64,000 nucleotides of DNA. It comes from Patescibacteria group bacterium. Its GTDB lineage: Bacteria; Patescibacteriota; Patescibacteriia; UBA10025; JBIOWE01. The notes beneath the pieces are model-generated. The model had not been told where the DNA came from, searched no databases, and saw nothing but the letters and a program-made list of their open reading frames with translations. Position 1 is the stretch's first letter. Each line of letters starts with the position of its first letter. The stretch is taken from the NCBI GenBank assembly GCA_044868145.1, contig JBIOWE010000004.1, positions 9,395 to 73,394 of the forward strand, written 5' to 3'. Positions 1 through 64,000 of the stretch are shown here, piece by piece. A program made the translations under genes and the position numbers.

Positions 1-1021
1 GGTCACCGCACACCCATGTCGCTTCTGCAATTTGACGCAAGATGTCACGCGCTTTATAGGTGTCGGCAGGCTGCCCGTCGCGAATGTTCCGGGTTTGCCA
101 GTCGCCATCTTCGTCCACTTTTTTCATATACTCATCCGTCACGCGCACTGAATTGTTTGCGTTTTGAAACTGAATGGATTTCCACGCCTCACCATTCAGG
201 CCCATATCATAGCCAGCCGCGCCTAAGGCCCACGCTTTCTTTTCTTCAAGTTCTTTACAGTGAATAAATTCGAGGATGTCCGGGTGGTCAACGTTCAGCA
301 CAACCATTTTCGCTGCACGCCTGGTTTTACCGCCTGACTTGATCGCGCCCGCTGATGCGTCAGCCCCGCGCATAAAGGAAACAGGGCCCGAGGCCATGCC
401 GCCGGTGCTCATTGACTCTTTCGAGGAACGAAGCGCAGAAAGGTTGATGCCCGAGCCGGAGCCACCTTTAAAGATCATGCCTTCGGTTTTGATCCATTCC
501 AAAATCGAGGGCATCGTGTCTTCAATCGACAAAATGAAACATGCGGAACACTGTGGGTGCTTTTCGAATCCGACATTAAACCAAACCGGTGAATTAAAAG
601 ACGCCCGTTGATACAATAACAGGTGTTTTAGTTCATGACGAAATGTTTCCGCATCTTCCGCGGTGTCGAAGTATCCGTCGTGCTTTCCCCAGTGCGTAAT
701 CGTATCAACGACGCGGCCAATCATTTGCTTCACTGTTCGTTCGCGCTGCGGGGTACCAAGCTTGCCACGAAAATATTTTGAAACGACAACGTTCGTTGCA
801 AGTTGTGACCAAAACGATGGCACCTCAACGTCCTTCTGCGCAAACACCGCTTTGCCGTCCTCCCCACTGATGACAGCGTCGCGCTTTACCCATTCCACTT
901 CCTCAAACGGGTCAACCCCGTGAGTCGTAAAAAAATGCTCTACTTTCACACCGCGCGTCCGTTCTTTAACATGCAAGTCTCTTACCGCAGCGTGTGAGCG
1001 TTGCGTTTCTTCCGCGTACAT
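1..1021 (-). CDS. nrdJ: Class II (adenosylcobalamin-dependent) ribonucleotide reductase, N-terminal part; the gene runs off the window start. Manual reverse-complement translation gives MYAEETQRS...VWFNVG...PQCSACF...KGGSGSGINLS...GGKTRRAAKM.
   Basis: Minus-strand ORF with ATG at 1019-1021 and no stop before position 1. It is absent from the ORF track because it has no stop in the window. Conserved class II RNR motifs were read directly. NrdR sits immediately upstream. The plus-strand ORFs here are antisense artefacts. Confidence 0.8.
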   Translation of the reverse strand, partial: MYAEETQRSHAAVRDLHVKERTRGVKVEHFFTTHGVDPFEEVEWVKRDAVISGEDGKAVFAQKDVEVPSFWSQLATNVVVSKYFRGKLGTPQRERTVKQMIGRVVDTITHWGKHDGYFDTAEDAETFRHELKHLLLYQRASFNSPVWFNVGFEKHPQCSACFILSIEDTMPSILEWIKTEGMIFKGGSGSGINLSALRSSKESMSTGGMASGPVSFMRGADASAGAIKSGGKTRRAAKMVVLNVDHPDILEFIHCKELEEKKAWALGAAGYDMGLNGEAWKSIQFQNANNSVRVTDEYMKKVDEDGDWQTRNIRDGQPADTYKARDILRQIAEATWVCGD

Positions 1022-1041
1022 ACGATACGAAAGATTAATAT

Positions 1042-1542
1042 TTATTTCTTCTTTTTGATTTTTCCGAGGGAAGGACCCGCCTTGGCTCCCCCCTTCCGAA
1101 CAAGTTGGGTTAACTCACGCTGAAACGATGCGACATCCCTGAATGATCGATATACAGATGCAAAACGGATATACGCAACCTCATCGGTGCGTCGCAAATG
1201 TTTCATAACGAGCTCTCCGATGACGCTTGAAGTAATCTCTCCCTTCTGTTTCTGCTGAATATCGCTTTCGATGCGGTTCACGAGTTTCCGAAAGTCATCT
1301 TGCGTGATTGGCCGTTTCTCGAGCGCTTTACGCAAACCAGATTCCAGTTTCTCTTTTGAATAGGGTTCGCGCCTACCGTCACGCTTAATGACCGCTAAGT
1401 TCAAAATTTCCGCTTCTTCATACGTGGAGAAGCGAAATGTACAACGTAAACATTCCCGCCGCCTTCGTATTGCCGTTCCGTCGTTCACGAGTCGCGAATC
1501 CGTTACTTTCGTCTCTGGATTATGGCAGGCAGGGCATTTCAT
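1042..1542 (-). CDS. nrdR: Transcriptional repressor NrdR (zinc ribbon plus ATP-cone)
   Basis: N-terminus MKCPACHNPETKVTDSR matches the canonical NrdR zinc ribbon. Length about 166 aa. Lies 20 bp upstream of nrdJ on the same strand. Confidence 0.9.
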   Translation of the reverse strand: MKCPACHNPETKVTDSRLVNDGTAIRRRRECLRCTFRFSTYEEAEILNLAVIKRDGRREPYSKEKLESGLRKALEKRPITQDDFRKLVNRIESDIQQKQKGEITSSVIGELVMKHLRRTDEVAYIRFASVYRSFRDVASFQRELTQLVRKGGAKAGPSLGKIKKKK

Positions 1543-2039
1543 GGGTATTCAAAGTTCAATATATAGTAGCCCTAATGATCATTATACTACTAAATATAGA
1601 AAAGTCAATGGAAAAAAGAGAATTTCGGCTAAGAAAAAAGAAAAATGCCTTACAACTCTCAAGGTGATCGGTCAACGTGGGTCGCGAAGCGACCCTTACG
1701 CTGTGGATAACCTTCTCTACCTACTCCTCTAGGCGAGCAGGTTTTTTGAAGTCAAGGATTATTATGAGAGGCTGATAAAAAGCCGCCTTTGCTTCAAGAG
1801 GGTTATAAAGACTACTATCCAAAGGATGAGAATCGAAATGAGAAAGACTGAAAAGAGATTTACCAAGGTTCCGACGAAGACGAGGACTATTCCGAGATAT
1901 ATCGACCAAATAAATCCGTCGCGAGGAGGGGCGAGCATTGGGTCTCGCGGGTTCCCAAGCGGAGCCCTTGACGAGCGACACCTTTAAGGGGAGGGGGAGG
2001 CGTGGGAAGGGGGAACCGTAGGTTCCACCTCCCAGTTCC

Positions 2040-3212
2040 TTACATCATTTTCCTGCGAATAAATGCGGGAATATCAAGATCTTCCTCTTCTTTTTTAGGT
2101 TTTTCTTCCTGAACAGGTGGCGGGATGGGTCGGCTTACTGGTCTCGGTCTTGCAACTGACGGCCGCGGCTCTGTTGGCTCAGAGATCATTTCTTCTTTCT
2201 TCATCCCAAAGGGCATAATCTTGCGAATCGTCTTTTGTTTTGATCCAAATCCAGTCGCAATCACGGTGATTCTGACTTCATCCTTCATGGATTCGTCGAT
2301 CACAGCGCCAAAGATCACCTTCGCATTCTGATCAGCTGAAGCGGTGATGATGCGCGCGGCTTCGTTTACTTCATACATGCCAAGGCCGGGGCCTCCGGTA
2401 ACGGTAAAGAGAACGCCTTTCGCACCATCAATGGAAACTTCCAGGAGCGGACTGTCAATCGCAGCCTTCGCGGCGTCAACCGCGCGGTTCTCCCCTTGCC
2501 CGCGGCCGATGCCCATGAGCGCGGTACCTGCGTTTTCCATGATCGCCTTCACGTCGGCAAAATCCACGTTGATGATACCGGGGACGGTTATGAGATCCGC
2601 GATGCCTTGCACGCCCTGTCGCAACACGTCGTCCACCGTGCCGAATGCGTCGAGCAGCGATGTCTTCTTATCAATGATTTGCAAAATGCGATCGTTTGGG
2701 ATCACAATGATCGTGTCAACCTTGTCCGTCAGATCCGCGAGTCCTGATTCGCTGATGGCACGCCGCTGCGCTCCCTCAAACGAAAATGGCTTTGTGACAA
2801 CCGCAACAACAAGACTACCGACGTCTTTTGCGATGTCAGCAATGAGAGGCGACGCGCCAGTGCCTGTACCGCCGCCAAGCCCGCACGTCATGAATACCAT
2901 GTCCGCACCTTTCAAGCGCTCATGAATTTCGTCTTGGCTTTCCTCCGCAGCTTTACGCCCAAGTTCCGGGTCCATGCCTGCGCCAAGCCCCTTGGTAGCT
3001 GTTTTGCCGATATGCAGCTTGTGCGGCGCTTTGGAGTGATGCAACGCTTGCGCATCCGTGTTCATCGCGAGAAATTCAACACCGCGGATCTTTCCGGAGC
3101 TAATCATCCGGTCAATTGCCGCGCCACCGGACCCGCCAACGCCCACAACCTTAATTTTTGCGAAGGTTTCGATGTCAGGCTTTATCTCAATTGTGCTGTT
3201 TTCACGTCTCAT
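2040..3212 (-). CDS. ftsZ: Cell division GTPase FtsZ
   Basis: GGGTGTG tubulin signature and a C-terminal DIPAFIRR peptide. 390 aa. Confidence 0.97.
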   Translation of the reverse strand: MRRENSTIEIKPDIETFAKIKVVGVGGSGGAAIDRMISSGKIRGVEFLAMNTDAQALHHSKAPHKLHIGKTATKGLGAGMDPELGRKAAEESQDEIHERLKGADMVFMTCGLGGGTGTGASPLIADIAKDVGSLVVAVVTKPFSFEGAQRRAISESGLADLTDKVDTIIVIPNDRILQIIDKKTSLLDAFGTVDDVLRQGVQGIADLITVPGIINVDFADVKAIMENAGTALMGIGRGQGENRAVDAAKAAIDSPLLEVSIDGAKGVLFTVTGGPGLGMYEVNEAARIITASADQNAKVIFGAVIDESMKDEVRITVIATGFGSKQKTIRKIMPFGMKKEEMISEPTEPRPSVARPRPVSRPIPPPVQEEKPKKEEEDLDIPAFIRRKMM

Positions 3213-3224
3213 AACAAAACATAC

Positions 3225-4472
3225 TTAAGGCATCAATGATTTAAACCACTTTTTCATTTTTGAAGTGACGTCGCTGATGGAAGAAAAACGCGGCAAGGTC
3301 ATTCCTCCGGATTGTCGCTCCGTAAAGCCGAGCGCCCAAAACAGTAACCCAACAGCCGTTGTGAAGCTAAGGTCGTTTACTTTATCAACCGCGGTAGAGC
3401 CGAGCCCAATCGGATAACCTGGGGAGGCGGGCAGGCGCAATTCTTTTTTCGCCACTTCCACAAAACCCGGGAGCTTCGCGCCGCCGCCGGTTAATATTGC
3501 ACCTGCTGGCAACATGCCGGAACGGTCGATGGATTGAAGTTGTTTATCCACCATTTTAAAAATTTCTTGGCAACGCGCCTCGATTATTTCTGCCACGTGC
3601 TTGCGGGAGACAACGCCCTCTTCCTTTGAATCAATTTCAGCGAGATTGATTTCATCACGTTTACCAACTTCTTCCGGGATCGCAGTTCCATACTGTATCT
3701 TAATTTCTTCGGCAAGACCAATGGACGTGCGCAAGCCAATGGCGATGTCATTCGTAATATGGCTCGAACCGATTGGGAGGATTGCCGTATGGAGCACGTC
3801 GCCTTCTTCAAACACGAGCATGCTGGTCGTCGAACCGCCGATGTTCACAAGGACAACACCGAGGTCTTTTTGTTTCTTATCAAGGACGCTCTCTGACGCG
3901 GCAAGGACTCCAAGTATAATATCATCAATATCGACCCCTGTCCGATAAACGCATTTTGTTAAATTTTTTACCTGGCTCGTCAGCGCTTGAATAATCTGGG
4001 CGTCAACCTCAAGGCGAATGCCGGTCATCCCGATGGGATCTTTAATCCCGCGCTGGTTATCTACGGTGAAGCTCCGCGGAATAACGTGGAGAATTTCATA
4101 GTTCGGCGGCGTCGCAACCGCTTGCGCCGCTTCGATGACGCGCTCAACATCTTCTTCTTTTATCTCGCCGTCAGCCTTTGATACCGCCACAACACCGTGA
4201 CTGTCTTGCGACGTCACGTGCGGACCGTTAATGCTCACATACATGTGCTCAATAGGAACACCGGTCATTCGTTCCGCTTTTTCGAGCGCCGCGGAGATGC
4301 TCGAAACCGCGTCTTCGATACTGGTGATTGTTCCCTTCGAAACGCCTTCCGCAGGATGCTCGGCAGCGCCAAGGACATGGATGCTTTTGTCGTTTGGGTT
4401 GACTTGTCCGACAACAACGCGAATTGTCGTCGAGCCAACGTCTAAACCGGTAAGAATATCTTGTCGAGCCAT
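3225..4472 (-). CDS. ftsA: Cell division protein FtsA (actin-like ATPase)
   Basis: N-terminus LDVGSTTIRVVVG and actin-fold motifs. Immediately upstream of ftsZ. 415 aa. Confidence 0.95.
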   Translation of the reverse strand: MARQDILTGLDVGSTTIRVVVGQVNPNDKSIHVLGAAEHPAEGVSKGTITSIEDAVSSISAALEKAERMTGVPIEHMYVSINGPHVTSQDSHGVVAVSKADGEIKEEDVERVIEAAQAVATPPNYEILHVIPRSFTVDNQRGIKDPIGMTGIRLEVDAQIIQALTSQVKNLTKCVYRTGVDIDDIILGVLAASESVLDKKQKDLGVVLVNIGGSTTSMLVFEEGDVLHTAILPIGSSHITNDIAIGLRTSIGLAEEIKIQYGTAIPEEVGKRDEINLAEIDSKEEGVVSRKHVAEIIEARCQEIFKMVDKQLQSIDRSGMLPAGAILTGGGAKLPGFVEVAKKELRLPASPGYPIGLGSTAVDKVNDLSFTTAVGLLFWALGFTERQSGGMTLPRFSSISDVTSKMKKWFKSLMP

Positions 4473-4542
4473 AATACTGATCGTTTTTCTCTACTTGAGA
4501 GTATTATAGATGATTTTTTACAATTAGCAAAGCGTTAAAGCG

Positions 4543-4911
4543 CTACCGTCCGATGATGTATGGTCCGAATATGAGTATACCAATTATGATGGCGGAAAGC
4601 GAGGCCACGAGCACGGTTGCCGCCATAATGTCTTTTACCATTTCGGCGTAGTGATGAATGCGTGGCTCCAACATATCGACAATTTTTTCGAATATCGTAT
4701 TGATGAGTTCAAGAATTAATACAATGGTGATCACCAAGAGTAAAATAATGGCCTGCCATAATCGAACACGAAAATAGATCATGAGAATTGCGACAATAAG
4801 CCCGGCCAAGAGATGTAGCCGGAAACTCTGCTCATGCTTAAACACATACCAAAATCCTTGAAAGGCGTATCGAAAGCTTCGGATCAGTTGTTTAAGACGA
4901 AGGAGTACCAT
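4543..4911 (-). CDS. dgkA: Diacylglycerol kinase / undecaprenol kinase family (DgkA-like) small membrane protein
   Basis: 122 aa with three TM helices, conserved E...N and EL(I/L)NT motifs, and the typical DgkA size. Confidence 0.75.
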   Translation of the reverse strand: MVLLRLKQLIRSFRYAFQGFWYVFKHEQSFRLHLLAGLIVAILMIYFRVRLWQAIILLLVITIVLILELINTIFEKIVDMLEPRIHHYAEMVKDIMAATVLVASLSAIIIGILIFGPYIIGR

Positions 4912-4922
4912 ACTGTTATTTC

Positions 4923-5360
4923 TTATGTGAGACGAGAGATGATACGATGCTCAAGCTTTTGCATGCGTTTCTCCGCGCGGCTTCCATGATGGTCATAACC
5001 AAGCAGGTGCACAATACCATGAACTATTAAACTGTTCAACGCATTTCCGTACGACAGGTCGTTCTTGCGCGCATAGGTTCTGATTTCGGCTGTACAAAGC
5101 AGGACCTCTCCGAGAAAATTTTCTTGCTCATGAGGGAATGACAACCGACCAGAAGCGGAAGAAAACGATAAAACCGTAGTTGACCGTCGTTTGCCGCGGT
5201 ACCGTGCATTCAAACGTTTCATTGTTGATGGGGAAACGAATGCAAACGTAACCAGTGCGTGACGCAAACGTGGTGCAACATCTCCGGCGACGCGCATAAT
5301 TTTTTTTATTCCCTCTCGAGGAGCGCGCCCGCCTGAACTGTTATGAATTTCAAAAGGCAT
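4923..5360 (-). CDS. ybeY: rRNA maturation endoribonuclease YbeY
   Basis: HGIVHLLGYDH zinc-binding motif. 145 aa. Confidence 0.85.
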   Translation of the reverse strand: MPFEIHNSSGGRAPREGIKKIMRVAGDVAPRLRHALVTFAFVSPSTMKRLNARYRGKRRSTTVLSFSSASGRLSFPHEQENFLGEVLLCTAEIRTYARKNDLSYGNALNSLIVHGIVHLLGYDHHGSRAEKRMQKLEHRIISRLT

Positions 5361-6446
5361 CTAGTAATAGTAATAACTGTTGCCGTTTGTGTTTGTGTTC
5401 GCGCTGGCGTTTGTATTGGTTTTGGTGTTTGTATTTTTGTTTTGGTTCACCGAACTGTTCGTATTCGTAGTCCCGCCGCCGCTGACATTAAAGCTGAAAT
5501 AAAACATCTGAAAGGCAGTTGGGTAATTCGCTTCGGTTAAAACATTCGTGTTGTAACTCAGAACGTACGTTGTCGTTCCTTTCACGTAATACACCGCGTG
5601 ACCATCTAGACTCTTCGCGCCTTCGAGAGTTTTGCTCCAGTTCTGGACACTCTGAACTTTAGACGAATCAACGCCGGGCGATTTTGTTAGGTACCAATCT
5701 TTTGCGGACAGCGCCGCGGGATTTTCTTGCATACCGACGCTGAAAAATTCACCCGTCGTCGATGCGAACAGCGCCGCGTCCGGATCCTGGGGGTCTGGGC
5801 TTTCCGTAAACGCCGCAGGATACAACACGGTAAAACCGCTCAATCCCGCATATGTTTTCACGAACGTCTGCTGATCGAGCTTACCCGCGCCGAGGGGGTT
5901 ATAATTGTTGACGATCTCCTGTCCGTCAGAAAAACCGTCTCCGTCAGTGTCCGGTTTTTGAAAATCCGTTCCAAATGCTCTTTCTTCTTCGTCCGTTACG
6001 TTATCGAGGTCCGTATCTCGGCTTGATGGAAGGGTTGTATTGGCGTTGAGGTTGCTATTGGTGTTTGTATTCGTGTTGGAAAAAATATTGAGATTTTTAT
6101 TCGTATTGCTGGTACTGTTCAAATTAAAATTAAGGCTTTGATTTGTATTCGCCGTATTCGAGTTTCGGTTTTGATTCAAGTTCGTGAGGATATTCGTTTG
6201 CACAAAGACGTTGGTATTAGCATTCTCTGATCCTGGCCCGAGGAAACGCTGCAAAGCGAAGACACCCCCTCCGACGACGGCAAGGACAATAACGGTAATG
6301 ATGGCAATCTTAAGGACTGGCGACTTCTTCCGAACTCTCAGCCCGTCTTGCGTGTGGAACTTCTCAGGCATCGTGTATACGTCAGCCGCAGGTCGCTTCG
6401 GCCCTGCCGGTTTTGCAAAAGATTGGGATTGTCGGTCATTGGCCAT
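5361..6446 (-). CDS. Membrane-anchored protein with an Asn/Thr-rich low-complexity region and a thrombospondin-type-3-like Ca-binding repeat (DTDGDGFSDGQE); function unknown
   Basis: Short cytoplasmic tail, one TM (LKIAIITVIVLAVVGGGVF), NT-rich repeats, a DxDxDGxxDxxE motif, and a C-terminal NTNTNGNSYYYY tail. Paralogous to the next gene. Confidence 0.6.
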   Translation of the reverse strand: MANDRQSQSFAKPAGPKRPAADVYTMPEKFHTQDGLRVRKKSPVLKIAIITVIVLAVVGGGVFALQRFLGPGSENANTNVFVQTNILTNLNQNRNSNTANTNQSLNFNLNSTSNTNKNLNIFSNTNTNTNSNLNANTTLPSSRDTDLDNVTDEEERAFGTDFQKPDTDGDGFSDGQEIVNNYNPLGAGKLDQQTFVKTYAGLSGFTVLYPAAFTESPDPQDPDAALFASTTGEFFSVGMQENPAALSAKDWYLTKSPGVDSSKVQSVQNWSKTLEGAKSLDGHAVYYVKGTTTYVLSYNTNVLTEANYPTAFQMFYFSFNVSGGGTTNTNSSVNQNKNTNTKTNTNASANTNTNGNSYYYY

Positions 6447-6568
6447 AAGTAAAGTAAAAAGTAAAAACTAAAAAGGAAAAATTAACTTTTATTTTACCAC
6501 CACGAATCGAGTATCACGAATCCACACGAATCTCACGCTCGAAAAATTAGTGAAAATTAGTGGAGGGT

Positions 6569-7138
6569 TTATAATTTTTCTTTTTCGCGATTCAAGTCAA
6601 GCAATAATCCGGGGCCGGCCGGGTTGGTGCCCGCCTGAACCTCGCTCCCATCCTTAACACCGTCGCCATCCGTATCACTCACCAGAGGGTTTGTATTATA
6701 CACGCGCACTTCGTCGCGATCAAAAAGCCCGTCGCTATCCGAATCAGGAAGATTCGGATTTGTTCCAAGCGACGCCTCTTCTTCATCGGTGAGTCCGTCA
6801 CCGTCCGCATCATCCCCTTTTGACGAAGCCGACGGCACCATGACATTCGTATTCTCTGCGGCAATATTCGCAACGGTATTCGTGCTTGATGGCGTGCTAC
6901 GCTTATTAAAGAAATTAACAACTGCAAACGCGGCAGCGCCAAGGACGATAAGGACAATCAAAATAGTCACGACCGTACGTAACGGAAACGTCGTTCTCCC
7001 TTCTGGGGCAAGTGGCATCGCCGATTTAACCGCACGCCTCTGCGGAACAGGCGATGGTTTTTGAACCTGTGGGGATGGCTTGTTCTCCGAACTTGCGTCG
7101 GAAAAAATATCTTCTACCTTTTCACGGTTGTTCGCCAT
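6569..7138 (-). CDS. Membrane-anchored protein with three thrombospondin-type-3-like repeats (DADGDGLTDEEE, DSDSDGLFDRDE, DTDGDGVKDGSE); function unknown
   Basis: MANN N-terminus, like the paralog downstream. Single TM, then a predicted extracellular acidic repeat domain. Confidence 0.6.
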   Translation of the reverse strand: MANNREKVEDIFSDASSENKPSPQVQKPSPVPQRRAVKSAMPLAPEGRTTFPLRTVVTILIVLIVLGAAAFAVVNFFNKRSTPSSTNTVANIAAENTNVMVPSASSKGDDADGDGLTDEEEASLGTNPNLPDSDSDGLFDRDEVRVYNTNPLVSDTDGDGVKDGSEVQAGTNPAGPGLLLDLNREKEKL

Positions 7139-7203
7139 AGTGGTTTAGTCAAAGTTGAGAGTAAACAAAATTGAGGCTCCTCCATGCATCAGAATCCCAG
7201 GCG

Positions 7204-10200
7204 CTATGTCGGAGGAGGGATAAAACATGTTACACTGTTTGCTTTACAAACATTGGTGCCTTCTGTTCTACAGCAGTATTCGGTCGAAAGATTGCAACCA
7301 GTGCTGGACGAGTACGGGGGCGAGTAATGGAATGCGCAATGACGCAGCGTAAGTTGTACATTCGGCGAATTAGCGAAGTTGCCTGCGCGGTCATACGCCC
7401 GTACTTGATTTATATAGGTGCCATCGCCGTAGAAATCCGTCGGCCAGAAATACTCGTATGGCGGCGCGCCGAACGAAATGGTCCACACAAGGCTGCCATC
7501 TTGGCGGAACTCCACAACACTCACTCCGGACCCGCTATCAGACGCTGTTGCTTGGATGGTCACGTCGCTATCACTTGTCGATGGCCACGTGGCGTTGGTA
7601 CCGCCGCCGACGATTCCGCCGTTCAATGCAATTGCGTTATACCAAACGGCGGTGAAATCTACCGCAGGAGCTACCGTATCGAGCGTTATCGTATCAGTGG
7701 CTGTGGCGCTTATATGTTGCGGGCTCGCGTTATCACGTACTTGGGCATAAACGGTTTTCGTTCCATCACCCGCCGGTAGTGTCCAGCTGGCTGTCGCCGC
7801 ATACGCTATCCACGCGGACCAGGTCGTACCATCATTCGAGAAGCGCATATCCACCAAGCCATTATCGTCTGTAGCAGAAATGTTCAAAGTGACATTTTGT
7901 GAATTCGTATACTGCGCGCCGCCGTTAATGGAGAACGAAGTGATGTTTGGCGGCGAGTCAACTGGATTATTCACGGTGACATTGATCAATGTCCCACCAG
8001 TCCTGCCAGCATTATCGCGCGCGGTCGCGACCAATGAATGATTTCCGTTACCCGTAGTCAGGGTATTCCACGTCATTTTGAACGTCGTCGGCGGCGTTTG
8101 CGCGTCTGAACCGATTGGCGTAATAAAATCTCGGAATGTCACGGTTGTCGGGTTTGTGGTATTGGCAACGCTGACTTCGAGCTGGACGCTTCCAACCAAC
8201 GTAGCGCCATTTGTCGGGGTAACAAACGTAACGGCCAGGTTATTTACGACGCTTACGTCAACGTAATCGGAGCCAACGTTACCGCCGCCATCGGTCGCGC
8301 TGAGCGTAATGCGGTAGGATCCATCAGGAATGCCGCTGGTGTCCCACGTAACGTTGCAATTAGCAAACCGTGTGCCTGGGCCGAAGGGTGGTGTGGGAGG
8401 GCAGCTGAACGACGCCACAATTGCCGCATTGATACTATTGATGTCTACGATCGTAATGTCCATACGCGAGAGGCCCAGATCGTCCGTCGCGTGCGTGTTA
8501 ATGGCAACAGACCCGTACACGGTCGCACCATCAGCGGGCGCGTCAATGAACGCTTGTGGGACAATAAGGTCCTTAATATTCTCTACGCGCAGAGATTCCG
8601 ATATTTCGGTGAAGTTGCCTGCTGCATCGTAGGCGCGGGCGCGGAGCGTTTTCCAGCCGTTCGCATAACTGGTTGTTTGCCAGGCCCACGACCATCCGCC
8701 AGCAGCGTTATTGTCCTCATATTCCACCTGGAAGCCGAGAAGAAACTTCACGCTCACAACCGCATTATTATCAGTCGCGGTTACGCCAATCGTTTGTGTA
8801 CCCGAGACTGTGTCGCCGTCCCTCGGTGGAGGAATAAACTGCACGTTAGACGGAGGTGTCGTATCGTTTATAGCATTTTGCGTTGTGACGTTCACCGGAT
8901 TTGAGGTTGTTTGATTGACTGTATCGTACGCGCGGGCAGTGAGCACATGGTTACCATTAGCCACAAGAGCAGTGTTAAAGAGCCATGACCACCCATCCGC
9001 ACCGTTCAGATCAGTATTTTTGATTACGCCGTCAAGGAGAAAATCAACTTTGACCACTGCCTCATTGTCAGCTGCGTTCGCTGTCACGGTTGTATTGCCA
9101 GTCAGGTTTGCGCCATTTGTTGGGCTGGCTATGGAAATTGATGGCGGCACAACATCCGGATTGCTGACGGTCACATGAATAATTTTTTGTCCAATATTCG
9201 CATAATCGTCATACGCGATTGCTTTTAATTCGTGCACACCATTTGTGAATGTGGTCGTGTTCCAGTTGCCGCTGCAGTTTGTCACACCGTTCACATTCGT
9301 ACAGTTTATAAACTGTACGCCGTCGATTTGCAATTCAAGAATAATGACCTTATTTCTATCTGTCGCATAGGCTTCAAACTTCACGACATTCCCGGACACG
9401 ACTTCATTATCTGATGGGAACGTAATAAACACGGACGGCGGACTATTGTCCGGATTAGTGTTATTGATGTTTTTTGACTGAATCCTGACACTTTGATTAC
9501 CCACAGTATCATACGCGAGGATTTTGACCTCATGACTGCCGTCAGCGAATTGTCTGCTGTTCCATTGCCATGTCCAGCCGTTCGATCCGTCCGTATCAGT
9601 GGACTGCCGAATGCCGTCGAGGTAAAACTCAACGCGAGCCACACCGCTTGGCGCATCCGTTACGCTCGCCGTAACGGTGATTGTGCCAGAGGACCCGGAG
9701 AATGTGACGCTGGAGATAATCGGACCCGAACGGTCAGCCGCGCTTCCGACAACGCCAACAGTGTAATTAAAGCAGCCACATGACGACGGCGAGGTACACG
9801 GATTATATGATCCATACGAACCAACCCGCCATTGCGCGCCACCGTACTCAAGGTTCGCGTATAAATTAGCATCATCACCATTGTTACGCGCCTCATACAA
9901 ATAGAGATGAGATCCGGCGGAGCACTGGAAATTCTTATCGCCCTCCCGCCAGCACGCCTTCTGATCGAAGTCTGCTGGGCATGAGCTGAACGCGTTGAGC
10001 GGATCGCTTGCCATGGACCGGCCGAGCGTCTTTCCGAGCGTCTCTTGCCACGACGGCCAGCGTGAGGTGCTTAACCCGGCTATATACGTACCGCCACCGA
10101 GCGTCGGGAACGCGCCGTTCTTCGATTTGTGCACAAGCAAAGCGAGGTAGAGGTCGTACAAATCTTGTACGCGCTTCGCGTCTCGGCGAATCGCCAGTTG

Positions 10201-13200
10201 ATCGCCTGGCGTAATCCCAGGGTTCGTGTTGAACCGCCAGTTCTGTAGCAACTGGTTATAGATGCCGAGCGTTTCGCCAGACGCATCCTCATTATACGAA
10301 ATAAGATAGATATTATTATAAATACTTCCGCCAAAGATGTTCGACGCGGAAACGTACACTGTTCGCCCAGAGCGCACTGCCGGGTAGCCGTCTACCGTCA
10401 AGCTCGCAGGTGCGGGTGCAGCGGAGCCAAACTGTTTGTAATACCATTGTTCCGCGGACAGGTTGTCTTCATTTTCAAGAACACGGATCCCAATGGCGTC
10501 TGAGGAATCCGCCCGCAAGAAGAAAAACTCACGAATCAGTTCGTCGCGACCGTTTGCCGAATACGCGCCATTCTTCGCCAGCAGTGGCAGGGTCACTTCC
10601 GGAAGCACAGGATTGCCGTCGCGACAGTAATGAGTTGAGAAGTTGGTTGTCGCATCGTTGTATGGAAACGCCTGACTTGCTGGCGGGTATGGATTCGGCC
10701 ATGGGTTTTCGCACAAACTCACATTAATATCGTGGTTCACGGTTTTCGTACCAAGCGAACCCGCGTCCGCGGTTACCTGAATGACGCCGCGCCCGTTGTT
10801 TGGATTCGCAGTTACGGAAATGCTGGGGAAGGTGCCTGGACCCTCTATCTTAAACACATCCGATGGATCCAGGTTCGTGTTATCGTCAACCCACGTATAC
10901 TGCGCGGTTACCGCATTATTGAAGTTATCGACTGCCGATGCGGTCCAGTCGTGTTGGTTGCCGGCAGTAAGAGGTATCGTGTCGCCGACGCATGAGTCCG
11001 TAGCACAATTGTAGAAATCCGGCGGTTGGTACTGTCCTTGTGCAGCATTGACGACGTTCACAACGATTTTATCGAGCGAACAAAGGTTCGTGCCGCTCGT
11101 AAAGGAATACACACGGTCGATTCTGCTTGTATCAATCGCGCTGGTGGACGCGTCCCAAAGATAGACGCCATCTTTGTTGCGAATCCCCTGCTCACGCGTG
11201 TATTGGTTGCCGGCTGAACCACGCGCTCCTCCGCGTACGAGGACATTATATGGCGTGTTTGGAGCCAATGAGGATTTGGGGTTGATGACAAAACCGTCTG
11301 GCAAGGTCGCATAATTCGAGTCAACGGGTGCGCCACTATTTATTTTTAAGTCATAGATGCGTACATTCGAATCTCGTTGAGCGTCAACGAACCAGTCGTT
11401 ATCCCATTCGAGTCCGATCGTATTGGATACGCCACCTGTCAAAGTAACTTTCACAATACCAAGCTGCTGCGAGCTGGCATCCGTGCCAAGGTTCCAAATA
11501 TCCCCCACTTGCGTCTCCGCGCCTGGCCCTGGGCCATCGCTGTCGACCCATACTTTAAGATGATGATACACGCCGTATTTCGCAACGTCATTTGCACCTG
11601 CTTGCGACGTGCGGACGACGAGCGTGTAATCGCTGGCACCCGCGCCCACTGGCGAATAGCGATAGTTGACGCGTCCATTTGACGTTGTTTGAATCGCGGT
11701 TCCATTCGCAGTCCACGTGCCTGATACCGGCGTACCAATATTCCCGTTAATCGTTACGCCGGAACCGGCAGGATAGAGAATAGCGCTGTCCGCACCGACG
11801 CTTGATCCATCTATGGGTTCGTTAAGCCGAACGGTAATGGGCGTGTTCAAACAAGCATTCGAACTAATGGAGGTGAGAGACGGTCGCTGCTCGCAACAGA
11901 AATTATTGCCGGTGAAAAACGTACCCACGGTTGTTGGCGGGTCCGCGCATAATTGCTCACTGACATTCGCTTTGTCGCCACAGTACAAACCACGCACTCC
12001 TGGCGTGCCACCGGAACACACGCCAACGTCCGTAACACAGGTAAGGCCTTGGCCACTTTGCTGTCCACGTTCGCAGCAGAACCGACAGTCATTCCCAAAA
12101 GTGAAGCCTGGACTTTCGGGGGGCGGCGGAATCTTCGCCAGCGTATCGCCGGTATTACTGATACAGGACATGTCTGGCGGCGGGTTCGACGGGCCCACGT
12201 TGCAGTTCGGATTATCGGAAATTTGGCAAAGCGCGCCAACACCACCAGAACTACACAAGCCCGAGGCAACGCACTGGTTATTCTTGCAGCAGCCGGTGGC
12301 GCATTGCCCATTGTCTGAACAAGAAATGTTGAAGTCAAGCGAATTCGAAGGACAATTATTGACATACACCCGGAAAGGACCGGCTTGCGTTCCAACGGGC
12401 ACTTGTACTTTCGAAATCTGACTTAAGCCCCAGCTTCCCCCGCGAGCGATGACGTTATTATAGCTATCGTCACTGTTCGTCGAAAAGCGCGCAAAGGTGT
12501 TTGTCGTGTTCCCTCCATTGAGTAAATTAATACCCTCAGTAACGTTAACTAATGCAAGCGGTCGGCTAGCTGACGGCTGCAATCCTCCAGGGCACAAACC
12601 CGGCATTCCCGACGCGGGAACCGACACGCCAGGGATGCAGTCGCTGGTACCGCTAAAGGAAGTCGAATCACTGAAGAGCATGCTGTTCGTCCTTACCGTT
12701 ACTGCGTAGGCCTGGCCTGCGACAATGGTATTGGGCGCAGTCACCACGATTTGGCGATCGCTCCATGGATTCACACATGAGAATTGACCAGGGATTCCAC
12801 CAAATATCACCGTACCGTTCGGGCCCTGCGCCGGCTCAAAGTAGCAGCCTTTCACGGTCACGGTTGCTCCTTTTGGCCCGCTTATCGGATCAATGGAGTT
12901 AATCACCGGCTCGCATTTATCAAGCGTGATATTGCACACGCTGTTCGGACACTTGTTGCTTCCGTTCCCGTCCGGATCAGCGCAACGGCTCGGGTTAAAC
13001 GCACACGCGTCCGGATCAACTTTCAGGAACCCCCGAGCTTTCTTACCTTCCGCTTCGCCGTTGATATAGGTCGTACCCTGACTTACCGCCGTTGCAGTCG
13101 CTTTGGAATCATCCACTGCGTCTTCCGTCACCGTCGCGACCGCGGGCACGTCTGAACTCCAATTCCAATCGTAATCATTCGAAAGAATGGTGCAGTTTGG

Positions 13201-16104
13201 GCCAATCGGATTCCCTTGATACGCCTGGGTTACGCCAATGGCCACGAGCGTCGCGTTCGCGGGCATCACCACGACGCGATCAAGCGGACAGTCTGCGGTA
13301 TCGTTCTTTGTTTTAAAGTGCCAGCGATAATCAGCGTTCAGTCGTACTCCAGTTTCGCTCTTCACGTTGCTCGTGATGGTTACTTGATACGAGGTACTGG
13401 CCTGCAAATTGGACGTCGGCACAAACCTGAATCCCTCTTGGGTCGGGTTAACGGTGAAAACCGAAAGCACGCCAGCAACGTGGGTGGGATTGCTGATCGT
13501 GGAACAGCTATCGTCGTCGCATTGTTGCATGAACACGTTCGCATCAATAATTGTCGTATCGTTGATGCGCGTCGTGAACCTGCTTTGGATTTCAATATTC
13601 AAACACGCGTTTGTGCTGTCCTTGAATGGATTCGGACTGGCGTATGTGGCAAAGTCGCACGAGCCGCCAGGGCAATCGCTTTGCTGCGAGCAAGCGTTAC
13701 CGTTGTTTGCGCCGCCGAGACAAATGGCCGCGCAGTAAGAATCTTCCACAACCGACGGCACGCCGCCGCATGGAACGTCGAAGAACAAGGGGTTGCTCAC
13801 GCCGACGGAATTTTTCACGGCGACCTGATAATCGTTTGCGTTAGCAAGATCCGGAACCCTGATATTCACTTGCGTTGGTGTCCAGCCGGTAATTGCGGCA
13901 GTACGAGCGGGATTTGGCGGCAGCGTGAAGTACACAGAATCCTGCGTTGTCCCAAAATTCTCGCCAATCAGAGAGCGCGCATCGCCTCCTGCGCCGCACA
14001 TATTCGGTGTGATCTGACAAAGGCCGGGGCCGGCAGGCGCATTCACAAACTGAAAGTCAACGAGGTTGCTCCGCTCGCCGTTTGAACGTTCCAGTTGAAT
14101 CGCAACAAGGGAATTCAGAGCTACGCCAATCGTCGTCAGATCGGGCACACGGACAATCACTTGGCCATTGCTCCAACTCGCGCCAGCGCATGGGAACTCC
14201 GCGGCTAATGATTGCCCGGTGGTTTTATTACGGAAAAACACCGCGCCTTGAACGGTGCCGAATTGACCATTCGGATCGCTTCTCGCGCGTACGGTCACAA
14301 ACTGCCCAATACCGCCCTGGGGTTGACTGTTCAAACCAAGCGCTTGGCTGATTTGCGGGCTTGTAACATTAAAATCTTTGGTATTACTTTTATCCAGAGG
14401 GTTCGGCCCAATTTGGACCCGGACACCTCCATCTTTTGCTCCGGCAGACGGCAGCGTGTCATCAAACTTAACGGGGCCGGCCGGCACTTTCATGCGTATT
14501 TGATTCGTTGTCCAGCTCGACACGCAGTTCAAGGTGGGATACCGCTGGGCATTAAAGCAATTATTTCGGTCAATAACTTCGGCATTGAAATATGTATTGC
14601 CCGTGATGCCGAAATTGCTCCCATCAATCGTCACAATATCGTCGTATTTGCCGAGCGGCGTAATATTGGTAATTTCGGGTTTGCATTCAACGTTCGTGGT
14701 GTCCGTATCCGTGAAAAAATTCCACGGCTCTGCGGGGAACGTCGGGTTGCTCGCGCCAATAAAGTCGTCGGTCGGCGTTCCTTCACTGGTCGTGTCTTCG
14801 TCACCGTCGAGTTCATTGCCGCAAACATCCATAATGCCGGACGCACCGCTCTTCAGCGTGACGTTATATTCCGTGCCAGCGTCTAATGTGCTCGCCGGTC
14901 GCGTGGAAAATGAATATGGATCAGGATAATCAATGCCACCGAGTGTTACGCCTAACCCGGCTTTCGTGAGCAGGACGGAGGTATCGTTGATTGTGGAAAC
15001 GTCCATGGCGCTCGAGAATATCGATTGAATCGGCGTCATCAAACAGAGATTCGCGCTTCCGTCAACAGGACTAATGCTCGTGACTGTTGGTGGCGTGGAC
15101 AGAGTTGTTGAACCGGTATCGAAATGCCAAAGTTCATATTTGGTTGGACGCGGGCTTGCTCCGGCCTCTCGCACTCCTGTGGTAATTTCAACTTCAAAAT
15201 TTGTTCCTTCAAGAAAATTTGTGGCTGGTTTGAATTTCAAAATTTGCGGCGTTGCAACAGGTACCTGCCATGTGCCGGCGAGCTCGCTTCCCTGACACGT
15301 ACCGGCGTTACACGAAGCGGACGCGCAGTTCTTATCCTCGGTGCATGCAACGCCGTTGGCGCTTCCGCCGGTGACGCGGGCGTGCACATTACCAGGAACA
15401 GTGGCAGGGTTGATTGAGCCGTTGAATTTCGCTTGAATAATGCTGCAAAGAGGCACGTCTGTCTGGGCATCGGCCGGCCATTTCCAGGTGACGCGGAATG
15501 TGTCAGTACCCGGGATTGAACAGCCGGGCAGGCTTCCGTCGGGCGTCCAAAATCCGCCTGAACATCGTTGGCAATCAAAGGTTATGCCGTCAGGAGAGCA
15601 CGCCGAACCTCCTTGGGTGGCATTATTAATTGCTTGCATCACAAAAAGCACAATCGCCCAGGCAAGCAAAATAATCGCAAGCCCAATAACGGCTTGCGTA
15701 ATAATGCGTTTCGCTTTGCGAACGCGTTCCTCGTTACCGCCGGCGGTCAACCAAATGAACCCGCCATAGCCAATGATAATGAGCGCGATGAGCCCGAGAA
15801 GTCCGAGCACGTATTGAACGATCTTGATAACCGTAGAATAGAGGTCTGCCGTGCCAAGGCCAAACGTCGTGCCAAGATTGGTCGCAAGATTCACTTGCGC
15901 CAACACCGACGACGGAAACAATCCAATGGCACCAAGCACAAGAAAACTCACGACCAAGCCGGCGATGATGCCCAGCGCGAACGCTGGCGCAGCCTTTCGT
16001 CCAAAAACAAATCGCCGTCGCGGCTGAACGGCTCGACGATTCTCCTGATCATGAGATTGTGACGAAGCGACTGGTAACAATCGCTTGGGATCTCCTGCTG
16101 GCAT
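7204..16104 (-). CDS. Giant (2966 aa) cell-surface protein. N-terminal double-TM pilin-like (TrbC/VirB2-like) segment, Cys-rich modules, and at least 8 tandem roughly 90-aa Ig-like domains at the C-terminus.
   Basis: Single uninterrupted ORF of 8.9 kb. N-terminal hydrophobic pair LIALIIIGYGGFIWLTAGGNEE...IGLAIILLAWAIVLF. Repeated Ig-like units of the form VTxTAxAxDxxGV..V.F..DG.......G..W.W......NGxH.L.A.AxDxAGN. All plus-strand ORFs inside it lack an RBS and are antisense artefacts. Confidence 0.85.
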   Translation of the reverse strand: MPAGDPKRLLPVASSQSHDQENRRAVQPRRRFVFGRKAAPAFALGIIAGLVVSFLVLGAIGLFPSSVLAQVNLATNLGTTFGLGTADLYSTVIKIVQYVLGLLGLIALIIIGYGGFIWLTAGGNEERVRKAKRIITQAVIGLAIILLAWAIVLFVMQAINNATQGGSACSPDGITFDCQRCSGGFWTPDGSLPGCSIPGTDTFRVTWKWPADAQTDVPLCSIIQAKFNGSINPATVPGNVHARVTGGSANGVACTEDKNCASASCNAGTCQGSELAGTWQVPVATPQILKFKPATNFLEGTNFEVEITTGVREAGASPRPTKYELWHFDTGSTTLSTPPTVTSISPVDGSANLCLMTPIQSIFSSAMDVSTINDTSVLLTKAGLGVTLGGIDYPDPYSFSTRPASTLDAGTEYNVTLKSGASGIMDVCGNELDGDEDTTSEGTPTDDFIGASNPTFPAEPWNFFTDTDTTNVECKPEITNITPLGKYDDIVTIDGSNFGITGNTYFNAEVIDRNNCFNAQRYPTLNCVSSWTTNQIRMKVPAGPVKFDDTLPSAGAKDGGVRVQIGPNPLDKSNTKDFNVTSPQISQALGLNSQPQGGIGQFVTVRARSDPNGQFGTVQGAVFFRNKTTGQSLAAEFPCAGASWSNGQVIVRVPDLTTIGVALNSLVAIQLERSNGERSNLVDFQFVNAPAGPGLCQITPNMCGAGGDARSLIGENFGTTQDSVYFTLPPNPARTAAITGWTPTQVNIRVPDLANANDYQVAVKNSVGVSNPLFFDVPCGGVPSVVEDSYCAAICLGGANNGNACSQQSDCPGGSCDFATYASPNPFKDSTNACLNIEIQSRFTTRINDTTIIDANVFMQQCDDDSCSTISNPTHVAGVLSVFTVNPTQEGFRFVPTSNLQASTSYQVTITSNVKSETGVRLNADYRWHFKTKNDTADCPLDRVVVMPANATLVAIGVTQAYQGNPIGPNCTILSNDYDWNWSSDVPAVATVTEDAVDDSKATATAVSQGTTYINGEAEGKKARGFLKVDPDACAFNPSRCADPDGNGSNKCPNSVCNITLDKCEPVINSIDPISGPKGATVTVKGCYFEPAQGPNGTVIFGGIPGQFSCVNPWSDRQIVVTAPNTIVAGQAYAVTVRTNSMLFSDSTSFSGTSDCIPGVSVPASGMPGLCPGGLQPSASRPLALVNVTEGINLLNGGNTTNTFARFSTNSDDSYNNVIARGGSWGLSQISKVQVPVGTQAGPFRVYVNNCPSNSLDFNISCSDNGQCATGCCKNNQCVASGLCSSGGVGALCQISDNPNCNVGPSNPPPDMSCISNTGDTLAKIPPPPESPGFTFGNDCRFCCERGQQSGQGLTCVTDVGVCSGGTPGVRGLYCGDKANVSEQLCADPPTTVGTFFTGNNFCCEQRPSLTSISSNACLNTPITVRLNEPIDGSSVGADSAILYPAGSGVTINGNIGTPVSGTWTANGTAIQTTSNGRVNYRYSPVGAGASDYTLVVRTSQAGANDVAKYGVYHHLKVWVDSDGPGPGAETQVGDIWNLGTDASSQQLGIVKVTLTGGVSNTIGLEWDNDWFVDAQRDSNVRIYDLKINSGAPVDSNYATLPDGFVINPKSSLAPNTPYNVLVRGGARGSAGNQYTREQGIRNKDGVYLWDASTSAIDTSRIDRVYSFTSGTNLCSLDKIVVNVVNAAQGQYQPPDFYNCATDSCVGDTIPLTAGNQHDWTASAVDNFNNAVTAQYTWVDDNTNLDPSDVFKIEGPGTFPSISVTANPNNGRGVIQVTADAGSLGTKTVNHDINVSLCENPWPNPYPPASQAFPYNDATTNFSTHYCRDGNPVLPEVTLPLLAKNGAYSANGRDELIREFFFLRADSSDAIGIRVLENEDNLSAEQWYYKQFGSAAPAPASLTVDGYPAVRSGRTVYVSASNIFGGSIYNNIYLISYNEDASGETLGIYNQLLQNWRFNTNPGITPGDQLAIRRDAKRVQDLYDLYLALLVHKSKNGAFPTLGGGTYIAGLSTSRWPSWQETLGKTLGRSMASDPLNAFSSCPADFDQKACWREGDKNFQCSAGSHLYLYEARNNGDDANLYANLEYGGAQWRVGSYGSYNPCTSPSSCGCFNYTVGVVGSAADRSGPIISSVTFSGSSGTITVTASVTDAPSGVARVEFYLDGIRQSTDTDGSNGWTWQWNSRQFADGSHEVKILAYDTVGNQSVRIQSKNINNTNPDNSPPSVFITFPSDNEVVSGNVVKFEAYATDRNKVIILELQIDGVQFINCTNVNGVTNCSGNWNTTTFTNGVHELKAIAYDDYANIGQKIIHVTVSNPDVVPPSISIASPTNGANLTGNTTVTANAADNEAVVKVDFLLDGVIKNTDLNGADGWSWLFNTALVANGNHVLTARAYDTVNQTTSNPVNVTTQNAINDTTPPSNVQFIPPPRDGDTVSGTQTIGVTATDNNAVVSVKFLLGFQVEYEDNNAAGGWSWAWQTTSYANGWKTLRARAYDAAGNFTEISESLRVENIKDLIVPQAFIDAPADGATVYGSVAINTHATDDLGLSRMDITIVDINSINAAIVASFSCPPTPPFGPGTRFANCNVTWDTSGIPDGSYRITLSATDGGGNVGSDYVDVSVVNNLAVTFVTPTNGATLVGSVQLEVSVANTTNPTTVTFRDFITPIGSDAQTPPTTFKMTWNTLTTGNGNHSLVATARDNAGRTGGTLINVTVNNPVDSPPNITSFSINGGAQYTNSQNVTLNISATDDNGLVDMRFSNDGTTWSAWIAYAATASWTLPAGDGTKTVYAQVRDNASPQHISATATDTITLDTVAPAVDFTAVWYNAIALNGGIVGGGTNATWPSTSDSDVTIQATASDSGSGVSVVEFRQDGSLVWTISFGAPPYEYFWPTDFYGDGTYINQVRAYDRAGNFANSPNVQLTLRHCAFHYSPPYSSSTGCNLSTEYCCRTEGTNVCKANSVTCFIPPPT

Positions 16105-16135
16105 GGGTCAGGGTACGATCACGAAATAAACAAAT

Positions 16136-16588
16136 TTATGATGGCGGACTCGACAGAGCACGACGCACTACATCGCTTACCGTTCCGCCGTCGGCTTTGC
16201 CCTGGAGCTTTTTCATAACGCCTCCCATCACCTGTCCAAATGCGGCGCCTGCGCCAAGCTCCTCAATCACTTGCCTGGTCGCCTTCTCAATCTCTTGCAG
16301 AGGTATTTGAGCGGGCAAGTAGCGTAAAAGGATTGCATGCTCCCCTTGTTCTTTATCGGCAAGGTCTTGTCTACCACCTTTGACGTACGCATCAATGGCG
16401 TCCTTACGCCGCTTCACTTCCCGCCGAATTACTTTCACCGTTTCGTCATCGCTCAGCGCCTTTTTGCGCAAAGCGATTTCTTCATTATGCAAAGCGCTCT
16501 TCAACATGCGCAGCGTGGAAACAACGACGGCATCCTTCGCCTTGAGCGCGACTTTCAAATCAGTATCTATGGATGCAAGGATTGGCAT
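16136..16588 (-). CDS. yqeY: GatB/YqeY domain protein
   Basis: 150 aa with the typical YqeY pattern (KAKDAVVVSTLRMLKSAL ... LSDDE). Upstream of rpsU, as in many bacteria. Confidence 0.8.
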   Translation of the reverse strand: MPILASIDTDLKVALKAKDAVVVSTLRMLKSALHNEEIALRKKALSDDETVKVIRREVKRRKDAIDAYVKGGRQDLADKEQGEHAILLRYLPAQIPLQEIEKATRQVIEELGAGAAFGQVMGGVMKKLQGKADGGTVSDVVRRALSSPPS

Positions 16589-16594
16589 GGGCGC

Positions 16595-16888
16595 TTATCG
16601 GACTTGCTGGCGCGCCTTTAACAAACGCTTAACAACGCCTCGAGAACGCCTGCCCTTTTTTTGTTCGAGCACTTCCTCGAGTTTTCCAACTTTTTTCAAG
16701 TAGTCCTTGGTATCTTGAATGAGCTTTCGCCGTTTCGCGCCCTCGCGCACTTCACGCTTGCTCTTTGGTGGTTGGTAAAAACGCCCTCGTTTCGCTCGAA
16801 TCAACACCCCGCTGGTATGCACCTTCCTGGTAAAACGCCGAAGCATGCTCTCAACTGACTCGCCATCTTTTCTTCTCACTTCAACCAT
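16595..16888 (-). CDS. rpsU: 30S ribosomal protein S21, with a C-terminal basic extension
   Basis: MVEVRRKDGESVESMLRRFTRKV...GVL resembles the S21 N-terminus. Confidence 0.8.
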   Translation of the reverse strand: MVEVRRKDGESVESMLRRFTRKVHTSGVLIRAKRGRFYQPPKSKREVREGAKRRKLIQDTKDYLKKVGKLEEVLEQKKGRRSRGVVKRLLKARQQVR

Positions 16889-17041
16889 AAAGACTCACCT
16901 TCTTAAAAAATAATAGTACCGAAAAAAAATAACAGTCCTTACAAGAAAAATTCAACTAATAATATACCATTCCGACGTGGGTGTGTCAAATCGAGAAACA
17001 ACGAAAAAAATCGCCAGGAAACATTTGCATGGGTGAAAAGA

Positions 17042-17380
17042 TTAGAGAAGCTTGCGGAGCTTTTGACCGCCTAAGAGGTGAGCGTGCAGGTGTTGCACGA
17101 CTTGTCCGCCGTCTCGGCCTATGTTGATAACAATCTTATAACCAGAGCGCGCAATACCGCGATCGACCGCAAGCTGTTTCGCCACCAGCAGCAAGTGTCC
17201 CAAAAGCACTTCATCTTCTAAATGCGTATCGGTGAGTGCCGGAATATGCTTCTTAGGAATGATGAGGATATGGACGGGCGCCTTCGGCGCTATGTCATGA
17301 AACGCAATCACGTGGTGATCTTCATAGAGCAGGTCCGCCCTTGCGGTCTTGCGCACAATGTTACAAAAAATGCACGTCAT
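17042..17380 (-). CDS. hinT: HIT-family (histidine triad) nucleotide hydrolase
   Basis: HLHAHLL histidine triad and an N-terminal CIFC motif. 112 aa. Confidence 0.9.
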   Translation of the reverse strand: MTCIFCNIVRKTARADLLYEDHHVIAFHDIAPKAPVHILIIPKKHIPALTDTHLEDEVLLGHLLLVAKQLAVDRGIARSGYKIVINIGRDGGQVVQHLHAHLLGGQKLRKLL

Positions 17381-17433
17381 TTATTTAAAACCAAAGAGTA
17401 AAAATTAAAAAAATGTGGAAGCATTGGTTGTGG

Positions 17434-18813
17434 TCATTTTTGATCTTTGATATTTGCCGCGCCCGCCATCGGCTTCGCCGAAGGCGAAGGCGGGCGGGAT
17501 ATTTGATTTTCTCTATGGTTGTTCCCGTTGCGTTTCGCCAGACGCTTTTGAATCTCTTGCGCCACTTTTTGAAAATCAAAAATCTCTTGAATGCCGTTTT
17601 CCATATCACGAATAATGATTGTGTCGTCCATCATTTCTTTTTGACCGATGATCAACGTGTACGGTGCGCCAAGTTTTGTCGCGCGAGCCATTTGTGGCAC
17701 AAGTCCGTCTTTCGAAAGCAGTTCAGCCGCGCGAATGTGCATGCGACGCAACTGGTCCAGTAATTTCAAGGCTCGTTTCCGTGCGTTCTCGCCAAGTTGC
17801 GCAATAAAAACGTCAGGGGCGGCGTGGCGAGCGTGGCTCAAACGGTGGCCTGCGGCCTGCTGCACGAAACGCTCCATACTGCCGACGAACGCCGCAACGG
17901 GCATCGCCGTGAAGCCGAGCACTTCCGCAAGTTGATCATACCGCCCGCCCGAGCCAAGTTCAACATTATGGTCTTGTTCGAGGTGTATGCGAAACGCAGT
18001 GCGAGTCGTTGTAGCGGTTACCGGCAAGAAGCGAGGGTTCAAAAAGTATGGCACGTCTACGCTGTCAAGATACTCAAGCACTGAAACAAAGTGCTGATTA
18101 CATTCCTGGCATAAATGATCGACGATTTGCGGCGAGTCAACGAGCAGCATCTGACAATCATGCTGATCGCACGTGAACAACTTAAACGGATTCTTCTGTA
18201 AATCGCGCTTGCAATTTTCGCACAACGCATTCTTGCGCGGTTTGTAATATTCGGCGATTGCCTTCACGTACCCATCGCGGCACTCTTTATGGCCGACGCT
18301 GTTGATTTCAAGGGTGATCGGAATCTCTGCATCCGCATACAAATGCGATGCGAGCTGGATGAGCAGCGCGTCATTCACCGGATGCGCATCGCCAATAACC
18401 GTATAAAAGAATTCGTGTTGCTGCTTTACAGGAACCTTTTCGTCTCCCGACTTGAGAAAAGAGCAAAAAGAATATAATCGAGACGGGAGAACCCCGTTTT
18501 GAAGCCCGCGCTCATAAAACGCTCGCAGCGCCGGCGCAAGTCCTTCCGTTCGAACCACGGCGCGTTTTCCGTTCGGAAGCACAAGGAAAGCCGGCGGGAC
18601 GGCATCGCCCTCTTCAGCGCGAGAAATGACGCGAAGCACTCCTTCTTCTTCCAAGAGAGGGGTGTCAATTCGTTCGTAGCCATATTGTTGCGCAAAGTTC
18701 TCGATGCTATAGCGGACTGCTTCCCACAGCCCCTCGTCAGTCTGCAAAATATCTTTCATGCCCAAGAACAACTGCGGAGGTTTCGATTTTGCCTTGTCTG
18801 CTCCCTTTTGCAT
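17434..18813 (-). CDS. hisS: Histidyl-tRNA synthetase (class II aaRS)
   Basis: GGRYDQL motif, a GMKD(I) N-terminal motif, and a C-terminal anticodon-binding domain. 459 aa. Confidence 0.85.
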   Translation of the reverse strand: MQKGADKAKSKPPQLFLGMKDILQTDEGLWEAVRYSIENFAQQYGYERIDTPLLEEEGVLRVISRAEEGDAVPPAFLVLPNGKRAVVRTEGLAPALRAFYERGLQNGVLPSRLYSFCSFLKSGDEKVPVKQQHEFFYTVIGDAHPVNDALLIQLASHLYADAEIPITLEINSVGHKECRDGYVKAIAEYYKPRKNALCENCKRDLQKNPFKLFTCDQHDCQMLLVDSPQIVDHLCQECNQHFVSVLEYLDSVDVPYFLNPRFLPVTATTTRTAFRIHLEQDHNVELGSGGRYDQLAEVLGFTAMPVAAFVGSMERFVQQAAGHRLSHARHAAPDVFIAQLGENARKRALKLLDQLRRMHIRAAELLSKDGLVPQMARATKLGAPYTLIIGQKEMMDDTIIIRDMENGIQEIFDFQKVAQEIQKRLAKRNGNNHRENQISRPPSPSAKPMAGAANIKDQK

Positions 18814-18819
18814 AAGGTA

Positions 18820-19446
18820 TTACGTACCGCTCAGCGAATAGGATGGTTCTGTAAAATGTTTGAACTTGATGAACGGCCAAATCCGGAGCCAGGCGCGGCC
18901 GACCAGATATTTCCTTTGAACAGTTCCAAACGAGCGGGAATCAAGACTCGCGGTTCGATTATCGCCCATGACAAAAAATTCGTCTGAACCGACCGTCGTC
19001 GTCGAGTCGCCGTACGTTTCAAGGTTGGAAACAAGATACGATTCAGTCAGCGTAAAACCGTTGAGATTATTCGCATCGTAGATAATCACTGATCCATCTT
19101 GAACCTCGACGCGCTCGCCTGGCAATCCAATGATTCGTTTAATAAAAAACTGTGACGGATCGCGCGGGTACCTCAATACCACGATATCACCACGACCGGG
19201 GTCACTGAATCGATATGTGATCTCATCAATCAATAAATATTCATGATCATGGAAGGTAGGTTCCATAGAAGCACCCTTAACGTAGAACGGTTGCACGAGA
19301 AAATACCGCACCGGCACAATAATTGCGAGCGCGATGAGAACAATTTTCCCCAGCTCAATGAGAAAACTGCCGAAGGAGCTCGTGTCTTTTGCTCTGTTGG
19401 TTGTTTTTGTTTCTTTGTTTCGTTCCGGAGAAATGAACGTTGCCAT
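18820..19446 (-). CDS. lepB: Signal peptidase I
   Basis: GASMEPT catalytic Ser box and GDNRTASLDSR box E. 208 aa. Confidence 0.9.
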   Translation of the reverse strand: MATFISPERNKETKTTNRAKDTSSFGSFLIELGKIVLIALAIIVPVRYFLVQPFYVKGASMEPTFHDHEYLLIDEITYRFSDPGRGDIVVLRYPRDPSQFFIKRIIGLPGERVEVQDGSVIIYDANNLNGFTLTESYLVSNLETYGDSTTTVGSDEFFVMGDNRTASLDSRSFGTVQRKYLVGRAWLRIWPFIKFKHFTEPSYSLSGT

Positions 19447-19501
19447 AATGATATTGAGTATGACCGTGGATGAGGCGCCGCATGACTGGACTTTGCGGAA
19501 A

Positions 19502-19679
19502 TGGACGCGAGAGGAATCGAACCTCTGACCTTACGGACCTGCCCGCCCAAATGTGGGCGCTGCTGGACTCGGACCAGCGACCTTTGCAATGTGAATGCAA
19601 CGCTCTACCAACTGAGCTAAGCGCCCACATTTAGGCGGGTGAATGAACCGTACGCTCTAACCGGCTGAGCTACGCGTCC
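19502..19679 (-). tRNA. Interrupted tRNA with anticodon CAU (Met or Ile2). 5' exon 19643-19679, 3' exon 19502-19538. A 104-nt intervening segment (19539-19642) contains a complete tRNA-Val.
   Basis: 5' half GGACGCGTAGCTCAGCCGGTTAGAGCGTACGGTTCAT and 3' half (GT)CCGTAAGGTCAGAGGTTCGATTCCTCTCGCGTCCA. Perfect 7-bp acceptor stem, D-arm, 5-bp anticodon stem (TACGG/CCGTA) and TTCGATT T-loop. The halves are separated by the inserted segment. No CCA is encoded. Confidence 0.6.
19554..19626 (-). tRNA. tRNA-Val (anticodon CAC), 73 nt, nested inside the anticodon-loop insertion of the tRNA above
   Basis: GGGCGCTTAGCTCAGTTGGTAGAGCGTTGCATTCACATTGCAAAGGTCGCTGGTCCGAGTCCAGCAGCGCCCA. Clean cloverleaf with U33 and A37. 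The T-loop reads TCCGAGT, with C at position 55. No CCA is encoded. Confidence 0.85.
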
Positions 19680-19682
19680 AGT

Positions 19683-19850
19683 CAAAGTCGGGCAGGTGTG
19701 AATGCAACGCTCCTGCCTCTTCGGCAGGTCGCCGTTGTAGCCTCTACGGCTACTCGCCGAGGAGGCGAGAGACGACTAACCGACTGCCTGTCCCGCCGAA
19801 GCCCGAGCTTAGCGAGGAGCGACGGCGGGGAGCTAATTGCCCAAACAAAA
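19683..19850. ncRNA. GC-rich, hairpin-dense region of about 170 nt and unknown identity, directly upstream (minus sense) of the tRNA cluster; candidate structured ncRNA or leader
   Basis: Consecutive stems GGCAGG/CCTGCC (twice), GTAGCC/GGCTAC, TCGCC/GGCGA and CCCGCCG/CGGCGGG. GC content far above the neighbouring DNA. No ORF with an RBS. Confidence 0.25.
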
Positions 19851-19916
19851 AAGCGCTAGAATAAGCAGCATTATATCACGTCACGGGGAAAAATCAAGCC
19901 AAAAAAGCACAATGCT

Positions 19917-20693
19917 TCACGTTGTTTTTCCTCGTGCAGTTCGAAGGCGTAACCGCAGTAATAACCAAAACGTTTCAACCATAATGCGCGGGTTGAATTT
20001 TGAGCGGCCGTGCAATCGCTCCGTGAATACGATGGGGATTTCGAGAACACGTTTCCCTGCGTGCGCAATCTTATACACCATTTCAATTTGGAATGCATAA
20101 CCAAGAGCATCAATGGAGGAAAGGTCAATAGACTCAAGCGCTGATCGCCGATAGCATCGAAATCCCGTGGTCATATCCCGGATCGACAAACCAAGTACGG
20201 TTCGCGCGTAGACATTGCCGAGCCAGCTCACAAAGCGGCGAATGGCATTCCAATTTTGGATCCTGCCGCCCGGAATATATCGTGAGCCAAGTACGAGATC
20301 AGATTGGGTCACTCTCTGGAGAAACGCCGGAATTGCAAAAGGGTCATGTGAACCGTCGGCGTCCATCGTCAAGATGAATGGCGCATTCATGCGGAGCGCC
20401 TCGCGAAACCCGTCCACATATGCACGCCCCAAACCTTGCTTAGACGAACGAACGAGCAGGTGAAGGCGCGGATACATGCCTTGCAATGATCGCACGACAT
20501 CGGTGGTTCCGTCAGGTGAACTGTCATCAATGACCATCACATGCAGGCCGTCGACAGGTAAAGAAAAAAGATCTCGGAGCAGGGCCTCGATCGTTTCTCG
20601 CTCATTATATGTAGGAATAAGCACGAGTGCGTTCATATAAAGTTCTTTCATCATAACACACGAATATAAGCCCGTAAAAATTGACCCGACCAC
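19917..20693 (-). CDS. GT2 family glycosyltransferase, polyprenol-phosphate mannosyl/glucosyl transferase-like (DPM1-like)
   Basis: LIPTYNERETI, VMVIDDSSPDGT, and DADGSHDP (DxD-type) motifs. 258 aa. Confidence 0.85.
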   Translation of the reverse strand: MVGSIFTGLYSCVMMKELYMNALVLIPTYNERETIEALLRDLFSLPVDGLHVMVIDDSSPDGTTDVVRSLQGMYPRLHLLVRSSKQGLGRAYVDGFREALRMNAPFILTMDADGSHDPFAIPAFLQRVTQSDLVLGSRYIPGGRIQNWNAIRRFVSWLGNVYARTVLGLSIRDMTTGFRCYRRSALESIDLSSIDALGYAFQIEMVYKIAHAGKRVLEIPIVFTERLHGRSKFNPRIMVETFWLLLRLRLRTARGKTT

Positions 20694-20708
20694 GCTGCTC
20701 GAGTATAC

Positions 20709-22235
20709 TTGAAAGGTTCAAAAACGATGCCGGATTTTATCAAGACAGAGCAAACACCGCCGATCCCGACAGTCCCTCCCGTTCAGCCCTCGTACCAGCG
20801 CAAGCGACGTTTGTCGTTCCTTGCGAAGTCTGTTATTGTACTCGTAATTGTTATTGTGTTACTGGTCGGCGGCATCGCAGCAAAAGTCGTGATGTCGATT
20901 AACAGCACGAATCAACAATCAGGCGAGCGCGTTTCGTTTTTTCAGCAAATCGCCCACCTTGTGGTGAATCCGGAAAAAAGCTTAACCGGAGAAACCGACG
21001 ACCGCATCAATATTCTGCTGCTCGGGATTGGCGGCGCCGGCCACGAAGGGCCACTCCTGACGGACACCATTATTGTCTTAAGCATCAAACCGTCGACCGC
21101 GGACGTGGCCATGATTTCTCTGCCCCGCGATCTTCTTGTGGAATTTCCAAAATATGGATTCCGAAAAATCAACAACATGCTTGCCTTTGCGCAGGATATC
21201 GACTATCAGGGCGAGCTGGAAGTATACGCGTCGGAAATTGTCGGCTCCGTGATCGGCGTGCCGATTCACTATTTTGCTCGTATTGATTTTAAAGGTTTTG
21301 AAAAAATTATTGACGACCTTGGTGGCGTTGATATTTATGTTGATCAGGCATTCACCGATTATCAGTACCCCGACGAGAACTATGGCTTCGAACCGGTAAC
21401 ATTCCAACAGGGCTGGGAGCACATGAATGGAGCCCGGGCGCTCAAATACGTTCGCTCCCGCCACGGGACGAATGGCGAGGGATCGGATTTCGCTCGATCG
21501 AGGCGCCAACAAAAAGTTTTGATCGCGGTCAAGCAAAAACTTCTGGGCGTGAATGCGCTGCTTGCGCCGACAACGATCGTGAATGCGCTGAATGATTTGG
21601 GAAGCCACAGTAAAACGAATTTGGAAGTATGGCAAATGTTGAAACTCGGGAAATTCGCCCCGAAAATCCAGGACGGAGCGTTTATCACCCGCGTGTTCGA
21701 TGCATCGCCGGAAAGCCCCTTGAAAGCGATTACGACGGACCAAGGTGCCTACGCCCTTGTGCCGAAAGATGGCAGTTTCGGCGAAGTTCGGTTTATAACG
21801 CGCAATATTTTCACGCTTGGCGCGATCGCCCGAGAGAATGCGCGCATCAAAATTCAAAACGGCACGACGGTTGCTGGCCTTGGACAAACAATCGCCTCGG
21901 AACTCTCCGGCCTTGGCTATACGATTTCCTCGGTGGCAAACGCTCAGGCAAAAGACTATACAAAAACGATTGTATACGATCTTTCCGGCGGCACAAAACC
22001 GCTCACGCTGGCGACCTTACAAGCAAAACTGAACGCAAAAGTGGTGAGCGCATTGCCCACACTGGTGTCACCCTCCGACCAGCTCAACTATGAAGACATT
22101 CGTGCAAAGGACATCGCTCAAATACAAGCCACGTCCAGCGGCTCGTTTGATTTTGTGGTTATTGTTGGGAGCGACCAGGCATCCTCAAGCAATTCAGCCG
22201 CAACATCGCGAACGATTCTCAAGCAAAACTCATAA
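20709..22235 (+). CDS. LytR-CpsA-Psr (LCP) family cell-envelope phosphotransferase with an N-terminal TM anchor and a C-terminal LytR_C-like domain
   Basis: INILLLGIGGAGHEGPLLTDTIIVLSI...ISLPRDL core motifs. The start may be the ATG at 20727 (MPDFIK). Confidence 0.85.
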   Translation: MKGSKTMPDFIKTEQTPPIPTVPPVQPSYQRKRRLSFLAKSVIVLVIVIVLLVGGIAAKVVMSINSTNQQSGERVSFFQQIAHLVVNPEKSLTGETDDRINILLLGIGGAGHEGPLLTDTIIVLSIKPSTADVAMISLPRDLLVEFPKYGFRKINNMLAFAQDIDYQGELEVYASEIVGSVIGVPIHYFARIDFKGFEKIIDDLGGVDIYVDQAFTDYQYPDENYGFEPVTFQQGWEHMNGARALKYVRSRHGTNGEGSDFARSRRQQKVLIAVKQKLLGVNALLAPTTIVNALNDLGSHSKTNLEVWQMLKLGKFAPKIQDGAFITRVFDASPESPLKAITTDQGAYALVPKDGSFGEVRFITRNIFTLGAIARENARIKIQNGTTVAGLGQTIASELSGLGYTISSVANAQAKDYTKTIVYDLSGGTKPLTLATLQAKLNAKVVSALPTLVSPSDQLNYEDIRAKDIAQIQATSSGSFDFVVIVGSDQASSSNSAATSRTILKQNS

Positions 22236-22240
22236 GCTCT

Positions 22241-22795
22241 ATGAAGTTGATTGTGGGTCTCGGCAATCCGGGCAAAAAGCACGAGCATACCCGACACAAT
22301 ATCGGGTTTATTGTTTTGGATATGATTCAGAAAACATTGCAAGCGCCGGATTTTCGATTGGAAAAAAAGTTTGACGCCGAAGTTGCGGCCATCGAACAAT
22401 CTAGCGAACGCATCATCCTCGCCAAACCGCATTCATTCATGAACCAGTCGGGCCAGCCCGTACAACACATCGTGGGGTTCTACAAACTTTTATCCGAGGA
22501 TCTCTGGGTCGTGCACGATGAAATAGACCTCCCACTTGGGACGATTCGCATATCAAAAAACGTGTCTCCGGCCGGACACCATGGGATTGAGTCAATCGTC
22601 CAGCATCTTGGCACCCAGGATTTTATACGATTTCGAGTTGGCATTGCGTCCAACACAATGCCCAAAGAAACGACGAACTACGTGCTGGCGAAATTTGCCA
22701 AAGACGAATGGCTCCAGCCGGCTACCAAAACCGTACAATCCATCGAGGAAGCTTTACGAAATGGTGTTGAGTCAGCGATGAATCAATATAATTAA
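22241..22795 (+). CDS. pth: Peptidyl-tRNA hydrolase
   Basis: MKLIVGLGNPG...H(T)RHNIGF catalytic His motif. 184 aa. Confidence 0.95.
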   Translation: MKLIVGLGNPGKKHEHTRHNIGFIVLDMIQKTLQAPDFRLEKKFDAEVAAIEQSSERIILAKPHSFMNQSGQPVQHIVGFYKLLSEDLWVVHDEIDLPLGTIRISKNVSPAGHHGIESIVQHLGTQDFIRFRVGIASNTMPKETTNYVLAKFAKDEWLQPATKTVQSIEEALRNGVESAMNQYN

Positions 22796-22896
22796 TCCCC
22801 ACACCAACTTCAAAATAGTTTGAATAATGATGAAGTTTGTTTTACGGAACAAGCTTCGTTGTAGAACAAAGATTTTTCTTGAAGTTGGTGTGGGGA
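22796..22896 (+). terminator. Long hairpin immediately after pth: 18-bp perfect stem (TCCCCACACCAACTTCAA / TTGAAGTTGGTGTGGGGA) enclosing a loop of about 65 nt; terminator or structured element
   Basis: Perfect inverted repeat read directly. It is followed by ATTAAAAAG, which is not a clean U-tract. Confidence 0.4.
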
Positions 22897-22899
22897 TTA

Positions 22900-22929
22900 A
22901 AAAGCCCTCTTATCATCTAAGAGGGCTTG
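22900..22929 (-). terminator. Rho-independent terminator for the minus-strand gene 22941..23411
   Basis: On the minus strand: AAGCCCTCTTAGATGATAAGAGGGCTTTTT, a GC hairpin followed by T5. Confidence 0.65.
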
Positions 22930-22940
22930 GGTTGCGGAGG

Positions 22941-23411
22941 TTACCAGGTAATACCTACCTCCTTAATCTTTTTCAGAAGATCCTCGGTCTCCACGACAAA
23001 AGGTGACAAGCGTTCAATCAAAGATTTGACCTGATCGCTCCAATATCCATTGGCATTAGAGTATACACCATTCTTTTGAGCGGTCTTGAGCCGTTTGAAA
23101 AAATTGACCGCCGAAACCAATTGCTTTCTGCAATTCGGTACAATTGATACAAACTGTACTGTAATCGGTTCAAGCTGCTTGAGCTTTGCGAGAGGAAATT
23201 GTTTTAGCCTCACCCCGGAAGCAATTGCCTCGGATGCTTCAAGCAACGAATTATAGCAGGGCACGATCTTGTGATAAAGATCCACAACTTCTTTCAGCTG
23301 CAAATCCGCCGTCTCGGCAATTTCCACTTTCCCTCCTTCTTTTTTAATTTTCCTTTTTACTTTTTCATTTTTAATTTGAAACGTCCGGCTGTAACTGCCC
23401 AGCAAGCGCAA
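22941..23411 (-). CDS. Hypothetical protein of 156 aa with no internal Met; the implied start is non-ATG (TTG at 23409-23411)
   Basis: ORF with its own downstream terminator hairpin. No recognisable motifs. The start codon is uncertain. Confidence 0.45.
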   Translation of the reverse strand: MRLLGSYSRTFQIKNEKVKRKIKKEGGKVEIAETADLQLKEVVDLYHKIVPCYNSLLEASEAIASGVRLKQFPLAKLKQLEPITVQFVSIVPNCRKQLVSAVNFFKRLKTAQKNGVYSNANGYWSDQVKSLIERLSPFVVETEDLLKKIKEVGITW

Positions 23412-23567
23412 GATCTCACAGTATGAACTGTAAAACCTTAACTTGTGGCTACTTGTCTAGATTAGGAGGGATACCTAGATGTTCACCGCTTGCTAGACAG
23501 ATAAAGAAGGACCTTTCCAAATCGCGGGAAATAGTGTAACATACAACACTAGCAGATACAAAGACGC

Positions 23568-26500
23568 ATGTCAAGACCTCTGGCACATCAGAGAGGCGAA
23601 TTTTTGGCTCAAGTAAAGGAAAAGACCGAAACCGTTTCAAATAGGAAGTCGGTTGAGGCAGCCCTGAAAGAACTTAAAACCATCTACATCACGGGCTTCC
23701 CCCATCTTTCGTCTCTCACGTATTTTCTCGTTCATCATGCCCCTCTCAAAGAGCGGGCGGTGTTCTGGTTTTGTCGAGGTGAAGAGGAATCCCGCATTGA
23801 GCGGTTCATCCGATATTGGAACCCGGAGGCGCGCGTGGAACTCCTGGACGCGATGACACCGGCCGTTTTGGTTGACTGTTTGGCTGGTCGGCCCATGGTC
23901 ATCATTGTATCAATAGACAAACTTCAGACGACACGTATACCCGACCCCGAGCATTTCGAGTCTTCTTTTTTCACGCTAACCGAAGGCATGCGAGAAGCGC
24001 CCGCCACGATCAGCCAAAAACTGATTGAGTTGGGATACGAATTCGGGAAACAGGCCGATATGGCCGGTATGTTTGCACGCCGCGGGGGCATTCTTGACGT
24101 GTATCCGCCTAATGGTTCCGCACCCATCCGAATCGAGTGCGCGGATCACCAAATTGCAACTATCCATCGGGTTGACGCAAAAACGAAAAAAATCACGGGT
24201 AATATGAAACGCATGGATATTATGCCGATGCGCTTCTTAACGCACGAATCGACGCTGCTTGACCATCTGCCCAACATCCCTCGCCCTCTCATTTTCTACA
24301 GCGACCCAGATGAACTGACTATTCAATATAGCGAGTGGCGCGACATTGAGAAAAAATTTGCGCCTATGCAAAGAATTATCTACGAAACATTTGCAAAGCG
24401 GGCAATCAGTTTCGACTTCGAGTCTGCGCCAATGTACCATAAAAATTTTCGCGAGCTCGCAAACGATCTCAAGCGGTATCGCGATATGAAATGGCAGATA
24501 ACCATTGCAACAAAACGTGACGAAGCGATAACGCGCGTGCTCCAAGAATTTGCCATAGGGAAAAAGGGCGTCCGCGTGGTACCGAGTGTGCCGGAATTGG
24601 AAGGATGGAGAAGCGCGAGAGAGCGCTTGCTTATTCTGACGGACAAAGAGGTGTTCGGTCGGGAGAGAGAGTCTGCGCCTGCGCCGCTCAAAAATGGTGA
24701 GCGAAAAAAATCACTGCTCGATGCGCTTATCATGGAGCTCAACCCTGGGGATTTCGTCGTGCACGCAGACCACGGAATTGGAAAATTCGTCGGCATGGAA
24801 AAAAATAAAGTAGACGAGATTATTCGCGAATACTTTGTCCTTGAGTATGCGGATGGCGACAAGCTTTCCGTGCCGATTGAAAATGCAGACAAGTTATCGA
24901 AATATATTGGGGTTATCCATCCAAAACTTCATCGTTTATCCGGCGGGGGTTGGCAACTTGTAACAAAAAAGGTACTAGAAGAAACAAAAAATATCGCGAA
25001 GGAACTTCTTGAACTTTATGCGCGCCGACAAACAGTCAAAACGGAACCGTTTCGAAACGACGCGCAAGAGGAGGAGGAACTTGCTAAATCATTTCCCTAC
25101 GACGAAACGCCAGACCAGCTGCAAGCGCTGGCGGAGGTAACGCAGGATCTGATGAATGATACGCCGACCGACCGACTCATCTGCGGGGACGTTGGCTTTG
25201 GCAAAACGGAGATAGCGATTCGCGCCGCGATGAAGGCAGTCATGAATAATGCGCAAGTAGCATTGCTCGCGCCCACAACCATTTTGACGCAACAGCACTA
25301 CGACACCATTCGAGAACGGCTCAAGCAATTCCCTATCAACGTAACGGTCTTAAGTCGTTTCCAATCGACAAGCGAACAAAAGAAAACGGTGAGCGAACTC
25401 GCAAACGGAACAGCTGACATTGTCATAGGAACACACCGGTTGCTCTCCCCTGATATACATTTCAAACACCTCGGCCTCATTATTATTGATGAAGAGCAGC
25501 GCTTCGGCGTTCGCGCTAAGGAGAAGCTCAAGGCACTCCGAACCCAAGCGCACGTGCTCACGCTGACGGCAACGCCGATCCCTCGAACGCTCAACCTTGG
25601 ATTATCAGGTATTCGAGACATGAGCATCATCCAGACGCCGCCGGAGGGCCGCTTACCCATTGTCAGCATCATCGAGCCACACTCGCCAAAAACAGTCAAA
25701 GATGCGATCAGTCAAGAATTGAAGCGTAATGGCCAGGTGTACTACCTGTATAACAAAGTAGAAACGATCGGCATCAAAGCCAAGGAAATAAGTCGCCTTT
25801 TTCCGAACATCAAAGTAGGCATCGTGCACGGGCGACTGCCAGAACGCGAACTCGCCCACACGATGCAAGCGTTCGATACGGGCAAAATCAACGTCCTTGC
25901 ATGCTCGACGATCATTGAAAACGGGCTCGATCTTCCGAACGTGAACACGCTGATTGTTGATAACGCGACGCAATTCGGCCTCGCCCAACTGTACCAGCTC
26001 CGGGGCCGTATTGGACGAGGCACGCGACAAGCGTACGCGTACTTTCTTTATCACAGCCGCAAGCTCAAGGGTAACGCGAAAAAACGCCTGCAAGCACTCC
26101 TGGAAGCGCGTCGGCTTGGCACGGGATTTCAGCTTGCACTCAGGGATCTCGAAATCCGAGGCGCCGGCGACATCCTCGGAAAAAAACAGCATGGCCATAT
26201 CATTGCGATCGGATACAATTTATACACCAGACTTCTCGCGCAAGCGATTGAGGAACTGCGAACTGGGATACCACAAGGCCCGTTCCGCGACATCGCCATC
26301 GACCTGCCGCTTGAAGCGTACATCCCAAAAACACTGATTCCCGAGCAGGAACAGCGCATCATCCTCTATCAAAAATTAGCGAGCGTGCCAAGCGTTGAAG
26401 CGCTGCGCACTCTGAAAAAAACAATGGAGAAAAACAAAAAGCTGCCGCGTGAACTCGATAACCTCTTTCACCTGCTTGAAATTCGCGTGCTTGCCCAAAA

Positions 26501-26735
26501 AACCGATATCGCAACGATCGACACTGTCCACCTTGCTACCGCCAGCTATGAAAAACAAAAACGACTTTTCATTAAATTCATTGGGCAAATTCACCCAGAA
26601 CAAATAGCCCGCCTTTTGCAACAAGACGAGCGGTGGCAGTTTACACAGGATTCGATTAAGATTGATTTTCCCAGTCTTGGAGATCAGTGGTTAGAAAAAC
26701 TGAAAAAAGTCATCAGGATTTTCCAGCGACAATAG
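23568..26735 (+). CDS. mfd: Transcription-repair coupling factor Mfd
   Basis: 1055 aa. Walker A GDVGFGKTEIAIRAA, DEEQRFG helicase motif II, and the overall Mfd length and architecture. Confidence 0.95.
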   Translation: MSRPLAHQRGEFLAQVKEKTETVSNRKSVEAALKELKTIYITGFPHLSSLTYFLVHHAPLKERAVFWFCRGEEESRIERFIRYWNPEARVELLDAMTPAVLVDCLAGRPMVIIVSIDKLQTTRIPDPEHFESSFFTLTEGMREAPATISQKLIELGYEFGKQADMAGMFARRGGILDVYPPNGSAPIRIECADHQIATIHRVDAKTKKITGNMKRMDIMPMRFLTHESTLLDHLPNIPRPLIFYSDPDELTIQYSEWRDIEKKFAPMQRIIYETFAKRAISFDFESAPMYHKNFRELANDLKRYRDMKWQITIATKRDEAITRVLQEFAIGKKGVRVVPSVPELEGWRSARERLLILTDKEVFGRERESAPAPLKNGERKKSLLDALIMELNPGDFVVHADHGIGKFVGMEKNKVDEIIREYFVLEYADGDKLSVPIENADKLSKYIGVIHPKLHRLSGGGWQLVTKKVLEETKNIAKELLELYARRQTVKTEPFRNDAQEEEELAKSFPYDETPDQLQALAEVTQDLMNDTPTDRLICGDVGFGKTEIAIRAAMKAVMNNAQVALLAPTTILTQQHYDTIRERLKQFPINVTVLSRFQSTSEQKKTVSELANGTADIVIGTHRLLSPDIHFKHLGLIIIDEEQRFGVRAKEKLKALRTQAHVLTLTATPIPRTLNLGLSGIRDMSIIQTPPEGRLPIVSIIEPHSPKTVKDAISQELKRNGQVYYLYNKVETIGIKAKEISRLFPNIKVGIVHGRLPERELAHTMQAFDTGKINVLACSTIIENGLDLPNVNTLIVDNATQFGLAQLYQLRGRIGRGTRQAYAYFLYHSRKLKGNAKKRLQALLEARRLGTGFQLALRDLEIRGAGDILGKKQHGHIIAIGYNLYTRLLAQAIEELRTGIPQGPFRDIAIDLPLEAYIPKTLIPEQEQRIILYQKLASVPSVEALRTLKKTMEKNKKLPRELDNLFHLLEIRVLAQKTDIATIDTVHLATASYEKQKRLFIKFIGQIHPEQIARLLQQDERWQFTQDSIKIDFPSLGDQWLEKLKKVIRIFQRQ

Positions 26736-26736
26736 A

Positions 26737-26952
26737 CTATTCTTTGGGAAACATGTCCTGTTGGTCGTCCATCCCGAGTGCGCGGCGAATTTTTCTTTTG
26801 GAGGCTTCAATGCTTTTCTTTCGCTGCTCCTCATCTTCTTGCGTTGTCATCTTGCCTCCATATTGTTCTTGAATGCGCCAACTCTCGTTTTCCTCGGATG
26901 GAGGTGCGTCTTCTTCCTCTGTAATTTCGGGTGTTGATTCGGGTGATCTTGG
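26737..26952 (-). CDS. Small acidic hypothetical protein of about 72 aa (MPRSPESTPEITEEEDAPPSEENESW...)
   Basis: An internal ATG at 26950-26952 is preceded by CAGGAGAGG with correct spacing. The longer ORF in the track has no RBS. Confidence 0.45.
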   Translation of the reverse strand, partial: PRSPESTPEITEEEDAPPSEENESWRIQEQYGGKMTTQEDEEQRKKSIEASKRKIRRALGMDDQQDMFPKE

Positions 26953-27073
26953 CATATTGATTCCTCTCCTGTATACTAATTTTAAGTATAGCAAACTGAC
27001 CGGTAATAGCCCATAGAACAAACCTTCCCCACAAAGGAAGTTTTTTAACAAAAAAAGAGCGCTGATGCGCTCT

Positions 27074-27265
27074 TCAGGATGAGAAAACCTCTCGTGTAAT
27101 CTCGACGTTTTCTGGACCAAATACATTTAATACCTCTTGTACGATTTTTTCTGCTTTCTCTTTGGAGAGAACAACCGGTGTCTTACTTGGACACGACTCT
27201 GAGTGATGCCCTCGGCAATGGGGACACCAAGGATCTCTACGCCTTCCATTCTTTTTACTATTCAT
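27074..27265 (-). CDS. Small basic protein of about 63 aa with a CPHC...C zinc-ribbon-like motif (MNSKKNGRRRDPWCPHCRGHHSESCP...)
   Basis: ATG at 27263-27265 preceded by AAGGAGGG. The Cys/His cluster suggests Zn binding. Confidence 0.45.
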   Translation of the reverse strand: MNSKKNGRRRDPWCPHCRGHHSESCPSKTPVVLSKEKAEKIVQEVLNVFGPENVEITREVFSS

Positions 27266-27287
27266 TTTTCCCTCCTTATTTTTTTCC

Positions 27288-28400
27288 ATGATAGCAAACC
27301 AACGACAAATTGTCAAGGGTGATGCTCCCTACTGGGTGGCCATTTCTTTCGTTGAGAATTTTGGTCCGCAAAAATTTAAGAGACTCGCAATGTTCTTTCC
27401 AGATATGAAAACCGCTTGGGAAGCGTCCGAGAAAGAATTACTCTGGGCGGGTCTTGCGGAAAAAGACGTTGACGCAATAAAGCAGCAGCGCGCGACGCTC
27501 GACCCCCATGCAACATGGGCGCACCTGGGCACTCTCGGCATTCGCGCAATCACCTTGCAAGACCCTGAGTATCCGGATCTGCTCAAGCAAATTTACGGGC
27601 CACCTCCGGTTCTTTATGCAAAGGGGCGCTCGCTCAAGCGAATTCAGCCAATTATTGCCGTGGTGGGAACGCGCAACATGACATCGTATGGAAGAATGGC
27701 TACCGAATCAATTGTCCATGACCTCGCTCGAGCAGGTGTTGTTATTGTATCCGGACTCGCGCTCGGGATTGATGCGGAAGCGCACGCTGCATGCCTGCAA
27801 GCGAAAGGGGTGACTATAGCGGTGCTCGGCAGCGGATTAGCGCAGATTTATCCGCGCGAAAACGAGCGCCTTGCTAAACGCATTGAACAACAAGGCACGC
27901 TCGTCAGCGAATACCCGCCGCACGTGCGCCCACAAAAATACCATTTCCCAGTGCGCAATAGGATCATAGCCGGACTCGCGCTCGGCACGATCGTGATTGA
28001 GGGCGACGAAGATTCAGGATCTCTGATCACGGCGAGGAGAGCGCTTGATGAAAATCGCGACGTGTTTGCGGTACCAGGCAACATTTTTCACGCCTCTTCA
28101 CGCGGCCCCAACGCGCTTATTCAAATGGGGGCAAAACCGGTCGTGTCGGCTCGAGACGTGCTCGAGGCGCTCGACATCAAGCAAGTCGAACAAATGGTCG
28201 CAGTCCAGGAGTCTTTTGGGGATACGACGGAGGAAAAAATCGTACTCGAACTACTCACGGGTGAACCCCTGCACATTGACGAATTAATTAAGAGGAGTAA
28301 ACTGGAAACCAGCGTTGTACATTCAACGCTCACCCTTCTCGAAATGAAGGGATTAGCGAAAAATACCGGCGCTATGCAATACGTGCGAGCCCGTAAATAA
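27288..28400 (+). CDS. dprA: DNA processing protein DprA/Smf
   Basis: IAVVGTRNMTSYG...SGLALGIDAEAH...FAVPG Rossmann-like DprA core, plus a C-terminal winged-helix domain. Confidence 0.9.
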   Translation: MIANQRQIVKGDAPYWVAISFVENFGPQKFKRLAMFFPDMKTAWEASEKELLWAGLAEKDVDAIKQQRATLDPHATWAHLGTLGIRAITLQDPEYPDLLKQIYGPPPVLYAKGRSLKRIQPIIAVVGTRNMTSYGRMATESIVHDLARAGVVIVSGLALGIDAEAHAACLQAKGVTIAVLGSGLAQIYPRENERLAKRIEQQGTLVSEYPPHVRPQKYHFPVRNRIIAGLALGTIVIEGDEDSGSLITARRALDENRDVFAVPGNIFHASSRGPNALIQMGAKPVVSARDVLEALDIKQVEQMVAVQESFGDTTEEKIVLELLTGEPLHIDELIKRSKLETSVVHSTLTLLEMKGLAKNTGAMQYVRARK

Positions 28401-28407
28401 CCGCTCC

Positions 28408-30666
28408 ATGGCAAAAAACCTCGTTATTGTCGAAAGCCCGACAAAGGCAAAAACAATTTCCCGCTTCCTCGATTCCTCGTACCACGTGGAGTCGTCTTTT
28501 GGGCATGTGCGCGATCTCCCAAAAAAGGAGATGGGGGTTGACGTCAAAAGCGACTTTCAGCCAACGTACATTGTGCCGCGCGATAATCAAAAAACCGTGA
28601 CTAAACTGAAGAAACTCGCCGCAAGTGCGCCTACGATTTTCTTTGCAACAGATGAGGACCGCGAGGGAGAAGCAATCGCCTGGCACCTATTGGAACTCAT
28701 GAAACAACCAGACAAAAAAGGCGAAAAAAAGGCGAATGGGATGGAAGAGAAGTCCAAACGCATCGTTTTCCATGAAATTACCGAGAGCGCCATTAAGGAA
28801 GCGCTCAAAAATCCGCGCAGTATCTATTTGAATCTTGTGAACGCCCAGCAAGCGCGCCGTATTCTTGACCGGCTCGTGGGATATGAGCTCTCGCCGTTCC
28901 TGTGGAAAAAGGTAGCGCGAGGTCTTTCCGCGGGGCGCGTGCAATCAGTTGCCGTCCGGCTCATTGTGGAGCGTGAACGGGAAATTCAGGCGTTTAAGGC
29001 CCAGGAATACTGGACCATTGACGCAATGTTCGACAAAGGCGGACAATTCCCGGCCAAACTCGCGAAGCGCGGCGAAAAGGCCATCGATAAGTTTGGCATT
29101 GGTTCGGAAAAAGAAGCGAAAGAGATTCTCACAGATCTTGAAGGCGCCAGCTACACGGTGAGCGGCGTGCAACGCAAGGAAGTGAAGCGCTCCCCTCTTC
29201 CGCCGTTTACAACTTCCACGCTTCAGCAGGATGCGAACCGGAAATTCGGCTTTTCCGCCCGCCGAACAATGATCGTTGCACAACAACTTTATGAAGGTGT
29301 TGAGCTTGGCGGAAAAGGACGCGAAGGATTAATTACCTACATGCGAACCGACTCCGTGAACCTGGCCGAGAAATTTTTGAACGAAGCAAAAGTGTTCATT
29401 GAGCAATCGTTCGGCAAACAGTACACCATCCCGGCGCCCAGACGATTCAAAGCGAAATCAAAGCTTGTCCAGGAAGCGCATGAAGCGATCCGGCCAACCG
29501 AGGTAAGTCACGCGCCGGACAACATACGACAATACCTTTCGGATGAACAATACAAACTCTATTCGCTCATTTGGAACCGCAGCGTTGCAACGCAAATGCC
29601 GGAAGCGATTATGGATACCACGCAAGTGGATATTCAGGCAAGCAAACCGTATACATTCCGCGCGAACGGGAACATGATCAAATTCGACGGGTATTTGAAA
29701 GTGTATCCTGATTCCGTCAAAGAAACCGAGCTGCCGCAACTGAAAGATGGGGACGCGGTAAAACTCGTTGAAATGAAACCGAACCAGCATTTCACCCAGC
29801 CGCCAGCCCGCTATTCAGAAGCTGGACTCGTCAAAGCGCTTGAAGAGCGCGACATTGGCCGACCATCTACCTATGCTTCGATCATCAGCACGATTATTGA
29901 CCGGCGCTACGTGGAGCGAGACCTGCGGCGCTTGAAGCCGACGGATATTGGGCTGTTGGTCAATGACCTGCTCGTTGAGCACTTCCCCCAGGTGATGGAC
30001 TACAAGTTTACAGCGCACATGGAAGGCGACCTCGACGAAATCGCCGAAGGGAGAAAGGAATGGGCGCCGGTGATTCGCGCATTTTACGAACCCTTCAAAA
30101 AAAATCTGGCCAAAAAAGAAAAGGAGCTTAAAAAAGACGATATCGTGAACCAGGCTTCGGACGTTATTTGCGATAGATGCGGCAGGCCCATGGTAATTAA
30201 AACAAGTCGGTTCGGCCGCTTCCTTGCATGCACAGGGTATCCGGAATGCAGAAACACAAAACCGCTCAAGGCCGACGGCCAAATTGAAGAAACTCCGAAA
30301 ACGGACGAGAAGTGCGACATTTGCGGTTCGCCGATGATCGTGAAGCGCGGTCGTTTTGGCGCTTTCCTTTCTTGCTCACGATACCCGGACTGCAAAGGCA
30401 TCAAGCGAATTGAAAAAACAACAGGCGTAACCTGTCCGCAATGCGGCAAAGGCCAGATAATCGAAAAACGCTCACGCAAAGGCAGAACGTTTTATTCGTG
30501 CAATCGCTACCCGGACTGCAAATTCGCGCTTTGGAGTAAACCGACCGGCGAGAAGTGTCCGGAAACCGGCGACTTATTAGTGTACGCCGCTGGCGGAAAA
30601 ATCAAATGCTCGAATAAGGAATGCAAATATACGAAAGAAACGGAAGCAAAGGTAGCGGAACCCTGA
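28408..30666 (+). CDS. topA: DNA topoisomerase I with four C-terminal C4 zinc ribbons
   Basis: TOPRIM N-terminus (LVIVESPTKAKTI, DEDREGE), active-site region, and four CxxC...CxxC modules. 752 aa. Confidence 0.95.
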   Translation: MAKNLVIVESPTKAKTISRFLDSSYHVESSFGHVRDLPKKEMGVDVKSDFQPTYIVPRDNQKTVTKLKKLAASAPTIFFATDEDREGEAIAWHLLELMKQPDKKGEKKANGMEEKSKRIVFHEITESAIKEALKNPRSIYLNLVNAQQARRILDRLVGYELSPFLWKKVARGLSAGRVQSVAVRLIVEREREIQAFKAQEYWTIDAMFDKGGQFPAKLAKRGEKAIDKFGIGSEKEAKEILTDLEGASYTVSGVQRKEVKRSPLPPFTTSTLQQDANRKFGFSARRTMIVAQQLYEGVELGGKGREGLITYMRTDSVNLAEKFLNEAKVFIEQSFGKQYTIPAPRRFKAKSKLVQEAHEAIRPTEVSHAPDNIRQYLSDEQYKLYSLIWNRSVATQMPEAIMDTTQVDIQASKPYTFRANGNMIKFDGYLKVYPDSVKETELPQLKDGDAVKLVEMKPNQHFTQPPARYSEAGLVKALEERDIGRPSTYASIISTIIDRRYVERDLRRLKPTDIGLLVNDLLVEHFPQVMDYKFTAHMEGDLDEIAEGRKEWAPVIRAFYEPFKKNLAKKEKELKKDDIVNQASDVICDRCGRPMVIKTSRFGRFLACTGYPECRNTKPLKADGQIEETPKTDEKCDICGSPMIVKRGRFGAFLSCSRYPDCKGIKRIEKTTGVTCPQCGKGQIIEKRSRKGRTFYSCNRYPDCKFALWSKPTGEKCPETGDLLVYAAGGKIKCSNKECKYTKETEAKVAEP

Positions 30667-30693
30667 GAAAGGTATTTTCTTTGGCGATGAAAT

Positions 30694-31185
30694 ATGAATG
30701 AACAAAAGGTCCTTGATACGATCCAATGGTTTGCGGATCGTTTGCCGAAATTCAACGACGGGAGAATTAATTATGCAAACGCAGGCAAAGCGCCGGTCAT
30801 CAATGTCTTCATCGAATGCGGCGGTGAAATATTGCTGCTCAAAAGAAGCGATAAAGTGCGGGCGTACCAGGGCAAATGGAATTCGCTAGGCGGATATCTG
30901 GACGAGGTAAAACCACTTCGGCAAAAAGTGCTCGAGGAACTTCAAGAAGAACTGGGCATCACCGAGTCCATGATTCAATCAATTGACTTTGGCGAACCAT
31001 TCGAATTTATTGATTCGGACATCAAAAAAACATGGATTATCCATCCTGCACTTGCTCACTTGAAAGAAAAACCCCATATTAAACTGGATTGGGAGCATAC
31101 GGAATATCGCTGGATAAAACCCGAGGAACTAATAAATTTTGAAACGGTATCTAAACTTGATCAAACATTAAAAAAAGTTTTATGA
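30694..31185 (+). CDS. NUDIX hydrolase
   Basis: Nudix box GGYLDEVKPLRQKVLEELQEELGI, matching Gx5Ex7REUxEExGU. Confidence 0.8.
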   Translation: MNEQKVLDTIQWFADRLPKFNDGRINYANAGKAPVINVFIECGGEILLLKRSDKVRAYQGKWNSLGGYLDEVKPLRQKVLEELQEELGITESMIQSIDFGEPFEFIDSDIKKTWIIHPALAHLKEKPHIKLDWEHTEYRWIKPEELINFETVSKLDQTLKKVL

Positions 31186-31580
31186 AGGTAAAAGATATTA
31201 AGCAATCCGTTACATTCAAAACAACACCGCACGCAATCTACAATGCGCTCATGGATTCGAAACAACATGCCGAGTTCAGCGGTAGCGGCGCAGACATCAG
31301 TCCCAAGATTCGCGGAAAGTTTACGGCATACGACGGCTATATCCAAGGAAAAAATATCGAGCTGGTAAAGGACAAAAAGATTGTGCAAGACTGGCGCGCC
31401 GAGGAAGAATATTGGCCAGAAAATCATTATTCAAAGGTTACGTTTGAACTCAAGCCTATCAAAGGTGGCACGCGGCTTGAATTTACTCAAACAGGCGTAC
31501 CAACAGAACATTATGCAGAAATCAACAATGGCTGGCACGAATTTTACTGGAAACCAATAAAGGATTTTCTTGAAAAATAA
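31182..31580 (+). CDS. SRPBCC superfamily protein (AHSA1 / activator-of-Hsp90-ATPase-homolog-like)
   Basis: 132 aa. The pattern of conserved aromatics and the length fit an AHSA1/START-like fold. 4-nt overlap with the upstream gene. Confidence 0.6.
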   Translation: MKVKDIKQSVTFKTTPHAIYNALMDSKQHAEFSGSGADISPKIRGKFTAYDGYIQGKNIELVKDKKIVQDWRAEEEYWPENHYSKVTFELKPIKGGTRLEFTQTGVPTEHYAEINNGWHEFYWKPIKDFLEK

Positions 31581-33057
31581 TATGACATCCCGTGCTTCCG
31601 GTATCCTCCTCCCTGTCAGCAGTTTGCCGAGTCCATATGGCATTGGCGACTTTGGACCCGAAGCGTATCGCTTCGTGGACTTTTTACATAGCGCCGGACA
31701 AAAGCGGTGGCAGATTTTGCCGTTGACGATTCCCGACAATACCGGCTCGCCCTACGCGTCGCCGTCGGCTTTCGCGGGTAACTGGATGCTCATTAGCCCG
31801 GAATTTTTGTTGCAAGCGAAACTCATTGAACGTTTGCCGGCAAGGCAGAAAGTAGGGCCGATTCAACACTCGCGCGCGTGGGTACAAAAAACAAAAATGC
31901 TCCATGAGTCCTTCGCCTTTTTTCATCGTCACTCGTTGACAGAGCAACGAAAACGATTTGCAATATTCAAACAACGCGAGCGCTCGTGGCTCAATGATTA
32001 TGCATTGTTCATGGCGCTTAAGGATTGGTTCTTCGGCAAGCAATGGTACAAATGGCCAACCCCGCTGGCAAAGCGCCAACCAGCGGCACTCAAAAGGTGG
32101 ACGCGAAAACTGAAAAACCAAATTCACTACTCCATGTATTGCCAATGGATTTTCTTCGAGCAATGGCAAAATCTCAAACGGTACGCGAATAAACGTGACA
32201 TTCAAATCATCGGCGATCTTCCGTTTTTCTTGACGAATGACAGCGTGGATGTATGGAAAAACCAACAGCTCTTTCTGTTAATGAGCGAGGGGAAGCCCAG
32301 GTATATTTCCGGCGTACCGCCGGACTATTTCAGCAAGCAGGGCCAGCTCTGGAACGACCCGCAATACAATTGGCGTTCTTTGCAAACCTCGAGCTTTCGC
32401 TGGTGGGTTGGGCGCATTCGCAAGGCAATGGAACTTTACGATTTTATACGCCTCGATCACTTCCGCGGGTTTCGGGCGGTATGGTTTATCAAGCGCGGAA
32501 GCAAAACGGCAAAAAAAGGACAGTGGGTTTCGGTACCGAGCCAAGCCCTCTTCAAAACACTACGGAGAAAACTTGGCAATCTTCCGTTCATTGCCGAAGA
32601 CCTGGGCGTAATCACGAACGACGTGAATATCCTGCGCAAACAATTGGGCTTTCCCGGCATGCGCGTGCTGCAATTCGCCTTCAGCGGCGATCCGAATAAC
32701 TACCACCTACCCGAAAAAATGAGTTTGAATAGCATTGCCTACACCGGCACGCATGACAACGATACGGCGAGAGGGTGGATTGAAGGGTCAGGAAAACCGC
32801 ATCAACGCAGGAACGCGCTGGCGTATGCAAAAGCGACGAAGAAAAATTTCGCATGGAAACTCATTGAAATTGGAATGCGCTCTCGGCCCCACACCTTCAT
32901 TGCACCGATGCAGGACGTTCTCAATCTCGGCAGCGAGGCGCGTATCAATAAGCCATCAACGACACGCGGTAACTGGAGCTGGCGACTGCAACCAAACGTA
33001 TTAAAATCCAATCTTGCAAAACGCCTTAAAAGATTAACCCGAGAAGCAAAACGATAA
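31570..33057 (+). CDS. malQ: 4-alpha-glucanotransferase (amylomaltase, GH77)
   Basis: ASGILLPVSSLPSPYGIGDFG N-terminal GH77 signature. 495 aa. Confidence 0.9.
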   Translation: MKNNMTSRASGILLPVSSLPSPYGIGDFGPEAYRFVDFLHSAGQKRWQILPLTIPDNTGSPYASPSAFAGNWMLISPEFLLQAKLIERLPARQKVGPIQHSRAWVQKTKMLHESFAFFHRHSLTEQRKRFAIFKQRERSWLNDYALFMALKDWFFGKQWYKWPTPLAKRQPAALKRWTRKLKNQIHYSMYCQWIFFEQWQNLKRYANKRDIQIIGDLPFFLTNDSVDVWKNQQLFLLMSEGKPRYISGVPPDYFSKQGQLWNDPQYNWRSLQTSSFRWWVGRIRKAMELYDFIRLDHFRGFRAVWFIKRGSKTAKKGQWVSVPSQALFKTLRRKLGNLPFIAEDLGVITNDVNILRKQLGFPGMRVLQFAFSGDPNNYHLPEKMSLNSIAYTGTHDNDTARGWIEGSGKPHQRRNALAYAKATKKNFAWKLIEIGMRSRPHTFIAPMQDVLNLGSEARINKPSTTRGNWSWRLQPNVLKSNLAKRLKRLTREAKR

Positions 33058-33072
33058 AATATTCTCCCATAT

Positions 33073-33107
33073 AAAAAAGGCAAGCCCAGTGGCTATGCCT
33101 TTTTTTG
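33073..33107. terminator. Bidirectional rho-independent terminator between the convergent malQ and TPR-membrane genes
   Basis: AAAAAAGGCAAGCCCAGTGGCTATGCCTTTTTTT: an A-tract, then a hairpin, then a T-tract. Confidence 0.7.
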
Positions 33108-33134
33108 CATTTTGAGTAATGGATTGCTCTGCTC

Positions 33135-35438
33135 CTATTGTTTTTGTAATGCATCCACTTTCGCCTTCACGTCTTTATTGTCAGGATTCAGCTCAAGTAC
33201 TTTCTTGAATTCCACAAGCGCCTTGTCTTTTTCGCCGGCTTGTTCATACAGAAGTCCAAGTTGCCAGTGAGCGTTCGAGTGGTTCGGCTGCAGTGCAATG
33301 ATTTGCAGATAGACCTCCGTTGCTTCTGCCGTTTTATTATTGCGTTCGTACAGCTGACCGAACGCGTAGAGAATGTCGGTGTTATTGGGATATCCCCGGG
33401 CCAGTGCTTGCATCGTCTCAATCGCTTTGTTGAGCTCACCTTGCGTCTCATACACCAGCGCTTTCTGCAACTGCGCATCAGGAAAGTCACGCTTGAGCGT
33501 TGCGGCTTTTTCAAAGTCCGCCAGCGCTTGCGTCAGAAGATCTTGTGCGAGCTTCTTCTGGTCATCCGTCAAAGTTGCCTGACTGAGAATCTCTTGTGCG
33601 TTGCGGTGGCGAGCCCTGCCGATATTCAATTGGACAACCGGATTATTCGGTTCACGTTCCAATGCCTTCGCCAAGGCAAGAACCACCTGGTCGCCCGCGT
33701 TACTCACAAGCCCGCGCAAACTATCGTACAAGCTCGCCGTATTCTCAAAGACAAGCGGGCTACGCGGATCAACGGCTACGCCCTGGTTTATCTCACTTAA
33801 TGCATTTTGGGTCAGTGATTGTACGGTTGTAACGTCCGGTTTTTCCTTAAGAGCCTGCAACCGAGCGTCGGTCGCGTACGCTTGCGCCAAGAGAAAATGA
33901 TAATCTGACTGGCGCGGATTCAATTGCACAGCGCGGAGCGCATAACGTTGCACAATGGACAAATCGCTGGTCGCGTCTCGCGCTTGCACCGCTTTCACAA
34001 ACGACATGCTCGCGAGCCAAATGCGCGTTCCGAAATAACCAAATACAGCGGTTACGAGGAGAATAATCAGAAAGAGGAACGATAGAATAAGCGGGGTAAC
34101 AGGATACTGAACGAACGGATAGGTCGTTTCCTTTGTTGCCTCCCGATTCATTGCAACAAGGCTCAAGGATAAGAACATCCAAAAGAGAAACTGCAATACA
34201 AATGAAAAAGGATACAAAAAACTAAGAACAAACAACGTTGCCCAGCAACTGAACAACAGGAAGGCGAGGGCCCATTGCTGATCCGGAACTTTTTGCTGAA
34301 GGAGAAGGCGAATAGTTCGGACGAGATACCAAAAACACAGCACGAGTAAAGCGAGCGTGGGAACTATGCCGATTGTCCCGAGATATTGCATCCACTGATT
34401 CGACGCTTTCATGAAACGCAAGCTCCAGACCGGCGAGTTATTAAAGTCAACGGATCGGTAATGCTCAAAATTATAATTAAACGTTTCCGGCCCGGTGCCG
34501 AGAATCGGTCGATTCCGGACCACTTGGCGCACGATGGAGAAACTGGAGCTTTGACTCATCAAAATGTCGTCCGGATAGTTGGTTTTGAGTAGGGCGGATG
34601 TGTCCAGAAAGACGAACACAATGCCAAGCGCAATAAACAGTGTTGGTAGAATTACTAGGTAGCTTTTTGTTTTGTCCGAACGAAACGCCAAAAACGCCAG
34701 GAACGTAAAGCTCAAAATAATAAAACCATACCAACCAAGGGTTTTATCAAGAAGCAACGAAAAAAGGACAACCAGAGCGAATCCTGCTTGCATAGCAACA
34801 CGCATCCACCCGCGACGGACAAAAAAGGACAATCCAAACGCCAGGAAAGCGATGATAATAAGGTAAACCGAGAGCGTCGCCGTCGAATTTGCCAGAAGGT
34901 TAAATGTCGGCGCGTGGGTTAAACTCCACGGGAGGACGTAGATTTTGAACGCTTGCAAAACATTAAAGATGAAAAGGAGGGAGGTGGAGATGAATAAGGC
35001 GGCCAACGCGCGAAAAATATTCTTAGATGACCGGAAGGTTTGCAAACAAAGGAAAAAGAACAAAACAAAAAGAAGCACAGCTGTCAGACTGTCGCTGTAA
35101 TACCCGTTCAATCCGACAATACTTTGAAATTGATTGAAGGAAACAATGGTGGAGAGAACGTACAGTCCAAGAAAAACGACAACAAGATAATCCACAAACG
35201 AGTGAACAAGCATCACCTCACGGCGAAGCAGGGAATTCAAAAGAAATGTAAGCGATGCCAAGAGTATCAAAACTCCGAAGAGCAGCGCCTTGTTCATTTC
35301 GAACGGATCGGAGGTTGTCGGAAGAAAAAATATCGGAACGAGCAATATGGCGATAAGCAAAAAAGCGCGGGTTGCTTTTTCAAGAAAACTTGTACGGATT
35401 GGCTTTTGTTGTGGTCTTGACGTCGTACCGAGAGCCAT
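33135..35438 (-). CDS. Polytopic membrane protein, O-antigen ligase / Wzy-like, with a C-terminal TPR repeat domain
   Basis: More than 10 predicted TM helices followed by multiple TPR units (...ALQPNHSNAHWQLGLLYEQAGEKDKALVEFKKVLELNPDN). The start is set at the second Met, 35436-35438, to avoid overlapping parB. Confidence 0.7.
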   Translation of the reverse strand: MALGTTSRPQQKPIRTSFLEKATRAFLLIAILLVPIFFLPTTSDPFEMNKALLFGVLILLASLTFLLNSLLRREVMLVHSFVDYLVVVFLGLYVLSTIVSFNQFQSIVGLNGYYSDSLTAVLLFVLFFFLCLQTFRSSKNIFRALAALFISTSLLFIFNVLQAFKIYVLPWSLTHAPTFNLLANSTATLSVYLIIIAFLAFGLSFFVRRGWMRVAMQAGFALVVLFSLLLDKTLGWYGFIILSFTFLAFLAFRSDKTKSYLVILPTLFIALGIVFVFLDTSALLKTNYPDDILMSQSSSFSIVRQVVRNRPILGTGPETFNYNFEHYRSVDFNNSPVWSLRFMKASNQWMQYLGTIGIVPTLALLVLCFWYLVRTIRLLLQQKVPDQQWALAFLLFSCWATLFVLSFLYPFSFVLQFLFWMFLSLSLVAMNREATKETTYPFVQYPVTPLILSFLFLIILLVTAVFGYFGTRIWLASMSFVKAVQARDATSDLSIVQRYALRAVQLNPRQSDYHFLLAQAYATDARLQALKEKPDVTTVQSLTQNALSEINQGVAVDPRSPLVFENTASLYDSLRGLVSNAGDQVVLALAKALEREPNNPVVQLNIGRARHRNAQEILSQATLTDDQKKLAQDLLTQALADFEKAATLKRDFPDAQLQKALVYETQGELNKAIETMQALARGYPNNTDILYAFGQLYERNNKTAEATEVYLQIIALQPNHSNAHWQLGLLYEQAGEKDKALVEFKKVLELNPDNKDVKAKVDALQKQ

Positions 35439-35439
35439 A

Positions 35440-36303
35440 CTATTTCGTAAGTTTGCCGATAAGGTCATTCAGTTCCTCTTCAGTATAGTATTCTACCACA
35501 ATCTCCCCTTTTTGTCCTTTTTTGCGGATATAGACTTTTGTCCCCAACGCTTCGCGCAGGCGTTCTTCACGAGCTTGCGTCGGCGCATCAGTCGGCTGCG
35601 GCGCTGCTCCTTGCTTTCGCCGATGGATTCTCGCGCGTTCTTCCAAAACGCGCACGCTCAAGTTGCCGCGCAACACGTCGTTGAAATGCCGCGCCATCGT
35701 TTGTCGGTCCTGGAATCCCAAAAGCACCTTCGCGTGTCCCTCGGTAATCCGGCCCTCCACAAGGGCTTTCTGAATTTCCTCGGGAAGCGTCAGCAACCGC
35801 AAACTGTTTGTCACCGCTGCCCTGCTTTGGCCGACCTTCTTGCCCACTTCTTCCTGGGTCAAATTAAACTCCTCGTGCAAGCGCTTGTAACCCCACGCAC
35901 GCTCAAGCGGGTTCAGGTCTCGCCGTTGAACATTCTCCACAAGCGCAAGCTCAAGTTTCTCCTGCTCAGATGCGCTTCGAATCACCACGGGCACTTTCGC
36001 CAGTCCGAGCTTACGGCTGGCGCGCAAACGGCGTTCACCCGAAATGAGCTGATATCCCATTGGAGTCTGCGTCACAATGAGCGGCTGGAGAATGCCGTGC
36101 TGTTTGATGGACTGGGTAAGATCCTCGAGACTAAAATCGTCAAACTCCTTCCGGGGCTGATGCGGGTTCGTCTGAATCTTATTGACTTCTACTTCAAGAA
36201 TTCGATCAGACGGTCCAAGAATTTCTTCTTTACCTACAATGGTTTTATCGATTTTTGTCGGAATCAAAGCCGCAAGGCCACGGCCAAGAGTTGTCTTCGT
36301 CAT
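35440..36303 (-). CDS. parB: Chromosome partitioning protein ParB/Spo0J
   Basis: GILQPLIV...LISGERRLRAS ParB box. 4-nt overlap with parA. Confidence 0.9.
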   Translation of the reverse strand: MTKTTLGRGLAALIPTKIDKTIVGKEEILGPSDRILEVEVNKIQTNPHQPRKEFDDFSLEDLTQSIKQHGILQPLIVTQTPMGYQLISGERRLRASRKLGLAKVPVVIRSASEQEKLELALVENVQRRDLNPLERAWGYKRLHEEFNLTQEEVGKKVGQSRAAVTNSLRLLTLPEEIQKALVEGRITEGHAKVLLGFQDRQTMARHFNDVLRGNLSVRVLEERARIHRRKQGAAPQPTDAPTQAREERLREALGTKVYIRKKGQKGEIVVEYYTEEELNDLIGKLTK

Positions 36304-37073
36304 GGGGTTTTCTGATGAAAATGCAGGATTTCGTGGGCGAGCCGCTCATACGCTTTCGCGCCTGGAGAGTGCTTATCATAGTGGAGAATCGGCTTGCCGA
36401 AACTGGGCGCCTCCGCCAATTTCGTGGAACGAGGTACAACCACGCGAAAAATCTTATGCGGAAAATATTGATAGAGCTCATGAAAAACGTCCTGCGACAA
36501 TCTGACGCGCTCGTCATACATGGTCATCACCGCGCCGAGAATTGCGAGGTCTTCATGCAAGTTTTGTTTAATTAAATCAATGGTGCCTAACAGCTGGCCG
36601 AGGCCTTCAAGCGCGAGGTATTCTGTTTGAATAGGGATAAGAACTTCGTCGGACGCGACCAAACTATTGATAGTTAAAAGGCCGAGCGACGGCGGGCAAT
36701 CAATAATAACATAGTCATGTTCATCCCGCGCATTTTTCAGTGCTTCCCTGAGTCTGTACTCGCGTTTATCGAGATTCACCAGCTCCACGTTTGCTCCAGC
36801 AAGATCAACCGTGGCTGGCGCAAGTTTCAAACGATCTACTCCCGTGGACTGAACAATGTCGCTTATCGGTACGCCGAGCACAAGTGGATGATAAATGCCC
36901 TGCGCAATTTTTCGATATTCAACACCCAGGCTCGATGAGGCGTTTGCCTGCGGATCCATATCAACAAGCAACACCTGTTTGCCGTGGTGAGCAAGGTATG
37001 CGGAAAGATTAATTGCCGTCGTCGTCTTTCCCACGCCGCCCTTCTGGTTCACGATTGCGATGACACGCCCCAT
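36300..37073 (-). CDS. parA: Chromosome partitioning ATPase ParA/Soj
   Basis: IAIVNQKGGVGKTTTAINL deviant Walker A motif. Confidence 0.95.
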   Translation of the reverse strand: MGRVIAIVNQKGGVGKTTTAINLSAYLAHHGKQVLLVDMDPQANASSSLGVEYRKIAQGIYHPLVLGVPISDIVQSTGVDRLKLAPATVDLAGANVELVNLDKREYRLREALKNARDEHDYVIIDCPPSLGLLTINSLVASDEVLIPIQTEYLALEGLGQLLGTIDLIKQNLHEDLAILGAVMTMYDERVRLSQDVFHELYQYFPHKIFRVVVPRSTKLAEAPSFGKPILHYDKHSPGAKAYERLAHEILHFHQKTP

Positions 37074-37167
37074 AATGCATCGTATAGTATAGCGAAAACG
37101 ATTGTCTTAAACAATCGCTGCGCCAAACACAAAAAGCCGCCCAACCTAACGGCGACTGCGTGCGCTG

Positions 37168-37680
37168 TTACGTTATCAATATAATGCAACCGATGATAAG
37201 CAGCGCTTGTACAAACAAACCTTTTGCCATTGAGATGCGGAATGGCAGAACCCGGTGCATCACATAATGCACTTTTTTCTGGTAGTGTAAAAGGATGGAT
37301 GGTGGGAAGAATCGCGTATATCGCTTCACATGAGAGAAAACCTTTTTGGTATATTTGCTGAAAAATTCATCAAGAAGATACACGGCGTCCGGGAGTACCC
37401 CGCCAATCACACTTGCGAAAAAAACTGGTGGCGTGGGCAGCTTCGTTTTGAGAAAAAACGTCACGAGGATAATGCAAAGAATCGCTAGATCAATGGAAAC
37501 GGTAAAGAATAACCTACTGATTGGGCTCTCCTTCTTCGTCCAGTGCGAGAGGTTGTCGTCTCCGTGAGGAATCATATCGAGTAAGTAGTGGCTGGCAAGC
37601 GACAACAAAAAGGCGGTCGCGGGGTTCTCTGCGTGCTGGCTAATGACGACACCTGCAAGTACATGGGATGTAATAAACAT
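37168..37680 (-). CDS. Membrane-bound metal-dependent hydrolase-like protein (YdjM/DUF457-like)
   Basis: 170 aa with conserved His/Asp positions (SHVLAG...HYLLDMIPHGDD...LPDAVY) typical of that family. Family assignment is from memory only. Confidence 0.5.
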   Translation of the reverse strand: MFITSHVLAGVVISQHAENPATAFLLSLASHYLLDMIPHGDDNLSHWTKKESPISRLFFTVSIDLAILCIILVTFFLKTKLPTPPVFFASVIGGVLPDAVYLLDEFFSKYTKKVFSHVKRYTRFFPPSILLHYQKKVHYVMHRVLPFRISMAKGLFVQALLIIGCIILIT

Positions 37681-37766
37681 TTTTTTTTATTTTTATTGGT
37701 CGATAGGGGTCTGGTGCTCCCGCCTTTGGGGGATCCCGCAAAGCCATCGGAACCAGTGATCTCTCT

Positions 37767-37841
37767 TGGTACCAGGGGTGGGGATTGAACCCACGACCTC
37801 GGGCTTATGAGTCCCACGCTCTACCACTGAGCTACCCTGGC
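37767..37841 (-). tRNA. tRNA with anticodon CAU, elongator Met-like, with the CCA tail encoded
   Basis: GCCAGGGTAGCTCAGTGGTAGAGCGTGGGACTCATAAGCCCGAGGTCGTGGGTTCAATCCCCACCCCTGGTACCA. G1-U72 pair. C11-G24 in the D-stem, so not an initiator. Confidence 0.85.
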
Positions 37842-37946
37842 TCCTTGGTTGCCCTTCGGATTGGCTCAGGGCAATTTTTTTAAATAGAGAAAAAGCTTTG
37901 GAGGTTTTGTTTGTGGATTGGAGAAATACTGAGCTTGTCGAAGTAT

Positions 37947-38023
37947 TGGTTGCGGGGGTGGGATTTGAACCCACGACCTGCGGATTATGAGCCCGCCGAG
38001 CTACCAGACTGCTCTACCCCGCT
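37947..38023 (-). tRNA. Initiator tRNA-fMet (CAU), CCA encoded
   Basis: AGCGGGGTAGAGCAGTCTGGTAGCTCGGCGGGCTCATAATCCGCAGGTCGTGGGTTCAAATCCCACCCCCGCAACCA. 1-72 mismatch (A.A) and three G-C pairs at the base of the anticodon stem. Near-identical to E. coli tRNA-fMet. Confidence 0.85.
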
Positions 38024-38095
38024 ATGAGAGCACTCAACGATATATAAAGAGTCCTACGTATTATATGACAAAACCACAAATTTTGCAAGCGTAAT

Positions 38096-38179
38096 TGCCG
38101 GGAGAGAGACTCGAACTCTCATGGGGTTGCCCCCGCAGGATTTTGAGTCCTGTGCGTCTACCGATTCCGCCATCCCGGC
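38096..38179 (-). tRNA. tRNA-Leu (anticodon CAA) with a long variable arm; no CCA encoded
   Basis: GCCGGGATGGCGGAATCGGTAGACGCACAGGACTCAAAATCCTGCGGGGGCAACCCCATGAGAGTTCGAGTCTCTCTCCCGGCA. Confidence 0.85.
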
Positions 38180-38209
38180 ATGTAATGTTGGATTGTAGGA
38201 AAAAATGTT

Positions 38210-38995
38210 CTATCCGTCAACCGATCTGCGCCGCCGCCATAGAACAACGGCGGCCAACACGATCGCTATGCACGCCCATTGCGCCACGCTCAACGGGCCA
38301 AGACTCTCTGGATTGATGCGAAGAAAATCCAGTGTGAATCGAATGACGGCATAGCCAGCGAAGTACCAGAGGAACACTCGGCCCTGCAAGTTGACATTTT
38401 TCTTAAAGAACACAAGTAAAAGAAAAAACAAGGCGAGGTCCAATACCGATTCGTACAAAAAGAGCGGGTGGAAAAAGCTCTGCAGTTCGTATGTTGATGG
38501 CCGATGCGCAATATCAATAGGAATGCCCCACGCGCCGTTCGTGGGCAGCCCAAATAATTCTTGATTGAAATAATTCCCCCACCTGCCAATCGCCTGCGCT
38601 AATGGTGCGCCAAGCGCCATAATGTCCCCAAGCACCCAAAACGAGAGCTTTCGAACGCGCACATAAACAGTAAGCCCAAACAAAGAACCAAGAAATACCC
38701 CAAAGAGCGAAAGCCCTCCTTGCCAGACGTATAATATCCGTATGGGGTCGTCGCGATAATATGGCCATTCGAAAAGTACGTGAACCACCCTTCCGGCGAC
38801 AATACCCAGCGCAGGCAAAAGCAAGAAAAGATTGTACACATGATCAGATGATGTCTGTTTTTTCTTTGCCGCCCAAAGCGCCATTGCCAAACCGGCGAGC
38901 GTCGCGACGATAATCAGCACGCCATACCACGAAATCGAAAACGAACCGAAAGTAAGAAAGGTCGGCGCTGGAATAAAACTATGTAAAACATTCAT
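38210..38995 (-). CDS. lgt: Prolipoprotein diacylglyceryl transferase
   Basis: Lgt signature region GRVVHVLFEWPYY..., G...GRWGNYFNQELFG, polytopic membrane profile. Confidence 0.9.
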   Translation of the reverse strand: MNVLHSFIPAPTFLTFGSFSISWYGVLIIVATLAGLAMALWAAKKKQTSSDHVYNLFLLLPALGIVAGRVVHVLFEWPYYRDDPIRILYVWQGGLSLFGVFLGSLFGLTVYVRVRKLSFWVLGDIMALGAPLAQAIGRWGNYFNQELFGLPTNGAWGIPIDIAHRPSTYELQSFFHPLFLYESVLDLALFFLLLVFFKKNVNLQGRVFLWYFAGYAVIRFTLDFLRINPESLGPLSVAQWACIAIVLAAVVLWRRRRSVDG

Positions 38996-39007
38996 GAATG
39001 AACCCGA

Positions 39008-39751
39008 CTAGAGTAGGCTGTCAATGACTTGCTTAAACGACTCTAAGGGCAGCGCCCCAAAGATCAGCTTACCATTCACAAACGTTGCTGGCGTCCCGTT
39101 CACTCCGAACTGCGAGCCTTCGGCAAAATCAGTTTGCACTTTTTGCGCGAACTCTCCGTCATCAAGACAAGAGGAGAACTTTGAACTATCAACACCAACT
39201 TCTTTTGCCCATTGCTTTAAATTGTCGAAGCTAAGCTGTAGCTGGTTTTGAAACAGCAAATCATGGTATTCCCAAAATTTACTTTCGCCAGCGAGGCTCG
39301 CCACGCACTCAGACGCTTCCGCGGATTTCTGCGCCATCGGATGGATGGACGAGAGCGGAAAGTGGCGGTACACAAGCTTTACTTGGCCTTCATATTGCTC
39401 AAGTATCTGGAGAAGCGTCGGCGCAATCTTTTGACAGTAGGGGCATTGAAAATCCGCATATTCAACAAGAGTAATGGATGCGTTAATGTCACCACGAACA
39501 TGGTCGACGGCGCGCAACCGTATATCTACTGGCTGCGATGGTGTAGGATTTGTCCCCGTACCGGCGACTGTTCCCGACGTGGTCGCGGTGTTGGTTTCGG
39601 ACGCGTGTGTACCTACTCCCATATCAAATGTCAAAAATAAAACGAGCGATACAAGGCTCATAAGGGAAAGACCGACCAGCACGCCCATCACGAATGATGC
39701 TTTTGGAGTTGCGTAAAATCCCTTGGGTGGTTCGTTCGTTTGTTCCTGCAT
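39008..39751 (-). CDS. DsbA-family thiol:disulfide oxidoreductase, membrane-anchored (CPYC active site)
   Basis: N-terminal TM anchor. FQCPYCQKIAPTLLQI thioredoxin-fold CxxC motif. Confidence 0.8.
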   Translation of the reverse strand: MQEQTNEPPKGFYATPKASFVMGVLVGLSLMSLVSLVLFLTFDMGVGTHASETNTATTSGTVAGTGTNPTPSQPVDIRLRAVDHVRGDINASITLVEYADFQCPYCQKIAPTLLQILEQYEGQVKLVYRHFPLSSIHPMAQKSAEASECVASLAGESKFWEYHDLLFQNQLQLSFDNLKQWAKEVGVDSSKFSSCLDDGEFAQKVQTDFAEGSQFGVNGTPATFVNGKLIFGALPLESFKQVIDSLL

Positions 39752-39786
39752 AGTAAAATAAGCTGCCTGCGAGGAATGCGCGCTTG

Positions 39787-40587
39787 TTACTGCCCCAGCG
39801 CGCGGTCAATCAGCAGTGTAAAATATTCCGACGGGATAACGCCAGCATACTTTGTATTGTTGATGAAAAATGTGGGGGTACCGGTTGCACCGGCGAGCAC
39901 CGCATCGTCAAAATCCTGCTGAATCTCCGCCTGGTATTTCTCGGAATCAAGGCATTGGTTAAATTGATTCATATCAAGGCCGATTTGCTCAGCGTACGCT
40001 TTCAGGGCTGCAAGAGACAAATTATTCTGATTGATGAATATCTTGTCGTGCATCTCCCAAAACTTTCCTTGCTCATGGCTGCATTCAGCCGCTTCGGCGG
40101 CATTCAGGGCGTCCGGATGGCTATCTACGTTGGGAAAGTCGCGGTATTGAAACTTGATCCGGTTACCGTACTTTTGAATGATTTCGCGAACAATGGGAAA
40201 CGCCTGCAAACAATACGGGCATTGGAAGTCGGAAAATTCTACAATGACAACGGCGGCGTCCGCCGCTCCGACGTACGGGTCGTCCGAGCTCTCAATAGTC
40301 GCCGTACCCATGATTTGGACGTTGTTTGTGTTGATGAACGTCTGTCCACCTAGATTTAAATTTCCGGTTCGGATATTCTGGATGACCAGGGCGGCAAAAA
40401 ACGCGACGACAACAAGAAGTCCGATGCCAAACACAATGAGAATACCAAGCCACCACCGACGCGTGTGCCGGTACATGGGCTGTGGTGGATGTTGATCTAT
40501 CTCGTTCATGTTCTTATGCCTCCCTATTATATGGAATGGCCGCATGATTGACAAATACGCAACATTTGATAGCATCAGTATCAACAA
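39787..40587 (-). CDS. DsbA-family thiol:disulfide oxidoreductase, membrane-anchored (CPYC)
   Basis: FQCPYCLQAFPIVREI motif. Paralog of the neighbouring genes. Confidence 0.8.
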   Translation of the reverse strand: MLILMLSNVAYLSIMRPFHIIGRHKNMNEIDQHPPQPMYRHTRRWWLGILIVFGIGLLVVVAFFAALVIQNIRTGNLNLGGQTFINTNNVQIMGTATIESSDDPYVGAADAAVVIVEFSDFQCPYCLQAFPIVREIIQKYGNRIKFQYRDFPNVDSHPDALNAAEAAECSHEQGKFWEMHDKIFINQNNLSLAALKAYAEQIGLDMNQFNQCLDSEKYQAEIQQDFDDAVLAGATGTPTFFINNTKYAGVIPSEYFTLLIDRALGQ

Positions 40588-40598
40588 AGGGAGGTACG

Positions 40599-40859
40599 AT
40601 GTTCTTTAAACTTCTAAGAATGCTCGTCATTTTTGCGCCGTGCGTTGGCACATATTTTCTTGCGAACTGGGCAATTCAGCACTATCTATTGCCCTGGTTG
40701 TTCTGGAACGTCCTGAAGTCTGCCCTATCGTATGAAAGCAGGGTTGTCCTCGCAATCATGGTATTCTACGTTGAGGTAATCCTTGCCGCCAATCTTGTTG
40801 ATCGTACGCTATTCAGCAAACCAAAACAAAAGCCGCAACGACTGCAAAAGGCTACGTGA
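40599..40859 (+). CDS. Small membrane protein of about 86 aa; hypothetical
   Basis: ATG preceded by AAAGGGAGG. Two or three TM helices. Followed by a clean terminator (feature 40872..40899). Confidence 0.45.
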   Translation: MFFKLLRMLVIFAPCVGTYFLANWAIQHYLLPWLFWNVLKSALSYESRVVLAIMVFYVEVILAANLVDRTLFSKPKQKPQRLQKAT

Positions 40860-40871
40860 TCCATGTTCGAA

Positions 40872-40899
40872 GCACCGCCTCAGAAACGGTGCTTTTTTT
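40872..40899 (+). terminator. Rho-independent terminator (GCACCGcctcagaaaCGGTGC + T7)
   Basis: Hairpin plus U-tract read directly. Confidence 0.7.
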
Positions 40900-40974
40900 G
40901 TTTGGGTGCTGCCCAGATTGCTTGACGGAACGCGACATTTTAGTGTACGTTGTAGAAAGAAAAAAGGAGGGAGT

Positions 40975-41259
40975 ATGCTCTTTAGAATAATTTCGGCAGT
41001 GCTAGGTTTTACGTTCGTATCTTCACTTTCCGCATGGTCGAAGGTTAGTGCCGGGGGTCAAACGACTCACGTGCTTTCCAAGTGGGAAGCATTCGCTCCA
41101 ATGATCATTCTCTTGGTCTGCGTGCTAGCCTTACTCGTGTGGGTTGGATTGTGGCAAAAGCGTAATACGCGTAAGCCAGGCCCTGGGGATACCGCGCGGT
41201 TCCCTCACTGCGACTGCCCCGAAGGTAATCCCGAAAAGGGAGATTTGAATAAACACTGA
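40975..41259 (+). CDS. Small secreted/membrane protein of about 94 aa; hypothetical
   Basis: ATG preceded by AAAAGGAGGGAG. N-terminal signal-like helix plus a second TM. Followed by a perfect terminator (feature 41254..41277). Confidence 0.45.
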   Translation: MLFRIISAVLGFTFVSSLSAWSKVSAGGQTTHVLSKWEAFAPMIILLVCVLALLVWVGLWQKRNTRKPGPGDTARFPHCDCPEGNPEKGDLNKH

Positions 41260-41277
41260 CCCACGGTCAGTGTTTTT
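41254..41277 (+). terminator. Rho-independent terminator (CACTGACCcacGGTCAGTG + T5)
   Basis: Perfect 8-bp stem and U-tract. Confidence 0.75.
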
Positions 41278-41336
41278 CTATAAATAAATCGAGGCGCGAA
41301 AACCTGCACTTGGCTTGTTTTGGCTGTTCAAACGTT

Positions 41337-42323
41337 TTATATGCTATTGTTTTGGGAGGGTTGTCTCGGTTTTCTTTTTCTTCTTACAAGAACAAAGAAA
41401 ATTGCGATAGCGATAAACGCTGGCATAAACCAATCGGTGAAGTGTTGAGACCAGAGTAATACTTTTTGACTCGCCTGAAAATAAACATCAATCAATCCGG
41501 CTTTCGTGAGAAATCCAAAAAATGAATTTGTTCCATTGGAAAGAATAAAGATGAACCCGAGCAGGAAAAAAAGAGTTGCAGCGATCAGATTCGTCGAATG
41601 AACATGGAGCTCTTTTCCGCCGATACTGAATGTCCAAAGCTTGCCACGCAGTAGCCCGCGTTCATGGGTTTTGAATCTGTCGAAAAAGTACGCGAGAATA
41701 AAAAGCGGAAGCGCAAGCCCGAGACTGTAGACAACCAGTAAAAGGCTTGATTGGAAAGGATTTGCGTATGTGCTCGCCAGCGTAATAATCGCACCAATGA
41801 TCGGTGCTGTGCATGTGCCGGCAGCAAATCCTGTTGTGATTCCCAGTAAGTACACGGAGCCGAAGCTTTGTTTGTTACTTTGGATTCGCAGGAACGAAGG
41901 AAGAAACGAAAAGGATTTTTCGAACAGGAGCATAAGGCCAAATATAAAAAATAAGATGCCGGCGATAACAAACAGAGTGCCCTGATAGTTGATGAAAATC
42001 TTTGCGACGAGTGATGCGGAAAACCCAAGCGGCACATAGACCGTGACGAGTCCCAGAAAAAAGACAAATGTCATTTCAACAAGCCTACGGCGTTCTTTGA
42101 ACGCGTACGCAAAAAAAGCTGGTAGAAGAGCTGCTGAACATGGCGAAAGAAGCGCGAGGAATCCTCCGATCAATGCGGCGAAGAGAGAAACATGAATCGG
42201 CAATGCTCCCGTGTTCCCAACTCGCAAAACCGGCGTCGTGAGTATAACAATGCCTACCGTCAACAGAGCAGTAATCGCGATAAAAAAGACAAGTGGTGAT
42301 GGCTTGAAATTCGTTTGATCCAT
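41337..42323 (-). CDS. ccdA: Cytochrome c biogenesis / disulfide electron-transfer membrane protein, CcdA/DsbD family
   Basis: Polytopic. Conserved Cys in TM1 (LLSPCSAALLPAFFAY) and a second Cys (AGTCTAPIIGAI), typical of the DsbD core. Confidence 0.8.
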   Translation of the reverse strand: MDQTNFKPSPLVFFIAITALLTVGIVILTTPVLRVGNTGALPIHVSLFAALIGGFLALLSPCSAALLPAFFAYAFKERRRLVEMTFVFFLGLVTVYVPLGFSASLVAKIFINYQGTLFVIAGILFFIFGLMLLFEKSFSFLPSFLRIQSNKQSFGSVYLLGITTGFAAGTCTAPIIGAIITLASTYANPFQSSLLLVVYSLGLALPLFILAYFFDRFKTHERGLLRGKLWTFSIGGKELHVHSTNLIAATLFFLLGFIFILSNGTNSFFGFLTKAGLIDVYFQASQKVLLWSQHFTDWFMPAFIAIAIFFVLVRRKRKPRQPSQNNSI

Positions 42324-42419
42324 AGCGTCAGTATACCAAAATTCACGGCTTCCGAAGAAAACCGTGAATCGTGAGAGAGTCTGTTACGTTTACCTTAGCA
42401 TGAACGACCACGTGAATCT

Positions 42420-43220
42420 CTATGCGGAAAGCGCCTGATCAATAATCTGCTTCATTGTCGCGAATGGGTATGCTCCGGGAATAATCTGTGCTTTCCCGTT
42501 TTTATCAACAATGATCGTTCCTGGTGTGCCAGTGATGCCTGCGGTTGTACCGTCATTCAAGTCGCTGCTCACGACCGACGCCATTTCACCGCTATCGAGA
42601 CAGTCTTGGAACTTGGTCTGGCTTACCCCAATCTCTTTTGCAAGTGGCCCTAGGTCCGTAAGTGCAAAGCCAGTGCCGTTTGAGGTTGTGCGCTCGAATA
42701 TTTTGTCATGGAATTGCCAGAATGCGTCTTCACCGCTAAGCTTTGCAACGCATTCAGATGCTTCCGCTTCTTTCTGGGCATTTGCATGAAACGATAAAGG
42801 GAAATGGCGATAAACCAAACGCACTTTGTCCTTGTAATCAGTTAAGATTTGGGCAGTCGTCGGAGCAAATTGCTTACAGAATGGACACTCAAAGTCGGAA
42901 TATTCAATCAGTGTGACGCTGGCGTTCTTGTTGCCGCGTACGTGGTCGTCGTTGCCGACAGCGCGGTATTGCCCCGCTGCCTGTGTAAGAGAGTTACCCG
43001 TCCCTGAAGTGTTTGTCGTCGTTGTGGTGGTTGTACCGGTCGTGTTGATCTTGGTTGACGCGGTCGATGGATTTCTCAAAAGCGTCAACCCAAGGACAAG
43101 CGCGACAATGCTCATCACGGTGAGTCCGGCGAGGCTGCCCATAACAAAGGCGGCCTTCGGCGACATGGAAAAGTCCCTGGCTAGGTTGACCTTTTTCTCT
43201 TCTTTCTGTTGTTCTTCCAT
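42420..43220 (-). CDS. DsbA-family thiol:disulfide oxidoreductase, membrane-anchored (CPFC)
   Basis: FECPFCKQFAPTTAQILTDY motif. Thr-rich linker after the TM anchor. Confidence 0.8.
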   Translation of the reverse strand: MEEQQKEEKKVNLARDFSMSPKAAFVMGSLAGLTVMSIVALVLGLTLLRNPSTASTKINTTGTTTTTTTNTSGTGNSLTQAAGQYRAVGNDDHVRGNKNASVTLIEYSDFECPFCKQFAPTTAQILTDYKDKVRLVYRHFPLSFHANAQKEAEASECVAKLSGEDAFWQFHDKIFERTTSNGTGFALTDLGPLAKEIGVSQTKFQDCLDSGEMASVVSSDLNDGTTAGITGTPGTIIVDKNGKAQIIPGAYPFATMKQIIDQALSA

Positions 43221-43245
43221 AAAAATACGTTAATAGTGATAATAA

Positions 43246-44271
43246 TTATTTTGTTTGACAAGTATAGTTTGAGGAATATGCATGCGTCATTGTTTGATCA
43301 ACGCTCTGACTCTGGACTGACGCGGGCGATTGGTTCCGCATCGGGCACAGGAGCAGCTCCGAGGAAAAAGGGACGCGCTCACCATCATGCGTGAATGCAA
43401 AGATGGCGTTACTTTGCACCATAAACAATCCAACAATGACTATGACCGCAGCTATGGCAACCGGAACACGTTTTCGAAAATGGCTGGATGGTACATGGCC
43501 GCTCAGTAGTTGTTGAACGCGCAGTTCTGTTGTCGATAAAAACGGTATAGGTACGTTGCTCCCGCGCTGCTTTCTGCCGAGAAGTTTCAAAAGCGCGCTG
43601 CCGAGAAATCGCGGTTCGCGGAAAGACTGCGTCGCATATTCATCAGCGGCAAGCTCTAACGTGTGTTTGAAGTCTTGGACCGTACGGTCTATAAAAGGAA
43701 CTAAGAAAAACATTTGAGCGGCGGCATGAGCAAAAAACAATCTGAGAGGGTCCCGATCAAGCAAGTGTCTTTTTTCATGAAGCAAAATTGTTTTTAATTC
43801 ATTCGGGGATACGGATCGTACGAACGCTGACGATACGTAAATGCGGGGCTTGAGTAAACCGGCGCAGAACACATGCATGGTATTCTGCGAAAGTTCAAAC
43901 ACCTTTTTGTTGAGCGCAGTGGCTAGAATTGCTTGGCTGAGCTTCTTTGATGGCTTGCGTAGAGCAAACCGATGTGTGTCGCTGAACCGATACACGCCTA
44001 GTAATTCTCGAATAACTGCGGCAATAAGCAAAACGAAAAATATGCTCGACAGAAGAAAAAGCGCAAACATTGTTCCGGCGGCAAATGGATGTTCGGAAAA
44101 AAAGGAAATCTGTGTAGCGCACGTGCAGGTGCCCTGACCTTCCTGCAGAACCTTGTATCCATTCATCATAACCGGCAGCGTCTTCCAAAAAATCAAACCA
44201 AAGAAACTAATGGTTGCAAATAGCATTGCAGTGAGTCCGAAAAAAAGAAAATGCGCATTTCGACGGTACAT
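43246..44271 (-). CDS. M56-family (BlaR1/MecR1-like) membrane zinc metalloprotease lacking a C-terminal penicillin-binding sensor domain
   Basis: HEKRHLLDRD (HExxH) followed by ELAADEYA, in a four-TM N-terminal arrangement. 341 aa. Directly downstream of the BlaI-family repressor. Confidence 0.7.
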   Translation of the reverse strand: MYRRNAHFLFFGLTAMLFATISFFGLIFWKTLPVMMNGYKVLQEGQGTCTCATQISFFSEHPFAAGTMFALFLLSSIFFVLLIAAVIRELLGVYRFSDTHRFALRKPSKKLSQAILATALNKKVFELSQNTMHVFCAGLLKPRIYVSSAFVRSVSPNELKTILLHEKRHLLDRDPLRLFFAHAAAQMFFLVPFIDRTVQDFKHTLELAADEYATQSFREPRFLGSALLKLLGRKQRGSNVPIPFLSTTELRVQQLLSGHVPSSHFRKRVPVAIAAVIVIVGLFMVQSNAIFAFTHDGERVPFSSELLLCPMRNQSPASVQSQSVDQTMTHAYSSNYTCQTK

Positions 44272-44274
44272 AGA

Positions 44275-44664
44275 CTATGTTTTTTTGAATTTTACTTTCA
44301 ACTTCTCAAGCAAACGGGGGTCAATTTCTTCAAGTGTATCAACGAACTGTACAATCGCGACATCACCATAGACTCTTCGTAAATCTTGCAAAAGCTGGCG
44401 CGATGCGCGTTTGAAAAATTCTTCGCGATCATACAGCGAGGAATAAGAGTACGTATTGTCCGTTTTCTTCCGGGTCAAGACTTTTTTCGCAAACAAGCGA
44501 TCCATGATCGTCATTATGGTCGTGTACGCATACGAACGCTTCTTCTGCAGTGCCTCAAACACGTCACGAACCGTTACGGATTCATGGTCCCAAACCACGT
44601 TCATGACCTCGCGTTCGAGATCTCCGAGTATTTGTAATCGCGCTTTATTTACGTTGAATCGCAT
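44275..44664 (-). CDS. BlaI/MecI/CopY family transcriptional repressor
   Basis: 129 aa winged-helix protein: ...VMNVVWDHESVTVRDVFEAL...YAYTTIMTIMDRLFAKKVLTRKK. Confidence 0.85.
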   Translation of the reverse strand: MRFNVNKARLQILGDLEREVMNVVWDHESVTVRDVFEALQKKRSYAYTTIMTIMDRLFAKKVLTRKKTDNTYSYSSLYDREEFFKRASRQLLQDLRRVYGDVAIVQFVDTLEEIDPRLLEKLKVKFKKT

Positions 44665-44710
44665 AGCTACTATACAGTGTAGTAGGGATTGAGTAATGAG
44701 TCAAATCAGT

Positions 44711-44757
44711 TATCCACAACGTAAAATCCGCCTCCTCGGCGGATCACGTTGTGTACA
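44711..44757. promoter_or_regulatory. Candidate operator upstream of the BlaI-family gene: inverted repeat CCACAACGT ... ACGTTGTGT (with a TGTACA end) enclosing a second GC palindrome ATCCGCCtcctcGGCGGAT
   Basis: Nested palindromes 55-100 nt upstream of the repressor start codon. BlaI/CopY operators are TACA/TGTA-type palindromes. Confidence 0.35.
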
Positions 44758-44780
44758 AAAAATGCGCTGCCAGGCGCAGT
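44755..44780 (-). terminator. Rho-independent terminator for the ferredoxin gene (TGCGCctggcaGCGCA + T6 on the minus strand)
   Basis: Hairpin plus U-tract read on the minus strand. Confidence 0.65.
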
Positions 44781-44813
44781 CTTCCTTATTTTTTATATTT
44801 TATTTTTAATCTT

Positions 44814-45032
44814 TTATTTCTTTTCGGGGTATATCTGGGTCCCGTTGTCGTCATAAACAATTATGGCTTCCGTGGGGCACGACTTGGCCGCGTCAAGAAT
44901 CGTTTGGTCGTCTGCGCCTTTTGCATTCTTCACCACTGCTTTATTTTCATCATCAAGCTCAAACACGTCAGGGGCAACGGCAATGCACGATGCCGCGCCA
45001 ATACATTTTTCTCGATCAACAACAATTTTCAT
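44814..45032 (-). CDS. fdx: Small single-cluster [3Fe-4S]/[4Fe-4S] ferredoxin
   Basis: 72 aa. CIGAASCIAVAP ... CP motif, Pyrococcus-Fd-like. Confidence 0.8.
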   Translation of the reverse strand: MKIVVDREKCIGAASCIAVAPDVFELDDENKAVVKNAKGADDQTILDAAKSCPTEAIIVYDDNGTQIYPEKK

Positions 45033-45173
45033 ACTAAAGATAGTGTACGGGATTTTTTGATGATTGTCCAGCGCACCGCACAGATAAACTGTGCGCTGGG
45101 ATAAAAACTAACCCAATGCACAGCTTGACTGTGCGTTGGGTTGTGGCAGTAAAATAAAAAAAGCCCCCGTTTT

Positions 45174-45410
45174 TTATGCGAGGGCTTGGTAAAGATCCGG
45201 CTGAATGATTTTGACGAATTCAATGAGCAGTGGGTATACCGCGTCTCTATGACGCAAGGTGATAAAAAGCGCTTTATCCTGTATTTCAAAATAATCCGGA
45301 TCGCGCTTGTTATTGATCAAAAAGTTAACAAACGCCGCTTCAAAAGAGTCATCAGTTACTTCGCCATCCATGGCAGCTATCTCCAGTTGATACAACGATG
45401 ATAGTTGCAT
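45174..45410 (-). CDS. Hypothetical protein of 78 aa
   Basis: Canonical TTGACA-17nt-TACTCT promoter and an AGGAGG RBS 7 nt upstream of the ATG. No motif recognised. Confidence 0.6.
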   Translation of the reverse strand: MQLSSLYQLEIAAMDGEVTDDSFEAAFVNFLINNKRDPDYFEIQDKALFITLRHRDAVYPLLIEFVKIIQPDLYQALA

Positions 45411-45446
45411 GGGTTTCCTCCTTATTTAAATGTGCGTGAACAAACA

Positions 45447-45475
45447 AGAGTAGCACGTACCCTTTACCTTGTCAA
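45447..45475 (-). promoter_or_regulatory. Sigma70-like promoter (TTGACA, 17 bp, TACTCT) for the 78-aa hypothetical gene
   Basis: Read on the minus strand. Exact 17-bp spacer. Followed by the AGGAGG RBS. Confidence 0.5.
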
Positions 45476-45476
45476 T

Positions 45477-45510
45477 ACCAAAAAGCGCACCTCTCTTGTG
45501 GGTGCGCTTT
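45477..45510 (-). terminator. Rho-independent terminator for sod (AAAGCGCACCcacaagagaGGTGCGCTTT + T5 on the minus strand)
   Basis: Hairpin plus U-tract directly downstream of the sod stop codon. Confidence 0.7.
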
Positions 45511-45557
45511 CATTGCCTACAACCAATCGCAGGCGCGGCGGCCTGCGCTTGGTTTAA

Positions 45558-46190
45558 TTATTTTCTCGCTATCTTATACCGTCGATCTACCTCTTTCCAA
45601 TCCACATTCTGGAAAAATGCGTCAATGTAGGTTTTTCGGTCAGAGCCATAGTCAATGAAGTATGAGTGTTCATACACGTCGCACGGGAGAAGTAAGGTGC
45701 AGCCCCACACGCCACCTTGGTTTTGCGCGTCCGCGGCGTAGATGTGTAAACGATTGTCTGACGGATCAAAGCACAGAATCGACCAACCGCGCGCTGCCAT
45801 GCCCGTGGCAACGAAGGCTTCCATGAATTTTGGGTAGCTGCCCCATTCCTTTTCAATTGCTTTGTACACGTCCGCCCCTTCTGGTTTGCCGTCGCCGCCG
45901 AGCACAGAGAAGTATACTTCATGGAGGATCATCCCATTCGCCGCAAACGTCTCCCCTTCTTTTAACCCACGGTACGCGGAGTACACTTGGTTTGCCTTAG
46001 ACGCGTCCGCCTGATGGATCGATTCCTCAACCTCATTGCGCTTGTTCACGTAGCCTGTATACAGCTTGCCGTGGTGGATTTCGTTTGTTTTGTCGGAAAT
46101 CCCTTTGAGGGATTTGAATTTGAGCGGTCTGACTTGATGTTTATGCATATGATTTTGGTTAATGATTATCGAATGCCTGCCTTTTGTCAT
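45558..46190 (-). CDS. sodA: Fe/Mn superoxide dismutase
   Basis: HHGKLYTGYVNK N-terminal helical motif and DVYEHSYFIDYG C-terminal signature (DVWEHAYY-like). The N-terminal start is uncertain: there is a 10-25 aa extension relative to typical SODs. Confidence 0.9.
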   Translation of the reverse strand: MTKGRHSIIINQNHMHKHQVRPLKFKSLKGISDKTNEIHHGKLYTGYVNKRNEVEESIHQADASKANQVYSAYRGLKEGETFAANGMILHEVYFSVLGGDGKPEGADVYKAIEKEWGSYPKFMEAFVATGMAARGWSILCFDPSDNRLHIYAADAQNQGGVWGCTLLLPCDVYEHSYFIDYGSDRKTYIDAFFQNVDWKEVDRRYKIARK

Positions 46191-46348
46191 TTCGAACCCC
46201 CACCTTAAAGTGGGGTGAGAAATCTCCTTGAATTAAGCAATTACTATAAGATTTCTCCGCTCCCCCTCGCCGTTCGACTTCGTCCCGCTGAGCGGGACTT
46301 CGCTCACGGCTCGGGGTCGGTCGAAATGACAGTGACAAGTCAATGTTA

Positions 46349-46708
46349 TTACTTAATTGCTTGTTGAACCGTCTCCAATCCCAGCGTCGCGCATTTTTTG
46401 CGCGACGGGTTAATATGCTCGCCCACGACTTGCAAAATATCATGCTCGTTCATCTTCGCAAGGTCTGCCTTTGTTTTACCGACGAGCATGTCGGACAATA
46501 TAGACGCGGATGCTTGAGAAAGTGCGCAGCCTTCGCCGCTCCATTTTACCTCTGACACCTTATCCCCGTCAAATTTGAGAAAAAATTCCGTTACGTCTCC
46601 ACACAGAGTGTTCTCCAAACGGCCATGGTTGTCGGCAGGCTCAAGCTTACCAGAGTTGCGCGGGTTTTTAAAATGATCGAGGATAAGTTCACGATAAATA
46701 TCGGACAT
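46349..46708 (-). CDS. sufU: Fe-S cluster scaffold, SufU/IscU (NifU-like)
   Basis: LENTLCGD ... GEGCALSQASASIL conserved Cys ligands. 119 aa. Confidence 0.85.
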   Translation of the reverse strand: MSDIYRELILDHFKNPRNSGKLEPADNHGRLENTLCGDVTEFFLKFDGDKVSEVKWSGEGCALSQASASILSDMLVGKTKADLAKMNEHDILQVVGEHINPSRKKCATLGLETVQQAIK

Positions 46709-46711
46709 AGA

Positions 46712-47947
46712 CTATATGGCAAATATATCTTTTGCTTTACCGAGCGCATGCACAAGCCGGTCGATCTCCTCTTTGATTGTGTAAACATAAAAGCTTGCAC
46801 GCGCTACAGCTCGGACGCCAATTTTCTCCATCAACGGCTGCGCACACATATGGCCGGCGCGAATGGCAATGCCTTCCTCGTCAACAATAGAGGCTAGATC
46901 ATGCGGGTGTACACCCTTGATGGTAAAGGACAGCACGCCGCCACGCTTGGAAACGTCTTTTGATCCGTAAATCGTCAGATCTGGTACGTTCATAAGCGCT
47001 TTCAATCCATATTCAGTGAGCTCCATTTCCAAGGCATGTACATTTTCCATACCCAGACTCATCAAATAATCAATCGCCGCGCCAAGACCAATTGCGCCAA
47101 CCACGTTCGGTGTGCCCGCTTCGAACTTCCAGGGCAAGTCGTTCCATGTCGCGCGATCAAGATGCACTTCGCGAATCATGTCTCCGCCGCCCAAGAATGG
47201 ATCCATGTGTTCAAGCAACTCCTCTTTCGCATACAAAAAGCCTATGCCTGATGGCGCGAGCATTTTATGGCCGGAGACCGCAAGAAAATCGCAAGCCAAA
47301 TCCTGCACATCCACCAGTAGATGCGGCACGCTTTGTGCGGCGTCGAGAAGAACCTTTGCGCCAACGCGATGTGCTTTGTCCGCAATCATTTTAACAGGAT
47401 TAATCGTGCCAAGGACATTGGACATGTGTGTCACGCCAACGAGCTTGGTTTTGTTGGTGATGAGCGAATCGTATTTGTCCACTTCCAGCATGCCGGTTTC
47501 AAGATTGACGGGTACAAACTTAGTGGTCGCGCCAGTTTCTTTCGCTAATAATTGCCACGGGATAAGGTTCGAGTGGTGCTCCATTTCCGTGAGCACGATT
47601 TCATCGCCCGCTTTGATATTCTGCCTGCCCCAGGTGTACCGAACAAGGTTCATTGCTTCCGTCGCATTCCGCGTGAAAATAATTTCCTTCGTTGATTTGG
47701 CGTTAATCAATACTCGGACTTTTTCTCGTGCGTCTTCGTATGCCGCAGTCGCCTCCTCGGAAATAACGTAAATGCCGCGATGAACGTTTGCGTTGTACTC
47801 ACGTTGGAATTTGTCCATCGCTTCAATAACTACAGCTGGCTTCTGACTCGTGGCCGTCGAATCCAAGTATGCTAACGGCTTCCCATGAATCATGCGCTTG
47901 AAAATCGGGAAGTCTTTTCTTATTTGTTCTGGATTGAGTTTTTTCAT
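46712..47947 (-). CDS. sufS: Cysteine desulfurase SufS (class V aminotransferase)
   Basis: PLP-Lys region SGHKMLAPSGIGFLY and C-terminal catalytic Cys region RAGHMCAQP. 411 aa. Confidence 0.9.
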   Translation of the reverse strand: MKKLNPEQIRKDFPIFKRMIHGKPLAYLDSTATSQKPAVVIEAMDKFQREYNANVHRGIYVISEEATAAYEDAREKVRVLINAKSTKEIIFTRNATEAMNLVRYTWGRQNIKAGDEIVLTEMEHHSNLIPWQLLAKETGATTKFVPVNLETGMLEVDKYDSLITNKTKLVGVTHMSNVLGTINPVKMIADKAHRVGAKVLLDAAQSVPHLLVDVQDLACDFLAVSGHKMLAPSGIGFLYAKEELLEHMDPFLGGGDMIREVHLDRATWNDLPWKFEAGTPNVVGAIGLGAAIDYLMSLGMENVHALEMELTEYGLKALMNVPDLTIYGSKDVSKRGGVLSFTIKGVHPHDLASIVDEEGIAIRAGHMCAQPLMEKIGVRAVARASFYVYTIKEEIDRLVHALGKAKDIFAI

Positions 47948-48780
47948 ACGCTTGGCAATGCCAATGTCTGCGACACTTCCTGCGGAACCCGCTCCAACAC
48001 TTTTTGTAGAAACCCCTGCACAATCAGCTGACGCGCCTCGCTTGGTTCAATCCCGCGGCTTTGCAGGTAAAACAACTGTTCATCATTGATCCTGCTTGTG
48101 GTTGACCCGTGCGTTGCTTTCACGTCGTTCGCTTCAATCTCGAGCGTTGGTTGTGAATCCGCGATGGCGTCATCCAAAAGCAGAACGTGGTCGCTGAAAT
48201 ACGAATTCGTTTTTTGCGCCTGCTTTTCTACCTTGATGAGCCCGGAAAACACGCCGCGCGATTTGTTCTGATACACGCCGCGCAGGAGAATATCGCCTTT
48301 CGTGTTTGGCGCTTGGTGATCCATGACTATATGAAATCCCTGATGTTGTTCACGGCTGCCGGCAAAGACGCCGGAGACAAACGCTTCGGCGCCTGGCTCG
48401 ACCAAATCAATTCTTACGTGACATTCGATGCGCGCTCCGCCCCGAACCATCGGCACAAAATGAAAATACGCGTCTCTTTTTACGATAACATGAGCTAGCG
48501 TTATTGAAAAATCATCGACTGCGCAATCCGCTTCCAGAACGAACGTGGCGCGGCTACCCGGTTCGACGAGCAGAGAAAACCGCCGGACTTCATTTGGCCC
48601 GACCTTATCCCTGATGATCTTTTCATTCTTTATGACAGTTGTTTGGCTTTTCTTCTCATCTTGCAGATCAAACAAAAAATTTTCCGGAAATTTTCTCAAT
48701 GAGTCAGCTTTCGGGTACAAAGCTCGGTTTGTTTGTTTGACAATAAAGTTGGTGTTTGTTACCATAGTACAAACTATCAA
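47944..48780 (-). CDS. sufD: Fe-S cluster assembly protein SufD
   Basis: C-terminal SufB/D beta-helix with the ...EQLFYLQSRGI... motif. Positioned between sufB and sufS. Confidence 0.8.
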   Translation of the reverse strand: MIVCTMVTNTNFIVKQTNRALYPKADSLRKFPENFLFDLQDEKKSQTTVIKNEKIIRDKVGPNEVRRFSLLVEPGSRATFVLEADCAVDDFSITLAHVIVKRDAYFHFVPMVRGGARIECHVRIDLVEPGAEAFVSGVFAGSREQHQGFHIVMDHQAPNTKGDILLRGVYQNKSRGVFSGLIKVEKQAQKTNSYFSDHVLLLDDAIADSQPTLEIEANDVKATHGSTTSRINDEQLFYLQSRGIEPSEARQLIVQGFLQKVLERVPQEVSQTLALPSV

Positions 48781-48797
48781 AAAAATAAGGAGGTAGA

Positions 48798-49040
48798 ATG
48801 ATACTGTTGCAAGGTGTTTCCTGGATGTTCCTCGTTAGTACTGCGATCTTGCGAGTGACTCTTGCTACTCACAAGGCGTCGATATGGCTCAAGTTCATGG
48901 CAGTTGGCTTTCCGGTCATTGCAGCTCTTTTCTTTGGACTCAGAGCGAAAAAAGATCCTACCACGATAAATCTAGCGGGATTAATCCTCAGTATCGTGTT
49001 TTGCCTCATTCAATTCGAACATTTCGTCCTCGCGTCCTAA
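48798..49040 (+). CDS. Small membrane protein of 80 aa encoded antisense inside the suf operon, between sufB and sufD; hypothetical
   Basis: ATG preceded by AAATAAGGAGGTAGA, a strong RBS. Two or three TM helices. Followed by a clean plus-strand terminator (feature 49049..49079). Confidence 0.5.
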   Translation: MILLQGVSWMFLVSTAILRVTLATHKASIWLKFMAVGFPVIAALFFGLRAKKDPTTINLAGLILSIVFCLIQFEHFVLAS

Positions 49041-49048
49041 CAAGTCTT

Positions 49049-49079
49049 AAAGCCTCGCAAACCTGACGAGGCTTTTTTA
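49049..49079 (+). terminator. Rho-independent terminator (AAGCCTCGcaaacctgaCGAGGCTT + T6)
   Basis: Hairpin plus U-tract read directly. Confidence 0.7.
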
Positions 49080-49087
49080 TTTTCAAA

Positions 49088-50494
49088 TCACCCTACCGAA
49101 CCACTCATCTCTAATTGAATCAGCCGATTCAGCTCTATTGCATACTCGATGGGCAGTTCCTTGGCAATCGGCTCAATGAATCCCTGCACAATCATGCTCG
49201 AGGCTTCCTGTTGGGAAAGACCGCGCGACATCAAGTAGAACAACTGTTCCTCGCCAATACGTCCGACCGAAGCTTCATGGCTAATTTGCACGTCTGACTC
49301 GCGGATGTCCATCGTGGGATACGTGTCGGATCGCGCAGTTTCATCAAGCAAGAGCGCGTCGCATTGTACGGACGACTTTACGCCTTTCATCCCTTTTGGC
49401 ACGCGAATTAAGCCGCGATACGACGTTCGCCCCGTTTCTTTTGAAATGGACTTGGACACAATCGTGGACGTGGTATATGGCGCGCCATGAATTGCTTTGC
49501 CGCCGGCGTCTTGATGCTGGCCACTGCCCGCAAACGCGATGGACAGTACATCGCCTTTCGCGCCTTTGCCAAGCAAGTACACCGACGGGTATTTCATCGT
49601 AATCTTGCTGCCAAGATTTCCGTCCACCCATTCCATGGTCGCATCTTCATAAACGTAAGCGCGCTTTGTTACCAAATTGTACACGTTCTTGGACCAGTTT
49701 TGCACGGTGGTGTAGCGGACGCGGGCGCCTGGCTTGACGATAATTTCCACGACGGCCGAATGAAGCGAGTCCGCACGGTACACCGGAGCAGTGCAGCCTT
49801 CAACATAATGCACATATGATCCTGGCTCGGCAATAATCATGGTCCGCTCAAACTGTCCTGCTTTCTCTGCGTTAATACGGAAATACGCTTGCAATGGGAT
49901 GTCGACTGACACACCGGCAGGGATATAAACGAAACTCCCACCGCTCCACACGGCGGTATTCAACGCGGAGAATTTGTTGTCTGCCGCAGGAATCACTTTG
50001 CTGAAATATTGCTTAACAATATCGGGGTACTTCCGGAGCCCGGTGTCCATGTCGAAGAACAACACACCAAGCTTTTCCAGTTTTTCCTGCAAACTGTGAT
50101 ACACGGCTTCCGATTCATACTGTGCCATCACGCCAGCGAGAAATTTCTGCTCCGCTTGGGGAATGCCGATCTTTTGATACGTGTTGCGAATCTCATTCGG
50201 TAAGTCTTCCCAGCGTTTTGCGATTTTCCCCGTCGGCCGCAGGTAATAATGGATAGAATCGAAATCAATCGTAGATAGATTGGCACCCCACGTCGGCATT
50301 GGTTTCTTCACAAATACGTCATACGCGCGGAGGCGAGCTTGCAGCATCCAATCCGGCTCTTTTTTGTAATGCGAGATTTGTTCAACTACGCGTCGCGACA
50401 ACCCTGGCTCCGCAATAAACGAATAGTTCACCGGGTCAGGCCCGAGCTGGCCGGTTGAAACGTCAATAACTGGTTGTGTTTGCACTTTTTGCAT
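49088..50494 (-). CDS. sufB: Fe-S cluster assembly protein SufB
   Basis: 468 aa. Conserved SufB core and a C-terminal EQLFYLMSRGL motif. Confidence 0.95.
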   Translation of the reverse strand: MQKVQTQPVIDVSTGQLGPDPVNYSFIAEPGLSRRVVEQISHYKKEPDWMLQARLRAYDVFVKKPMPTWGANLSTIDFDSIHYYLRPTGKIAKRWEDLPNEIRNTYQKIGIPQAEQKFLAGVMAQYESEAVYHSLQEKLEKLGVLFFDMDTGLRKYPDIVKQYFSKVIPAADNKFSALNTAVWSGGSFVYIPAGVSVDIPLQAYFRINAEKAGQFERTMIIAEPGSYVHYVEGCTAPVYRADSLHSAVVEIIVKPGARVRYTTVQNWSKNVYNLVTKRAYVYEDATMEWVDGNLGSKITMKYPSVYLLGKGAKGDVLSIAFAGSGQHQDAGGKAIHGAPYTTSTIVSKSISKETGRTSYRGLIRVPKGMKGVKSSVQCDALLLDETARSDTYPTMDIRESDVQISHEASVGRIGEEQLFYLMSRGLSQQEASSMIVQGFIEPIAKELPIEYAIELNRLIQLEMSGSVG

Positions 50495-50508
50495 AGGTTA
50501 GATATTTC

Positions 50509-51291
50509 CTAGACCGGCTGCAAGGCTGCTTCATACCCTCGCTCCTCAATCTGGTGCGCGAGTTCCTTACCGGATGACTTCACAAGTTTTCCATTAACCA
50601 TCACGTGCACAACATCCGGTTCGATGTGCTGCAGGACTCGGGAATAATGCGTGATGATAAGCATGCCCACGTTCGGTCCGCGCAGCGTATTCACTCCTCG
50701 CGCGACCATTTTGAGCGCGTCCACGTCGAGCCCTGAATCCGTCTCGTCGAGAATCGCGATTTTCGGCTCGAGCACGGCGAGTTGCACGATTTCCATCCGT
50801 TTCTTCTCCCCACCGGAAAATCCTTCATTAAGAGAACGTTTGATAAAACTTTCGTCCATACCGAGCAAGCGCATTTTTTCTTTTAATCTTTTTAAAAACT
50901 CTCCGACATTGACCGGTCGTTCTTTTGTACCGTGCAGGCTATTATAGGCGGTGCGCAAAAAATTCTGGATGGACACGCCCGACACTTCCACGGGATACTG
51001 GAAGGACAAAAAAAGGCCGAGCTTGGCTCGTTCATGCGGCGCTAGCGATAAAACGTCTTGCCCGTCAAACGTTACGGAGCCCTTCGTAATCTTATAACGC
51101 GGATGACCCATCAGCGCATTGGCAAGTGTAGACTTTCCTGAACCGTTCGGACCCATCAGCGCATGCACCTCACCTTGCGGAATGACGAGGTTCATTCCTT
51201 TGATAATTTCTGTTCCGTCTACTGTAACGTGAAGGTTTTGGAGATCGAGTGATTGCATAAAAATCGTGGCACGTATAGGTAGGGATACCAC
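50509..51291 (-). CDS. sufC: Fe-S cluster assembly ATPase SufC. The true start is probably the Met at MQSLDLQNL...
   Basis: Walker A GPNGSGKST, ABC signature FSGGEKK, Walker B ILDETDSGLD. Confidence 0.95.
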   Translation of the reverse strand: MVSLPIRATIFMQSLDLQNLHVTVDGTEIIKGMNLVIPQGEVHALMGPNGSGKSTLANALMGHPRYKITKGSVTFDGQDVLSLAPHERAKLGLFLSFQYPVEVSGVSIQNFLRTAYNSLHGTKERPVNVGEFLKRLKEKMRLLGMDESFIKRSLNEGFSGGEKKRMEIVQLAVLEPKIAILDETDSGLDVDALKMVARGVNTLRGPNVGMLIITHYSRVLQHIEPDVVHVMVNGKLVKSSGKELAHQIEERGYEAALQPV

Positions 51292-51308
51292 GACCTTCCT
51301 TGTCCGTC

Positions 51309-51418
51309 AACCCACCCACCAATTTTATAGGTCAGACCGGATTGAAATAACAGTGAATCGAATTATCAGTTAATGCCTTTTTATTGTTCTGTCTAAAATT
51401 GGTGGGCGGGTCAACCCC
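51309..51418. repeat. Inverted-repeat element of about 110 nt in the suf promoter region (GTCAACCCACCCACCAATTTTA ... TAAAATTGGTGGGCGGGTCAACC); a second copy of the same element family lies at 55528..55643
   Basis: Terminal arms of 13-16 bp, perfectly complementary, flanked by a GTCAACC(C) direct repeat. The arms share about 19/22 identity with the copy upstream of the ZIP gene. Confidence 0.5.
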
Positions 51419-51423
51419 AAAAA

Positions 51424-52935
51424 CTAGGACGCTACCTTCTGAATACTGAAAATTTTCTCTCGTTTGAGCGCTTCAAGCGCCAGCATTATGCGGTCATCAC
51501 TCTCGGCATATAGCGTATACAGCCGTTCGCCTTTTCGGATGCGCTGACCGATCCGCTTGTTGATGTAGATGCCTGCTTGGGGGTCGTGCGGTGCGCCCAG
51601 AATACGAGCGACGTCATCAATCGCCTTGTTATTGACAAAAACGACGGTACCGTAATTCGGGGCGTGGACGCGGTACCGCTTCGTCGCCATGGTCAAATCC
51701 TCGGAATCAATCTTTGGATTCCCGCCTTGCGCTTTAATCATCGCCTGCATTTTCTTCCACGCACGTCCGGTGCCAATTGCCTCACGCGCCGCCTCTTCTC
51801 CCTCGCCTACCTTCATCGCGCCGCATAGTTCGAGTAATTCGCCGGCGAGTCTTATCGATTTTTGCTCGAGGTCTGTTGGGCGGCGATCTTTTTGCTGCAA
51901 GACACGCAGCACGTCCCGCGCTTCGAGCACCGGACCGATCCCACGGCCGATTGGCTCACGCGCTTCGGTCAGTACGACCTTCGTCTTAATGCCAAACTGC
52001 CGACTTAAATACACAAACTTTTCACGCACGTGCCAAGCGATCTTTTTGTCCGGTATTTTTGTCGTCGGTCCAAACGGAATATCAATGACCAGGTGCGTTA
52101 TACCGGTCGCCACTTTCTTTGCCATAATCGAAACGAGCATTTTTGTGTATGGCTCAATGCCGATTGAGCGCGACACTTGAATAATGTGGTCATCCGCCGG
52201 CGCGAGTCGGAAGCTGCCGCCCCACACCATGCATCCATCTGTTTTTTTCACTACCTGTCTGATTTTGGTCAGGGACAAACTCACTGGCGCAAGCACTTCC
52301 ATGGTGTCCGCCGTTCCGGAGGGAGACGTTATGGAACGAGAAGATGTCTTTGGGATCAACACGCCATAGCTGGCAACAATCGGGACAACGACCATCGTTG
52401 TTCGATTGCCGGGCAACCCGCCCACTGAATGTTTGTCCGCGACAATCTTACCGGGAAACTTCAATGTATCACCGGTCTCCGCCATTGCCTTCGTCAAATA
52501 GAACAATTCTTGATCGCTATACTCTTTTGCAAAACTTGTAGCAACGAAGTAGGTTATCTCTACCGGGCCGAGTCGGTGCTCAACAATATCTTTCACAATA
52601 GAATATATTTCCTGATACTTGAGCGGTTTGTTCAAAAGCTTTTTTTGAATTGCTCGAATAGAAGCCGGGCGGGAGAGTATGGCAATCTCAATCGGCTCCC
52701 CGTTCTTTACTTTATGCTCGTGCCAAATCTCCCGGAAAAAGCCAACCTCGCCGCGTTTAACCTTTGTGCGGGTGTAGTACGCGCGGCAAATAATTTTCTT
52801 ACCATTCCAAGCAATCTCAATCAAGTCGCCGAGAATAATGCCGAACGTGATAGCTTCTCGCTCGTGCATCACCACGACCCACGGCTCACCCCCGGAGGAG
52901 AAATCGAGTTTTTTCGCGCGTAAGTAAAAAGCCAT
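51424..52935 (-). CDS. deoA: Thymidine-phosphorylase-family enzyme with an N-terminal extension; probable archaeal-type AMP phosphorylase
   Basis: 503 aa. KHSVGG phosphate-binding motif and TADT motif of the TP family, plus an extra N-terminal domain of about 80 aa. The length matches archaeal AMP phosphorylases. Confidence 0.75.
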   Translation of the reverse strand: MAFYLRAKKLDFSSGGEPWVVVMHEREAITFGIILGDLIEIAWNGKKIICRAYYTRTKVKRGEVGFFREIWHEHKVKNGEPIEIAILSRPASIRAIQKKLLNKPLKYQEIYSIVKDIVEHRLGPVEITYFVATSFAKEYSDQELFYLTKAMAETGDTLKFPGKIVADKHSVGGLPGNRTTMVVVPIVASYGVLIPKTSSRSITSPSGTADTMEVLAPVSLSLTKIRQVVKKTDGCMVWGGSFRLAPADDHIIQVSRSIGIEPYTKMLVSIMAKKVATGITHLVIDIPFGPTTKIPDKKIAWHVREKFVYLSRQFGIKTKVVLTEAREPIGRGIGPVLEARDVLRVLQQKDRRPTDLEQKSIRLAGELLELCGAMKVGEGEEAAREAIGTGRAWKKMQAMIKAQGGNPKIDSEDLTMATKRYRVHAPNYGTVVFVNNKAIDDVARILGAPHDPQAGIYINKRIGQRIRKGERLYTLYAESDDRIMLALEALKREKIFSIQKVAS

Positions 52936-52959
52936 AGTCCTTTTATTATAGCATGATAC

Positions 52960-53607
52960 TTATCGGGATTGTGCCACCCCAACGCGCGGACACCATTTCC
53001 GGATCGCGCACGTTGAACAAAACGGGGAAACCGGCACGCAGACGTTCTGACCCCAGGTGACAAGCAGTTCATTCCAGCGTTTCCAATATTTCTTTGGTAA
53101 TACTTTATAAAGAGCGAACTCCGTTTCTTCGGGCGTTTTTGTTTTGACAATGCCGAGCCGATTCGAAATGCGGTGCACATGCGTATCAACACAAATGCCC
53201 TCCTTATTGAATGCGACAATGCGGACGAGATTTGCGGTCTTCCTGCCAACGCCTGGAAGGGAAAGTAAGTCTTCCATCTTGGAAGGAACCTTGCTATGGT
53301 ATTTTTCCAGAAGTATTCGACACGCCTGCTTCAAGTGCTTTGCTTTTGTATGATAAAAGCTCACCGGATAAATGAGCTTTTTAACTTCCGCAAGCGGAAG
53401 TTTGAGAATGGCGCGTGGCGTAGGCGCTCGCTTGAACAATCGCGCTTGCGCTCCTTCGGTCACTTCGTCTTTTGTCTGCGCAGACAACATGGTGGATACG
53501 AGTACGCGGAATGGGTCATGCCGTCGCCCTACCTTTTCGACGATTGGCTCCTCGTATTGCTTGATGGCTTGTGAAAGCGTTTGGTAGATGTGGTCTATTC
53601 GATTCAT
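52960..53607 (-). CDS. nth: Endonuclease III (DNA glycosylase/AP lyase) with a 4Fe-4S cluster
   Basis: HhH-GPD motif LPGVGRKTANLV and a C-terminal CxxxxxxCxxCxxxxxC cluster (CVPVSPFCSTCAIRKWC). Confidence 0.9.
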   Translation of the reverse strand: MNRIDHIYQTLSQAIKQYEEPIVEKVGRRHDPFRVLVSTMLSAQTKDEVTEGAQARLFKRAPTPRAILKLPLAEVKKLIYPVSFYHTKAKHLKQACRILLEKYHSKVPSKMEDLLSLPGVGRKTANLVRIVAFNKEGICVDTHVHRISNRLGIVKTKTPEETEFALYKVLPKKYWKRWNELLVTWGQNVCVPVSPFCSTCAIRKWCPRVGVAQSR

Positions 53608-53613
53608 ACACGG

Positions 53614-53640
53614 GTAGGTCAGGGCCAGGCCCTGACCTAC
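53614..53640. repeat. REP-like 27-nt perfect palindrome GTAGGTCAGGGCCAGGCCCTGACCTAC downstream of ispH; the related copy is at 54697..54723
   Basis: 13-bp arms read directly. Confidence 0.55.
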
Positions 53641-53653
53641 GATGGAATAATTC

Positions 53654-54655
53654 TTACACCCGCATCTTCACCCCTGCTTTGATATGATGTTTATCGAGAA
53701 GCGTTCGGGCCTCGGCATGTTGTCCTGCATGTCCAACAAGGTCTTTTGGCAAACCGAAGAACACGCTTTCCTTCAAAACTTCCAGCGTCTCAACCGAGCT
53801 CGCGCCTTTGGATTTCAGAAAGTCAATGAGTTCTTGCACGAGCACTTCTGGGGCAGACGCACCGGAGCTGATGCCAACGGTCTTCACGTTCGCAAGCCAT
53901 GCCGGATCAACATCGCGATGCGAATCAATCAGATAGGCGGGGACGCCTGCGGACCGGGCAACGTCCACCAGTCGGTTGGAGTTAGAGCTTGCTTTGGACC
54001 CGATTATCAGGATAAGGTCAGAGTGTTTTGCCAGCTCCTTAACTGCGCGCTGGCGATTGGTTGTCGCGTAACAAATGTCTGCTGTCGGCGGAACCAGGAG
54101 TTTGGAGAATCGGCCTTTGAGTGAACTAATCACCGCGTGCGTCTCGTCAATACTCAATGTTGTCTGGGTTAGTACCACAACTTTTTCTGGCGTTGGGACG
54201 TTCACTTGTTCCGCTTCCTGGATAGTTTCGATAAGCATAGTTGATTGTGCCGGAACTTCACTCATCGTCCCTCTTGGCTCGAGATGGTCTTTGTGGCCAA
54301 CCATAATGATGAAATATCCTTCGCGATGATACCGTATAGCTTCAAGGTGCACTTTTGTCACAAGTGGACAGGTGGCATCAATCACCTGTAGCTTGCGACT
54401 GCGCGCTTTTTCATAGTCAGGCTTCTTCGACCCGTGCGCGGAAAAAACAACACGCGATCCTTCCGGTACTTCTTCAACCGTTTCGACAAAGATCGCCCCT
54501 TTCTTCTCGAGCTCGGATACCACAAAATTATTATGCACGATCTGATGCTTCACATAGATCGGCTTGCCGTACGCCAAAAGCGCCAGCTCGACAATGTCAA
54601 CGGCTCTATCGACGCCAGCACAGAAGCCGCGTGGATTGGCAAGCAAAATTTTCAT
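53654..54655 (-). CDS. ispH: 4-hydroxy-3-methylbut-2-enyl diphosphate reductase
   Basis: MKILLANPRGFCAGVDRAV N-terminus is canonical IspH. The ORF track extends to a TTG at 54694, so the ATG at 54653-54655 is preferred. Confidence 0.9.
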   Translation of the reverse strand: MKILLANPRGFCAGVDRAVDIVELALLAYGKPIYVKHQIVHNNFVVSELEKKGAIFVETVEEVPEGSRVVFSAHGSKKPDYEKARSRKLQVIDATCPLVTKVHLEAIRYHREGYFIIMVGHKDHLEPRGTMSEVPAQSTMLIETIQEAEQVNVPTPEKVVVLTQTTLSIDETHAVISSLKGRFSKLLVPPTADICYATTNRQRAVKELAKHSDLILIIGSKASSNSNRLVDVARSAGVPAYLIDSHRDVDPAWLANVKTVGISSGASAPEVLVQELIDFLKSKGASSVETLEVLKESVFFGLPKDLVGHAGQHAEARTLLDKHHIKAGVKMRV

Positions 54656-54696
54656 ATGTAACGACAGTCTAACATGGGATCCATGCTCGAACAAAC

Positions 54697-54723
54697 GTAG
54701 GCCATGGCCTGGCCATGACCTAC
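54697..54723. repeat. REP-like palindrome GTAGGCCATGGCCTGGCCATGACCTAC in the ispH 5' region (second copy of the family)
   Basis: 12/13 complementary arms with the same GTAGG...GGCC-N-GGCC...CCTAC architecture as 53614..53640. Confidence 0.55.
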
Positions 54724-54746
54724 CAGGGTTATTTTGTGTAGCTTAT

Positions 54747-55496
54747 TTATTCCAATAACAGCAAAAGTCCCATCACGCCGATGCCCAACAAGAAAAATAC
54801 GAGTTGTGCAAACGAATGACCAGTTCGTCGCTCACGATAAATCTCCGGTATGAGGTCTGCAGCCGCGATGTAAATAAAGCCGCCAATAGTGAACGGCACC
54901 AGAATGTGAGCGACATTTTGAACTGACACACCTATAATGAGGGTGATGACCGCTCCAAGCACAGCAGTAAGCGCGGAAAGGAAGTTAAACAAAAGTGCTT
55001 TTCCGCGGCTATACCCGGCATGGATCAGAATGCTAAAGTCGCCAATTTCCTGGGGAATTTCATGCAAAAAAACCGCTATTGTGGTAGACAGTCCAAGCGC
55101 CGGGTTTACGAGAAAACTGCCGGCAATAATGACTCCATCAATAAAATTATGAAATGCGTCACCGACAAGATTAATAAGCCCAACGGGGTGGGGGTGGTCT
55201 TCCGATGTGGGTATGTGGCAGTGCCGCCAAAAAATAATCTTTTCAAGTATAAAAAACAATACGATGCCTGCAAGAATAAACAACGATGACGTAAAGACAG
55301 CTTGAGTTTCTTGAAACGTTTCTGGTAAGAGATGGATAAATGCGTCGCCAAGAAGAGCGCCAGCGGCAAAACTCACAAAAAAGAGGAGGATTCTCTTCAG
55401 CTTGTCAATCTGTATAGCAAGCGTTAAAGCGCCCATGAAAGATACAAGACTGACAACCACAACGCCGGCTATCGTGTAAAACCAAATTTCCTGCAT
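54747..55496 (-). CDS. zupT: ZIP family divalent metal transporter (ZupT-like)
   Basis: HNFIDGVIIAGSF and HEIPQEIGDFSILI motifs. Eight TM helices. Confidence 0.85.
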   Translation of the reverse strand: MQEIWFYTIAGVVVVSLVSFMGALTLAIQIDKLKRILLFFVSFAAGALLGDAFIHLLPETFQETQAVFTSSLFILAGIVLFFILEKIIFWRHCHIPTSEDHPHPVGLINLVGDAFHNFIDGVIIAGSFLVNPALGLSTTIAVFLHEIPQEIGDFSILIHAGYSRGKALLFNFLSALTAVLGAVITLIIGVSVQNVAHILVPFTIGGFIYIAAADLIPEIYRERRTGHSFAQLVFFLLGIGVMGLLLLLE

Positions 55497-55527
55497 ACGT
55501 ATCTCTTAGGCTATCATGCGACCTGGT

Positions 55528-55643
55528 AAGGGTCAACCCAGCACCACTTTTACAAAGCCGTTCAAGTATTGGAAACCATACTCTACGTTGCGGTCAGTGC
55601 ATTACGCCGTACGTAATACAAAAAGTGGTGCTGGGTCAATGCA
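55528..55643. repeat. Second copy of the roughly 110-nt inverted-repeat element (GTCAACCCAGCACCACTTTTA ... AAAAAGTGGTGCTGGGTCAATGC), immediately upstream of the ZIP transporter gene
   Basis: Arms complementary over 13-15 bp. The end sequences are near-identical to the suf-promoter copy, while the interior differs. Confidence 0.5.
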
Positions 55644-55695
55644 AAAAGGGGCCAATGAACGGCCCCTTTCACTCGTATTGAATAAATTTCCATCC

Positions 55696-56598
55696 TCAAT
55701 TTTCAGCCGTGTTCGTATTCTGATTCGTATTCGTTGATTCTGCTTGATCCTGCGCTTGCTGCATTTGTTCATTAATGCGTTCCTGCAATCTGGTACGCAA
55801 ATCATTATAATGCTGTTCCATCCGTGTTCGCGCTTCCTCAAATTGTTGCTGTCTCTTTTGGACCAGATCAGGGTTGACATCCTGCAATTCCGCCAATTTT
55901 TCTTCCCACTTTGCCTTACGGTCGAACAATCGTTGCTCAGACTCCGCTTCCTTTTCGTCAAGTTTGGCTGACTTCTCGTCCAGTTTTGCCTGAAGACGGG
56001 CCAGACGGTCGTTCAGCTGCTCGTCCGCTTGACTTACCTCGTCTTCAATTTGTTGTTCTACTTCTTCGCGCGTCAATTTACCGTTCTGAAAATGTTCGAT
56101 AAACTTTTCGAGCATTCGTTCGTGATGGGCTTGAACTTTTTCAATTACTTTCGCGATTGAATCCTTTGCCTGGTCGGGAACTTGGTCATAAACACGGTGC
56201 AAAACATCCAGGTGGCGATCCGTAATGTCTTCAAGTTTTTTCGTCAGTGTTGTAATGTCCTGACCATTATTTTCGGCGGCGGTCGCTTGCTCTTGCGCTT
56301 CATTAATATACTGTTCTTCATTCTCTGAAGCTTCATCAGCCTCATCGCCTTTGGTGTCGTTTCCCATTGCCTGCGCTTCAGCAACTTTCTCTTCCGCGTA
56401 TTGAAGCGCCTTCTCGGCTTTTGCTTCTGGGCCGAACGCTAGGAGAAGACCTAGTTTTTCACCCCATCCGTCAAGAAAATACCAAGGGCTGTCTGGTGTC
56501 ATGCCGGGGTTCACCGTATTTGCGTCTTTCGCAAAAGCGGCGGGTGCAATGGCAAGAGCCAGGGCAAAGGAAAGTGCAGCATAGTGCATTTTTTTCAT
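55696..56598 (-). CDS. Secreted coiled-coil protein (signal peptide MKKMHYAALSFALALAIAPAAFA); function unknown
   Basis: Start set at the internal ATG with an AGGAAAC RBS. Glu/Gln-rich, predicted helical. C-terminal NTNQNTNTAEN tail. Confidence 0.55.
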   Translation of the reverse strand: MKKMHYAALSFALALAIAPAAFAKDANTVNPGMTPDSPWYFLDGWGEKLGLLLAFGPEAKAEKALQYAEEKVAEAQAMGNDTKGDEADEASENEEQYINEAQEQATAAENNGQDITTLTKKLEDITDRHLDVLHRVYDQVPDQAKDSIAKVIEKVQAHHERMLEKFIEHFQNGKLTREEVEQQIEDEVSQADEQLNDRLARLQAKLDEKSAKLDEKEAESEQRLFDRKAKWEEKLAELQDVNPDLVQKRQQQFEEARTRMEQHYNDLRTRLQERINEQMQQAQDQAESTNTNQNTNTAEN

Positions 56599-56705
56599 AT
56601 TGTTTCCTTGAATCGATATTTTCTTAATATTTAAACAATGTTTCGGCATCTAGTATACCTCAAAATACAGAGTATGTCAATAATAAATATGATATAATAC
56701 AAGCT

Positions 56706-58418
56706 ATGCACAACGCCTTTTCCGAAATCGGTCTGGTGATCGTCTTGGCTGCTCTCCTCGGTATCATTGCGCGAACGCTCAAGCAGCCGACGATCCTCGC
56801 GTATTTCGCCACCGGGATGATTGTTGCTGCCATCGGCGCGATCGACGCGAACAGTAGAGACATTCTCGAAGTAATGGCAACGTTTGGCGTAACGTTCCTT
56901 CTGTTCCTGGTCGGGTTGGAAATGCGGTTCAGCAATTTCAAAGGTATTGGCAAGGCGGCTCTGTTAACTGCGATAGGACAAATCGTTTTTACCGCCCTGA
57001 TCGGATACGGCATTGTCCGCTTGTTCGGTTTTAACCCGCTTACGGGATTCTATATTGCTGTTGCGCTGACGTTCTCGAGTACCATCATTATCGTCAAACT
57101 GCTGTCGGAGAAAAAAGACCTACAGAGCTTATATGGGAGAATCGTGGTTGGATTTTTGATCGTTCAAGATGTCGTGGCAATCATGACGCTCATCATCCTT
57201 GGTTCGTTTCAAGAAGCTGGCGTATCATTTCATCTTGGACTGGTGGGCTTGTCTTTACTAAAAGGGTCAATGATTATCGCCGCAACGCTCTGGCTTGGCC
57301 AAACGGTGCTCCCTTGGCTTTTTGAAAAACTGGCAAAATCTCCCGAGCTGTTGTTTATCACGAGCATTGCGTGGGCATTCGGATTCGCCATGTTTGTGAG
57401 CAGCAAAGCGATCGGCTTTTCGATTGAAATCGGCGGCTTCCTTGCCGGGCTTGCGCTAGCGCATTCCGCAGAAAAGTTCCAAATTGACGCAAAAATCAAA
57501 CCGCTGCGAGATTTCTTCATTGTGATGTTTTTTGTGATTCTCGGATCATCGCTCATTCTCGGCAGCCTCAAAGGAGTTATCGTGCCGGCCATTGTTCTCT
57601 CGTTGTTTGTACTCGTGGGCAACCCGATTATCATGCTTATTATCATGGCGATTCTCGGATTTCGGAAGCGGACGAGCTTCCTGGCGAGTATTGCGACGGC
57701 TCAGATTTCCGAATTCAGCCTCATCTTAGTGGCGCTTGGCTTAAAGCTTGGTCATATAGACGAGCAAGCCGTTTCTCTTGTAACCCTCGTCGGTGTCGTG
57801 ACCTTTTTGATTTCGACCTATATGATTCTGAACAATGAGAAATTATTTAGAATATTCAGTCCCTATTTAAAAATCTTTGAGCGGCCGGCGCCGATGGAAC
57901 AATTGGCTTCGATGCCCGAGAAACAAGGCCATATTATTTTGGCAGGCGCGCATCGGCTCGGCCAGCGCGTGCTTTCCGTTCTGGATAAAGGGCACGTCGT
58001 CGTGGTTGACTTCGATCCGGAGATTGCCCATCAATTGCGCAAACAGAATTACCGGGTGATCTTTGGAGACATCACTGACCTCGAAATACAAGAACACGTG
58101 AATATAGAGAAAGCGCAGGCGGTTATTTCCACTATTCCCAGTCTTGAAGACAACCTGTTGATTCTGGAAAGCATTCAGGAATTGAAAAAACAGGGCAAGG
58201 TCGTCCCCCTCGTCATCGCAGCCGCAACCGAAGAATGGGAAGCAAAAATTCTGTACGAAGAGGGCGCGGACTACGTTATCCTCCCCTATCTCCTCGGCGG
58301 ACAACAACTTGCGTCGCTTATTAAACAAAACGATCTTGATCTCAAAACGTTAAATCAATTACGGAAGCATGATATACAATTTCTTGATCGTTCGGTAAGG
58401 GCTGGGACTGCTTCGTAG
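56706..58418 (+). CDS. Monovalent cation:proton antiporter (CPA2, Kef/NhaP-like) with a C-terminal RCK/TrkA-N domain
   Basis: About 12 TM helices followed by an HIILAGAHRLGQRV Rossmann (GxGxxG-like) motif. 570 aa. Confidence 0.85.
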   Translation: MHNAFSEIGLVIVLAALLGIIARTLKQPTILAYFATGMIVAAIGAIDANSRDILEVMATFGVTFLLFLVGLEMRFSNFKGIGKAALLTAIGQIVFTALIGYGIVRLFGFNPLTGFYIAVALTFSSTIIIVKLLSEKKDLQSLYGRIVVGFLIVQDVVAIMTLIILGSFQEAGVSFHLGLVGLSLLKGSMIIAATLWLGQTVLPWLFEKLAKSPELLFITSIAWAFGFAMFVSSKAIGFSIEIGGFLAGLALAHSAEKFQIDAKIKPLRDFFIVMFFVILGSSLILGSLKGVIVPAIVLSLFVLVGNPIIMLIIMAILGFRKRTSFLASIATAQISEFSLILVALGLKLGHIDEQAVSLVTLVGVVTFLISTYMILNNEKLFRIFSPYLKIFERPAPMEQLASMPEKQGHIILAGAHRLGQRVLSVLDKGHVVVVDFDPEIAHQLRKQNYRVIFGDITDLEIQEHVNIEKAQAVISTIPSLEDNLLILESIQELKKQGKVVPLVIAAATEEWEAKILYEEGADYVILPYLLGGQQLASLIKQNDLDLKTLNQLRKHDIQFLDRSVRAGTAS

Positions 58419-58536
58419 AACTTTGCCTTTAAACGAAAAAGAGAGTGCCATAAATGATTGATTGATAATAATTCCGCCAAAGCCTAAGAATAATAATTTA
58501 AGCTTCTTAATAGTTTCAACTATAATGACAATAGCA

Positions 58537-60969
58537 TTATACTCGCTGTTTCCTTAACCGTAATGCATTCCCAATCACAGAAACAGAACTAAAACTCATG
58601 GCAGCGGCAGCAATCATGGGGCTGAGGAGTAACCCAAACGCAGGGTAGAGAACACCGGCAGCAATAGGCACGCCAATTGTATTGTAAATGAATGCGAAGA
58701 AAAGATTCTGTCGAATATTACGCATCGTTGCCCGACTAAGTTTGATGGCACGAACAATCCCTCGCAGATCGCCTTTCACGAGCGTCACACCTGCGCTTTC
58801 CATGGCTATGTCAGTCCCGGTACCCATGGCAATGCCGACCTGCGCTTGCGCTAATGCTGGCGCATCATTGATGCCATCCCCAGCCATTACAACAATGCGC
58901 CCCTGTGTTTGAAGTCCTTTAATGATGTTTGCTTTTTGATCCGGCAAGACTTCTGCCCGCACCTCATCAATGCCCAATTCCTTGGCTACAGCTTCAGCCG
59001 TAGTCTTGTTGTCGCCAGTCAGCATCACAATTTTAATACCTTCTCGGTGAAGTTGCTGTACTGCTTCTGGAGTAGTTTTCTTGATAGGATCCATGACGCC
59101 AAGAAGTGCAACTATTCTCCCGTTGGCCACAACAAACATGACCGTCTGACCCTTCGCTCGTAATGGGTCTGCCTGGCTTGCTGAAGTATGAGTCCCGAGT
59201 TTCAGGTCACTCAGGAGAGAAGCGTTTCCAAGTGCGACTGATACGCCATCAACCGTGCCAGTTACACCTTTGCCTGTTTTTGACGAAAAGTTCGATGCTG
59301 GTGAGAGCTGGATTTTTCGTTGCAATGCTCCAGCCACAATTGCTGCTGCCAATGGGTGCTCACTTCCGCGTTCAAGGCTAGCTGCAAGCTTCAGGACATT
59401 ATTTTCTTTTATTTCAGCCACTGCGACTACACTGACAAGTTTTGGCTTCCCTTCAGTGAGCGTGCCAGTTTTATCGACCACGAGAGTGTTTACCGTACGA
59501 AGTACCTCAATGGCTTCGGCATCCTTGAATAGGACGCCGATGGTTGCACCTTTTCCAGCCGCAACCATGATTGACATCGGGGTAGCTAATCCCAGCGCAC
59601 ACGGACAAGCAATGATGAGAACGGCCACCGCATTAATAATGCCGTAGGCCATGCGTGGTTCTGGTCCAACAATTGCCCAGACAATAAACGAAGCGAAGGC
59701 AATGACGACAACGGTTGGAACGAAATATCTCGAGACACGATCTGCCAGCTTTTGAATCGGCGCCCGACTGCGTTGTGCCTGCGCGACCATCTGGACGATG
59801 CGTGCCAGCAATGTATCAGTACCCACCTTTTCTGCTTGCATAACCAAGCTAGCGGTTCCATTGATGGTTCCACCAATAACACGGCCATCAACATGTTTCT
59901 CCGAGGGAATCGGTTCTCCGGTGACCATCGATTCATCGACGGCGCTTTGTCCTTCAACGACTTTTCCGTCGACTGGAATCTTTTCACCAGGCCGCACGCG
60001 GAGTCGATCACCAACCTTAACCTGATCAAGCGAAACATCTTCTTCGAGTCCGCTTTGATCAATGCGGCGTGCAGTTTTTGGCGCCAACCCAAGGAGTGAA
60101 CGAATAGCCGAACTCGTTCGGCTTCTGGCGCGAAGCTCAAGTACCTGTCCAAGCAGGACCAGGGTAACGATTACGGCAGCGGCTTCAAAGTAAGTTCCGA
60201 CTCGTCCGTGCGAATCTCGGAAAGTTGTAGGAAAAATATCTGGCACAAAAACAGCTAAAACACTAAAAAGATATGCCACAGACACACCAAGCGCAATAAG
60301 GGTAAACATGTTTGGACTGCGGTTCACCATTGATTGCCAACCTCGTACAAAAAATGGCCAACCGCCCCAGAGGACAACCGGAGTCGCCAGGAGTAACTCC
60401 AACCAGGCCATGAGGTTGGGCGTTATTAACTTTTCAAGTGGCTGCCCCGGAATGAGTCCACTCATGACAATAATGAGAAGCGGAACAGTGAAGGCCACCC
60501 CATACCAAAAGCGACGACTCATGTCGACGAGCTCGGGATTCTCCGGCTCTTCAAGGCTCACGGTGCGTGGCTCGAGCGCCATACCGCAGATCGGGCAAGT
60601 CCCAGGCGCATCGCGTACAATTTCCGGGTGCATGGGGCAAACCCATTCTGTCTTATGCACTGGGGCTACTGGCTCCATTGGTTTCAGTGCCATGCCGCAT
60701 TTCGGACAACTGCCTGGGTCTTGTTGTTTAACTTCTGGATCCATCGGACAAGTATACGCTGCCCCGTTTCCTCCTTGTGCTTCCGACTCTTTTTTTGCTT
60801 CTGATCTAGCGACAGCTCTTTTGAGAAAACGCTCAGGATCAGCGTGAAATCGTTTTAGACAACGCGCGGAACAGAAAAAGTACTGCTGGCGTTTGTATGC
60901 CCATGTATGTTTCGTATCTGATTGGACGGTCATGCCACAGACCGGATCAATGTGAGTCGTCGTGGTCAT
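58537..60969 (-). CDS. copA: Copper-translocating P1B-type ATPase with N-terminal YHS/TRASH-like and two CPMxPE metal-binding modules
   Basis: DKTGTLT phosphorylation site, CPC transmembrane metal site ([12 protein letters not shown]), GDGINDAP hinge. N-terminal DPVCGMTV...YFFCSARC plus YTCPMDPE and WVCPMHPE modules. Confidence 0.9.
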
Positions 60970-60971
60970 AG

Positions 60972-61529
60972 TTATTCGAATTGCAATTCAATCTTATCTT
61001 TGTCTTGCATCATGTATTGATCAAACTCCGTATTCGGCTGCCCATTGACTGTCATCGTCAATCGCCCGTCAGTTCCGTTACATGAGTCTAATAAACAAGT
61101 AGCTGAAAACTGCTTTCCCCAGGCCTTAAAGAATTGACCTAGTCGGATATCATTTTTCGTTACTCGGCCTTGCATTTCGAGATGGATGGTGGGCAAATCT
61201 TCATGGGTATGGATGGGCCCATGAACAGCGCCCAGGCCGATGTTCTGGGGGATTGTCTCTTCCTTTCCCTTGACGGTAATCGTAAGCTGCGGGTGCCAAT
61301 GCAATCCATTTCTTGATACAATATCCGATTCCGGAGTTGGCGAATGTGAGGCTGCTTGCCAGACGAGCCAACCGATCCCTCCTCCGATCAGTAGAATTAC
61401 CAATGCCCAAAGGCTTACGCGCTTTATTTTCCGACTAGTATTTGTGCGGTTGCGGTCGGCTTCTTTTTCTTGTTTATGCCGGAGCCGGCGTTGGTGCTTG
61501 GTCAGGTGCTCTTCAGGTACTTGATCCAT
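60972..61529 (-). CDS. Membrane-anchored hypothetical protein with a His-rich extracytoplasmic segment ([11 protein letters not shown]); in the cop operon
   Basis: Basic N-terminal tail, one TM. Co-directional with copA and 2 nt from it. Confidence 0.5.
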
Positions 61530-61540
61530 GATCTAGAATG

Positions 61541-61759
61541 TTAGTTAGTCTCGACCGGCTCAACCGGATACCCTTCGGCATCGAGCACCTCCTTAAGCTT
61601 CATCGGGTTGACCGATTCCTCGTGTTCCACTTTTAATGTCTGTTTCATTGAACTGACCTCGGCCTTTTTCACGCCAGGAGTATTTTCGCAAATTCCTTCC
61701 ATCTCCATGGCGCAGGACAGGCATTCAAGATCGACGATTCGAAATGTGGTTGTGGGCAT
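61541..61759 (-). CDS. copZ: HMA-domain metallochaperone (CopZ-like), atypical ECLSC metal-binding motif
   Basis: 72 aa ferredoxin-like HMA pattern (...VDLECLSCAMEMEGICENTPGVKKAEV...). Confidence 0.7.
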   Translation of the reverse strand: MPTTTFRIVDLECLSCAMEMEGICENTPGVKKAEVSSMKQTLKVEHEESVNPMKLKEVLDAEGYPVEPVETN

Positions 61760-61760
61760 A

Positions 61761-62777
61761 TTACACTGCGTTAATCGTGCCAGAAAACATACCCATGCCG
61801 CAGGTGAATGTATACTTTCCTGGCTGCGGGAAGGTTACGGCAACCGTGGTCGTCGAACGTGATGCGACTTGTTGTTGGATACCTAGTTTCGGGATACGGA
61901 AAATACTGGTACACCCTAACTGACCCTTCGCGACCAGGCTCAATTGGACTTCTTTACCGGTGGGCACGGTAACGGAGTTTGGGGCGTAACCGCTGGTCGA
62001 AACTTCAATCACCGGCCCAGAGTCAGCTGTCTCGGTTGTCCTTGTCGATTCACCTGCACGGCCACCACTCAGAGCCGCACTCCAAGCAGCCTTTTGATTC
62101 TGAAAAGAATACGGGGAGTCAGTAAGGTTCAGGACGCCGTTAAACGTATAGAAACCCAAGGTTATGACAACTGCCGCAGTAACGTACTTCAGTCGCCGTT
62201 GCAGGAGCGTCGAACCTTTAGCGAGAAACCCTACCAAGAAGAACAGTGGCGCTGTGCCAAGAACAAACGCAAACATGATACTAGCGCCTTGCCATGCGCT
62301 ACCAGTGGTTATGGCCGCGACTTCCATCGCCTGGGTCGTACCACAGGGAATAAAAATTGTCAGTAATCCAAGCATGGCTGGAGCGAGTAACGCTTCGCTT
62401 TTGGCGCTCTTGCGCACTAGGCGTCGCAACATCGCCGGAGGAGAGATTTGGAACCAGGGAAGCCATCTTGGCTTCAATAGTCGAATGCCCGTAACAACCA
62501 TGAATAAAGCGGCAAATGACAGTAGCCATATTCTGGCATTAGTGGTCAGTTGGATTTTCTCACCAAGCGACCCAAGGCCAAAACCCAGAAATGAATGAAT
62601 AACTAGCTTGGCGATTAAGAAAGCTGACACCGGCAAAATGAGTCGCTGCCAACCAGACAAGGCCTCATCATCTTTCTGGCGAAGAGCGAGAAGACCAAGT
62701 AATAACCCGCCTTGTACGGCTAGGCATGTAAGTCCACCAGTACTCAGGCCTGTAAGAAATGCGGTGAGTGGATTCAT
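61761..62777 (-). CDS. Polytopic membrane protein (DsbD_2/permease-like, conserved Cys in TMs) fused to a C-terminal cupredoxin-like, Met-rich domain (YTFTCGMGMFSG)
   Basis: About 8 TM helices. C-terminal roughly 100-aa beta-rich segment with Cys/Met ligands. Part of the cop operon. Confidence 0.5.
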   Translation of the reverse strand: MNPLTAFLTGLSTGGLTCLAVQGGLLLGLLALRQKDDEALSGWQRLILPVSAFLIAKLVIHSFLGFGLGSLGEKIQLTTNARIWLLSFAALFMVVTGIRLLKPRWLPWFQISPPAMLRRLVRKSAKSEALLAPAMLGLLTIFIPCGTTQAMEVAAITTGSAWQGASIMFAFVLGTAPLFFLVGFLAKGSTLLQRRLKYVTAAVVITLGFYTFNGVLNLTDSPYSFQNQKAAWSAALSGGRAGESTRTTETADSGPVIEVSTSGYAPNSVTVPTGKEVQLSLVAKGQLGCTSIFRIPKLGIQQQVASRSTTTVAVTFPQPGKYTFTCGMGMFSGTINAV

Positions 62778-63066
62778 GGTTTAGTAAGCGGTTAGATAAT
62801 GATGCGTTCGTTGACAATTTTAAACAATCCTATAAAAGGTTGATTCGAATAGTTTACTTCCCGCCGTACAATTGAGGAATAATGAGAATGGCTCCGAGTA
62901 ATAAGCAGGCCACAATGCTAATTGCTAGCCCGAAAAGAAAGGTCAGTTTTGACGACGCGCCAGCTAGGAGACTTGATGATTTTTTTTGTTGTTCCATCTG
63001 AGAAAAGAAATTAATAATGTAAACAGACCGCTAACCCAAATATAGTGGGAATGAGCGGGAGAAATA

Positions 63067-63504
63067 TTAAACTGAGTACGTTTGCGGCTCTACAACAACG
63101 GCAACATATTGACGTTCAGGAGAGAACTGCCGATACAGGGTATCAAAAAATGCGTGCTGAAATAGTCGCCAGCGTGAGCCAGGCGGAGGACTGAGCGCAG
63201 TTGAAACTGGCTGCGATAGATTCTCCCCGCGACGCGAAAAAGAATGAACGAACAGAAGAGTAAAGAGAAAAAAGCTAACCATGCCAAATAGTTTGCCGTC
63301 GGGAGTAATACCTACAAGGTTTTGGTGCATAGATTGACACGAGGTACTCCCACTCATCATGTTATTACTGCCTACTACCATCGTTGGCACCGCGCTACAC
63401 AAAAAAACACCCGCCAAAACAAAGATAGTCGCTATTTTGAATGTCTTCTTGTGGATATCGTAGGTCATTACTACATAGTATAGTAGACTATGAAGAAATG
63501 TCAA
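63067..63504 (-). CDS. Hypothetical membrane protein of 145 aa
   Basis: Two TM helices. No recognisable motif. Confidence 0.4.
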   Translation of the reverse strand: MTFLHSLLYYVVMTYDIHKKTFKIATIFVLAGVFLCSAVPTMVVGSNNMMSGSTSCQSMHQNLVGITPDGKLFGMVSFFLFTLLFVHSFSRRGENLSQPVSTALSPPPGSRWRLFQHAFFDTLYRQFSPERQYVAVVVEPQTYSV

Positions 63505-63661
63505 AGATTAATCCCAAAGGAAAATTTTGAGAATCGTCTTGTGCCAATATGGATCAAACTGGTATACTGCCTTTGTTTCTCTAAAATTTTTTTAGAGAAA
63601 CACCTCGAAAAAAATTGGCCTGATCTTTGAAATCAACAATCAATAGGAAAGGAGGTTCCGT

Positions 63662-64000
63662 ATGTCACGTACCTTGAAGCCTTTCTCGATTTGGCGATAT
63701 GGCTTTGTGACGATTTGTCTTTATGCAACTCTACTCATACTGTTTATTTTTCTTGTTCCTAACTGGAAGAATCAAATCGCCGCCGGATGGATATCGATCG
63801 CAGGCGTGTTCCTTGCGATGAATCTCTTCAACTGCTTCTTCGAGTGGGGGTTTCATCGCTACGTGCTTCACACGGTTTTCGCTCGATGGTTGCAGATCTT
63901 CGCGGAAAAACACCGCCTCCATCACCGACTGACGCCGGTCAAATACATTCGCGATCCTTCAGGACCGACCCATCTCGTGAAGCATCGATACCCAATCGTC
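63662..64000 (+). CDS. Fatty-acid hydroxylase / sterol desaturase superfamily membrane protein, N-terminal part (the gene continues past the window end)
   Basis: ATG at 63662 preceded by AGGAAAGGAGG. Histidine boxes HRYVLH and HRLHH. Not in the ORF track because there is no stop within the window. Confidence 0.6.
   Translation, partial: MSRTLKPFSIWRYGFVTICLYATLLILFIFLVPNWKNQIAAGWISIAGVFLAMNLFNCFFEWGFHRYVLHTVFARWLQIFAEKHRLHHRLTPVKYIRDPSGPTHLVKHRYPIV

Follow-up and report, generated by a model that had tools for sequence, protein, structure and literature searches.

A tRNA-Val(CAC) gene nested in the anticodon loop of a probable tRNA-Val(CAC) relic, and a family of similar nests in uncultured bacteria

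How does a complete tRNA gene come to lie inside another, and can the interrupted gene still work? These questions are raised by a locus on the minus strand of a 64-kb stretch of Patescibacteria DNA (the window, whose positions we use throughout), where a complete tRNA-Val(CAC) at 19626..19554 is enclosed by two paired tRNA halves of 36 to 37 nucleotides (nt), the whole spanning 19679..19502. A first-pass annotation had read the halves as a split tRNA(CAU), possibly the essential tRNA-Ile2, that might mature in an archaeal manner; its fallback was a pseudogene made by insertion. It correctly called the arrangement unusual for bacteria and distinct from a group I intron.

All parts of the nest lie on the minus strand. 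The outer 5' part (19644..19679) holds the acceptor strand GGACGCG, a D arm, the anticodon-stem strand TACGG, and the loop start TTCA (positions 32 to 35), and the half reads GGACGCG TA GCTC AGCCGGTTA GAGC G TACGG TTCAT from 19679. The insert was originally drawn at 104 nt; its presence holds, but its extent is now 106 nt (19643..19538), 73 nt of them tRNA. At its 5' end (19627..19643) are a TTCA tail, the GC clamp CCCGCC, the spacer TAAATG, and T(-1). At its 3' end (19538..19553) are the spacer CATTTG, the GC clamp GGCGGG, and the tail CAGG, the two clamps forming terminal inverted repeats. The outer 3' part (19502..19537) consists of T38, the anticodon-stem strand CCGTA, AGGTC, a T arm (AGAGG TTCGATT CCTCT), the acceptor strand CGCGTCC, and the discriminator A. 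Between the insert ends, the inner tRNA-Val(CAC) (19554..19626) was called by ARAGORN and matched Rfam RF00005 at 70.1 bits (E = 3e-13). It has the T loop TCCGAGT, does not encode CCA, and resembles the Val(CAC) gene adjoining lepB in the related contig L004; we take it to be the working gene. Downstream of the nest lies a conserved neighbor, lepB (signal peptidase I; 18820..19446, minus strand). Upstream of the whole nest, a promoter scan found one sigma-70-like site against 0.2 expected (19870..19897, minus strand; TTGATT, 16 nt, TG-TATAAT), which by its sequence may act as a promoter, and a search between this site and lepB found no terminator-like sites.

The region folds far better than chance. 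RNAfold gave a nested cloverleaf for 19502-19679 at -86.9 kcal/mol, compared to -58.1 +/- 3.8 kcal/mol for 200 shuffled versions (z = -7.5; 0/200 as good). As first described, the insert is closed by a 12-bp helix with one G.U pair, formed by CCCGCCTAAATG at 19639..19628 and CATTTGGGCGGG at 19553..19542; together with U(-1):A73 and the acceptor stem it makes a 20-nt inverted repeat that is 95% complementary. Sequence, ARAGORN, Rfam, and RNAfold thus agree on two halves pairing around a complete tRNA-Val. Once joined, the outer halves were called as a tRNA by ARAGORN at every junction tried. Run on the intact locus with intron search on, as the first-pass annotation had proposed, ARAGORN missed the outer gene, and Rfam, both at gathering thresholds and at E <= 10, recovered the inner tRNA only and left the flanks without a match. 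The halves had been described as canonical, which is true of their cloverleaf pairing but not of the anticodon loop, where single-stranded linkers of 8 nt (TTCATTCA) and 5 nt (CAGGT) stand instead.

This loop is where the proposal of archaeal-like split maturation loses support. Bulge-helix-bulge (BHB) geometry consists of two 3-nt bulges on either side of a 4-bp helix; the window fold lacks it, having instead an internal loop of 8 nt by 5 nt and then an unbroken helix of 12 bp (20 bp). The outer splice junctions that we tried yielded CAT, CAG, or other anticodons depending on the junction, and none was canonical for Met, Ile2, or Val. CAT appeared only at junctions with G or U at position 37, and no junction in the window restored a 7-nt loop with a purine at that position. 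Placing the junction by alignment to the inner tRNA fails where inner and outer copies are divergent, as they are in the window (68% identity), so we placed it through sister nests, setting the outer 5' boundary by comparison with L160, L212, and L144. L160 and L212 have a similar insert, TTCA-CCCGCC...GGCGGG-CA[A/G]G, in genes for Val(GAC) and Val(TAC), where the sequence just before it is TTGA or TTTA. Since these sister nests have the same insert ends, the window's TTCA-TTCA is best divided into exon and insert end, and CAT then spans the joint. The 3' end agrees: L144, L172, and L197 likewise have GGCGGGCAGG, then T, then the anticodon-stem strand. The family-inferred junction leaves a 5-nt loop, TTCA+T, the insert having removed loop nucleotides 36-37. 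Junctions of the TTCA...CAAG type, the window's included, are 2 nt short of a loop, so the anticodon cannot be restored.

Nor does the body of the outer gene resemble a CAU tRNA. It is 78-86% identical to Val(CAC) genes at the lepB-linked site of relatives, with 81-86% for the genes or outer copies of L196, L008, L180, and L144, compared to 61-62% with the window's two CAU tRNAs, and by this similarity it is a tRNA-Val(CAC) homologue, not Met or Ile2. As candidates, tRNA-Ile2 and tRNA-Met(CAU) were rejected: the loop U33, C34 A35 U36, A37 is not found, and the body is closest to Val(CAC). Given the Val(CAC) homology, a CAT that lies across a joint, the lack of BHB geometry or a 7-nt loop, and the ordinary tandem genes of relatives, a split tRNA(CAU) is unsupported, and the evidence favors the fallback reading of an outer pseudogene made by insertion. 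Annotators should not label the outer halves tRNA-Met or tRNA-Ile2.

Because lepB anchors the orthology of this tRNA-Val site across Patescibacteria, the same gene could be followed through relatives. The nested layout, whose presence in related genomes had been posed as a check, occurs in 3 of 80 syntenic genomes. Most relatives carry plain tRNA-Val genes at the nest site, and L003 and L004 have plain tandem Val(CAC)-Val(GAC) genes there. Nests at the same lepB-linked gene, with other insert positions and terminus types, were found in L008, L046, and L053 and in L144/L166, L147, L158, L180, L196, L200, and L222. Different insertion points and terminus types at one orthologous gene point to repeated independent events.

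Beyond this site, a metagenome scan returned at least 120 stretches, reduced to at least 99 unique candidates, from uncultured bacteria. The hosts are probably mostly Patescibacteria, with contigs of diderm, probably Bacteroidota, origin also represented. The candidates involve Thr, Val, Ile, Met, Pro, Ala, Arg, and Leu tRNAs, further nests including Arg(CCT) and Leu(CAA), and several nests can share one contig (L228, L247, and L255). The inner tRNA is usually of the same type as the outer one; in L180 a Val(TAC) outer surrounds a Val(CAC) inner. Among the matches listed, about 36 candidates are well preserved, and the outer halves join to an ARAGORN-callable tRNA in 30 of 99, with the inner tRNA's anticodon in 24 of those 30. 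The flank duplex is also strong: for the 99 nests among the matches listed its median was -18.3 kcal/mol, compared to -6.5 kcal/mol for the controls, 212 further tRNAs of these contigs, and values of -15 kcal/mol or better were reached by 56/99 nests among the matches listed versus 15/212 controls.

These inserts have related ends. The termini are CCTGCCCGCC..GGCAGGCGGG, its reverse complement, or TTCA-CCCCGCACC..GGTGCGGGG-CAAG. The first pair matches at 9/10 positions (eight Watson-Crick pairs and one U.G wobble, plus a C.A mismatch), and CCCCGCACC and GGTGCGGGG match perfectly; the end TTCA-CCCGCC or TTCA-CCCCGCACC recurs in Ile, Met, and Val nests. Termini of type A are the reverse complement of those of type B, with the tRNA orientation constant. 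Insertion points fall in the D stem (about 23/24), at 26/27, at 30-32, and at 35-38; the junctions of types A and B are exact, and at those of the TTCA type 2 nt are missing. A search of the junctions for target-site duplications found no flanking direct repeats, and an integrase-type direct repeat of the tRNA 3' segment is likewise absent from the insert ends, the topology being nested and the ends inverted. Each locus has about one copy, which lies at the nest, and the motif is not scattered over the rest of the genome; the window holds 8 one-mismatch matches against 3.5 expected, and of these only the ones in the nest are genuine. Hairpin-only variants that keep the family ends occur in outer copies and in intergenic DNA (L142, L174, L136, L024, L043, and L228), as do REP-like arrays of hairpins (L258/L262). 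One non-tRNA copy, in L069, has TTGA on both sides. Two scans of viral contigs were set aside: one for two D arms returned mostly leader hairpins copying a tRNA 5' end, which are something else, and one for terminus pairs returned only chance matches in GC-rich genes and REP-like hairpins. Among the roughly 38 larger open reading frames (ORFs) of the 64-kb window we found no transposase, integrase, or splicing enzyme; the scanned ORFs with Pfam matches have housekeeping or envelope functions.

Outer copies range from perfect to decayed, some having lost T arms and 3' halves, with overt decay in L046, L008, L235, L204, and L234. In the 36 best-preserved nests, outer copies had a mean of 2.22 broken stem pairs compared to 0.19 for inner copies (Wilcoxon p = 3e-5), and 13 of the 36 outer copies are flawless cloverleaves with exact junctions. 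Many outers, including the window's, L008, and the Ile group, keep intact acceptor, D, and T arms but not the anticodon region; Ile-type outers miss one anticodon-stem strand, yet these are the conserved ones. L175 and L250 have near-identical outer halves on contigs whose flanks do not align, differing at 1/73 outer positions and 13/77 inner ones, and their termini differ as well. Selection on the outer copy, or a swap of cassettes, would account for this pattern; simple neutral decay would not.

The window locus appears to hold still older layers. At 19697..19842 (minus strand) lies the 5' part of a putative third tRNA-Val(CAC)-like gene, GGGCAAT TA GCTC ... GAGCG TTGCA TTCACA, which stops at position 37 and is probably a relic. 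It is cut by a GC-rich hairpin insert, CCCGCCG..CGGCGGG-ACAGG (19829..19787), and by a second one, CCTGCC-GAAGA-GGCAGG (about 19728..19712), both resembling the hairpin-only inserts of L174, L138, and L142. Its 16-nt GAGCGTTGCATTCACA recurs unchanged in the inner tRNA (19605..19590), and its TGGGCAATTAGCTC is similar to the inner tRNA 5' end. Directly after its position 37 comes CCTGCCCG (19689..19696, minus strand), a copy of the family 5' terminus motif: CCTGCCCGAC matches there with one mismatch, and the motif fits the A-type termini of other nests. CCTGCCCG is complementary to CGGGCAGG at 19545..19538, a 9-nt perfect inverted repeat. Downstream, GCAAAGTCCAGTCA (19483..19496, minus strand) may, on a weak resemblance, be what decay has left of this outermost layer's 3' anticodon stem and variable region (TGCAA AGGTC), and GTCCAGTCA pairs with the leader TGACTGGAC at 19684..19676 both as an inverted repeat and in the fold. 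Multilayer stacks are also seen in L164 and in the L140 arrays.

We propose, with a probability of roughly 55%, that a helix-bounded, tRNA-carrying insert replaced the resident gene, so that the inner copy works and the outer one is a relic. The locus would be a stack of tRNA-Val(CAC) gene copies in which an insert, made up of a tRNA with GC clamps, AT-rich spacers, and TTCA/CAGG tails, entered the anticodon loop of a resident tRNA-Val(CAC). The inner gene would now supply tRNA-Val(CAC), the outer would be its inactivated predecessor, and the remnants further out would be older layers. The insert would belong to a widespread family of helix-bounded, tRNA-carrying units that enter tRNA genes at exposed positions and are, or once were, mobile or copied in. 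The stack and lepB probably form one transcript from one promoter, in which the flanks would make a leader-trailer duplex of roughly 20 bp continuous with the inner acceptor stem. RNase III-type cleavage, then RNase P, a 3' trimming nuclease (e.g., RNase Z), and CCA addition could release the inner tRNA, and the outer halves would be unable to yield a decoding tRNA. Several observations count against this proposal: the 13/36 flawless outers, the conservation between L175 and L250, the searches that found no transposase, integrase, or target-site duplication, the lack of dispersed copies of the motif, and the local copy in L046. It also leaves the rule that inner and outer tRNAs are of the same type without explanation.

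The strongest rival is a rescue duplication, which we consider clearly less likely. Here the primary invader would have been only a small GC-rich hairpin (CCTGCCCGCC..GGCAGGCGGG and variants) that landed in an essential single-copy tRNA gene. Survivors would then have copied an intact version of the same gene, with some leader and trailer, into the hairpin tip, taking it from a sister or allele without the insert through template switching or break repair. The copy inside would thus be local and not cargo, and the outcome would be that of our proposal, an inner gene that works and an outer one that is dead. In L046 the inner tRNA carries copies of its outer gene's own leader and trailer, a sign that it was duplicated locally and not brought in as cargo. 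Hairpin-only variants with matching ends do exist, the L258/L262 arrays among them, and the A/B termini are reverse-complementary while the tRNA keeps its orientation. The scheme also explains directly why at least eight tRNA families with homologous flanks usually share an isoacceptor between inner and outer copies. It requires two precise template switches, however; no uninterrupted donor allele was observed; and in many nests compensatory stem differences between inner and outer copies look like a foreign allele (for example L197, L137, and the window at 68%).

It is improbable, in our judgment, that the helix-bounded inserts act in bacteria as true tRNA introns or as clamps of split tRNAs, in which a protein endonuclease and ligase would read the conserved 10-bp helix, or the GC clamp would keep the outer pieces annealed once RNase P and RNase Z have freed the inner tRNA, to give two tRNAs per transcript. 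Exact A- and B-type junctions restore perfect cloverleaves in 13 of 36 nests, the fixed C.A mismatch and U.G pair of the conserved helix suggest a sequence-specific factor, the outer halves of L175 and L250 are conserved, and the insertion points and several inserts per gene recall archaeal non-canonical introns. Against this stand the window itself, where a 7-nt loop with a purine at 37 is missing and the family junction gives a 5-nt loop, the absence of BHB geometry, and the roughly 10-fold excess of mismatches in outer stems. The conserved outers, moreover, are the Ile-type ones that miss an anticodon-stem strand. The outer copy nearly always duplicates the inner anticodon and is therefore not needed. 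No stand-alone tRNA gene with a hairpin insert alone was found: when 635 GC hairpins on the same contigs were removed in silico, a tRNA call resulted at only 3, none a convincing stand-alone interrupted gene, so small helix-bounded inserts do not appear in otherwise sole genes. The lack of a splicing enzyme among the scanned ORFs of the 64-kb window argues weakly in the same direction.

We are equally doubtful that the outer shell and helix are a scaffold, never decoding and selected to help the inner tRNA fold, to recruit RNase P or III, or to protect the transcript, for which engineered tRNA scaffolds offer an analogy. The many outers that keep their acceptor, D, and T arms without an anticodon region, the compensatory change in L046 that preserves leader-trailer pairing, and the strong flank helix of most nests would suit such a role. 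Plain tRNA-Val genes nevertheless suffice at the same site in most relatives, outers decay along a continuum to the loss of T arms and 3' halves, and, with inserts at varying positions, the shell has no conserved geometry. An assembly or sequencing artefact that chimerically joined two tRNA-Val genes is very improbable: related contigs do break exactly at this tRNA site (L002/L007, L005, and L006), a sign that the region is hard to assemble, but independent projects, using different assemblers, have yielded about a hundred contigs with this architecture, with covarying spacers and shared termini that to our knowledge match no known adapter.

If our proposal of a replacing insert holds, bacterial tRNA genes are repeatedly overwritten by short units bearing a fresh copy of the tRNA that they interrupt, leaving Russian-doll stacks of gene relics. 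Such overwriting would be one way in which tRNA genes turn over and, possibly, selfish elements persist; it would explain why tRNA finders see the inner gene only and may explain the assembly breaks at such sites. With conserved termini of 10 bp, defined points of insertion, and numerous variants in nature, the family is a testable system, from which a new mechanism of insertion or duplication could emerge or, with lower probability, a protein-dependent form of bacterial tRNA splicing. Were the inserts introns after all, the clean nests (Thr and Val, with CCTGCCCGCC..GGCAGGCGGG ends) would give two mature tRNAs per gene, a bacterial counterpart of archaeal intron splicing and intron transposition. 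A literature search on nested, interrupted, or split bacterial tRNAs and on bacterial BHB motifs returned nothing relevant beyond one paper on group I introns, and we found no earlier description of a tRNA-inside-tRNA mode of turnover.

Several known systems resemble the nests in part. Archaeal tRNA introns sit in BHB motifs at non-canonical positions, with intron transposition in the Thermoproteales; split tRNAs occur in Nanoarchaeum and permuted ones in Cyanidioschyzon. In these systems, as in the nests, genes are interrupted in the D arm, at 26/27, in the anticodon stem, or at 37/38, sometimes by several inserts, helices link the halves, and standard tRNA finders miss the gene. Unlike archaeal introns, the nests have no BHB, and their closing helix measures 10-20 bp and has a sequence particular to the family; the insert contains an entire tRNA of the outer gene's kind, many junctions are irreparable, the hosts are bacteria, and EndA was not seen among the scanned ORFs of the 64 kb. 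Group I introns have a conserved catalytic core (P3-P9) and are typically >200 nt. The window insert differs in being 106 nt long, in holding a tRNA, and in showing no group I core and no Rfam match (E <= 10) apart from the inner tRNA. In Patescibacteria tRNA genes, group I introns are self-splicing ribozymes of several hundred nt in the anticodon loop, described in a paper that does not mention nested tRNAs (PMC13011429). The nests share with them the phylum, the interruption of the anticodon loop, and the failure of annotation to detect the gene, and the unusual 35/36 site of these introns is also used in L226, the window's 5' junction lying after position 35.

The hairpin-only relatives of the insert termini, found as REP-like repeats in L258/L262, bring the nests close to REP/REPIN sequences. 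Together with Rickettsia palindromic elements and the Correia MITEs of Neisseria, these are short, non-coding, GC-rich palindromes that can also lie inside genes, RNA genes included, and form hairpins once transcribed; the Correia hairpins are cleaved by RNase III. The nest inserts depart from them in having no target-site duplication, in not being dispersed or high-copy, in occurring essentially in tRNA genes only, and in containing a complete cognate tRNA. Integrative elements such as phages and genomic islands, finally, target tRNA genes and bring along a replacement piece of the tRNA. They span kilobases, carry an integrase gene, and produce direct repeats of the tRNA 3' part at attL and attR, whereas the nest inserts are about 100 nt with inverted ends and a nested topology, and no integrase was seen among the scanned window ORFs. 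What the two have in common is that insertion into an essential tRNA gene is tolerated because the incoming DNA restores tRNA function.

The nest lies on the minus strand of the window at 19679..19502. From 19679 the outer gene reads GGACGCG TA GCTC AGCCGGTTA GAGC G TACGG TTCA, and its 3' part, T CCGTA AGGTC AGAGG TTCGATT CCTCT CGCGTCC A, ends at 19502. The insert between them opens with TTCA CCCGCC TAAATG T, closes with CATTTG GGCGGG CAGG, and carries a 73-nt tRNA-Val(CAC) at 19554-19626 (minus strand). This inner tRNA, which the first-pass annotation had described as complete, was confirmed as the sole ARAGORN call at the nest (placed at 19553-19626) and scored 70.1 bits with Rfam, which returned nothing else in the intergenic region to E <= 10. 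The outer gene was not called by ARAGORN, even with the intron search on, and its joined halves were accepted as a tRNA at all junctions tested. The closing helix of 12 bp with one G.U pair was likewise borne out, and via U(-1):A73 it is continuous with the acceptor stem of the inner tRNA; together they make an inverted repeat of 20 nt with 95% complementarity. On folding, the 178 nt gave a nested double cloverleaf of -86.9 kcal/mol (z = -7.5), with none of 200 shuffles as good. Given this fold and the acceptance of the joined halves by ARAGORN, the observation of a tRNA within a tRNA stands as real. U55 is near-universal in the tRNA T loop; the T loop of the inner tRNA-Val, TCCGAGT, has a C at that place, as does the inner Val of another nest, L223 (GGTCCGAATCC).

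The source contig (124 kb, assembled from run SRR30692719) places the nest among LCP, GT2, lepB, hisS, a HIT-family gene, rpsU, yqeY, and the gene for a 2966-aa surface protein. The closest LepB relatives were at most 63% identical, their source labels, given for few, reading Uhrbacteria or Patescibacteria group, and the gene order around the nest was kept in many such genomes. Across 80 syntenic genomes, the GT2-lepB spacer was usually occupied by tRNA-Val(CAC); in relatives L003 and L004 it holds a plain tandem of tRNA-Val(CAC) and tRNA-Val(GAC), and the window's inner gene equals the L004 Val(CAC) gene in anticodon arm and T stem. One sigma-70-like promoter (19897..19870) lies upstream of the entire stack, and no terminator was found between the stack and lepB. 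Several related contigs (L002/L007, L005, L006, and L025) end 70 to 270 nt upstream of lepB, at or near the tRNA-Val site, which would fit assembly breaks from repeated tRNA layers. Elsewhere in the window, the 2966-aa protein (7204-16104, minus) carries T4SS_pilin and Big domains, and three DsbA-like thioredoxin paralogues sit beside a DsbD-like membrane protein (39008-43220, minus). A tRNA cluster of Leu(CAA), initiator-like Met(CAT), and Met(CAT) (37767-38180, minus) is ordinary, with neither closing helices nor terminus motifs. The window also encodes DprA (27288-28400, plus), which suggests DNA uptake by the organism and would be relevant if recombination exchanges cassettes.

The first-pass annotation had proposed that the outer gene is a split tRNA(CAU), possibly Ile2, and this reading was not supported. 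The outer body is 81 to 86% identical to lepB-linked Val(CAC) genes or outer copies elsewhere (loci L196, L008, L180, and L144), compared to only 61 to 62% with the window's two CAU tRNAs. The outer copy of L144 shares its T arm and its anticodon stem (TACGG/CCGTA) with that of the window, and reads TTCAC ahead of its insert. In sister nests of Val(GAC) (L160) and Val(TAC) (L212), exon TTGA or TTTA is followed by TTCA-CCCGCC or TTCA-CCCCGCC, respectively, so that the window's second TTCA belongs to the insert, and the "CAT" is just the joint of exon TTCA with insert TTCA. At the 3' junction the window, L144, L172, and L197 agree: GGCGGGCAGG, then T, then the stem strand. Joining the exons at this family-defined junction leaves a 5-nt loop (TTCA+T), and CAT arises only from junctions with G or U at position 37; the CAU/Ile2 reading is therefore unsupported.

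The comparison with related genomes recovered the same design in 3 of the 80 syntenic genomes. In L008, a Falkowbacteria MAG, CCGCACCTTTTAT..ATAAAAGGTGCGG surrounds Val(CAC) within a tRNA-like shell; in L046, CCCCGCACCATTT..AAATGGTGCGGGG replaces the anticodon arm, and the inner gene bears copies of the outer gene's leader and trailer; L053 has two tRNAs with a helix closing each. A metagenome collection was then scanned for paired D-arm starts that are spaced by less than ~76 nt and enclose a CCGC, which yielded at least 120 stretches and at least 99 unique candidates. Among the 99 candidates listed, the flank duplex reached -15 kcal/mol or better in 56, with a median of -18.3 kcal/mol versus -6.5 for 212 tRNAs located elsewhere on these contigs. 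Their outer halves could be joined to an ARAGORN-callable tRNA in 30 cases, 24 of them with the inner anticodon. Inner tRNAs among the candidates listed were Thr (GGT, CGT, TGT), Val (CAC, GAC, TAC), Ile(GAT), Met, Pro, and Ala, and the same contigs held extra nests of Arg(CCT) (L138, ~1340-1600, a D-loop insert) and class II Leu(CAA) (L228, ~2230-2520, with hairpin-only and tRNA-carrying inserts). A further nest of this kind, for Ile(GAT) in L226 (~1330-1560), has an exact 35/36 insertion, the site of Patescibacteria group I introns (PMC13011429). Hosts look mostly Patescibacterial; proteins encoded by L185 and L168 (an outer-membrane beta-barrel with a CarboxypepD_reg domain; DPP IV) place nests beyond that group as well. 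The window's locus is one member of a widespread family of tRNA-in-tRNA insertions.

Insert termini take three forms. A-type ends (CCTGCCCGCC ... GGCAGGCGGG) interrupt the 3' strand of the D stem, and B-type ends (CCCGCCTGCC ... GGCGGGCAGG), their reverse complement, lie at 30/31 and 37/38 (e.g., L197, with TTTACA before the insert and T after it); both have exact junctions, and their ends pair in a 10-bp helix that includes a constant C.A mismatch as well as a U.G pair. C-type ends (TTCA-CCCCGCACC ... GGTGCGGGG-CA(A/T/G)G) occur in Ile, Met, Val, Pro, and Ala genes, and their junctions lack 2 loop nt or one anticodon-stem strand. The window's insert is a hybrid, C-like at its 5' end and B-like at its 3' end. 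Between GC clamp and inner tRNA, the spacer is variable and often AT-rich, and its sides stay complementary. The motif is no dispersed repeat: the 64-kb window holds no second real copy, and fetched loci have about one each, at the nest. Hairpin-only versions occur inside outer copies, at a few intergenic spots, and in REP-like arrays of one viral-collection contig (L258/L262, 1610-1728), where CCTGCCCGCC-N13-17-GGCAGGCGGG hairpins repeat with conserved flanks, A-type termini, and no tRNA. At L069 (2350-2479), CCCCGCACC..GGTGCGGGG-type termini with a 10-bp spacer helix enclose ~90 nt of AT-rich non-tRNA DNA, with TTGA on both sides, the sole possible target duplication seen. L140 and L234 (~180-460 and ~520-800) carry 3' halves of tRNA-Ile in tandem, with ..AAAATTTAGGCGGGC(A/G)AG after every one. 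Viral-contig tRNAs (L091, L106/L110/L124, L108/L128, L119, and L129) have a leader hairpin whose 5' arm copies their own acceptor and D-arm start (e.g., GGTCCAGTAGCTCAGGGG..CCCCTTTGCTATCTGGACC then GGTCCAGTAGCTCAG), a recurrent motif distinct from the nests.

The window's stack also appears to hold older layers. Upstream of the outer gene lies a fragment, GGGCAAT TA GCTC ... GAGCG TTGCA TTCACA, itself broken up by GC hairpins, whose final 16 nt recur unchanged in the inner tRNA. The fragment breaks off at position 37; next comes CCTGCCCG, complementary to CGGGCAGG at the insert's 3' end. From this sequence we take the fragment to be what is left of the 5' part of a third, older Val(CAC) layer, whose 3' part may persist, barely recognisable, downstream (GCAAAGTCC).

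We favor, at a probability of roughly 55%, a cassette/relic reading in which the inner tRNA-Val(CAC) gene is the functional one and the outer gene is a former resident, inactivated when the insert arrived, much as the fallback of the first-pass annotation (a pseudogene made by insertion) had it. Inner gene and shell would be co-transcribed from the promoter at 19897..19870, and the inner tRNA presumably freed by cutting of the ~20-bp leader-trailer duplex, RNase P, RNase Z-like 3' trimming, and the CCA-adding enzyme, the last because CCA is not encoded. The insert may have originated as a small mobile cassette, tolerated only if its cargo complements the disrupted gene. Several observations favor a relic. 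At the one lepB-linked gene, inserts occupy the D loop (L158), 26/27 (L046, L176, and L222), or 35-38 (the window, L144, L147, L180, L196, and L200), terminus types differ by lineage, and many lineages have no insert, which implies repeated events and no single conserved design. The condition of outer copies grades from perfect to badly damaged: in L046 the T loop holds an 85-nt insertion, L008 and L235 have no anticodon arm, the 3' half is gone from L204, and in L234 the T stem is a chimera with the inner gene, pointing to gene conversion between layers. In the 36 best-preserved nests, unpaired stem positions averaged 2.22 in outer versus 0.19 in inner copies (p = 3e-5). C-type junctions, the window's included, cannot rebuild an anticodon loop, and with inner and outer anticodons the same in nearly all nests, the outer is not required. 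Against a simple relic, however, 13 of these 36 outers show no flaw, inner and outer as a rule share one type in at least eight tRNA families with homologous flanks, and no enzyme, target duplication, or donor site behind the inserts was found. Moreover, a single one of 73 positions separates the Ile outers of L175 and L250, against 13 of 77 for the inners, with different termini and flanking DNA that does not align, a near-identity that fits no explanation so far.

Rather unlikely, although the functional outcome would be the same, is a rescue duplication, in which a hairpin inserted and an intact copy of the same gene was then copied into its tip. The leader and trailer copies of L046, and opposite terminus orientations around fixed-orientation cargo, make us lean toward a process at the DNA level that is partly local. 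Splicing proper, or a split tRNA, is improbable. A general splicing system would predict many stand-alone interrupted genes, and removal of 635 GC hairpins on the same contigs produced a tRNA call at only three, none of them convincing, which also favors the relic reading. A selected scaffold is just as doubtful, and an artefact is very improbable.

No description of a tRNA gene nested in another was found in the full-text literature, most subscription journals lying outside that scope, and the family appears undescribed. The window's insert is no group I intron; the sole tRNA introns we found described for Patescibacteria are self-splicing and several hundred nucleotides in length (PMC13011429). 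Lacking the motif, it is no BHB intron either. Nor is it an att duplication, given its nested topology, inverted ends, and the lack of an integrase among the window ORFs scanned, or a typical MITE, given the absence of target duplication and dispersal. In their working, the nest inserts most resemble small palindromic insertion elements (REPIN, RPE, and Correia), and they share with tRNA-targeting integrative elements a "bring your own replacement" logic.

Follow-up and report, generated by a model that had tools for sequence, protein, structure and literature searches.

Approximately 15,000 BlaIR-type pairs are found in InterPro, and only about 6% of them are able to bind beta-lactams (PMC13492132). 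The present locus, from a Patescibacteria group bacterium, encodes a pair of this type without a beta-lactam sensor beside genes of extracytoplasmic thiol-disulfide exchange, and it raises the question of which signal such a pair may report and which genes it controls. We analyzed the pair within the whole stretch of 64 kb (hereafter, the window), the features of which are collected in Table 1.

Table 1. Features of the window discussed in the text
Feature	Position	Strand	Basis
Terminator-like hairpin TGCGCC..GCGCA followed by T6, behind the ferredoxin gene	44763..44778	-	folding
Nested palindrome, strong RNA hairpin	44710..44758	-	repeat search and folding
blaI promoter TTGACT-17-TACACT	44676..44704	-	promoter scan, read geometry
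Probable operator O1, 19-bp dyad CTACTACACTGTATAGTAG, TACA-N3-TGTA core	44667..44685	-	dyad search, relatives
BlaI/MecI/CopY-family winged-helix repressor, 129 aa	44275..44664	-	PF03965 Penicillinase_R
M56 (BlaR1-like) membrane zinc protease, sensor-less, 341 aa	43246..44271	-	PF05569, AF2, Foldseek
DsbA1, membrane-anchored thiol-disulfide oxidoreductase, CPFC	42420..43220	-	Thioredoxin_4 91.6 bits, DSBA 65.7 bits
Hairpin with U-run, 14-bp, between dsbA1 and ccdA	42341..42369	-	folding
CcdA/DsbD-type membrane electron transporter (C62, C171)	41337..42323	-	DsbD_TM 47.8 bits
Terminator hairpin behind ccdA	41251-41275		repeat search and folding
Small membrane ORF	40975-41259	+	
Small membrane ORF	40599-40859	+	
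dsbA2-dsbA3-lgt unit including promoter	38210..40554	-	
DsbA2, CPYC	39787-40509	-	Thioredoxin_4 and DSBA passed
DsbA3, CPYC	39008-39751	-	Thioredoxin_4 and DSBA passed
lgt	38210-38995	-	LGT passed
Candidate operator O2 CTACTATACTATGTAGTAA	63468..63486	-	dyad search
Copper operon	58537..63468	-	Pfam
p133, membrane protein with Met/Cys/His loop, first gene of the copper operon	63067-63468	-	
47-aa membrane ORF of the copper operon	62853-62996	-	
DsbD_2 and Cupredoxin_1 protein	61761-62777	-	Pfam
CopZ-like protein, HMA	61541-61759	-	Pfam
p185, His-rich, exported	60972-61529	-	alignment
CopA	58537-60969	-	TIGR01511, 617 against 397

The repressor and the sensor-less protease

The initial annotation described a BlaI-like repressor and an M56 metalloprotease with HExxH and ExxADxxA motifs and no sensor domain, and all of its family assignments scored above the curated thresholds. 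In Pfam, the repressor matched Penicillinase_R (PF03965) with 95.5 bits over residues 13-123 (cut-off 22.6), and the protease matched Peptidase_M56 (PF05569) with 48.6 bits (cut-off 31). The genes are adjacent and co-oriented, with a gap of 3 nt from the stop of blaI to the start of M56, an arrangement that recurs in relatives.

The solved proteins most similar to the repressor are, best first, Rv1846c from M. tuberculosis (2g9w, 4e-13) and BlaI and MecI from S. aureus. Its segment VQ106↓F107V aligned with the LN↓FA/FV region of BlaI and MecI and with VH↓FV of Rv1846c, and the predicted cleavage region is AIVQ106↓F107VD. The top NCBIfam match is CopY/TcrY (TIGR02698), yet its 56.7 bits fall below the cut-off of 121.95. 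The C-terminal CxCx4CxC (or CxC) site that binds Cu(I)/Zn(II) in CopY/TcrY is not present in the repressor sequence, which contains no cysteine at all. CopY-type direct copper sensing by the repressor was therefore ruled out, and the signal must consequently arrive via the protease.

The protease starts with two N-terminal membrane helices, which are followed by a cytoplasmic gluzincin domain, a third membrane helix and an outer tail of 47 aa. The motifs H165-E-x-x-H169 and E206-LAAD-EYA include the gluzincin site residues H165, E166, H169 and E206, which are invariant, together with D210, in 95 homologues. Four cysteines are located on the outer face: C49 and C51, which form a CxC in loop 1, and C309 (in a C-P-M motif) and C338 in the tail. 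In the AF2 model (pLDDT 78 overall), the core exceeds 90, while the 47-residue tail is below 50 and disordered by prediction. A phmmer search against solved structures gave no match at E up to 0.01, and a fold search was needed; the top Foldseek matches were the S. aureus BlaR1 structures 8exp, 8exs and 8exr, the best being 8exp (E 2e-5) with a TM-score of only 0.35. The full-length BlaR1 model NF000326 scored 26.9 against a cut-off of 400, and the penicillin-binding (class D beta-lactamase-like) sensor domain is absent, as the chain ends 47 residues past its last membrane helix.

Family membership, with M. tuberculosis BlaI as the best solved relative of the repressor, would fit a sensor of beta-lactams or cell-wall damage like canonical BlaR1/MecR1 or the mycobacterial BlaI/BlaR. 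We consider this very improbable, because the protease has no penicillin-binding domain, and the roughly 94% of BlaIR-like systems without that domain are thought to sense other things (PMC13492132). In addition, neither of the operator copies described below precedes a beta-lactamase or PBP gene, and no such gene was identified when ORFs of 35.4-64 kb were run against Pfam/NCBIfam, with no hit or no query for two of the ORFs at 37.2-45.5 kb and for the 3'-truncated one from 63643.

Operators and transcription units

A nested palindrome upstream of the repressor gene had been put forward as the operator. The palindrome itself is present, with ACAACGT-N23-ACGTTGT at 44716-44752 (chance expectation 0.01) and arms at 44710-44722 and 44746-44758. 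As RNA, the outer ACAACGU/ACGUUGU and inner AUCCGCC/GGCGGAU pairs followed by UUUU fold as a 16-bp hairpin, which comes after the T6 hairpin behind the ferredoxin gene; the two-hairpin region has an MFE of -36 kcal/mol (z -5.2). An operator role was rejected because the palindrome occurs once in the window, is located upstream of the -35 box and forms a hairpin beside a T-run terminator. We read it instead as a putative second terminator or an insulator behind the ferredoxin gene. By eye, an unrelated hairpin sequence occupies this place in the Kerfeldbacteria relative described below.

The initial annotation had missed both a dyad of 19 bp with a TACA-N3-TGTA core and its second copy at a copper operon. 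The first dyad, O1, lies across the -10 box from which blaI would be transcribed and ends 2 nt ahead of the blaI ATG; a transcript from this promoter would be nearly leaderless. O1 is likely to be the operator. In the closest relative, from Kerfeldbacteria (35% identity), the dyad is kept before blaI (locus L001, 2053-2071).

O2 is the sole further copy of the dyad in 64 kb and is located 19 kb from O1; in a stretch of 64 kb, 0.00-0.03 matches would be expected at up to three mismatches. O2 overlaps the -10 box of a sigma-70-like promoter, TTGACA-16-TATACT (63504..63477), and its final base doubles as the A of the p133 start codon, ATG. The two copies have the same register, with the -10 hexamer at dyad positions 5-10, and their flanks are otherwise dissimilar. 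The operon behind O2 encodes CopA, a CopZ-like protein and a DsbD_2-cupredoxin protein, along with p133 and p185, neither of which has a match in Pfam, NCBIfam or PDB; an alignment of p185 shows invariant His residues, and the invariant positions are H77, H79, H107, H109, H116 and E118.

Of the 19 positions of O2, 4 do not match O1, and O2 is the poorer palindrome (6/9 pairs), and the Kerfeldbacteria relative has a single dyad site in 13 kb. Both observations would suit a pair that merely regulates itself, with dsbA1 as a passenger, O2 as a chance or vestigial match and the copper genes controlled from outside the window. We regard this as quite unlikely in view of the low chance expectation, the identical register of O2 on a promoter abutting a start codon and the lack of any other metal regulator gene found between 45 and 64 kb. 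Moreover, among Actinomycetota, p185-CopA follows the operator in L087, and several loci have the operator beside CopA.

The gene order proposed for the Dsb locus, namely a CPFC DsbA-like gene, ccdA, two CPYC DsbA-like genes and lgt, was borne out by Pfam matches for each, as was its interruption by two small membrane ORFs on the plus strand. A single transcription unit headed by the pair is supported only for the first part of this locus. The dsbA1 gene, the sole close follower of the pair, starts 25 nt past the protease gene and is likely co-transcribed with it, and it could also use a candidate weak promoter of its own, ATGACG-18-TATACT (43290..43261). Between dsbA1 and ccdA there is the hairpin with a U-run, a possible terminator or attenuator, followed by a -10-like element (TGgTATACT); whether ccdA would come under direct control by read-through or depends on its own promoter is uncertain. 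The dsbA2-dsbA3-lgt unit has its own near-consensus promoter, TTGTCA-17-TATAAT, at 40554..40526. No copy of the dyad precedes ccdA, dsbA2, dsbA3 or lgt in the window, and none is present, even with four mismatches, at the Dsb promoters (43221-43245, 40588-40598 and 39752-39786) that the initial annotation had named as places to search for a shared operator. Most of the Dsb locus is thus not visibly under the switch, and direct control within it is likely limited to dsbA1.

Operator targets and outer cysteines in relatives

The dyad precedes blaI in 58 loci at up to two mismatches, and 354 matches were counted in the first 80 related loci plus the window, compared with 22-27 in shuffled sequences. 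It was also found in many Actinomycetota. In relatives from other phyla, the genes directly behind the operator include a DsbA-like one in nine loci, p185 at the head of p185-CopA or p185-Lgt-CcdA in four, Lgt in three and CcdA in two, with assignments confirmed by Pfam. Within 8 kb of the pair, CopA was present in 16, CcdA in 20, DsbA in 17 and Lgt in 8 of 161 loci, and the control queries SOD and ferredoxin in none of the 161. These counts uphold in part the co-occurrence with Dsb genes that the initial annotation had anticipated: Dsb adjacency is frequent, but not universal, as neither Dsb nor Cop genes are located near the Kerfeldbacteria pair within the 13 kb available.

Nearly all of the relatives retrieved in scans of genomes and metagenomes were high-GC Actinomycetota, Chloroflexota and Gemmatimonadota, and a single one was Patescibacteria-like. 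In Solirubrobacterales, the operator family also precedes the genes for cytochrome bd, Rieske and ABC1-kinase proteins and other genes, and therefore it is not copper-specific as a whole. The relatives in Chloroflexota and Gemmatimonadota have other half-sites, such as TTACG..CGTAA, which fall outside the consensus used.

Cysteines in both loop 1 and the tail are present in 25 of 27 M56 proteases beside the CopA/p185/Lgt/CcdA module versus 16 of 77 without it; these counts ignore kinship, and the association may simply mark one orthologous group. The window protease and its closest relative both have the CxC in loop 1 and two cysteines in the tail. Only 2 of 13 DsbA-linked proteases are of the Cys-Cys type, and those linked to DsbA only are without the loop-1 cysteine, so that cysteines cannot account for all the Dsb links.

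Alternatively, the switch may report the redox state of exported cysteines (disulfide failure or oxidants) and not copper as such. DsbA would then have the protease's outer cysteines among its substrates, and their reduced or mis-oxidized state would activate the protease, with homeostatic feedback on dsbA1; co-regulation of the copper operon would follow from copper being one source of thiol damage. The placement of dsbA1 in the operon of the pair is consistent with this, as are the relatives in which a DsbA-like gene is co-operonic with the pair or preceded by the operator (operator-dsbA-M56-blaI in L052 and M56-blaI-operator-dsbA in L036) and the tail cysteine found in about 90% of homologues (103/113; 102/104 in another count), where cysteines were assigned by topology and anchored on HExxH because alignment columns are too noisy in the loops. 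However, the Cys-Cys variants track CopA, p185, Lgt and CcdA and not DsbA, O2 heads a copper exporter rather than a redox enzyme, and the one characterized sensor-less pair is copper-responsive. We consider the redox reading doubtful.

Proposed switch and known systems

We propose, with somewhat more confidence than doubt, that the locus encodes a BlaI/BlaR1-type switch that derepresses by proteolysis, with a small outer face bearing cysteines in place of the beta-lactam sensor. The sequence data are best read as a PetR/PetP-like switch whose signal is copper or injury to exported thiols, probably perceived via the outer-face cysteines. Among the signals that the initial annotation had guessed, metal stress is the best supported, with a dyad copy heading the copper operon. 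Its suggestion that a signal other than beta-lactams controls the Dsb machinery is favored by the sensor-less module and the link to dsbA1, but does not visibly extend to ccdA, dsbA2, dsbA3 and lgt, which have no operator copy here. A functional tie between the pair and extracytoplasmic thiol-disulfide genes is supported.

A repressor dimer on both dyads would silence blaI-M56-dsbA1 (perhaps also ccdA, by read-through) and the copper operon. A rise in extracytoplasmic copper, or thiol damage caused by it, would be registered by C49/C51 and C309(-P-M)/C338, and the membrane helices would relay the change to the zinc site in the cytoplasm (H165, E166, H169 and E206). The protease would then cut the repressor near Q106↓F107 in the dimerization helix, and both promoters would open. 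The output would be copper export and protection of exported cysteines, and in relatives it would further take in CcdA, Lgt and the His-rich p185. Copper interferes with the acylation of lipoproteins (PMC6538781), and the Scs proteins, which are Dsb-like, guard thiols during copper stress (PMC10907172); therefore, Lgt, DsbA and CcdA in one regulon would make sense.

In PetR/PetP of Synechocystis sp. PCC 6803, the protease degrades a BlaI-family factor only with copper (Garcia-Canas et al., bioRxiv 10.1101/2020.07.31.226407; PNAS 2021). Shared with that system are a Cys-free BlaI/CopY-family factor without the CopY metal site, a sensor-less M48/M56 protease encoded directly downstream, an inverted-repeat operator with 4-nt half-sites and a 3-nt spacer, and candidate metal ligands in a short outer loop. 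Differences lie in the half-site (TACA, against GACA in the PetR/PetP operator GACA-N3-TGTC), in the candidate ligands (Cys in CxC and C-P-M, against two Met in PetP) and in the predicted targets (a DsbA-like gene and an operon for copper export, against petE and petJ), and the organism, unlike Synechocystis, is non-photosynthetic. PetP is not among the 120 closest proteins listed for the window protease, and orthology is therefore unlikely. According to a 2023 review, PetRP does not drive copper-homeostasis genes, and BlaR homologues in heterotrophs have no assigned function.

The BlaI/BlaR1 and MecI/MecR1 systems of Staphylococcus and Bacillus resemble the present pair in the repressor fold, the TACA/TGTA dyad over their own promoter, the predicted scissile region, the M56 gluzincin domain between membrane helices and the adjacency of the genes. 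The window protease differs in having no C-terminal acyl-enzyme sensor domain and two, not three, membrane helices ahead of the protease domain, and the locus has no beta-lactamase or PBP2a target. CopY/TcrY of Firmicutes share the repressor family, a cop-box-like TACA..TGTA operator and the predicted control of a CopA/CopZ operon; unlike the cysteine-free repressor here, CopY binds Cu(I) itself by its C-terminal CxCx4CxC, and the operator spacer is 2 nt instead of 3 nt. CenI/CenR of Clostridioides difficile (Kurtz et al. 2026, PMC13492132) likewise has a short disordered outer C-terminal region instead of a transpeptidase domain and, as in other non-canonical BlaIR systems, a regulon of envelope genes. 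The CenR regulon consists of peptidoglycan hydrolase genes, whereas the regulon here points to a specific candidate signal. In Enterobacteria, Scs (ScsABCD) and DsbC/DsbD (PMC10907172) set DsbA/DsbG-like and DsbD/CcdA-like proteins alongside copper defence, a functional analogy only, as the proteins are not orthologous and are under Cpx/CueR-type regulators rather than a BlaIR-type protease.

More tentatively, these patterns may define a sensor-less BlaR1-like subfamily in Patescibacteria-like bacteria and Actinomycetota, in which an outer cysteine pair (loop 1 and tail) would sense copper or copper-inflicted thiol damage and control an exported-cysteine protection regulon through a CTRCTACA-N3-CGTMGTAG operator. 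This regulon would include CopA/CopZ, DsbD_2-cupredoxin, DsbA-like oxidoreductases, CcdA, Lgt, the enzyme that acylates lipoprotein cysteines, and p185.

The locus supplies a defined candidate operator, a predicted regulon of two promoters from which copper emerges as the candidate signal, and four candidate sensing residues, and the partner gene set DsbA, CcdA, Lgt, p185 and CopA recurs across phyla. If the subfamily reading is true, it would provide a signal, a sensing principle and a regulon for one branch of the approximately 94% of BlaIR systems of unassigned function, and Lgt would be tied to copper defence outside Proteobacteria. The proposed switch, if confirmed, would carry the copper-protease paradigm of PetR/PetP beyond a cofactor switch of cyanobacteria into copper detoxification and the protection of envelope thiols, and would suggest increased Lgt and Dsb capacity as a common response when copper attacks exported cysteines.

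Repressor-protease pair and its transcription unit

Comparison of the minus-strand genes from 44664 to 38210 with curated profiles, at their cut-offs, identified a Penicillinase_R repressor (blaI) and a Peptidase_M56 protease, together with three DsbA-like proteins, CcdA and Lgt (Table). The two plus-strand membrane ORFs that break this run matched no family. Past the last membrane helix the protease continues for only 47 residues, and it reaches 26.9 on the full-length BlaR1 model (cut-off 400). Its AlphaFold model (95 homologues) is confident in the core (pLDDT >90) and disordered in the tail, and its best solved matches are the cryo-EM structures of S. aureus BlaR1, with TM-scores of only 0.35-0.39. 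Profile scores, motifs, the missing sensor domain and the model match bear out the gene-by-gene description of the initial annotation.

The pair had also been described as heading the whole locus. This holds for dsbA1, given gaps of 3 nt (blaI to protease) and 25 nt (protease to dsbA1), but not for the rest. Since a 14-bp hairpin with a U-run and then TGgTATACT lie between dsbA1 and ccdA, and dsbA2-dsbA3-lgt have a near-consensus promoter of their own, the pair visibly heads dsbA1 only; transcription possibly reads through into ccdA. A perfect 11-bp hairpin lies 3' of ccdA. The promoter-like site that serves the plus-strand ORFs stands back to back with the dsbA2 promoter.

Table. Features of the two window loci and of related loci (L numbers, coordinates of the respective locus).
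Feature	Coordinates	Strand	Remarks
blaI, Penicillinase_R, 129 aa	44275-44664	minus	95.5 bits (cut-off 22.6)
Peptidase_M56 protease, 341 aa	43246-44271	minus	48.6 bits (cut-off 31); H165ExxH169, E206LAADEYA
dsbA1, DsbA-like	42420-43220	minus	CPFC; curated profile
Hairpin, 14 bp	42341-42369		U-run
CcdA/DsbD_TM	41337-42323	minus	curated profile
Hairpin, 11 bp	41251-41275		perfect
Membrane ORFs (86, 94 aa)	40599-40859, 40975-41259	plus	
Promoter-like site	40548-40575	plus	TTGACA-16-TAGCAT with TG
dsbA2 promoter	40526-40554	minus	TTGTCA-17-TATAAT
dsbA2, DsbA-like	39787-40509	minus	CPYC; curated profile
dsbA3, DsbA-like	39008-39751	minus	CPYC; curated profile
lgt	38210-38995	minus	curated profile
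Dyad O1	44667-44685		before blaI
Dyad O2	63468-63486	minus	before copper operon
O1, O2 to start codon	44662-44685, 63466-63486		
p133, 133 aa	63067-63468	minus	first gene of copper operon
Membrane ORF, 47 aa	62853-62996	minus	second gene
DsbD_2-Cupredoxin_1 fusion		minus	third gene
HMA CopZ-like protein		minus	fourth gene
p185, exported, 185 aa	60972-61529	minus	fifth gene
CopA		minus	last gene listed; TIGR01511, 617 bits (cut-off 397)
Tandem dyads	45079-45133		arms up to 45069-45143
Ferredoxin promoter	45070..45042		TGGACA-17-TACACT
ParA-ParB, window	35440-37073		
ParA-ParB, L001	11338-13044		Kerfeldbacteria
p185 relatives	L087 3329-3973, 9180-9776; L127 3035-3694; L131 711-1373; L114 1976-2623		
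Thermomicrobiaceae pair	L003/L004 4815-8892		
Thermomicrobiaceae candidate dyad	L003 457-471		CTTACGCGCCGTAAG

A dyad common to the pair and a copper operon

The nested palindrome formerly proposed as the operator does exist upstream of blaI; its place, fold and single occurrence all speak against that role. Its position is upstream of the -35 box and directly 3' of a hairpin with a T6 run behind the ferredoxin gene, its RNA folds as a hairpin of 16 bp (-36 kcal/mol and z -5.2 for the two-hairpin region), and no second copy occurs anywhere in the window. Between the palindrome and the blaI start, a 19-bp dyad, CTACTACACTGTATAGTAG (O1), overlies the blaI promoter (TTGACT-17-TACACT) and stops 2 nt short of the ATG. 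The core of this dyad, TACA-N3-TGTA, is similar both to the cop box (TACAnnTGTA) known from the same repressor family and to GACA-N3-TGTC, the PetR site. A search allowing up to 3 mismatches gave one more copy in the window (0.00-0.03 expected), CTACTATACTATGTAGTAA (O2), which overlaps the -10 box in TTGACA-16-TATACT; its final base is the A of the p133 start codon. The two promoters are alike in hexamers and dyad register and unlike in spacer sequence, a pattern better explained by selection on function than by recent duplication. The chance expectation and register of the second site also make it unlikely that the pair is purely autoregulatory and O2 fortuitous. Even allowing 4 mismatches, no dyad precedes ccdA, dsbA2, dsbA3 or lgt, contrary to the suggestion of an operator motif shared among the Dsb genes.

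Both dyads lie within 2 nt of a start codon with the -10 box inside, and the regulated transcripts are thus predicted to be leaderless or nearly so. By annotated starts, an operator abuts the start codon in 19 of 36 blaI genes (36 loci). The dyad GCACAG-N5-CTGTGC occurs twice in tandem, at a distance of 40 bp, just upstream of the ferredoxin promoter; these are the only such matches in the window (0.13 expected) and constitute a candidate operator of a different regulator.

Within the copper operon, p133, a two-helix membrane protein with a Met/Cys/His-rich loop, MMSGSTSCQSMHQ, had no match in Pfam or NCBIfam. The 47-aa ORF begins with MEQQKK..., an N-terminus similar to the DsbA1 and DsbA3 signal-anchor regions. 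No further metal regulator gene was found in 45-64 kb of the window. The protein p185 is membrane-anchored, with invariant H77, H79, H107, T108, H109, H116 and E118, and had no match in Pfam, NCBIfam or the PDB. Its relatives are kept beside CopA, Lgt and CcdA, with a BlaI-type operator directly before p185 in Actinomycetota, and p185 seems to represent a metal-binding family not yet described. Published work makes sense of the regulon composition: acylation of lipoproteins at the lipobox cysteine is blocked by copper (PMC6538781), and during copper stress Dsb-like Scs proteins shield the thiols of the envelope (PMC10907172). A β-lactam role is excluded by the protease architecture and by these targets, and we regard a sensor of β-lactams or cell-wall damage, as in canonical BlaR1/MecR1, as highly improbable.

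Conservation of the likely operator and its module

The identical protease occurs in one record, inside a 124-kb contig. The next relative, with only 35% identity, is from a Candidatus Kerfeldbacteria genome (L001), where the blaI-M56 arrangement is the same and CTGCTACACTATGTAGTAG precedes blaI. Dsb neighbours, which the initial annotation would expect in relatives, are absent here, as are Cop genes, within the 13 kb available. ParA-ParB genes lie about 8-9 kb or less from the pair in both genomes, which may be leftover synteny near the replication origin.

Scans across collections of genomes and metagenomes added 160 loci, mostly from Solirubrobacterales and other Actinomycetota. In the window and the first 80 loci, the consensus CTACKACRNNNYGTMGTAG matched 354 times when up to 3 mismatches were allowed; block shuffles gave 22-27 matches. 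At up to 2 mismatches in all loci, with domains confirmed by Pfam, it precedes blaI in 58 loci, M56 in 24, a DsbA-like gene in 9, p185 in 4 (including operator-p185-CopA in L087 and operator-p185-Lgt-CcdA in L127 and L131), Lgt in 3 and CcdA in 2. CopA lies within 8 kb of the pair in 16/161 loci, CcdA in 20/161, DsbA-like genes in 17/161 and Lgt in 8/161, all lower bounds because many contigs are short; the control queries SOD and ferredoxin gave 0/161 within this distance. Gene order varies (operator-dsbA-M56-blaI in L052, M56-blaI-operator-dsbA in L036, CopA-CcdA-CcdA-blaI-M56-Lgt in L040), which suggests that the linkage has been selected repeatedly. The operator and neighbour counts give comparative support to the central idea of the earlier proposal, a coupling of BlaI/M56 pairs to extracytoplasmic thiol-disulfide genes. 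At the level of gene arrangement, they also show the module to include copper export, Lgt and p185; in the window it is, judging from sequence, divided between two loci with a common operator.

Several BlaI-M56 pairs per locus occur in Solirubrobacterales (L009, L017, L026, L058, L066, L074 and others), where sites of the same family also stand before cytochrome bd subunit I, Rieske proteins, ABC1 kinases, an NAD-binding protein (500-575 aa), COG4315-like lipoproteins, CopC-CopD fusions, CDF transporters and M23 peptidases. These pairs seem to be a large multi-paralogue signalling system. In Thermomicrobiaceae, a pair belonging to another clade has MerB, a MerA-like reductase with HMA, an ArsR/MarR-type regulator and MerE at a distance of 2 kb; the half-sites of its candidate dyad differ.

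Candidate sensing element and proposed mechanism

The repressor contains no cysteine, which rules out CopY-style copper sensing by this protein. By the positive-inside rule and the model helices, loop 1 (residues ~30-66; M35, M36, C49, C51) and the tail (295-341; C309-P-M311, M328, H330, C338) of the protease lie outside the cytoplasm. In the Kerfeldbacteria protease, too, loop 1 carries cysteines (DCGC) and the tail contains two Cys. Actinobacterial proteases beside CopA/p185/Lgt/CcdA modules share the loop-1 motif LLxAC(R/Q)xxxP and, immediately past the next membrane helix, another Cys (often Cys-Met). Among 104 non-redundant proteases, Cys at both places goes with an adjacent module in 25/27 cases, against 16/77 without the module; the Fisher value of 3e-11 ignores shared ancestry, and the association should be read as a single subfamily with both traits. 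Proteases linked to DsbA genes alone form a separate subfamily without the loop Cys. A sensor of redox or disulfide status would account for dsbA1 inside the operon of the pair and for the tail Cys, which is nearly universal; it agrees less well with the CopA link and with the precedent of PetP, and we hold it to be a rather doubtful alternative.

The analysis shows to which families the proteins belong, how the operator is placed and conserved, which genes make up the regulon and how the Cys residues are distributed. On this basis we propose a copper- or thiol-damage-responsive switch, modelled on BlaI/BlaR1 and PetR/PetP, in which binding, cleavage, signal and the role of the cysteines are inferred. 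A repressor dimer would occupy both dyads. Copper or thiol damage, acting at the outer cysteines, would switch on the cytoplasmic zinc protease, which would cleave the repressor near Q106|F107, the position opposite the BlaI and MecI N|F site in the alignment, and cleavage would open both promoters.

Sensor-less systems are the majority of BlaIR, and their signals are unknown (PMC13492132). PetRP is such a system with a known copper response; according to a 2023 review, it does not drive copper-homeostasis genes, and its homologues in heterotrophs are uncharacterised. A non-exhaustive literature search found no BlaI/M56 pair described as tied to CopA, DsbA, CcdA or Lgt. The locus makes an orphan family a testable case.

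Follow-up and report, generated by a model that had tools for sequence, protein, structure and literature searches.

We characterize three ~100-bp hairpin-forming sequences (E1, E2 and E3) in a genome of the Patescibacteria group as copies of a non-autonomous, MITE-like insertion element that is widespread in CPR/Patescibacteria; we put the probability of this reading at roughly three in four. Two of the copies are located upstream of genes related to metals, sufC and the gene of a ZIP transporter. On this reading the pairing is coincidental, and a role of the element in metal-responsive regulation is not supported.

Anatomy of the element

In the window (the whole stretch of 64 kb that was analysed) three copies were counted. 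On the minus strand, which is the gene strand, E1 and E2 have the layout TTGA-C-CC..TTTT(~67 nt)AAAA..GG-G-TTGA-C. The limits of E1 were set from the sequence by pattern match and inverted-repeat search: with both copies of the flanking 4-bp repeat it occupies 51307-51414 (minus strand), the element proper, 100 bp between repeat ends, is at 51311-51410 (minus), and the direct repeat TTGA (TCAA on the plus strand) is at 51411-51414 and 51307-51310. Inverted-repeat search and folding define its upstream (5′) terminal inverted repeat, ACCCGCCCACCAATTTTA (51394-51411, minus), and its downstream (3′) one, TAAAATTGGTGGGTGGGT (51310-51327, minus), with one G.T position against the 5′ arm; the arms are 18 nt long, 94% complementary and separated by 66 nt, and the outer stem folds into 22-24 bp (z = -3.65 versus shuffles).

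E2 was delimited by the same means at 55533-55639 (minus) with flanks, 99 bp of it (55537-55635, minus) lying between the repeat ends; its direct repeat TTGA (again TCAA on the plus strand) is at 55636-55639 and 55533-55536. The upstream terminal inverted repeat of E2, ACCCAGCACCACTTTT (55621-55636, minus), contains an arm core, CCAGCACCAC, that we named type A and that recurs at at least 120 metagenome loci in an arms-only scan. The downstream one, AAAAGTGGTGCTGGGT (55536-55551, minus; inverted-repeat search and fold), is fully complementary to it over 16 nt (100%), with 69 nt between the arms and a fold z-score of -3.78 versus shuffles. Thus, the shared inverted repeats of the original prediction are real and so is the absence of relation between the two interiors. 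The boundaries given there, 51309-51418 and 55528-55643, do contain the repeats; the unequal size that they imply does not hold, as the two elements, properly delimited, are nearly equal (100 and 99 bp). The pattern of the ends, TTGACCC-N7-10-TTTT-N74-87-GGGTTGAC, has two matches in the window, exactly E1 and E2, versus 0.00 in dinucleotide-preserving shuffles of the window.

Both copies known from the original prediction were found; a third, E3, had been overlooked. Detected by inverted-repeat search (22/22 bp; no strand assigned), E3 with flanks is at 22792-22900 and the element proper, 101 bp with arms TCCCCACACCAACTTCAA, at 22796-22896; its flanking repeat, TTAA, is at 22792-22795, where it contains the stop codon of pth, and at 22897-22900. 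This copy sits between convergent genes, and there is no promoter there.

All three copies are small (99-101 bp between repeat ends), carry no transposase ORF and have terminal inverted repeats of 16-22 bp that are 94-100% complementary and begin with YCC (E1 CCCGCCCACC, E2 CCCAGCACCAC, E3 TCCCCACACC). The flanking 4-mers are identical in 3/3 copies: TTGA/TTGA, TTGA/TTGA and TTAA/TTAA.

A possibly related hairpin, with arms ACCCGCCTAAAT and ATTTGGGCGGG around tRNA-Val(CAC), was found by inverted-repeat search at 19541-19640 (minus). Its family membership is uncertain because it has no matching flanking repeat. The entire hairpin interrupts a second tRNA gene (CAT) at its anticodon loop; the outer tRNA was not called by ARAGORN in intron mode.

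Relatives in CPR/Patescibacteria

Public genomes and metagenomes were scanned with arms-plus-ends and with arms-only patterns. The original prediction had proposed a search for more copies in their contexts and for flanks resembling target-site duplications; both were found, with ~170 relatives among the matches listed, nearly all of them from CPR/Patescibacteria and in varied contexts that include non-promoter sites. The scan with ends plus T-run, one genome per species, gave 100 loci, of which ~58 have long inverted-repeat arms and are from CPR nearly throughout. The arms-only metagenome scan, in which flanks were left unconstrained, gave at least 120 loci. Terminal inverted repeats of the relatives are 13-22 bp long and start with YCC, with part of the observed arm conservation stemming from the search patterns themselves. 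Among the matches listed, 111 arms-only copies have a mode of length from CC to GG of 101-103, with C-G termini in 71 and T-A termini in 28. Several loci bear two to four copies each, and the interiors are unlike one another in most copies. No copies were found in the viral contigs scanned.

Genes downstream of the relatives include tuf, groES, glnA, ftsZ, uvrA, htpX, greA, rplJ and others, as well as those of a U32 peptidase and an ECF sigma factor; the original stress on two promoters linked to metals finds no support. Further relatives lie within the leader peptides of type IV pilins, where the reading frame is kept, and in 23S rRNA, 16S rRNA and RNase P RNA they occupy the tips of helices.

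The two arms covary across arm types (89.4% paired), and we counted 130 double-change cells versus 49 in shuffles, with 0/500 shuffles as high. Arms within one genome are near-perfect while the interiors of its copies are usually unrelated. This combination is unusual for recent transposition and may point to a host factor that selects specifically for the sequence of the arms. It is possible, if on balance unlikely, that a piggyBac/IS1380-like hairpin element targeting TTNA, and perhaps excising seamlessly, has been domesticated: the arms would be a sequence-specific module used by CPR cells, with one dedicated protein, encoded by host or element, reading the common 10-14 bp stem. Its roles would be those of a portable cassette (promoter, leaderless start and leader peptide) for type IV pilin genes, and of the stem that intervening sequences of 23S rRNA, 16S rRNA, RNase P RNA and possibly tRNA would have in common.

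Target-site duplication and empty sites

The MITE-like reading is supported by the flanks and by comparisons of occupied with empty sites; of the alternatives raised in the original prediction, this is the one favoured. Among the matches listed, the two flanking 4-mers, taken at a distance of one base from the arms, match in 54/111 copies and differ in 57/111, the number expected by chance being 11.7 (permutation mean; maximum 21). The matching 4-mers in this set include TTTA (38 copies) and TTGA (12), and in its non-pilin copies the flanking 4-mers are identical in 37/84 versus 5.8 expected. Other arm types in the same loci are flanked by pairs of TTTA, TTCA, TTGA, TAAA or CTCA. Among the matches listed, 13 of the 27 pilin-linked copies regain a canonical prepilin ORF when the element is removed together with one repeat copy, with restored starts such as MKQKGFTLIEL and MRKQKGFTIIEL.

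Filled and empty homologous sites are seen in rRNA genes. Near position 600 of 23S rRNA, the element is present in loci L115, L189 and L190, whereas a short native hairpin is found in L155 and L218; in L155 type-A arm pairs are present at four other 23S sites, three of which were aligned against empty homologues. The rRNA copies replace helix tips, and the duplication is not visible there. One element appears in two RNA genes: the copies in RNase P RNA (L133) and in 23S rRNA (L186) share interiors with ~85-90% similarity. We did not accept paralogous copies in general as proof of transposition, since many of them are starts of paralogous pilin genes; the informative ones that remain are the RNase P and 23S pair and L065/L077 only.

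Another conceivable origin is that gene decay or recombination left the 5′-ends of pilin genes, with their promoter, leader-peptide sequence and G|FT codons, as relics and that no independent insertion took place. The 3′ arm of E2 with the next bases reads K-S-G-A-G-L-T, near the pilin K-S-G-A-G|F-T-L-I-E that the same arm encodes in 27/111 metagenome copies (among the matches listed), and codons like GFT or GLT follow the arm in many non-pilin copies. Decay of pilin genes, however, accounts neither for the inverted arm on the upstream side and the 4-bp direct repeats nor for the copies in rRNA and RNase P RNA and the remnant short leader that precedes the element in pilin genes; moreover, a search of the window for a pilin gene of G-F-T-L-I-E type found none. 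We consider this origin very improbable.

A search for an autonomous partner or transposase, in ~1.6 Mb of loci, found no pair of arms 0.14-3.5 kb apart enclosing a gene; in a long-range inverted-repeat scan the only pairings were between neighbouring small elements.

Candidate promoters of sufC and of the ZIP transporter gene

All genes around E1 and E2 are on the minus strand. As had been noted originally, both elements are upstream of start codons: E1 ends 47 nt before the ATG of sufC (51258) and E2 ends 35 nt before the ATG of the ZIP gene (55496). The candidate sufC promoter, read from the sequence at 51282-51310 (minus), would have the -35 box TTGACG (51310-51305), i.e. the downstream repeat copy plus CG, and after a 17-nt spacer the -10 region TGgTATCCC (-10 at 51287-51282), which does not match xAxxxT; this promoter is probably weak because its -10 box is without the final T. 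The candidate ZIP promoter (55508-55536, minus; sequence reading and -10 scan) would use TTGACC (55536-55531), the downstream repeat copy plus CC, a spacer of 17 nt and the -10 box TAGCCT (55513-55508), with the ATG coming 11 nt later in a near-leaderless geometry. Upstream of E2, an intrinsic terminator of the DUF5667 gene (GGGGCC-loop-GGCCCC and TTTTT; 55643-55666, minus) ends 3 nt before the element; E2 is probably barely transcribed, because it is placed between this terminator and the -35 box. The upstream neighbour of E1 is a phosphorylase-like gene, with no terminator between them.

The same geometry recurs among the relatives: an xAxxxT -10 box comes 16-18 nt after the terminal TTGAC in 37/52 inverted-repeat elements versus 0/29 pattern matches without inverted repeat, and start codons are often 32-39 nt downstream, as in leaderless genes.

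We propose that a transposase would cut TTNA with a 4-bp stagger and recognise YCC termini. At E1 and E2 insertion would have occurred into the TTGA of a TTGAC -35 hexamer, and the downstream copy of the duplication with the next base would rebuild TTGAC 17 nt from the resident -10 box. With the -35 box rebuilt at the right distance, the sufC and ZIP promoters would therefore survive, and the element would stay on as near-neutral DNA displaced to just upstream of the -35 box.

Two other promoter readings were rejected. The 5′ TTGAC is not a promoter reading into E1 or E2, as there is no -10 box at 16-18 nt. An invertible promoter does not fit either: inversion would alter nothing, because neither -35 nor -10 is enclosed by the repeats, both being beyond them or at their edge. 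As a separate observation, an inward promoter from the 5′ TTGAC does suit the pilin-linked subfamily.

The original prediction had also offered the arms as operator half-sites for a metal or redox regulator that loops ~85 bp of DNA and co-regulates suf and ZIP. The arm centres are indeed 84-85 bp apart in both E1 and E2, about eight helical turns, and both elements precede metal-related genes. Against this, relatives are found next to unrelated housekeeping genes and within pilin, rRNA and RNase P genes, and E3 has no promoter. A regulon of Fur/Zur/SufR/IscR type would be expected to conserve the element at ZIP orthologues, but four of them (65-74% identity) are without it, one being directly preceded by a Fur-family gene. 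Finally, where the arms of E1 differ from those of E2, each element has compensating changes, and a protein that reads two independent half-sites would not need these. The operator reading is thus largely refuted, and we regard it as extremely improbable.

Possible role as an RNA hairpin

A different possibility is that the host uses the hairpin as RNA, with the 20-24 bp stem being a processing, insulating or stabilising site (e.g. an RNase III substrate similar to intervening sequences of rRNA) whose sequence a nuclease or RNA-binding protein specific to CPR recognises; at E1 the stem would keep apart, or stabilise, the transcripts of the upstream phosphorylase-like gene and of suf. The same stems are also present in 23S rRNA, 16S rRNA and RNase P RNA, and nothing but a hairpin at the RNA level would be tolerated there; RNase III cleavage has been proposed for short CPR 23S insertions at known intervening-sequence sites (PMC11270868). 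At a shared rRNA site the arms are identical and the interiors wholly diverged; E1 comes after a gene without a terminator, and both E1 and E2 fold better than shuffles (z ∼ -3.7).

Still, E2 is past a strong terminator and ahead of a -35 box and so is probably barely transcribed, while the pilin-linked promoter geometry would start transcription inside the element and leave the 5′ arm untranscribed. Interiors are unstructured, with fold z-scores no better than those of flanking controls, and neither the 4-bp direct repeats nor the ORF restoration has an RNA-level explanation. There is no bias of G.U-type over A.C-type mismatches on either strand (24 to 17 and 24 to 37); given this balance, the G.U pairs of TTGAC with TTGAC are no evidence for sense-strand RNA. 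The apparent G.U-type pairing in E1 and E2 arises because both ends bear TTGAC as a direct repeat; it is not an RNA-specific pattern. A host-used RNA hairpin as the primary explanation appears to us quite unlikely; an RNA role can be compatible with mobility, as a secondary effect.

The long regulatory RNA stem that had been suggested thus finds no support in the interiors or in Rfam. A riboswitch or other cis-regulatory RNA is likewise not supported: the interiors are unrelated and unstructured, the element is upstream of the -35 box and it has no Rfam match at E<=1. Rfam searches of the whole window at gathering score, and of the E1 and E2 surroundings at E<=1, returned only tRNAs and one chance sRNA match. 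An integron attC site was rejected by sequence reading, since the two ends bear TTGAC in direct orientation in place of RYYYAAC/GTTRRRY.

Significance

The genomes of CPR bacteria are very small and are considered poor in regulators and mobile DNA. A phylum-wide palindromic insertion element would account for many CPR intergenic hairpins as well as for known short rRNA insertions. For annotators there is a caution that shared upstream repeats need not indicate a regulon. The element also suggests a route to neutrality, in which duplication of a -35 box or of the prepilin Gly-Phe-Thr cleavage site keeps the host function, and points to a bacterial TTNA-specific transposase with piggyBac-like end signatures, relevant to transposon biologists and tool developers. 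A search of the literature for inverted repeats, MITEs or REPINs of CPR brought up no specific report, and the family is apparently undescribed.

Comparison with known systems

The Correia elements of Neisseria are bacterial MITEs of ~100-150 bp, non-coding, with terminal inverted repeats and TA duplication. Like them, the CPR element is short and non-coding, has inverted-repeat ends and a short duplication, and is dispersed in intergenic DNA; its ends would supply promoter hexamers to neighbours, and its transcript would fold into a long hairpin. Unlike Correia elements, it has a 4-bp TTNA duplication rather than TA, interiors mostly unrelated between copies, and copies also within pilin leader-peptide coding sequence, rRNA and RNase P RNA genes; moreover, the -35 box would be the duplicated target and not element sequence, and the element has no known parent IS.

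Rickettsia palindromic elements (RPE) are selfish palindromic repeats of 100-150 bp located in frame within protein genes and within RNA genes. The CPR element likewise survives, structurally tolerated, within protein-coding genes in frame and within RNA genes; in pilins it survives because the insert sits in the leader removed by prepilin peptidase. In contrast to RPE, it has a clear 4-bp duplication and its end rebuilds the Gly codon ahead of Phe-Thr in pilins.

In REPINs (REP-RAYT systems) the arms are imperfect palindromes with a 5′ GTAG motif, and there is no target duplication. The CPR element resembles them in having two conserved inverted sequences of ~20 nt, ~70 nt apart, in a ~110 nt extragenic hairpin with a less conserved spacer. 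However, self-complementarity and GTAG are both lacking in its arms (CCAGCACCACTTTT and others), a duplication is present, and copies are within genes too.

Members of the piggyBac/IS1380 superfamily have a 4-bp TTAA-like duplication and inverted repeats of 12-19 bp that start with C, typically CCC...GGG (PMC5381638; PMC10140906). The CPR element also has a 4-bp duplication, and its inverted repeats start with YCC, a resemblance of signature only; its target is TTNA, mostly TTTA or TTGA, and not strictly TTAA, which among the window copies flanks only E3. PiggyBac proper is eukaryotic, and for the CPR element no transposase gene was found in ~1.6 Mb of loci.

That rRNA genes of CPR can contain short hairpin insertions has been noted before (PMC11270868; PMC4990558). 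Like 23S rRNA intervening sequences, relatives of E2 replace tips of variable helices, the site near 600 included, with a stem-loop of ~80-110 nt and are sporadic among lineages; the stem-loop character applies to relatives only (L115, L155, L189, L190 and L218). In the literature we found no description of a stem shared between rRNA insertions and mRNA leader, intergenic or RNase P copies. Unlike such intervening sequences, E1, E2 and E3 are intergenic and not in rRNA, and the stem sequence is common to mRNA leaders, intergenic DNA, 16S rRNA and RNase P RNA.

Inverted-repeat elements in the window

Two inverted repeats, one upstream of sufC (E1) and one upstream of the gene for a ZIP metal importer (E2), are present as the original prediction described. 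The arms of E1 (51310-51327 and 51394-51411) are 18 nt long and 94% complementary; those of E2 (55536-55551 and 55621-55636) are 16 nt long and 100% complementary. Every gene of this region is on the minus strand, in the order DUF5667 protein, terminator, E2, ZIP, ispH, HhH-GPD glycosylase, thymidine/AMP-phosphorylase-like protein, E1, sufC, sufB, sufD. Read on the minus strand, both elements have the form TTGACCC-N8/9-TTTT ... AAAA-N8/9-GGGTTGAC; this end pattern has two matches in the window, E1 and E2 only, and 0.00 in shuffled sequence. When the sequences of the two elements were compared, their interiors proved unrelated, again as predicted.

An unbiased inverted-repeat scan of the window revealed a third copy, E3 (22792-22900), with the same span as E1 and E2 and perfect 22-bp arms (TTAATCCCCACACCAACTTCAA). 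It is situated between convergent pth and a minus-strand ORF and adjoins a terminator; there is no promoter near it. All three elements are flanked by 4-bp direct repeats: TTGA for E1 (51411-51414 and 51307-51310), TTGA for E2 (55636-55639 and 55533-55536) and TTAA for E3 (22792-22795 and 22897-22900), with the pth stop codon within the first TTAA copy.

Ion-transport genes are abundant around the ZIP region, with or without repeats; those adjoining it encode a P-type heavy-metal ATPase (YHS and HMBD domains; 58537-60969) and a Na+/H+ exchanger (TrkA-N domain; 56706-58418). A 27-nt GC-rich palindrome starting with GTAG also occurs twice, once on each side of ispH (53614-53640, GTAGGTCAGGGCCAGGCCCTGACCTAC; 54697-54723, GTAGGCCATGGCCTGGCCATGACCTAC), with 0.00 matches in shuffled sequence; its appearance is that of a REP element or a terminator.

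Relatives in other genomes and metagenomes

When one genome per species was searched with the E1/E2 end pattern, 100 loci were obtained; ∼58 of them had long complementary arms, which the pattern did not demand. Nearly all of these armed loci came from Patescibacteria, i.e. CPR bacteria (Parcubacteria, Komeilibacteria, Kerfeldbacteria, Saccharibacteria, Microgenomates and others); a few of the MAGs bear other labels. Several arm sequence types recurred: CCAGCACCAC, CCCGTTAGAA, CCCACCACCTC and CCGCCCACCAA. When 33 distinct arm pairs were aligned, 89.4% of the cells were paired, and 130 cells had double changes, compared with 49 in shuffles (none of 500 shuffles was as high); thus, the arms of each element remain complementary across arm types.

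In a second scan, of metagenomes, only arms of type A (CCAGCACCAC, the type of E2) were required, with flanks and length unconstrained. At least 120 loci were found, with 111 unique elements among the matches listed; the CC-to-GG length of these 111 was bimodal, with a main mode of 96-106 and a minor one of 76-88. In one of the recovered loci (L045:4836-5943) a single element was present in two copies of opposite orientation ∼1 kb apart; judged by sequence, the pair brackets a segment much as in a composite transposon or an invertible segment.

Directly outside CCAGC...GCTGG the 111 listed elements have a complementary pair, C-G in 71 and T-A in 28. The next 4-mer outward is identical on both sides in 54 of them; when flanks were re-paired at random, the mean was 11.7 and the highest value 21. 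Among the listed type A elements the shared 4-mers were TTTA (38), TTGA (12), CGCG (2) and TTCA (1). Elements with other arm types, met by chance in the same loci, obey the same rule (TTTA, TTCA, TTGA, TAAA or CTCA pairs), as do E1, E2 and E3.

Candidate promoters at the downstream end

The TTGAC at the downstream end of the element is, as far as can be read from position and sequence, a -35 box. A hexamer of the form xAxxxT, agreeing with TATAAT at four or more of six positions, occurs 16-18 nt past the terminal TTGAC in 37 of 52 elements with true arms and in none of 29 pattern matches without arms; start codons are often 32-39 nt past the TTGAC, the geometry of a leaderless mRNA. At E2 the candidate ZIP promoter is TTGACC-17-TAGCCT, with the ATG 11 nt past the -10 box. 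At E1 the sole option for sufC, TTGACG-17-TATCCC preceded by TG, is weak. An intrinsic terminator of the upstream gene directly precedes E2, which probably places E2 in a gap with little transcription.

The location of E1 and E2 had suggested, as one alternative, a pair of operator half-sites for a metal or redox regulator. Still, the genes downstream of TTGAC-ended copies are varied and include those for EF-Tu, GroES, glutamine synthetase, FtsZ, UvrA, HtpX, an ECF sigma factor, GreA, L10 and a U32 peptidase. In addition, ZIP orthologues in the closest available relatives (65-74% identity) have upstream regions without the inverted repeat, which are short and carry ordinary -10 boxes. The metal-regulatory reading is therefore unsupported. 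So is the riboswitch form of the RNA alternative, as no Rfam family matched E1 or E2 even at E≤1. In one of these relatives (GCA_964364675.1, L227:2090-3250) the ZIP gene directly follows a gene for a Fur-family regulator, and VIT1 and an Fe-S assembly protein are encoded close by; a Fur-family gene so placed is the conventional route to metal control of this transporter.

Copies at the starts of pilin genes

About a quarter of the listed type A metagenome copies (27 of 111) are at the 5′-end of type IV pilin-like genes. Here the downstream arm and the repeat are coding, AAA/GAA AGT GGT GCT GGG TTT ACC ..., and specify the prepilin peptidase site K/E-S-G-A-G|F-T-L-I-E. A second leader, short and canonical and ending in Gly-Phe, is often found upstream of the element. 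In silico deletion of the element with one copy of the repeat brought back an uninterrupted canonical prepilin ORF in 13 of the 27 listed copies (e.g. MKQKGFTLIEL..., MRKQKGFTIIEL..., MITKREKGFTIIEL...). Such reconstruction of the empty site argues strongly for insertion at TTTA within GGN-TTT-ACN. Two features make the element tolerable in these genes: the Gly codon is remade by the element's end (..GGR), and the added residues form part of the leader, which is removed by cleavage.

Most pilin-linked copies bring an ATG of their own, located 30-41 nt into the element, and lack a Shine-Dalgarno sequence; TTTACC (the upstream repeat copy and the C after it), the 17-nt arm and a hexamer resembling AATAAT have the geometry of a leaderless promoter. 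Five metagenome loci (L106, L152, L197, L188 and L161) carry clusters of short type IV pilin-like genes, each starting inside a hairpin element; their leaders, at 20-25 aa or more, are of unusual length and end in SGAG|FT, and from sequence their mRNAs appear to be leaderless.

Copies in stable RNA genes

Type A arms were also seen at no fewer than five different sites in 23S rRNA, at two sites in 16S rRNA and in the P16/P17 region of RNase P RNA. In the rRNA and RNase P copies the element replaces helix tips, and no target duplication is visible. One 23S gene (L155:10371-14265, metagenome contig Ga0208373_1003625) has four type A arm pairs (CCAGCACCAC...GTGGTGCTGG) at different positions, 43 to ∼300 nt apart. 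Near position 600 of 23S rRNA the element is present in three organisms, with unrelated interiors, and a short native hairpin in two others; identical arms around unalignable interiors at a shared site suggest sequence-specific selection on the arms, exerted perhaps by a transposase, perhaps by a host factor that binds RNA or DNA. In a CPR RNase P RNA (L133:1483-1900) the hairpin element that replaces the P16/P17 region has an interior ∼85-90% similar to that of a copy in the 3′-part of 23S rRNA on another contig (L186). A single element therefore occurs in two distinct host genes.

Numerous short insertions other than introns, at sites known for intervening sequences, were described in a survey of CPR rRNA insertions, which suggested RNase III cleavage (PMC11270868). 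We found no published description tying these insertions to the intergenic or pilin copies, and none of this element family.

A hairpin of ∼100 nt was observed in a tRNA gene of the window (19541-19660, minus strand): tRNA-Val(CAC) (19553-19626) is enclosed by an 11-12 bp inverted repeat (ACCCGCCTAAAT / ATTTGGGCGGG), and around it lies a second tRNA gene, whose anticodon loop holds the entire hairpin. In silico removal of the hairpin leaves a canonical tRNA with anticodon CAT; with the hairpin in place, the outer tRNA is called by neither Rfam nor ARAGORN. The outer gene is either disrupted or part of a nested, split-tRNA-like arrangement. Similar flanks were found at none of the 68 other tRNAs in the recovered loci.

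Nature of the element

The simplest account of all contexts is a non-autonomous insertion element with YCC termini and a 4-bp duplication at TTNA. The MITE alternative of the original prediction is the one supported, by the flanking 4-bp repeats, the restoration of pilin ORFs and the occurrence of one element in two RNA genes. Such an element would persist where a hairpin-forming insert of ∼100 nt is harmless: in intergenic gaps, at the tips of structural-RNA helices and in the removable pilin leader. At the same time, -35 hexamers have TTGA(C) or TTTA(C) as their core. On insertion into this core the downstream repeat copy and the next base would reconstitute the whole -35 box, its spacing to the -10 box unchanged; a box rebuilt in this way would explain why TTGAC-ended copies adjoin working promoters, including that of ZIP and probably that of sufC.

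Less easily reconciled with this account, copies within a genome mostly have unrelated interiors and near-perfect arms, part of this perfection being imposed by the search patterns; subfamilies with conserved interiors exist. Transcribed copies may have a role at the RNA level (processing, insulation) that coexists with mobility, though the arms have no strand bias of wobble-type mismatches and the interiors no excess of structure.

No transposase for the element was found in the recovered loci. The TTAA-like 4-bp duplication and the inverted repeats starting with CCC are reminiscent of the piggyBac superfamily, of which IS1380 transposases are distant prokaryotic relatives (PMC5381638, PMC10140906); we regard a kinship with piggyBac/IS1380 as a lead only. 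The kind of element is already known from MITEs, Rickettsia palindromic elements and rRNA intervening sequences; what deserves note is its unusual choice of targets, -35 boxes and prepilin cleavage codons.
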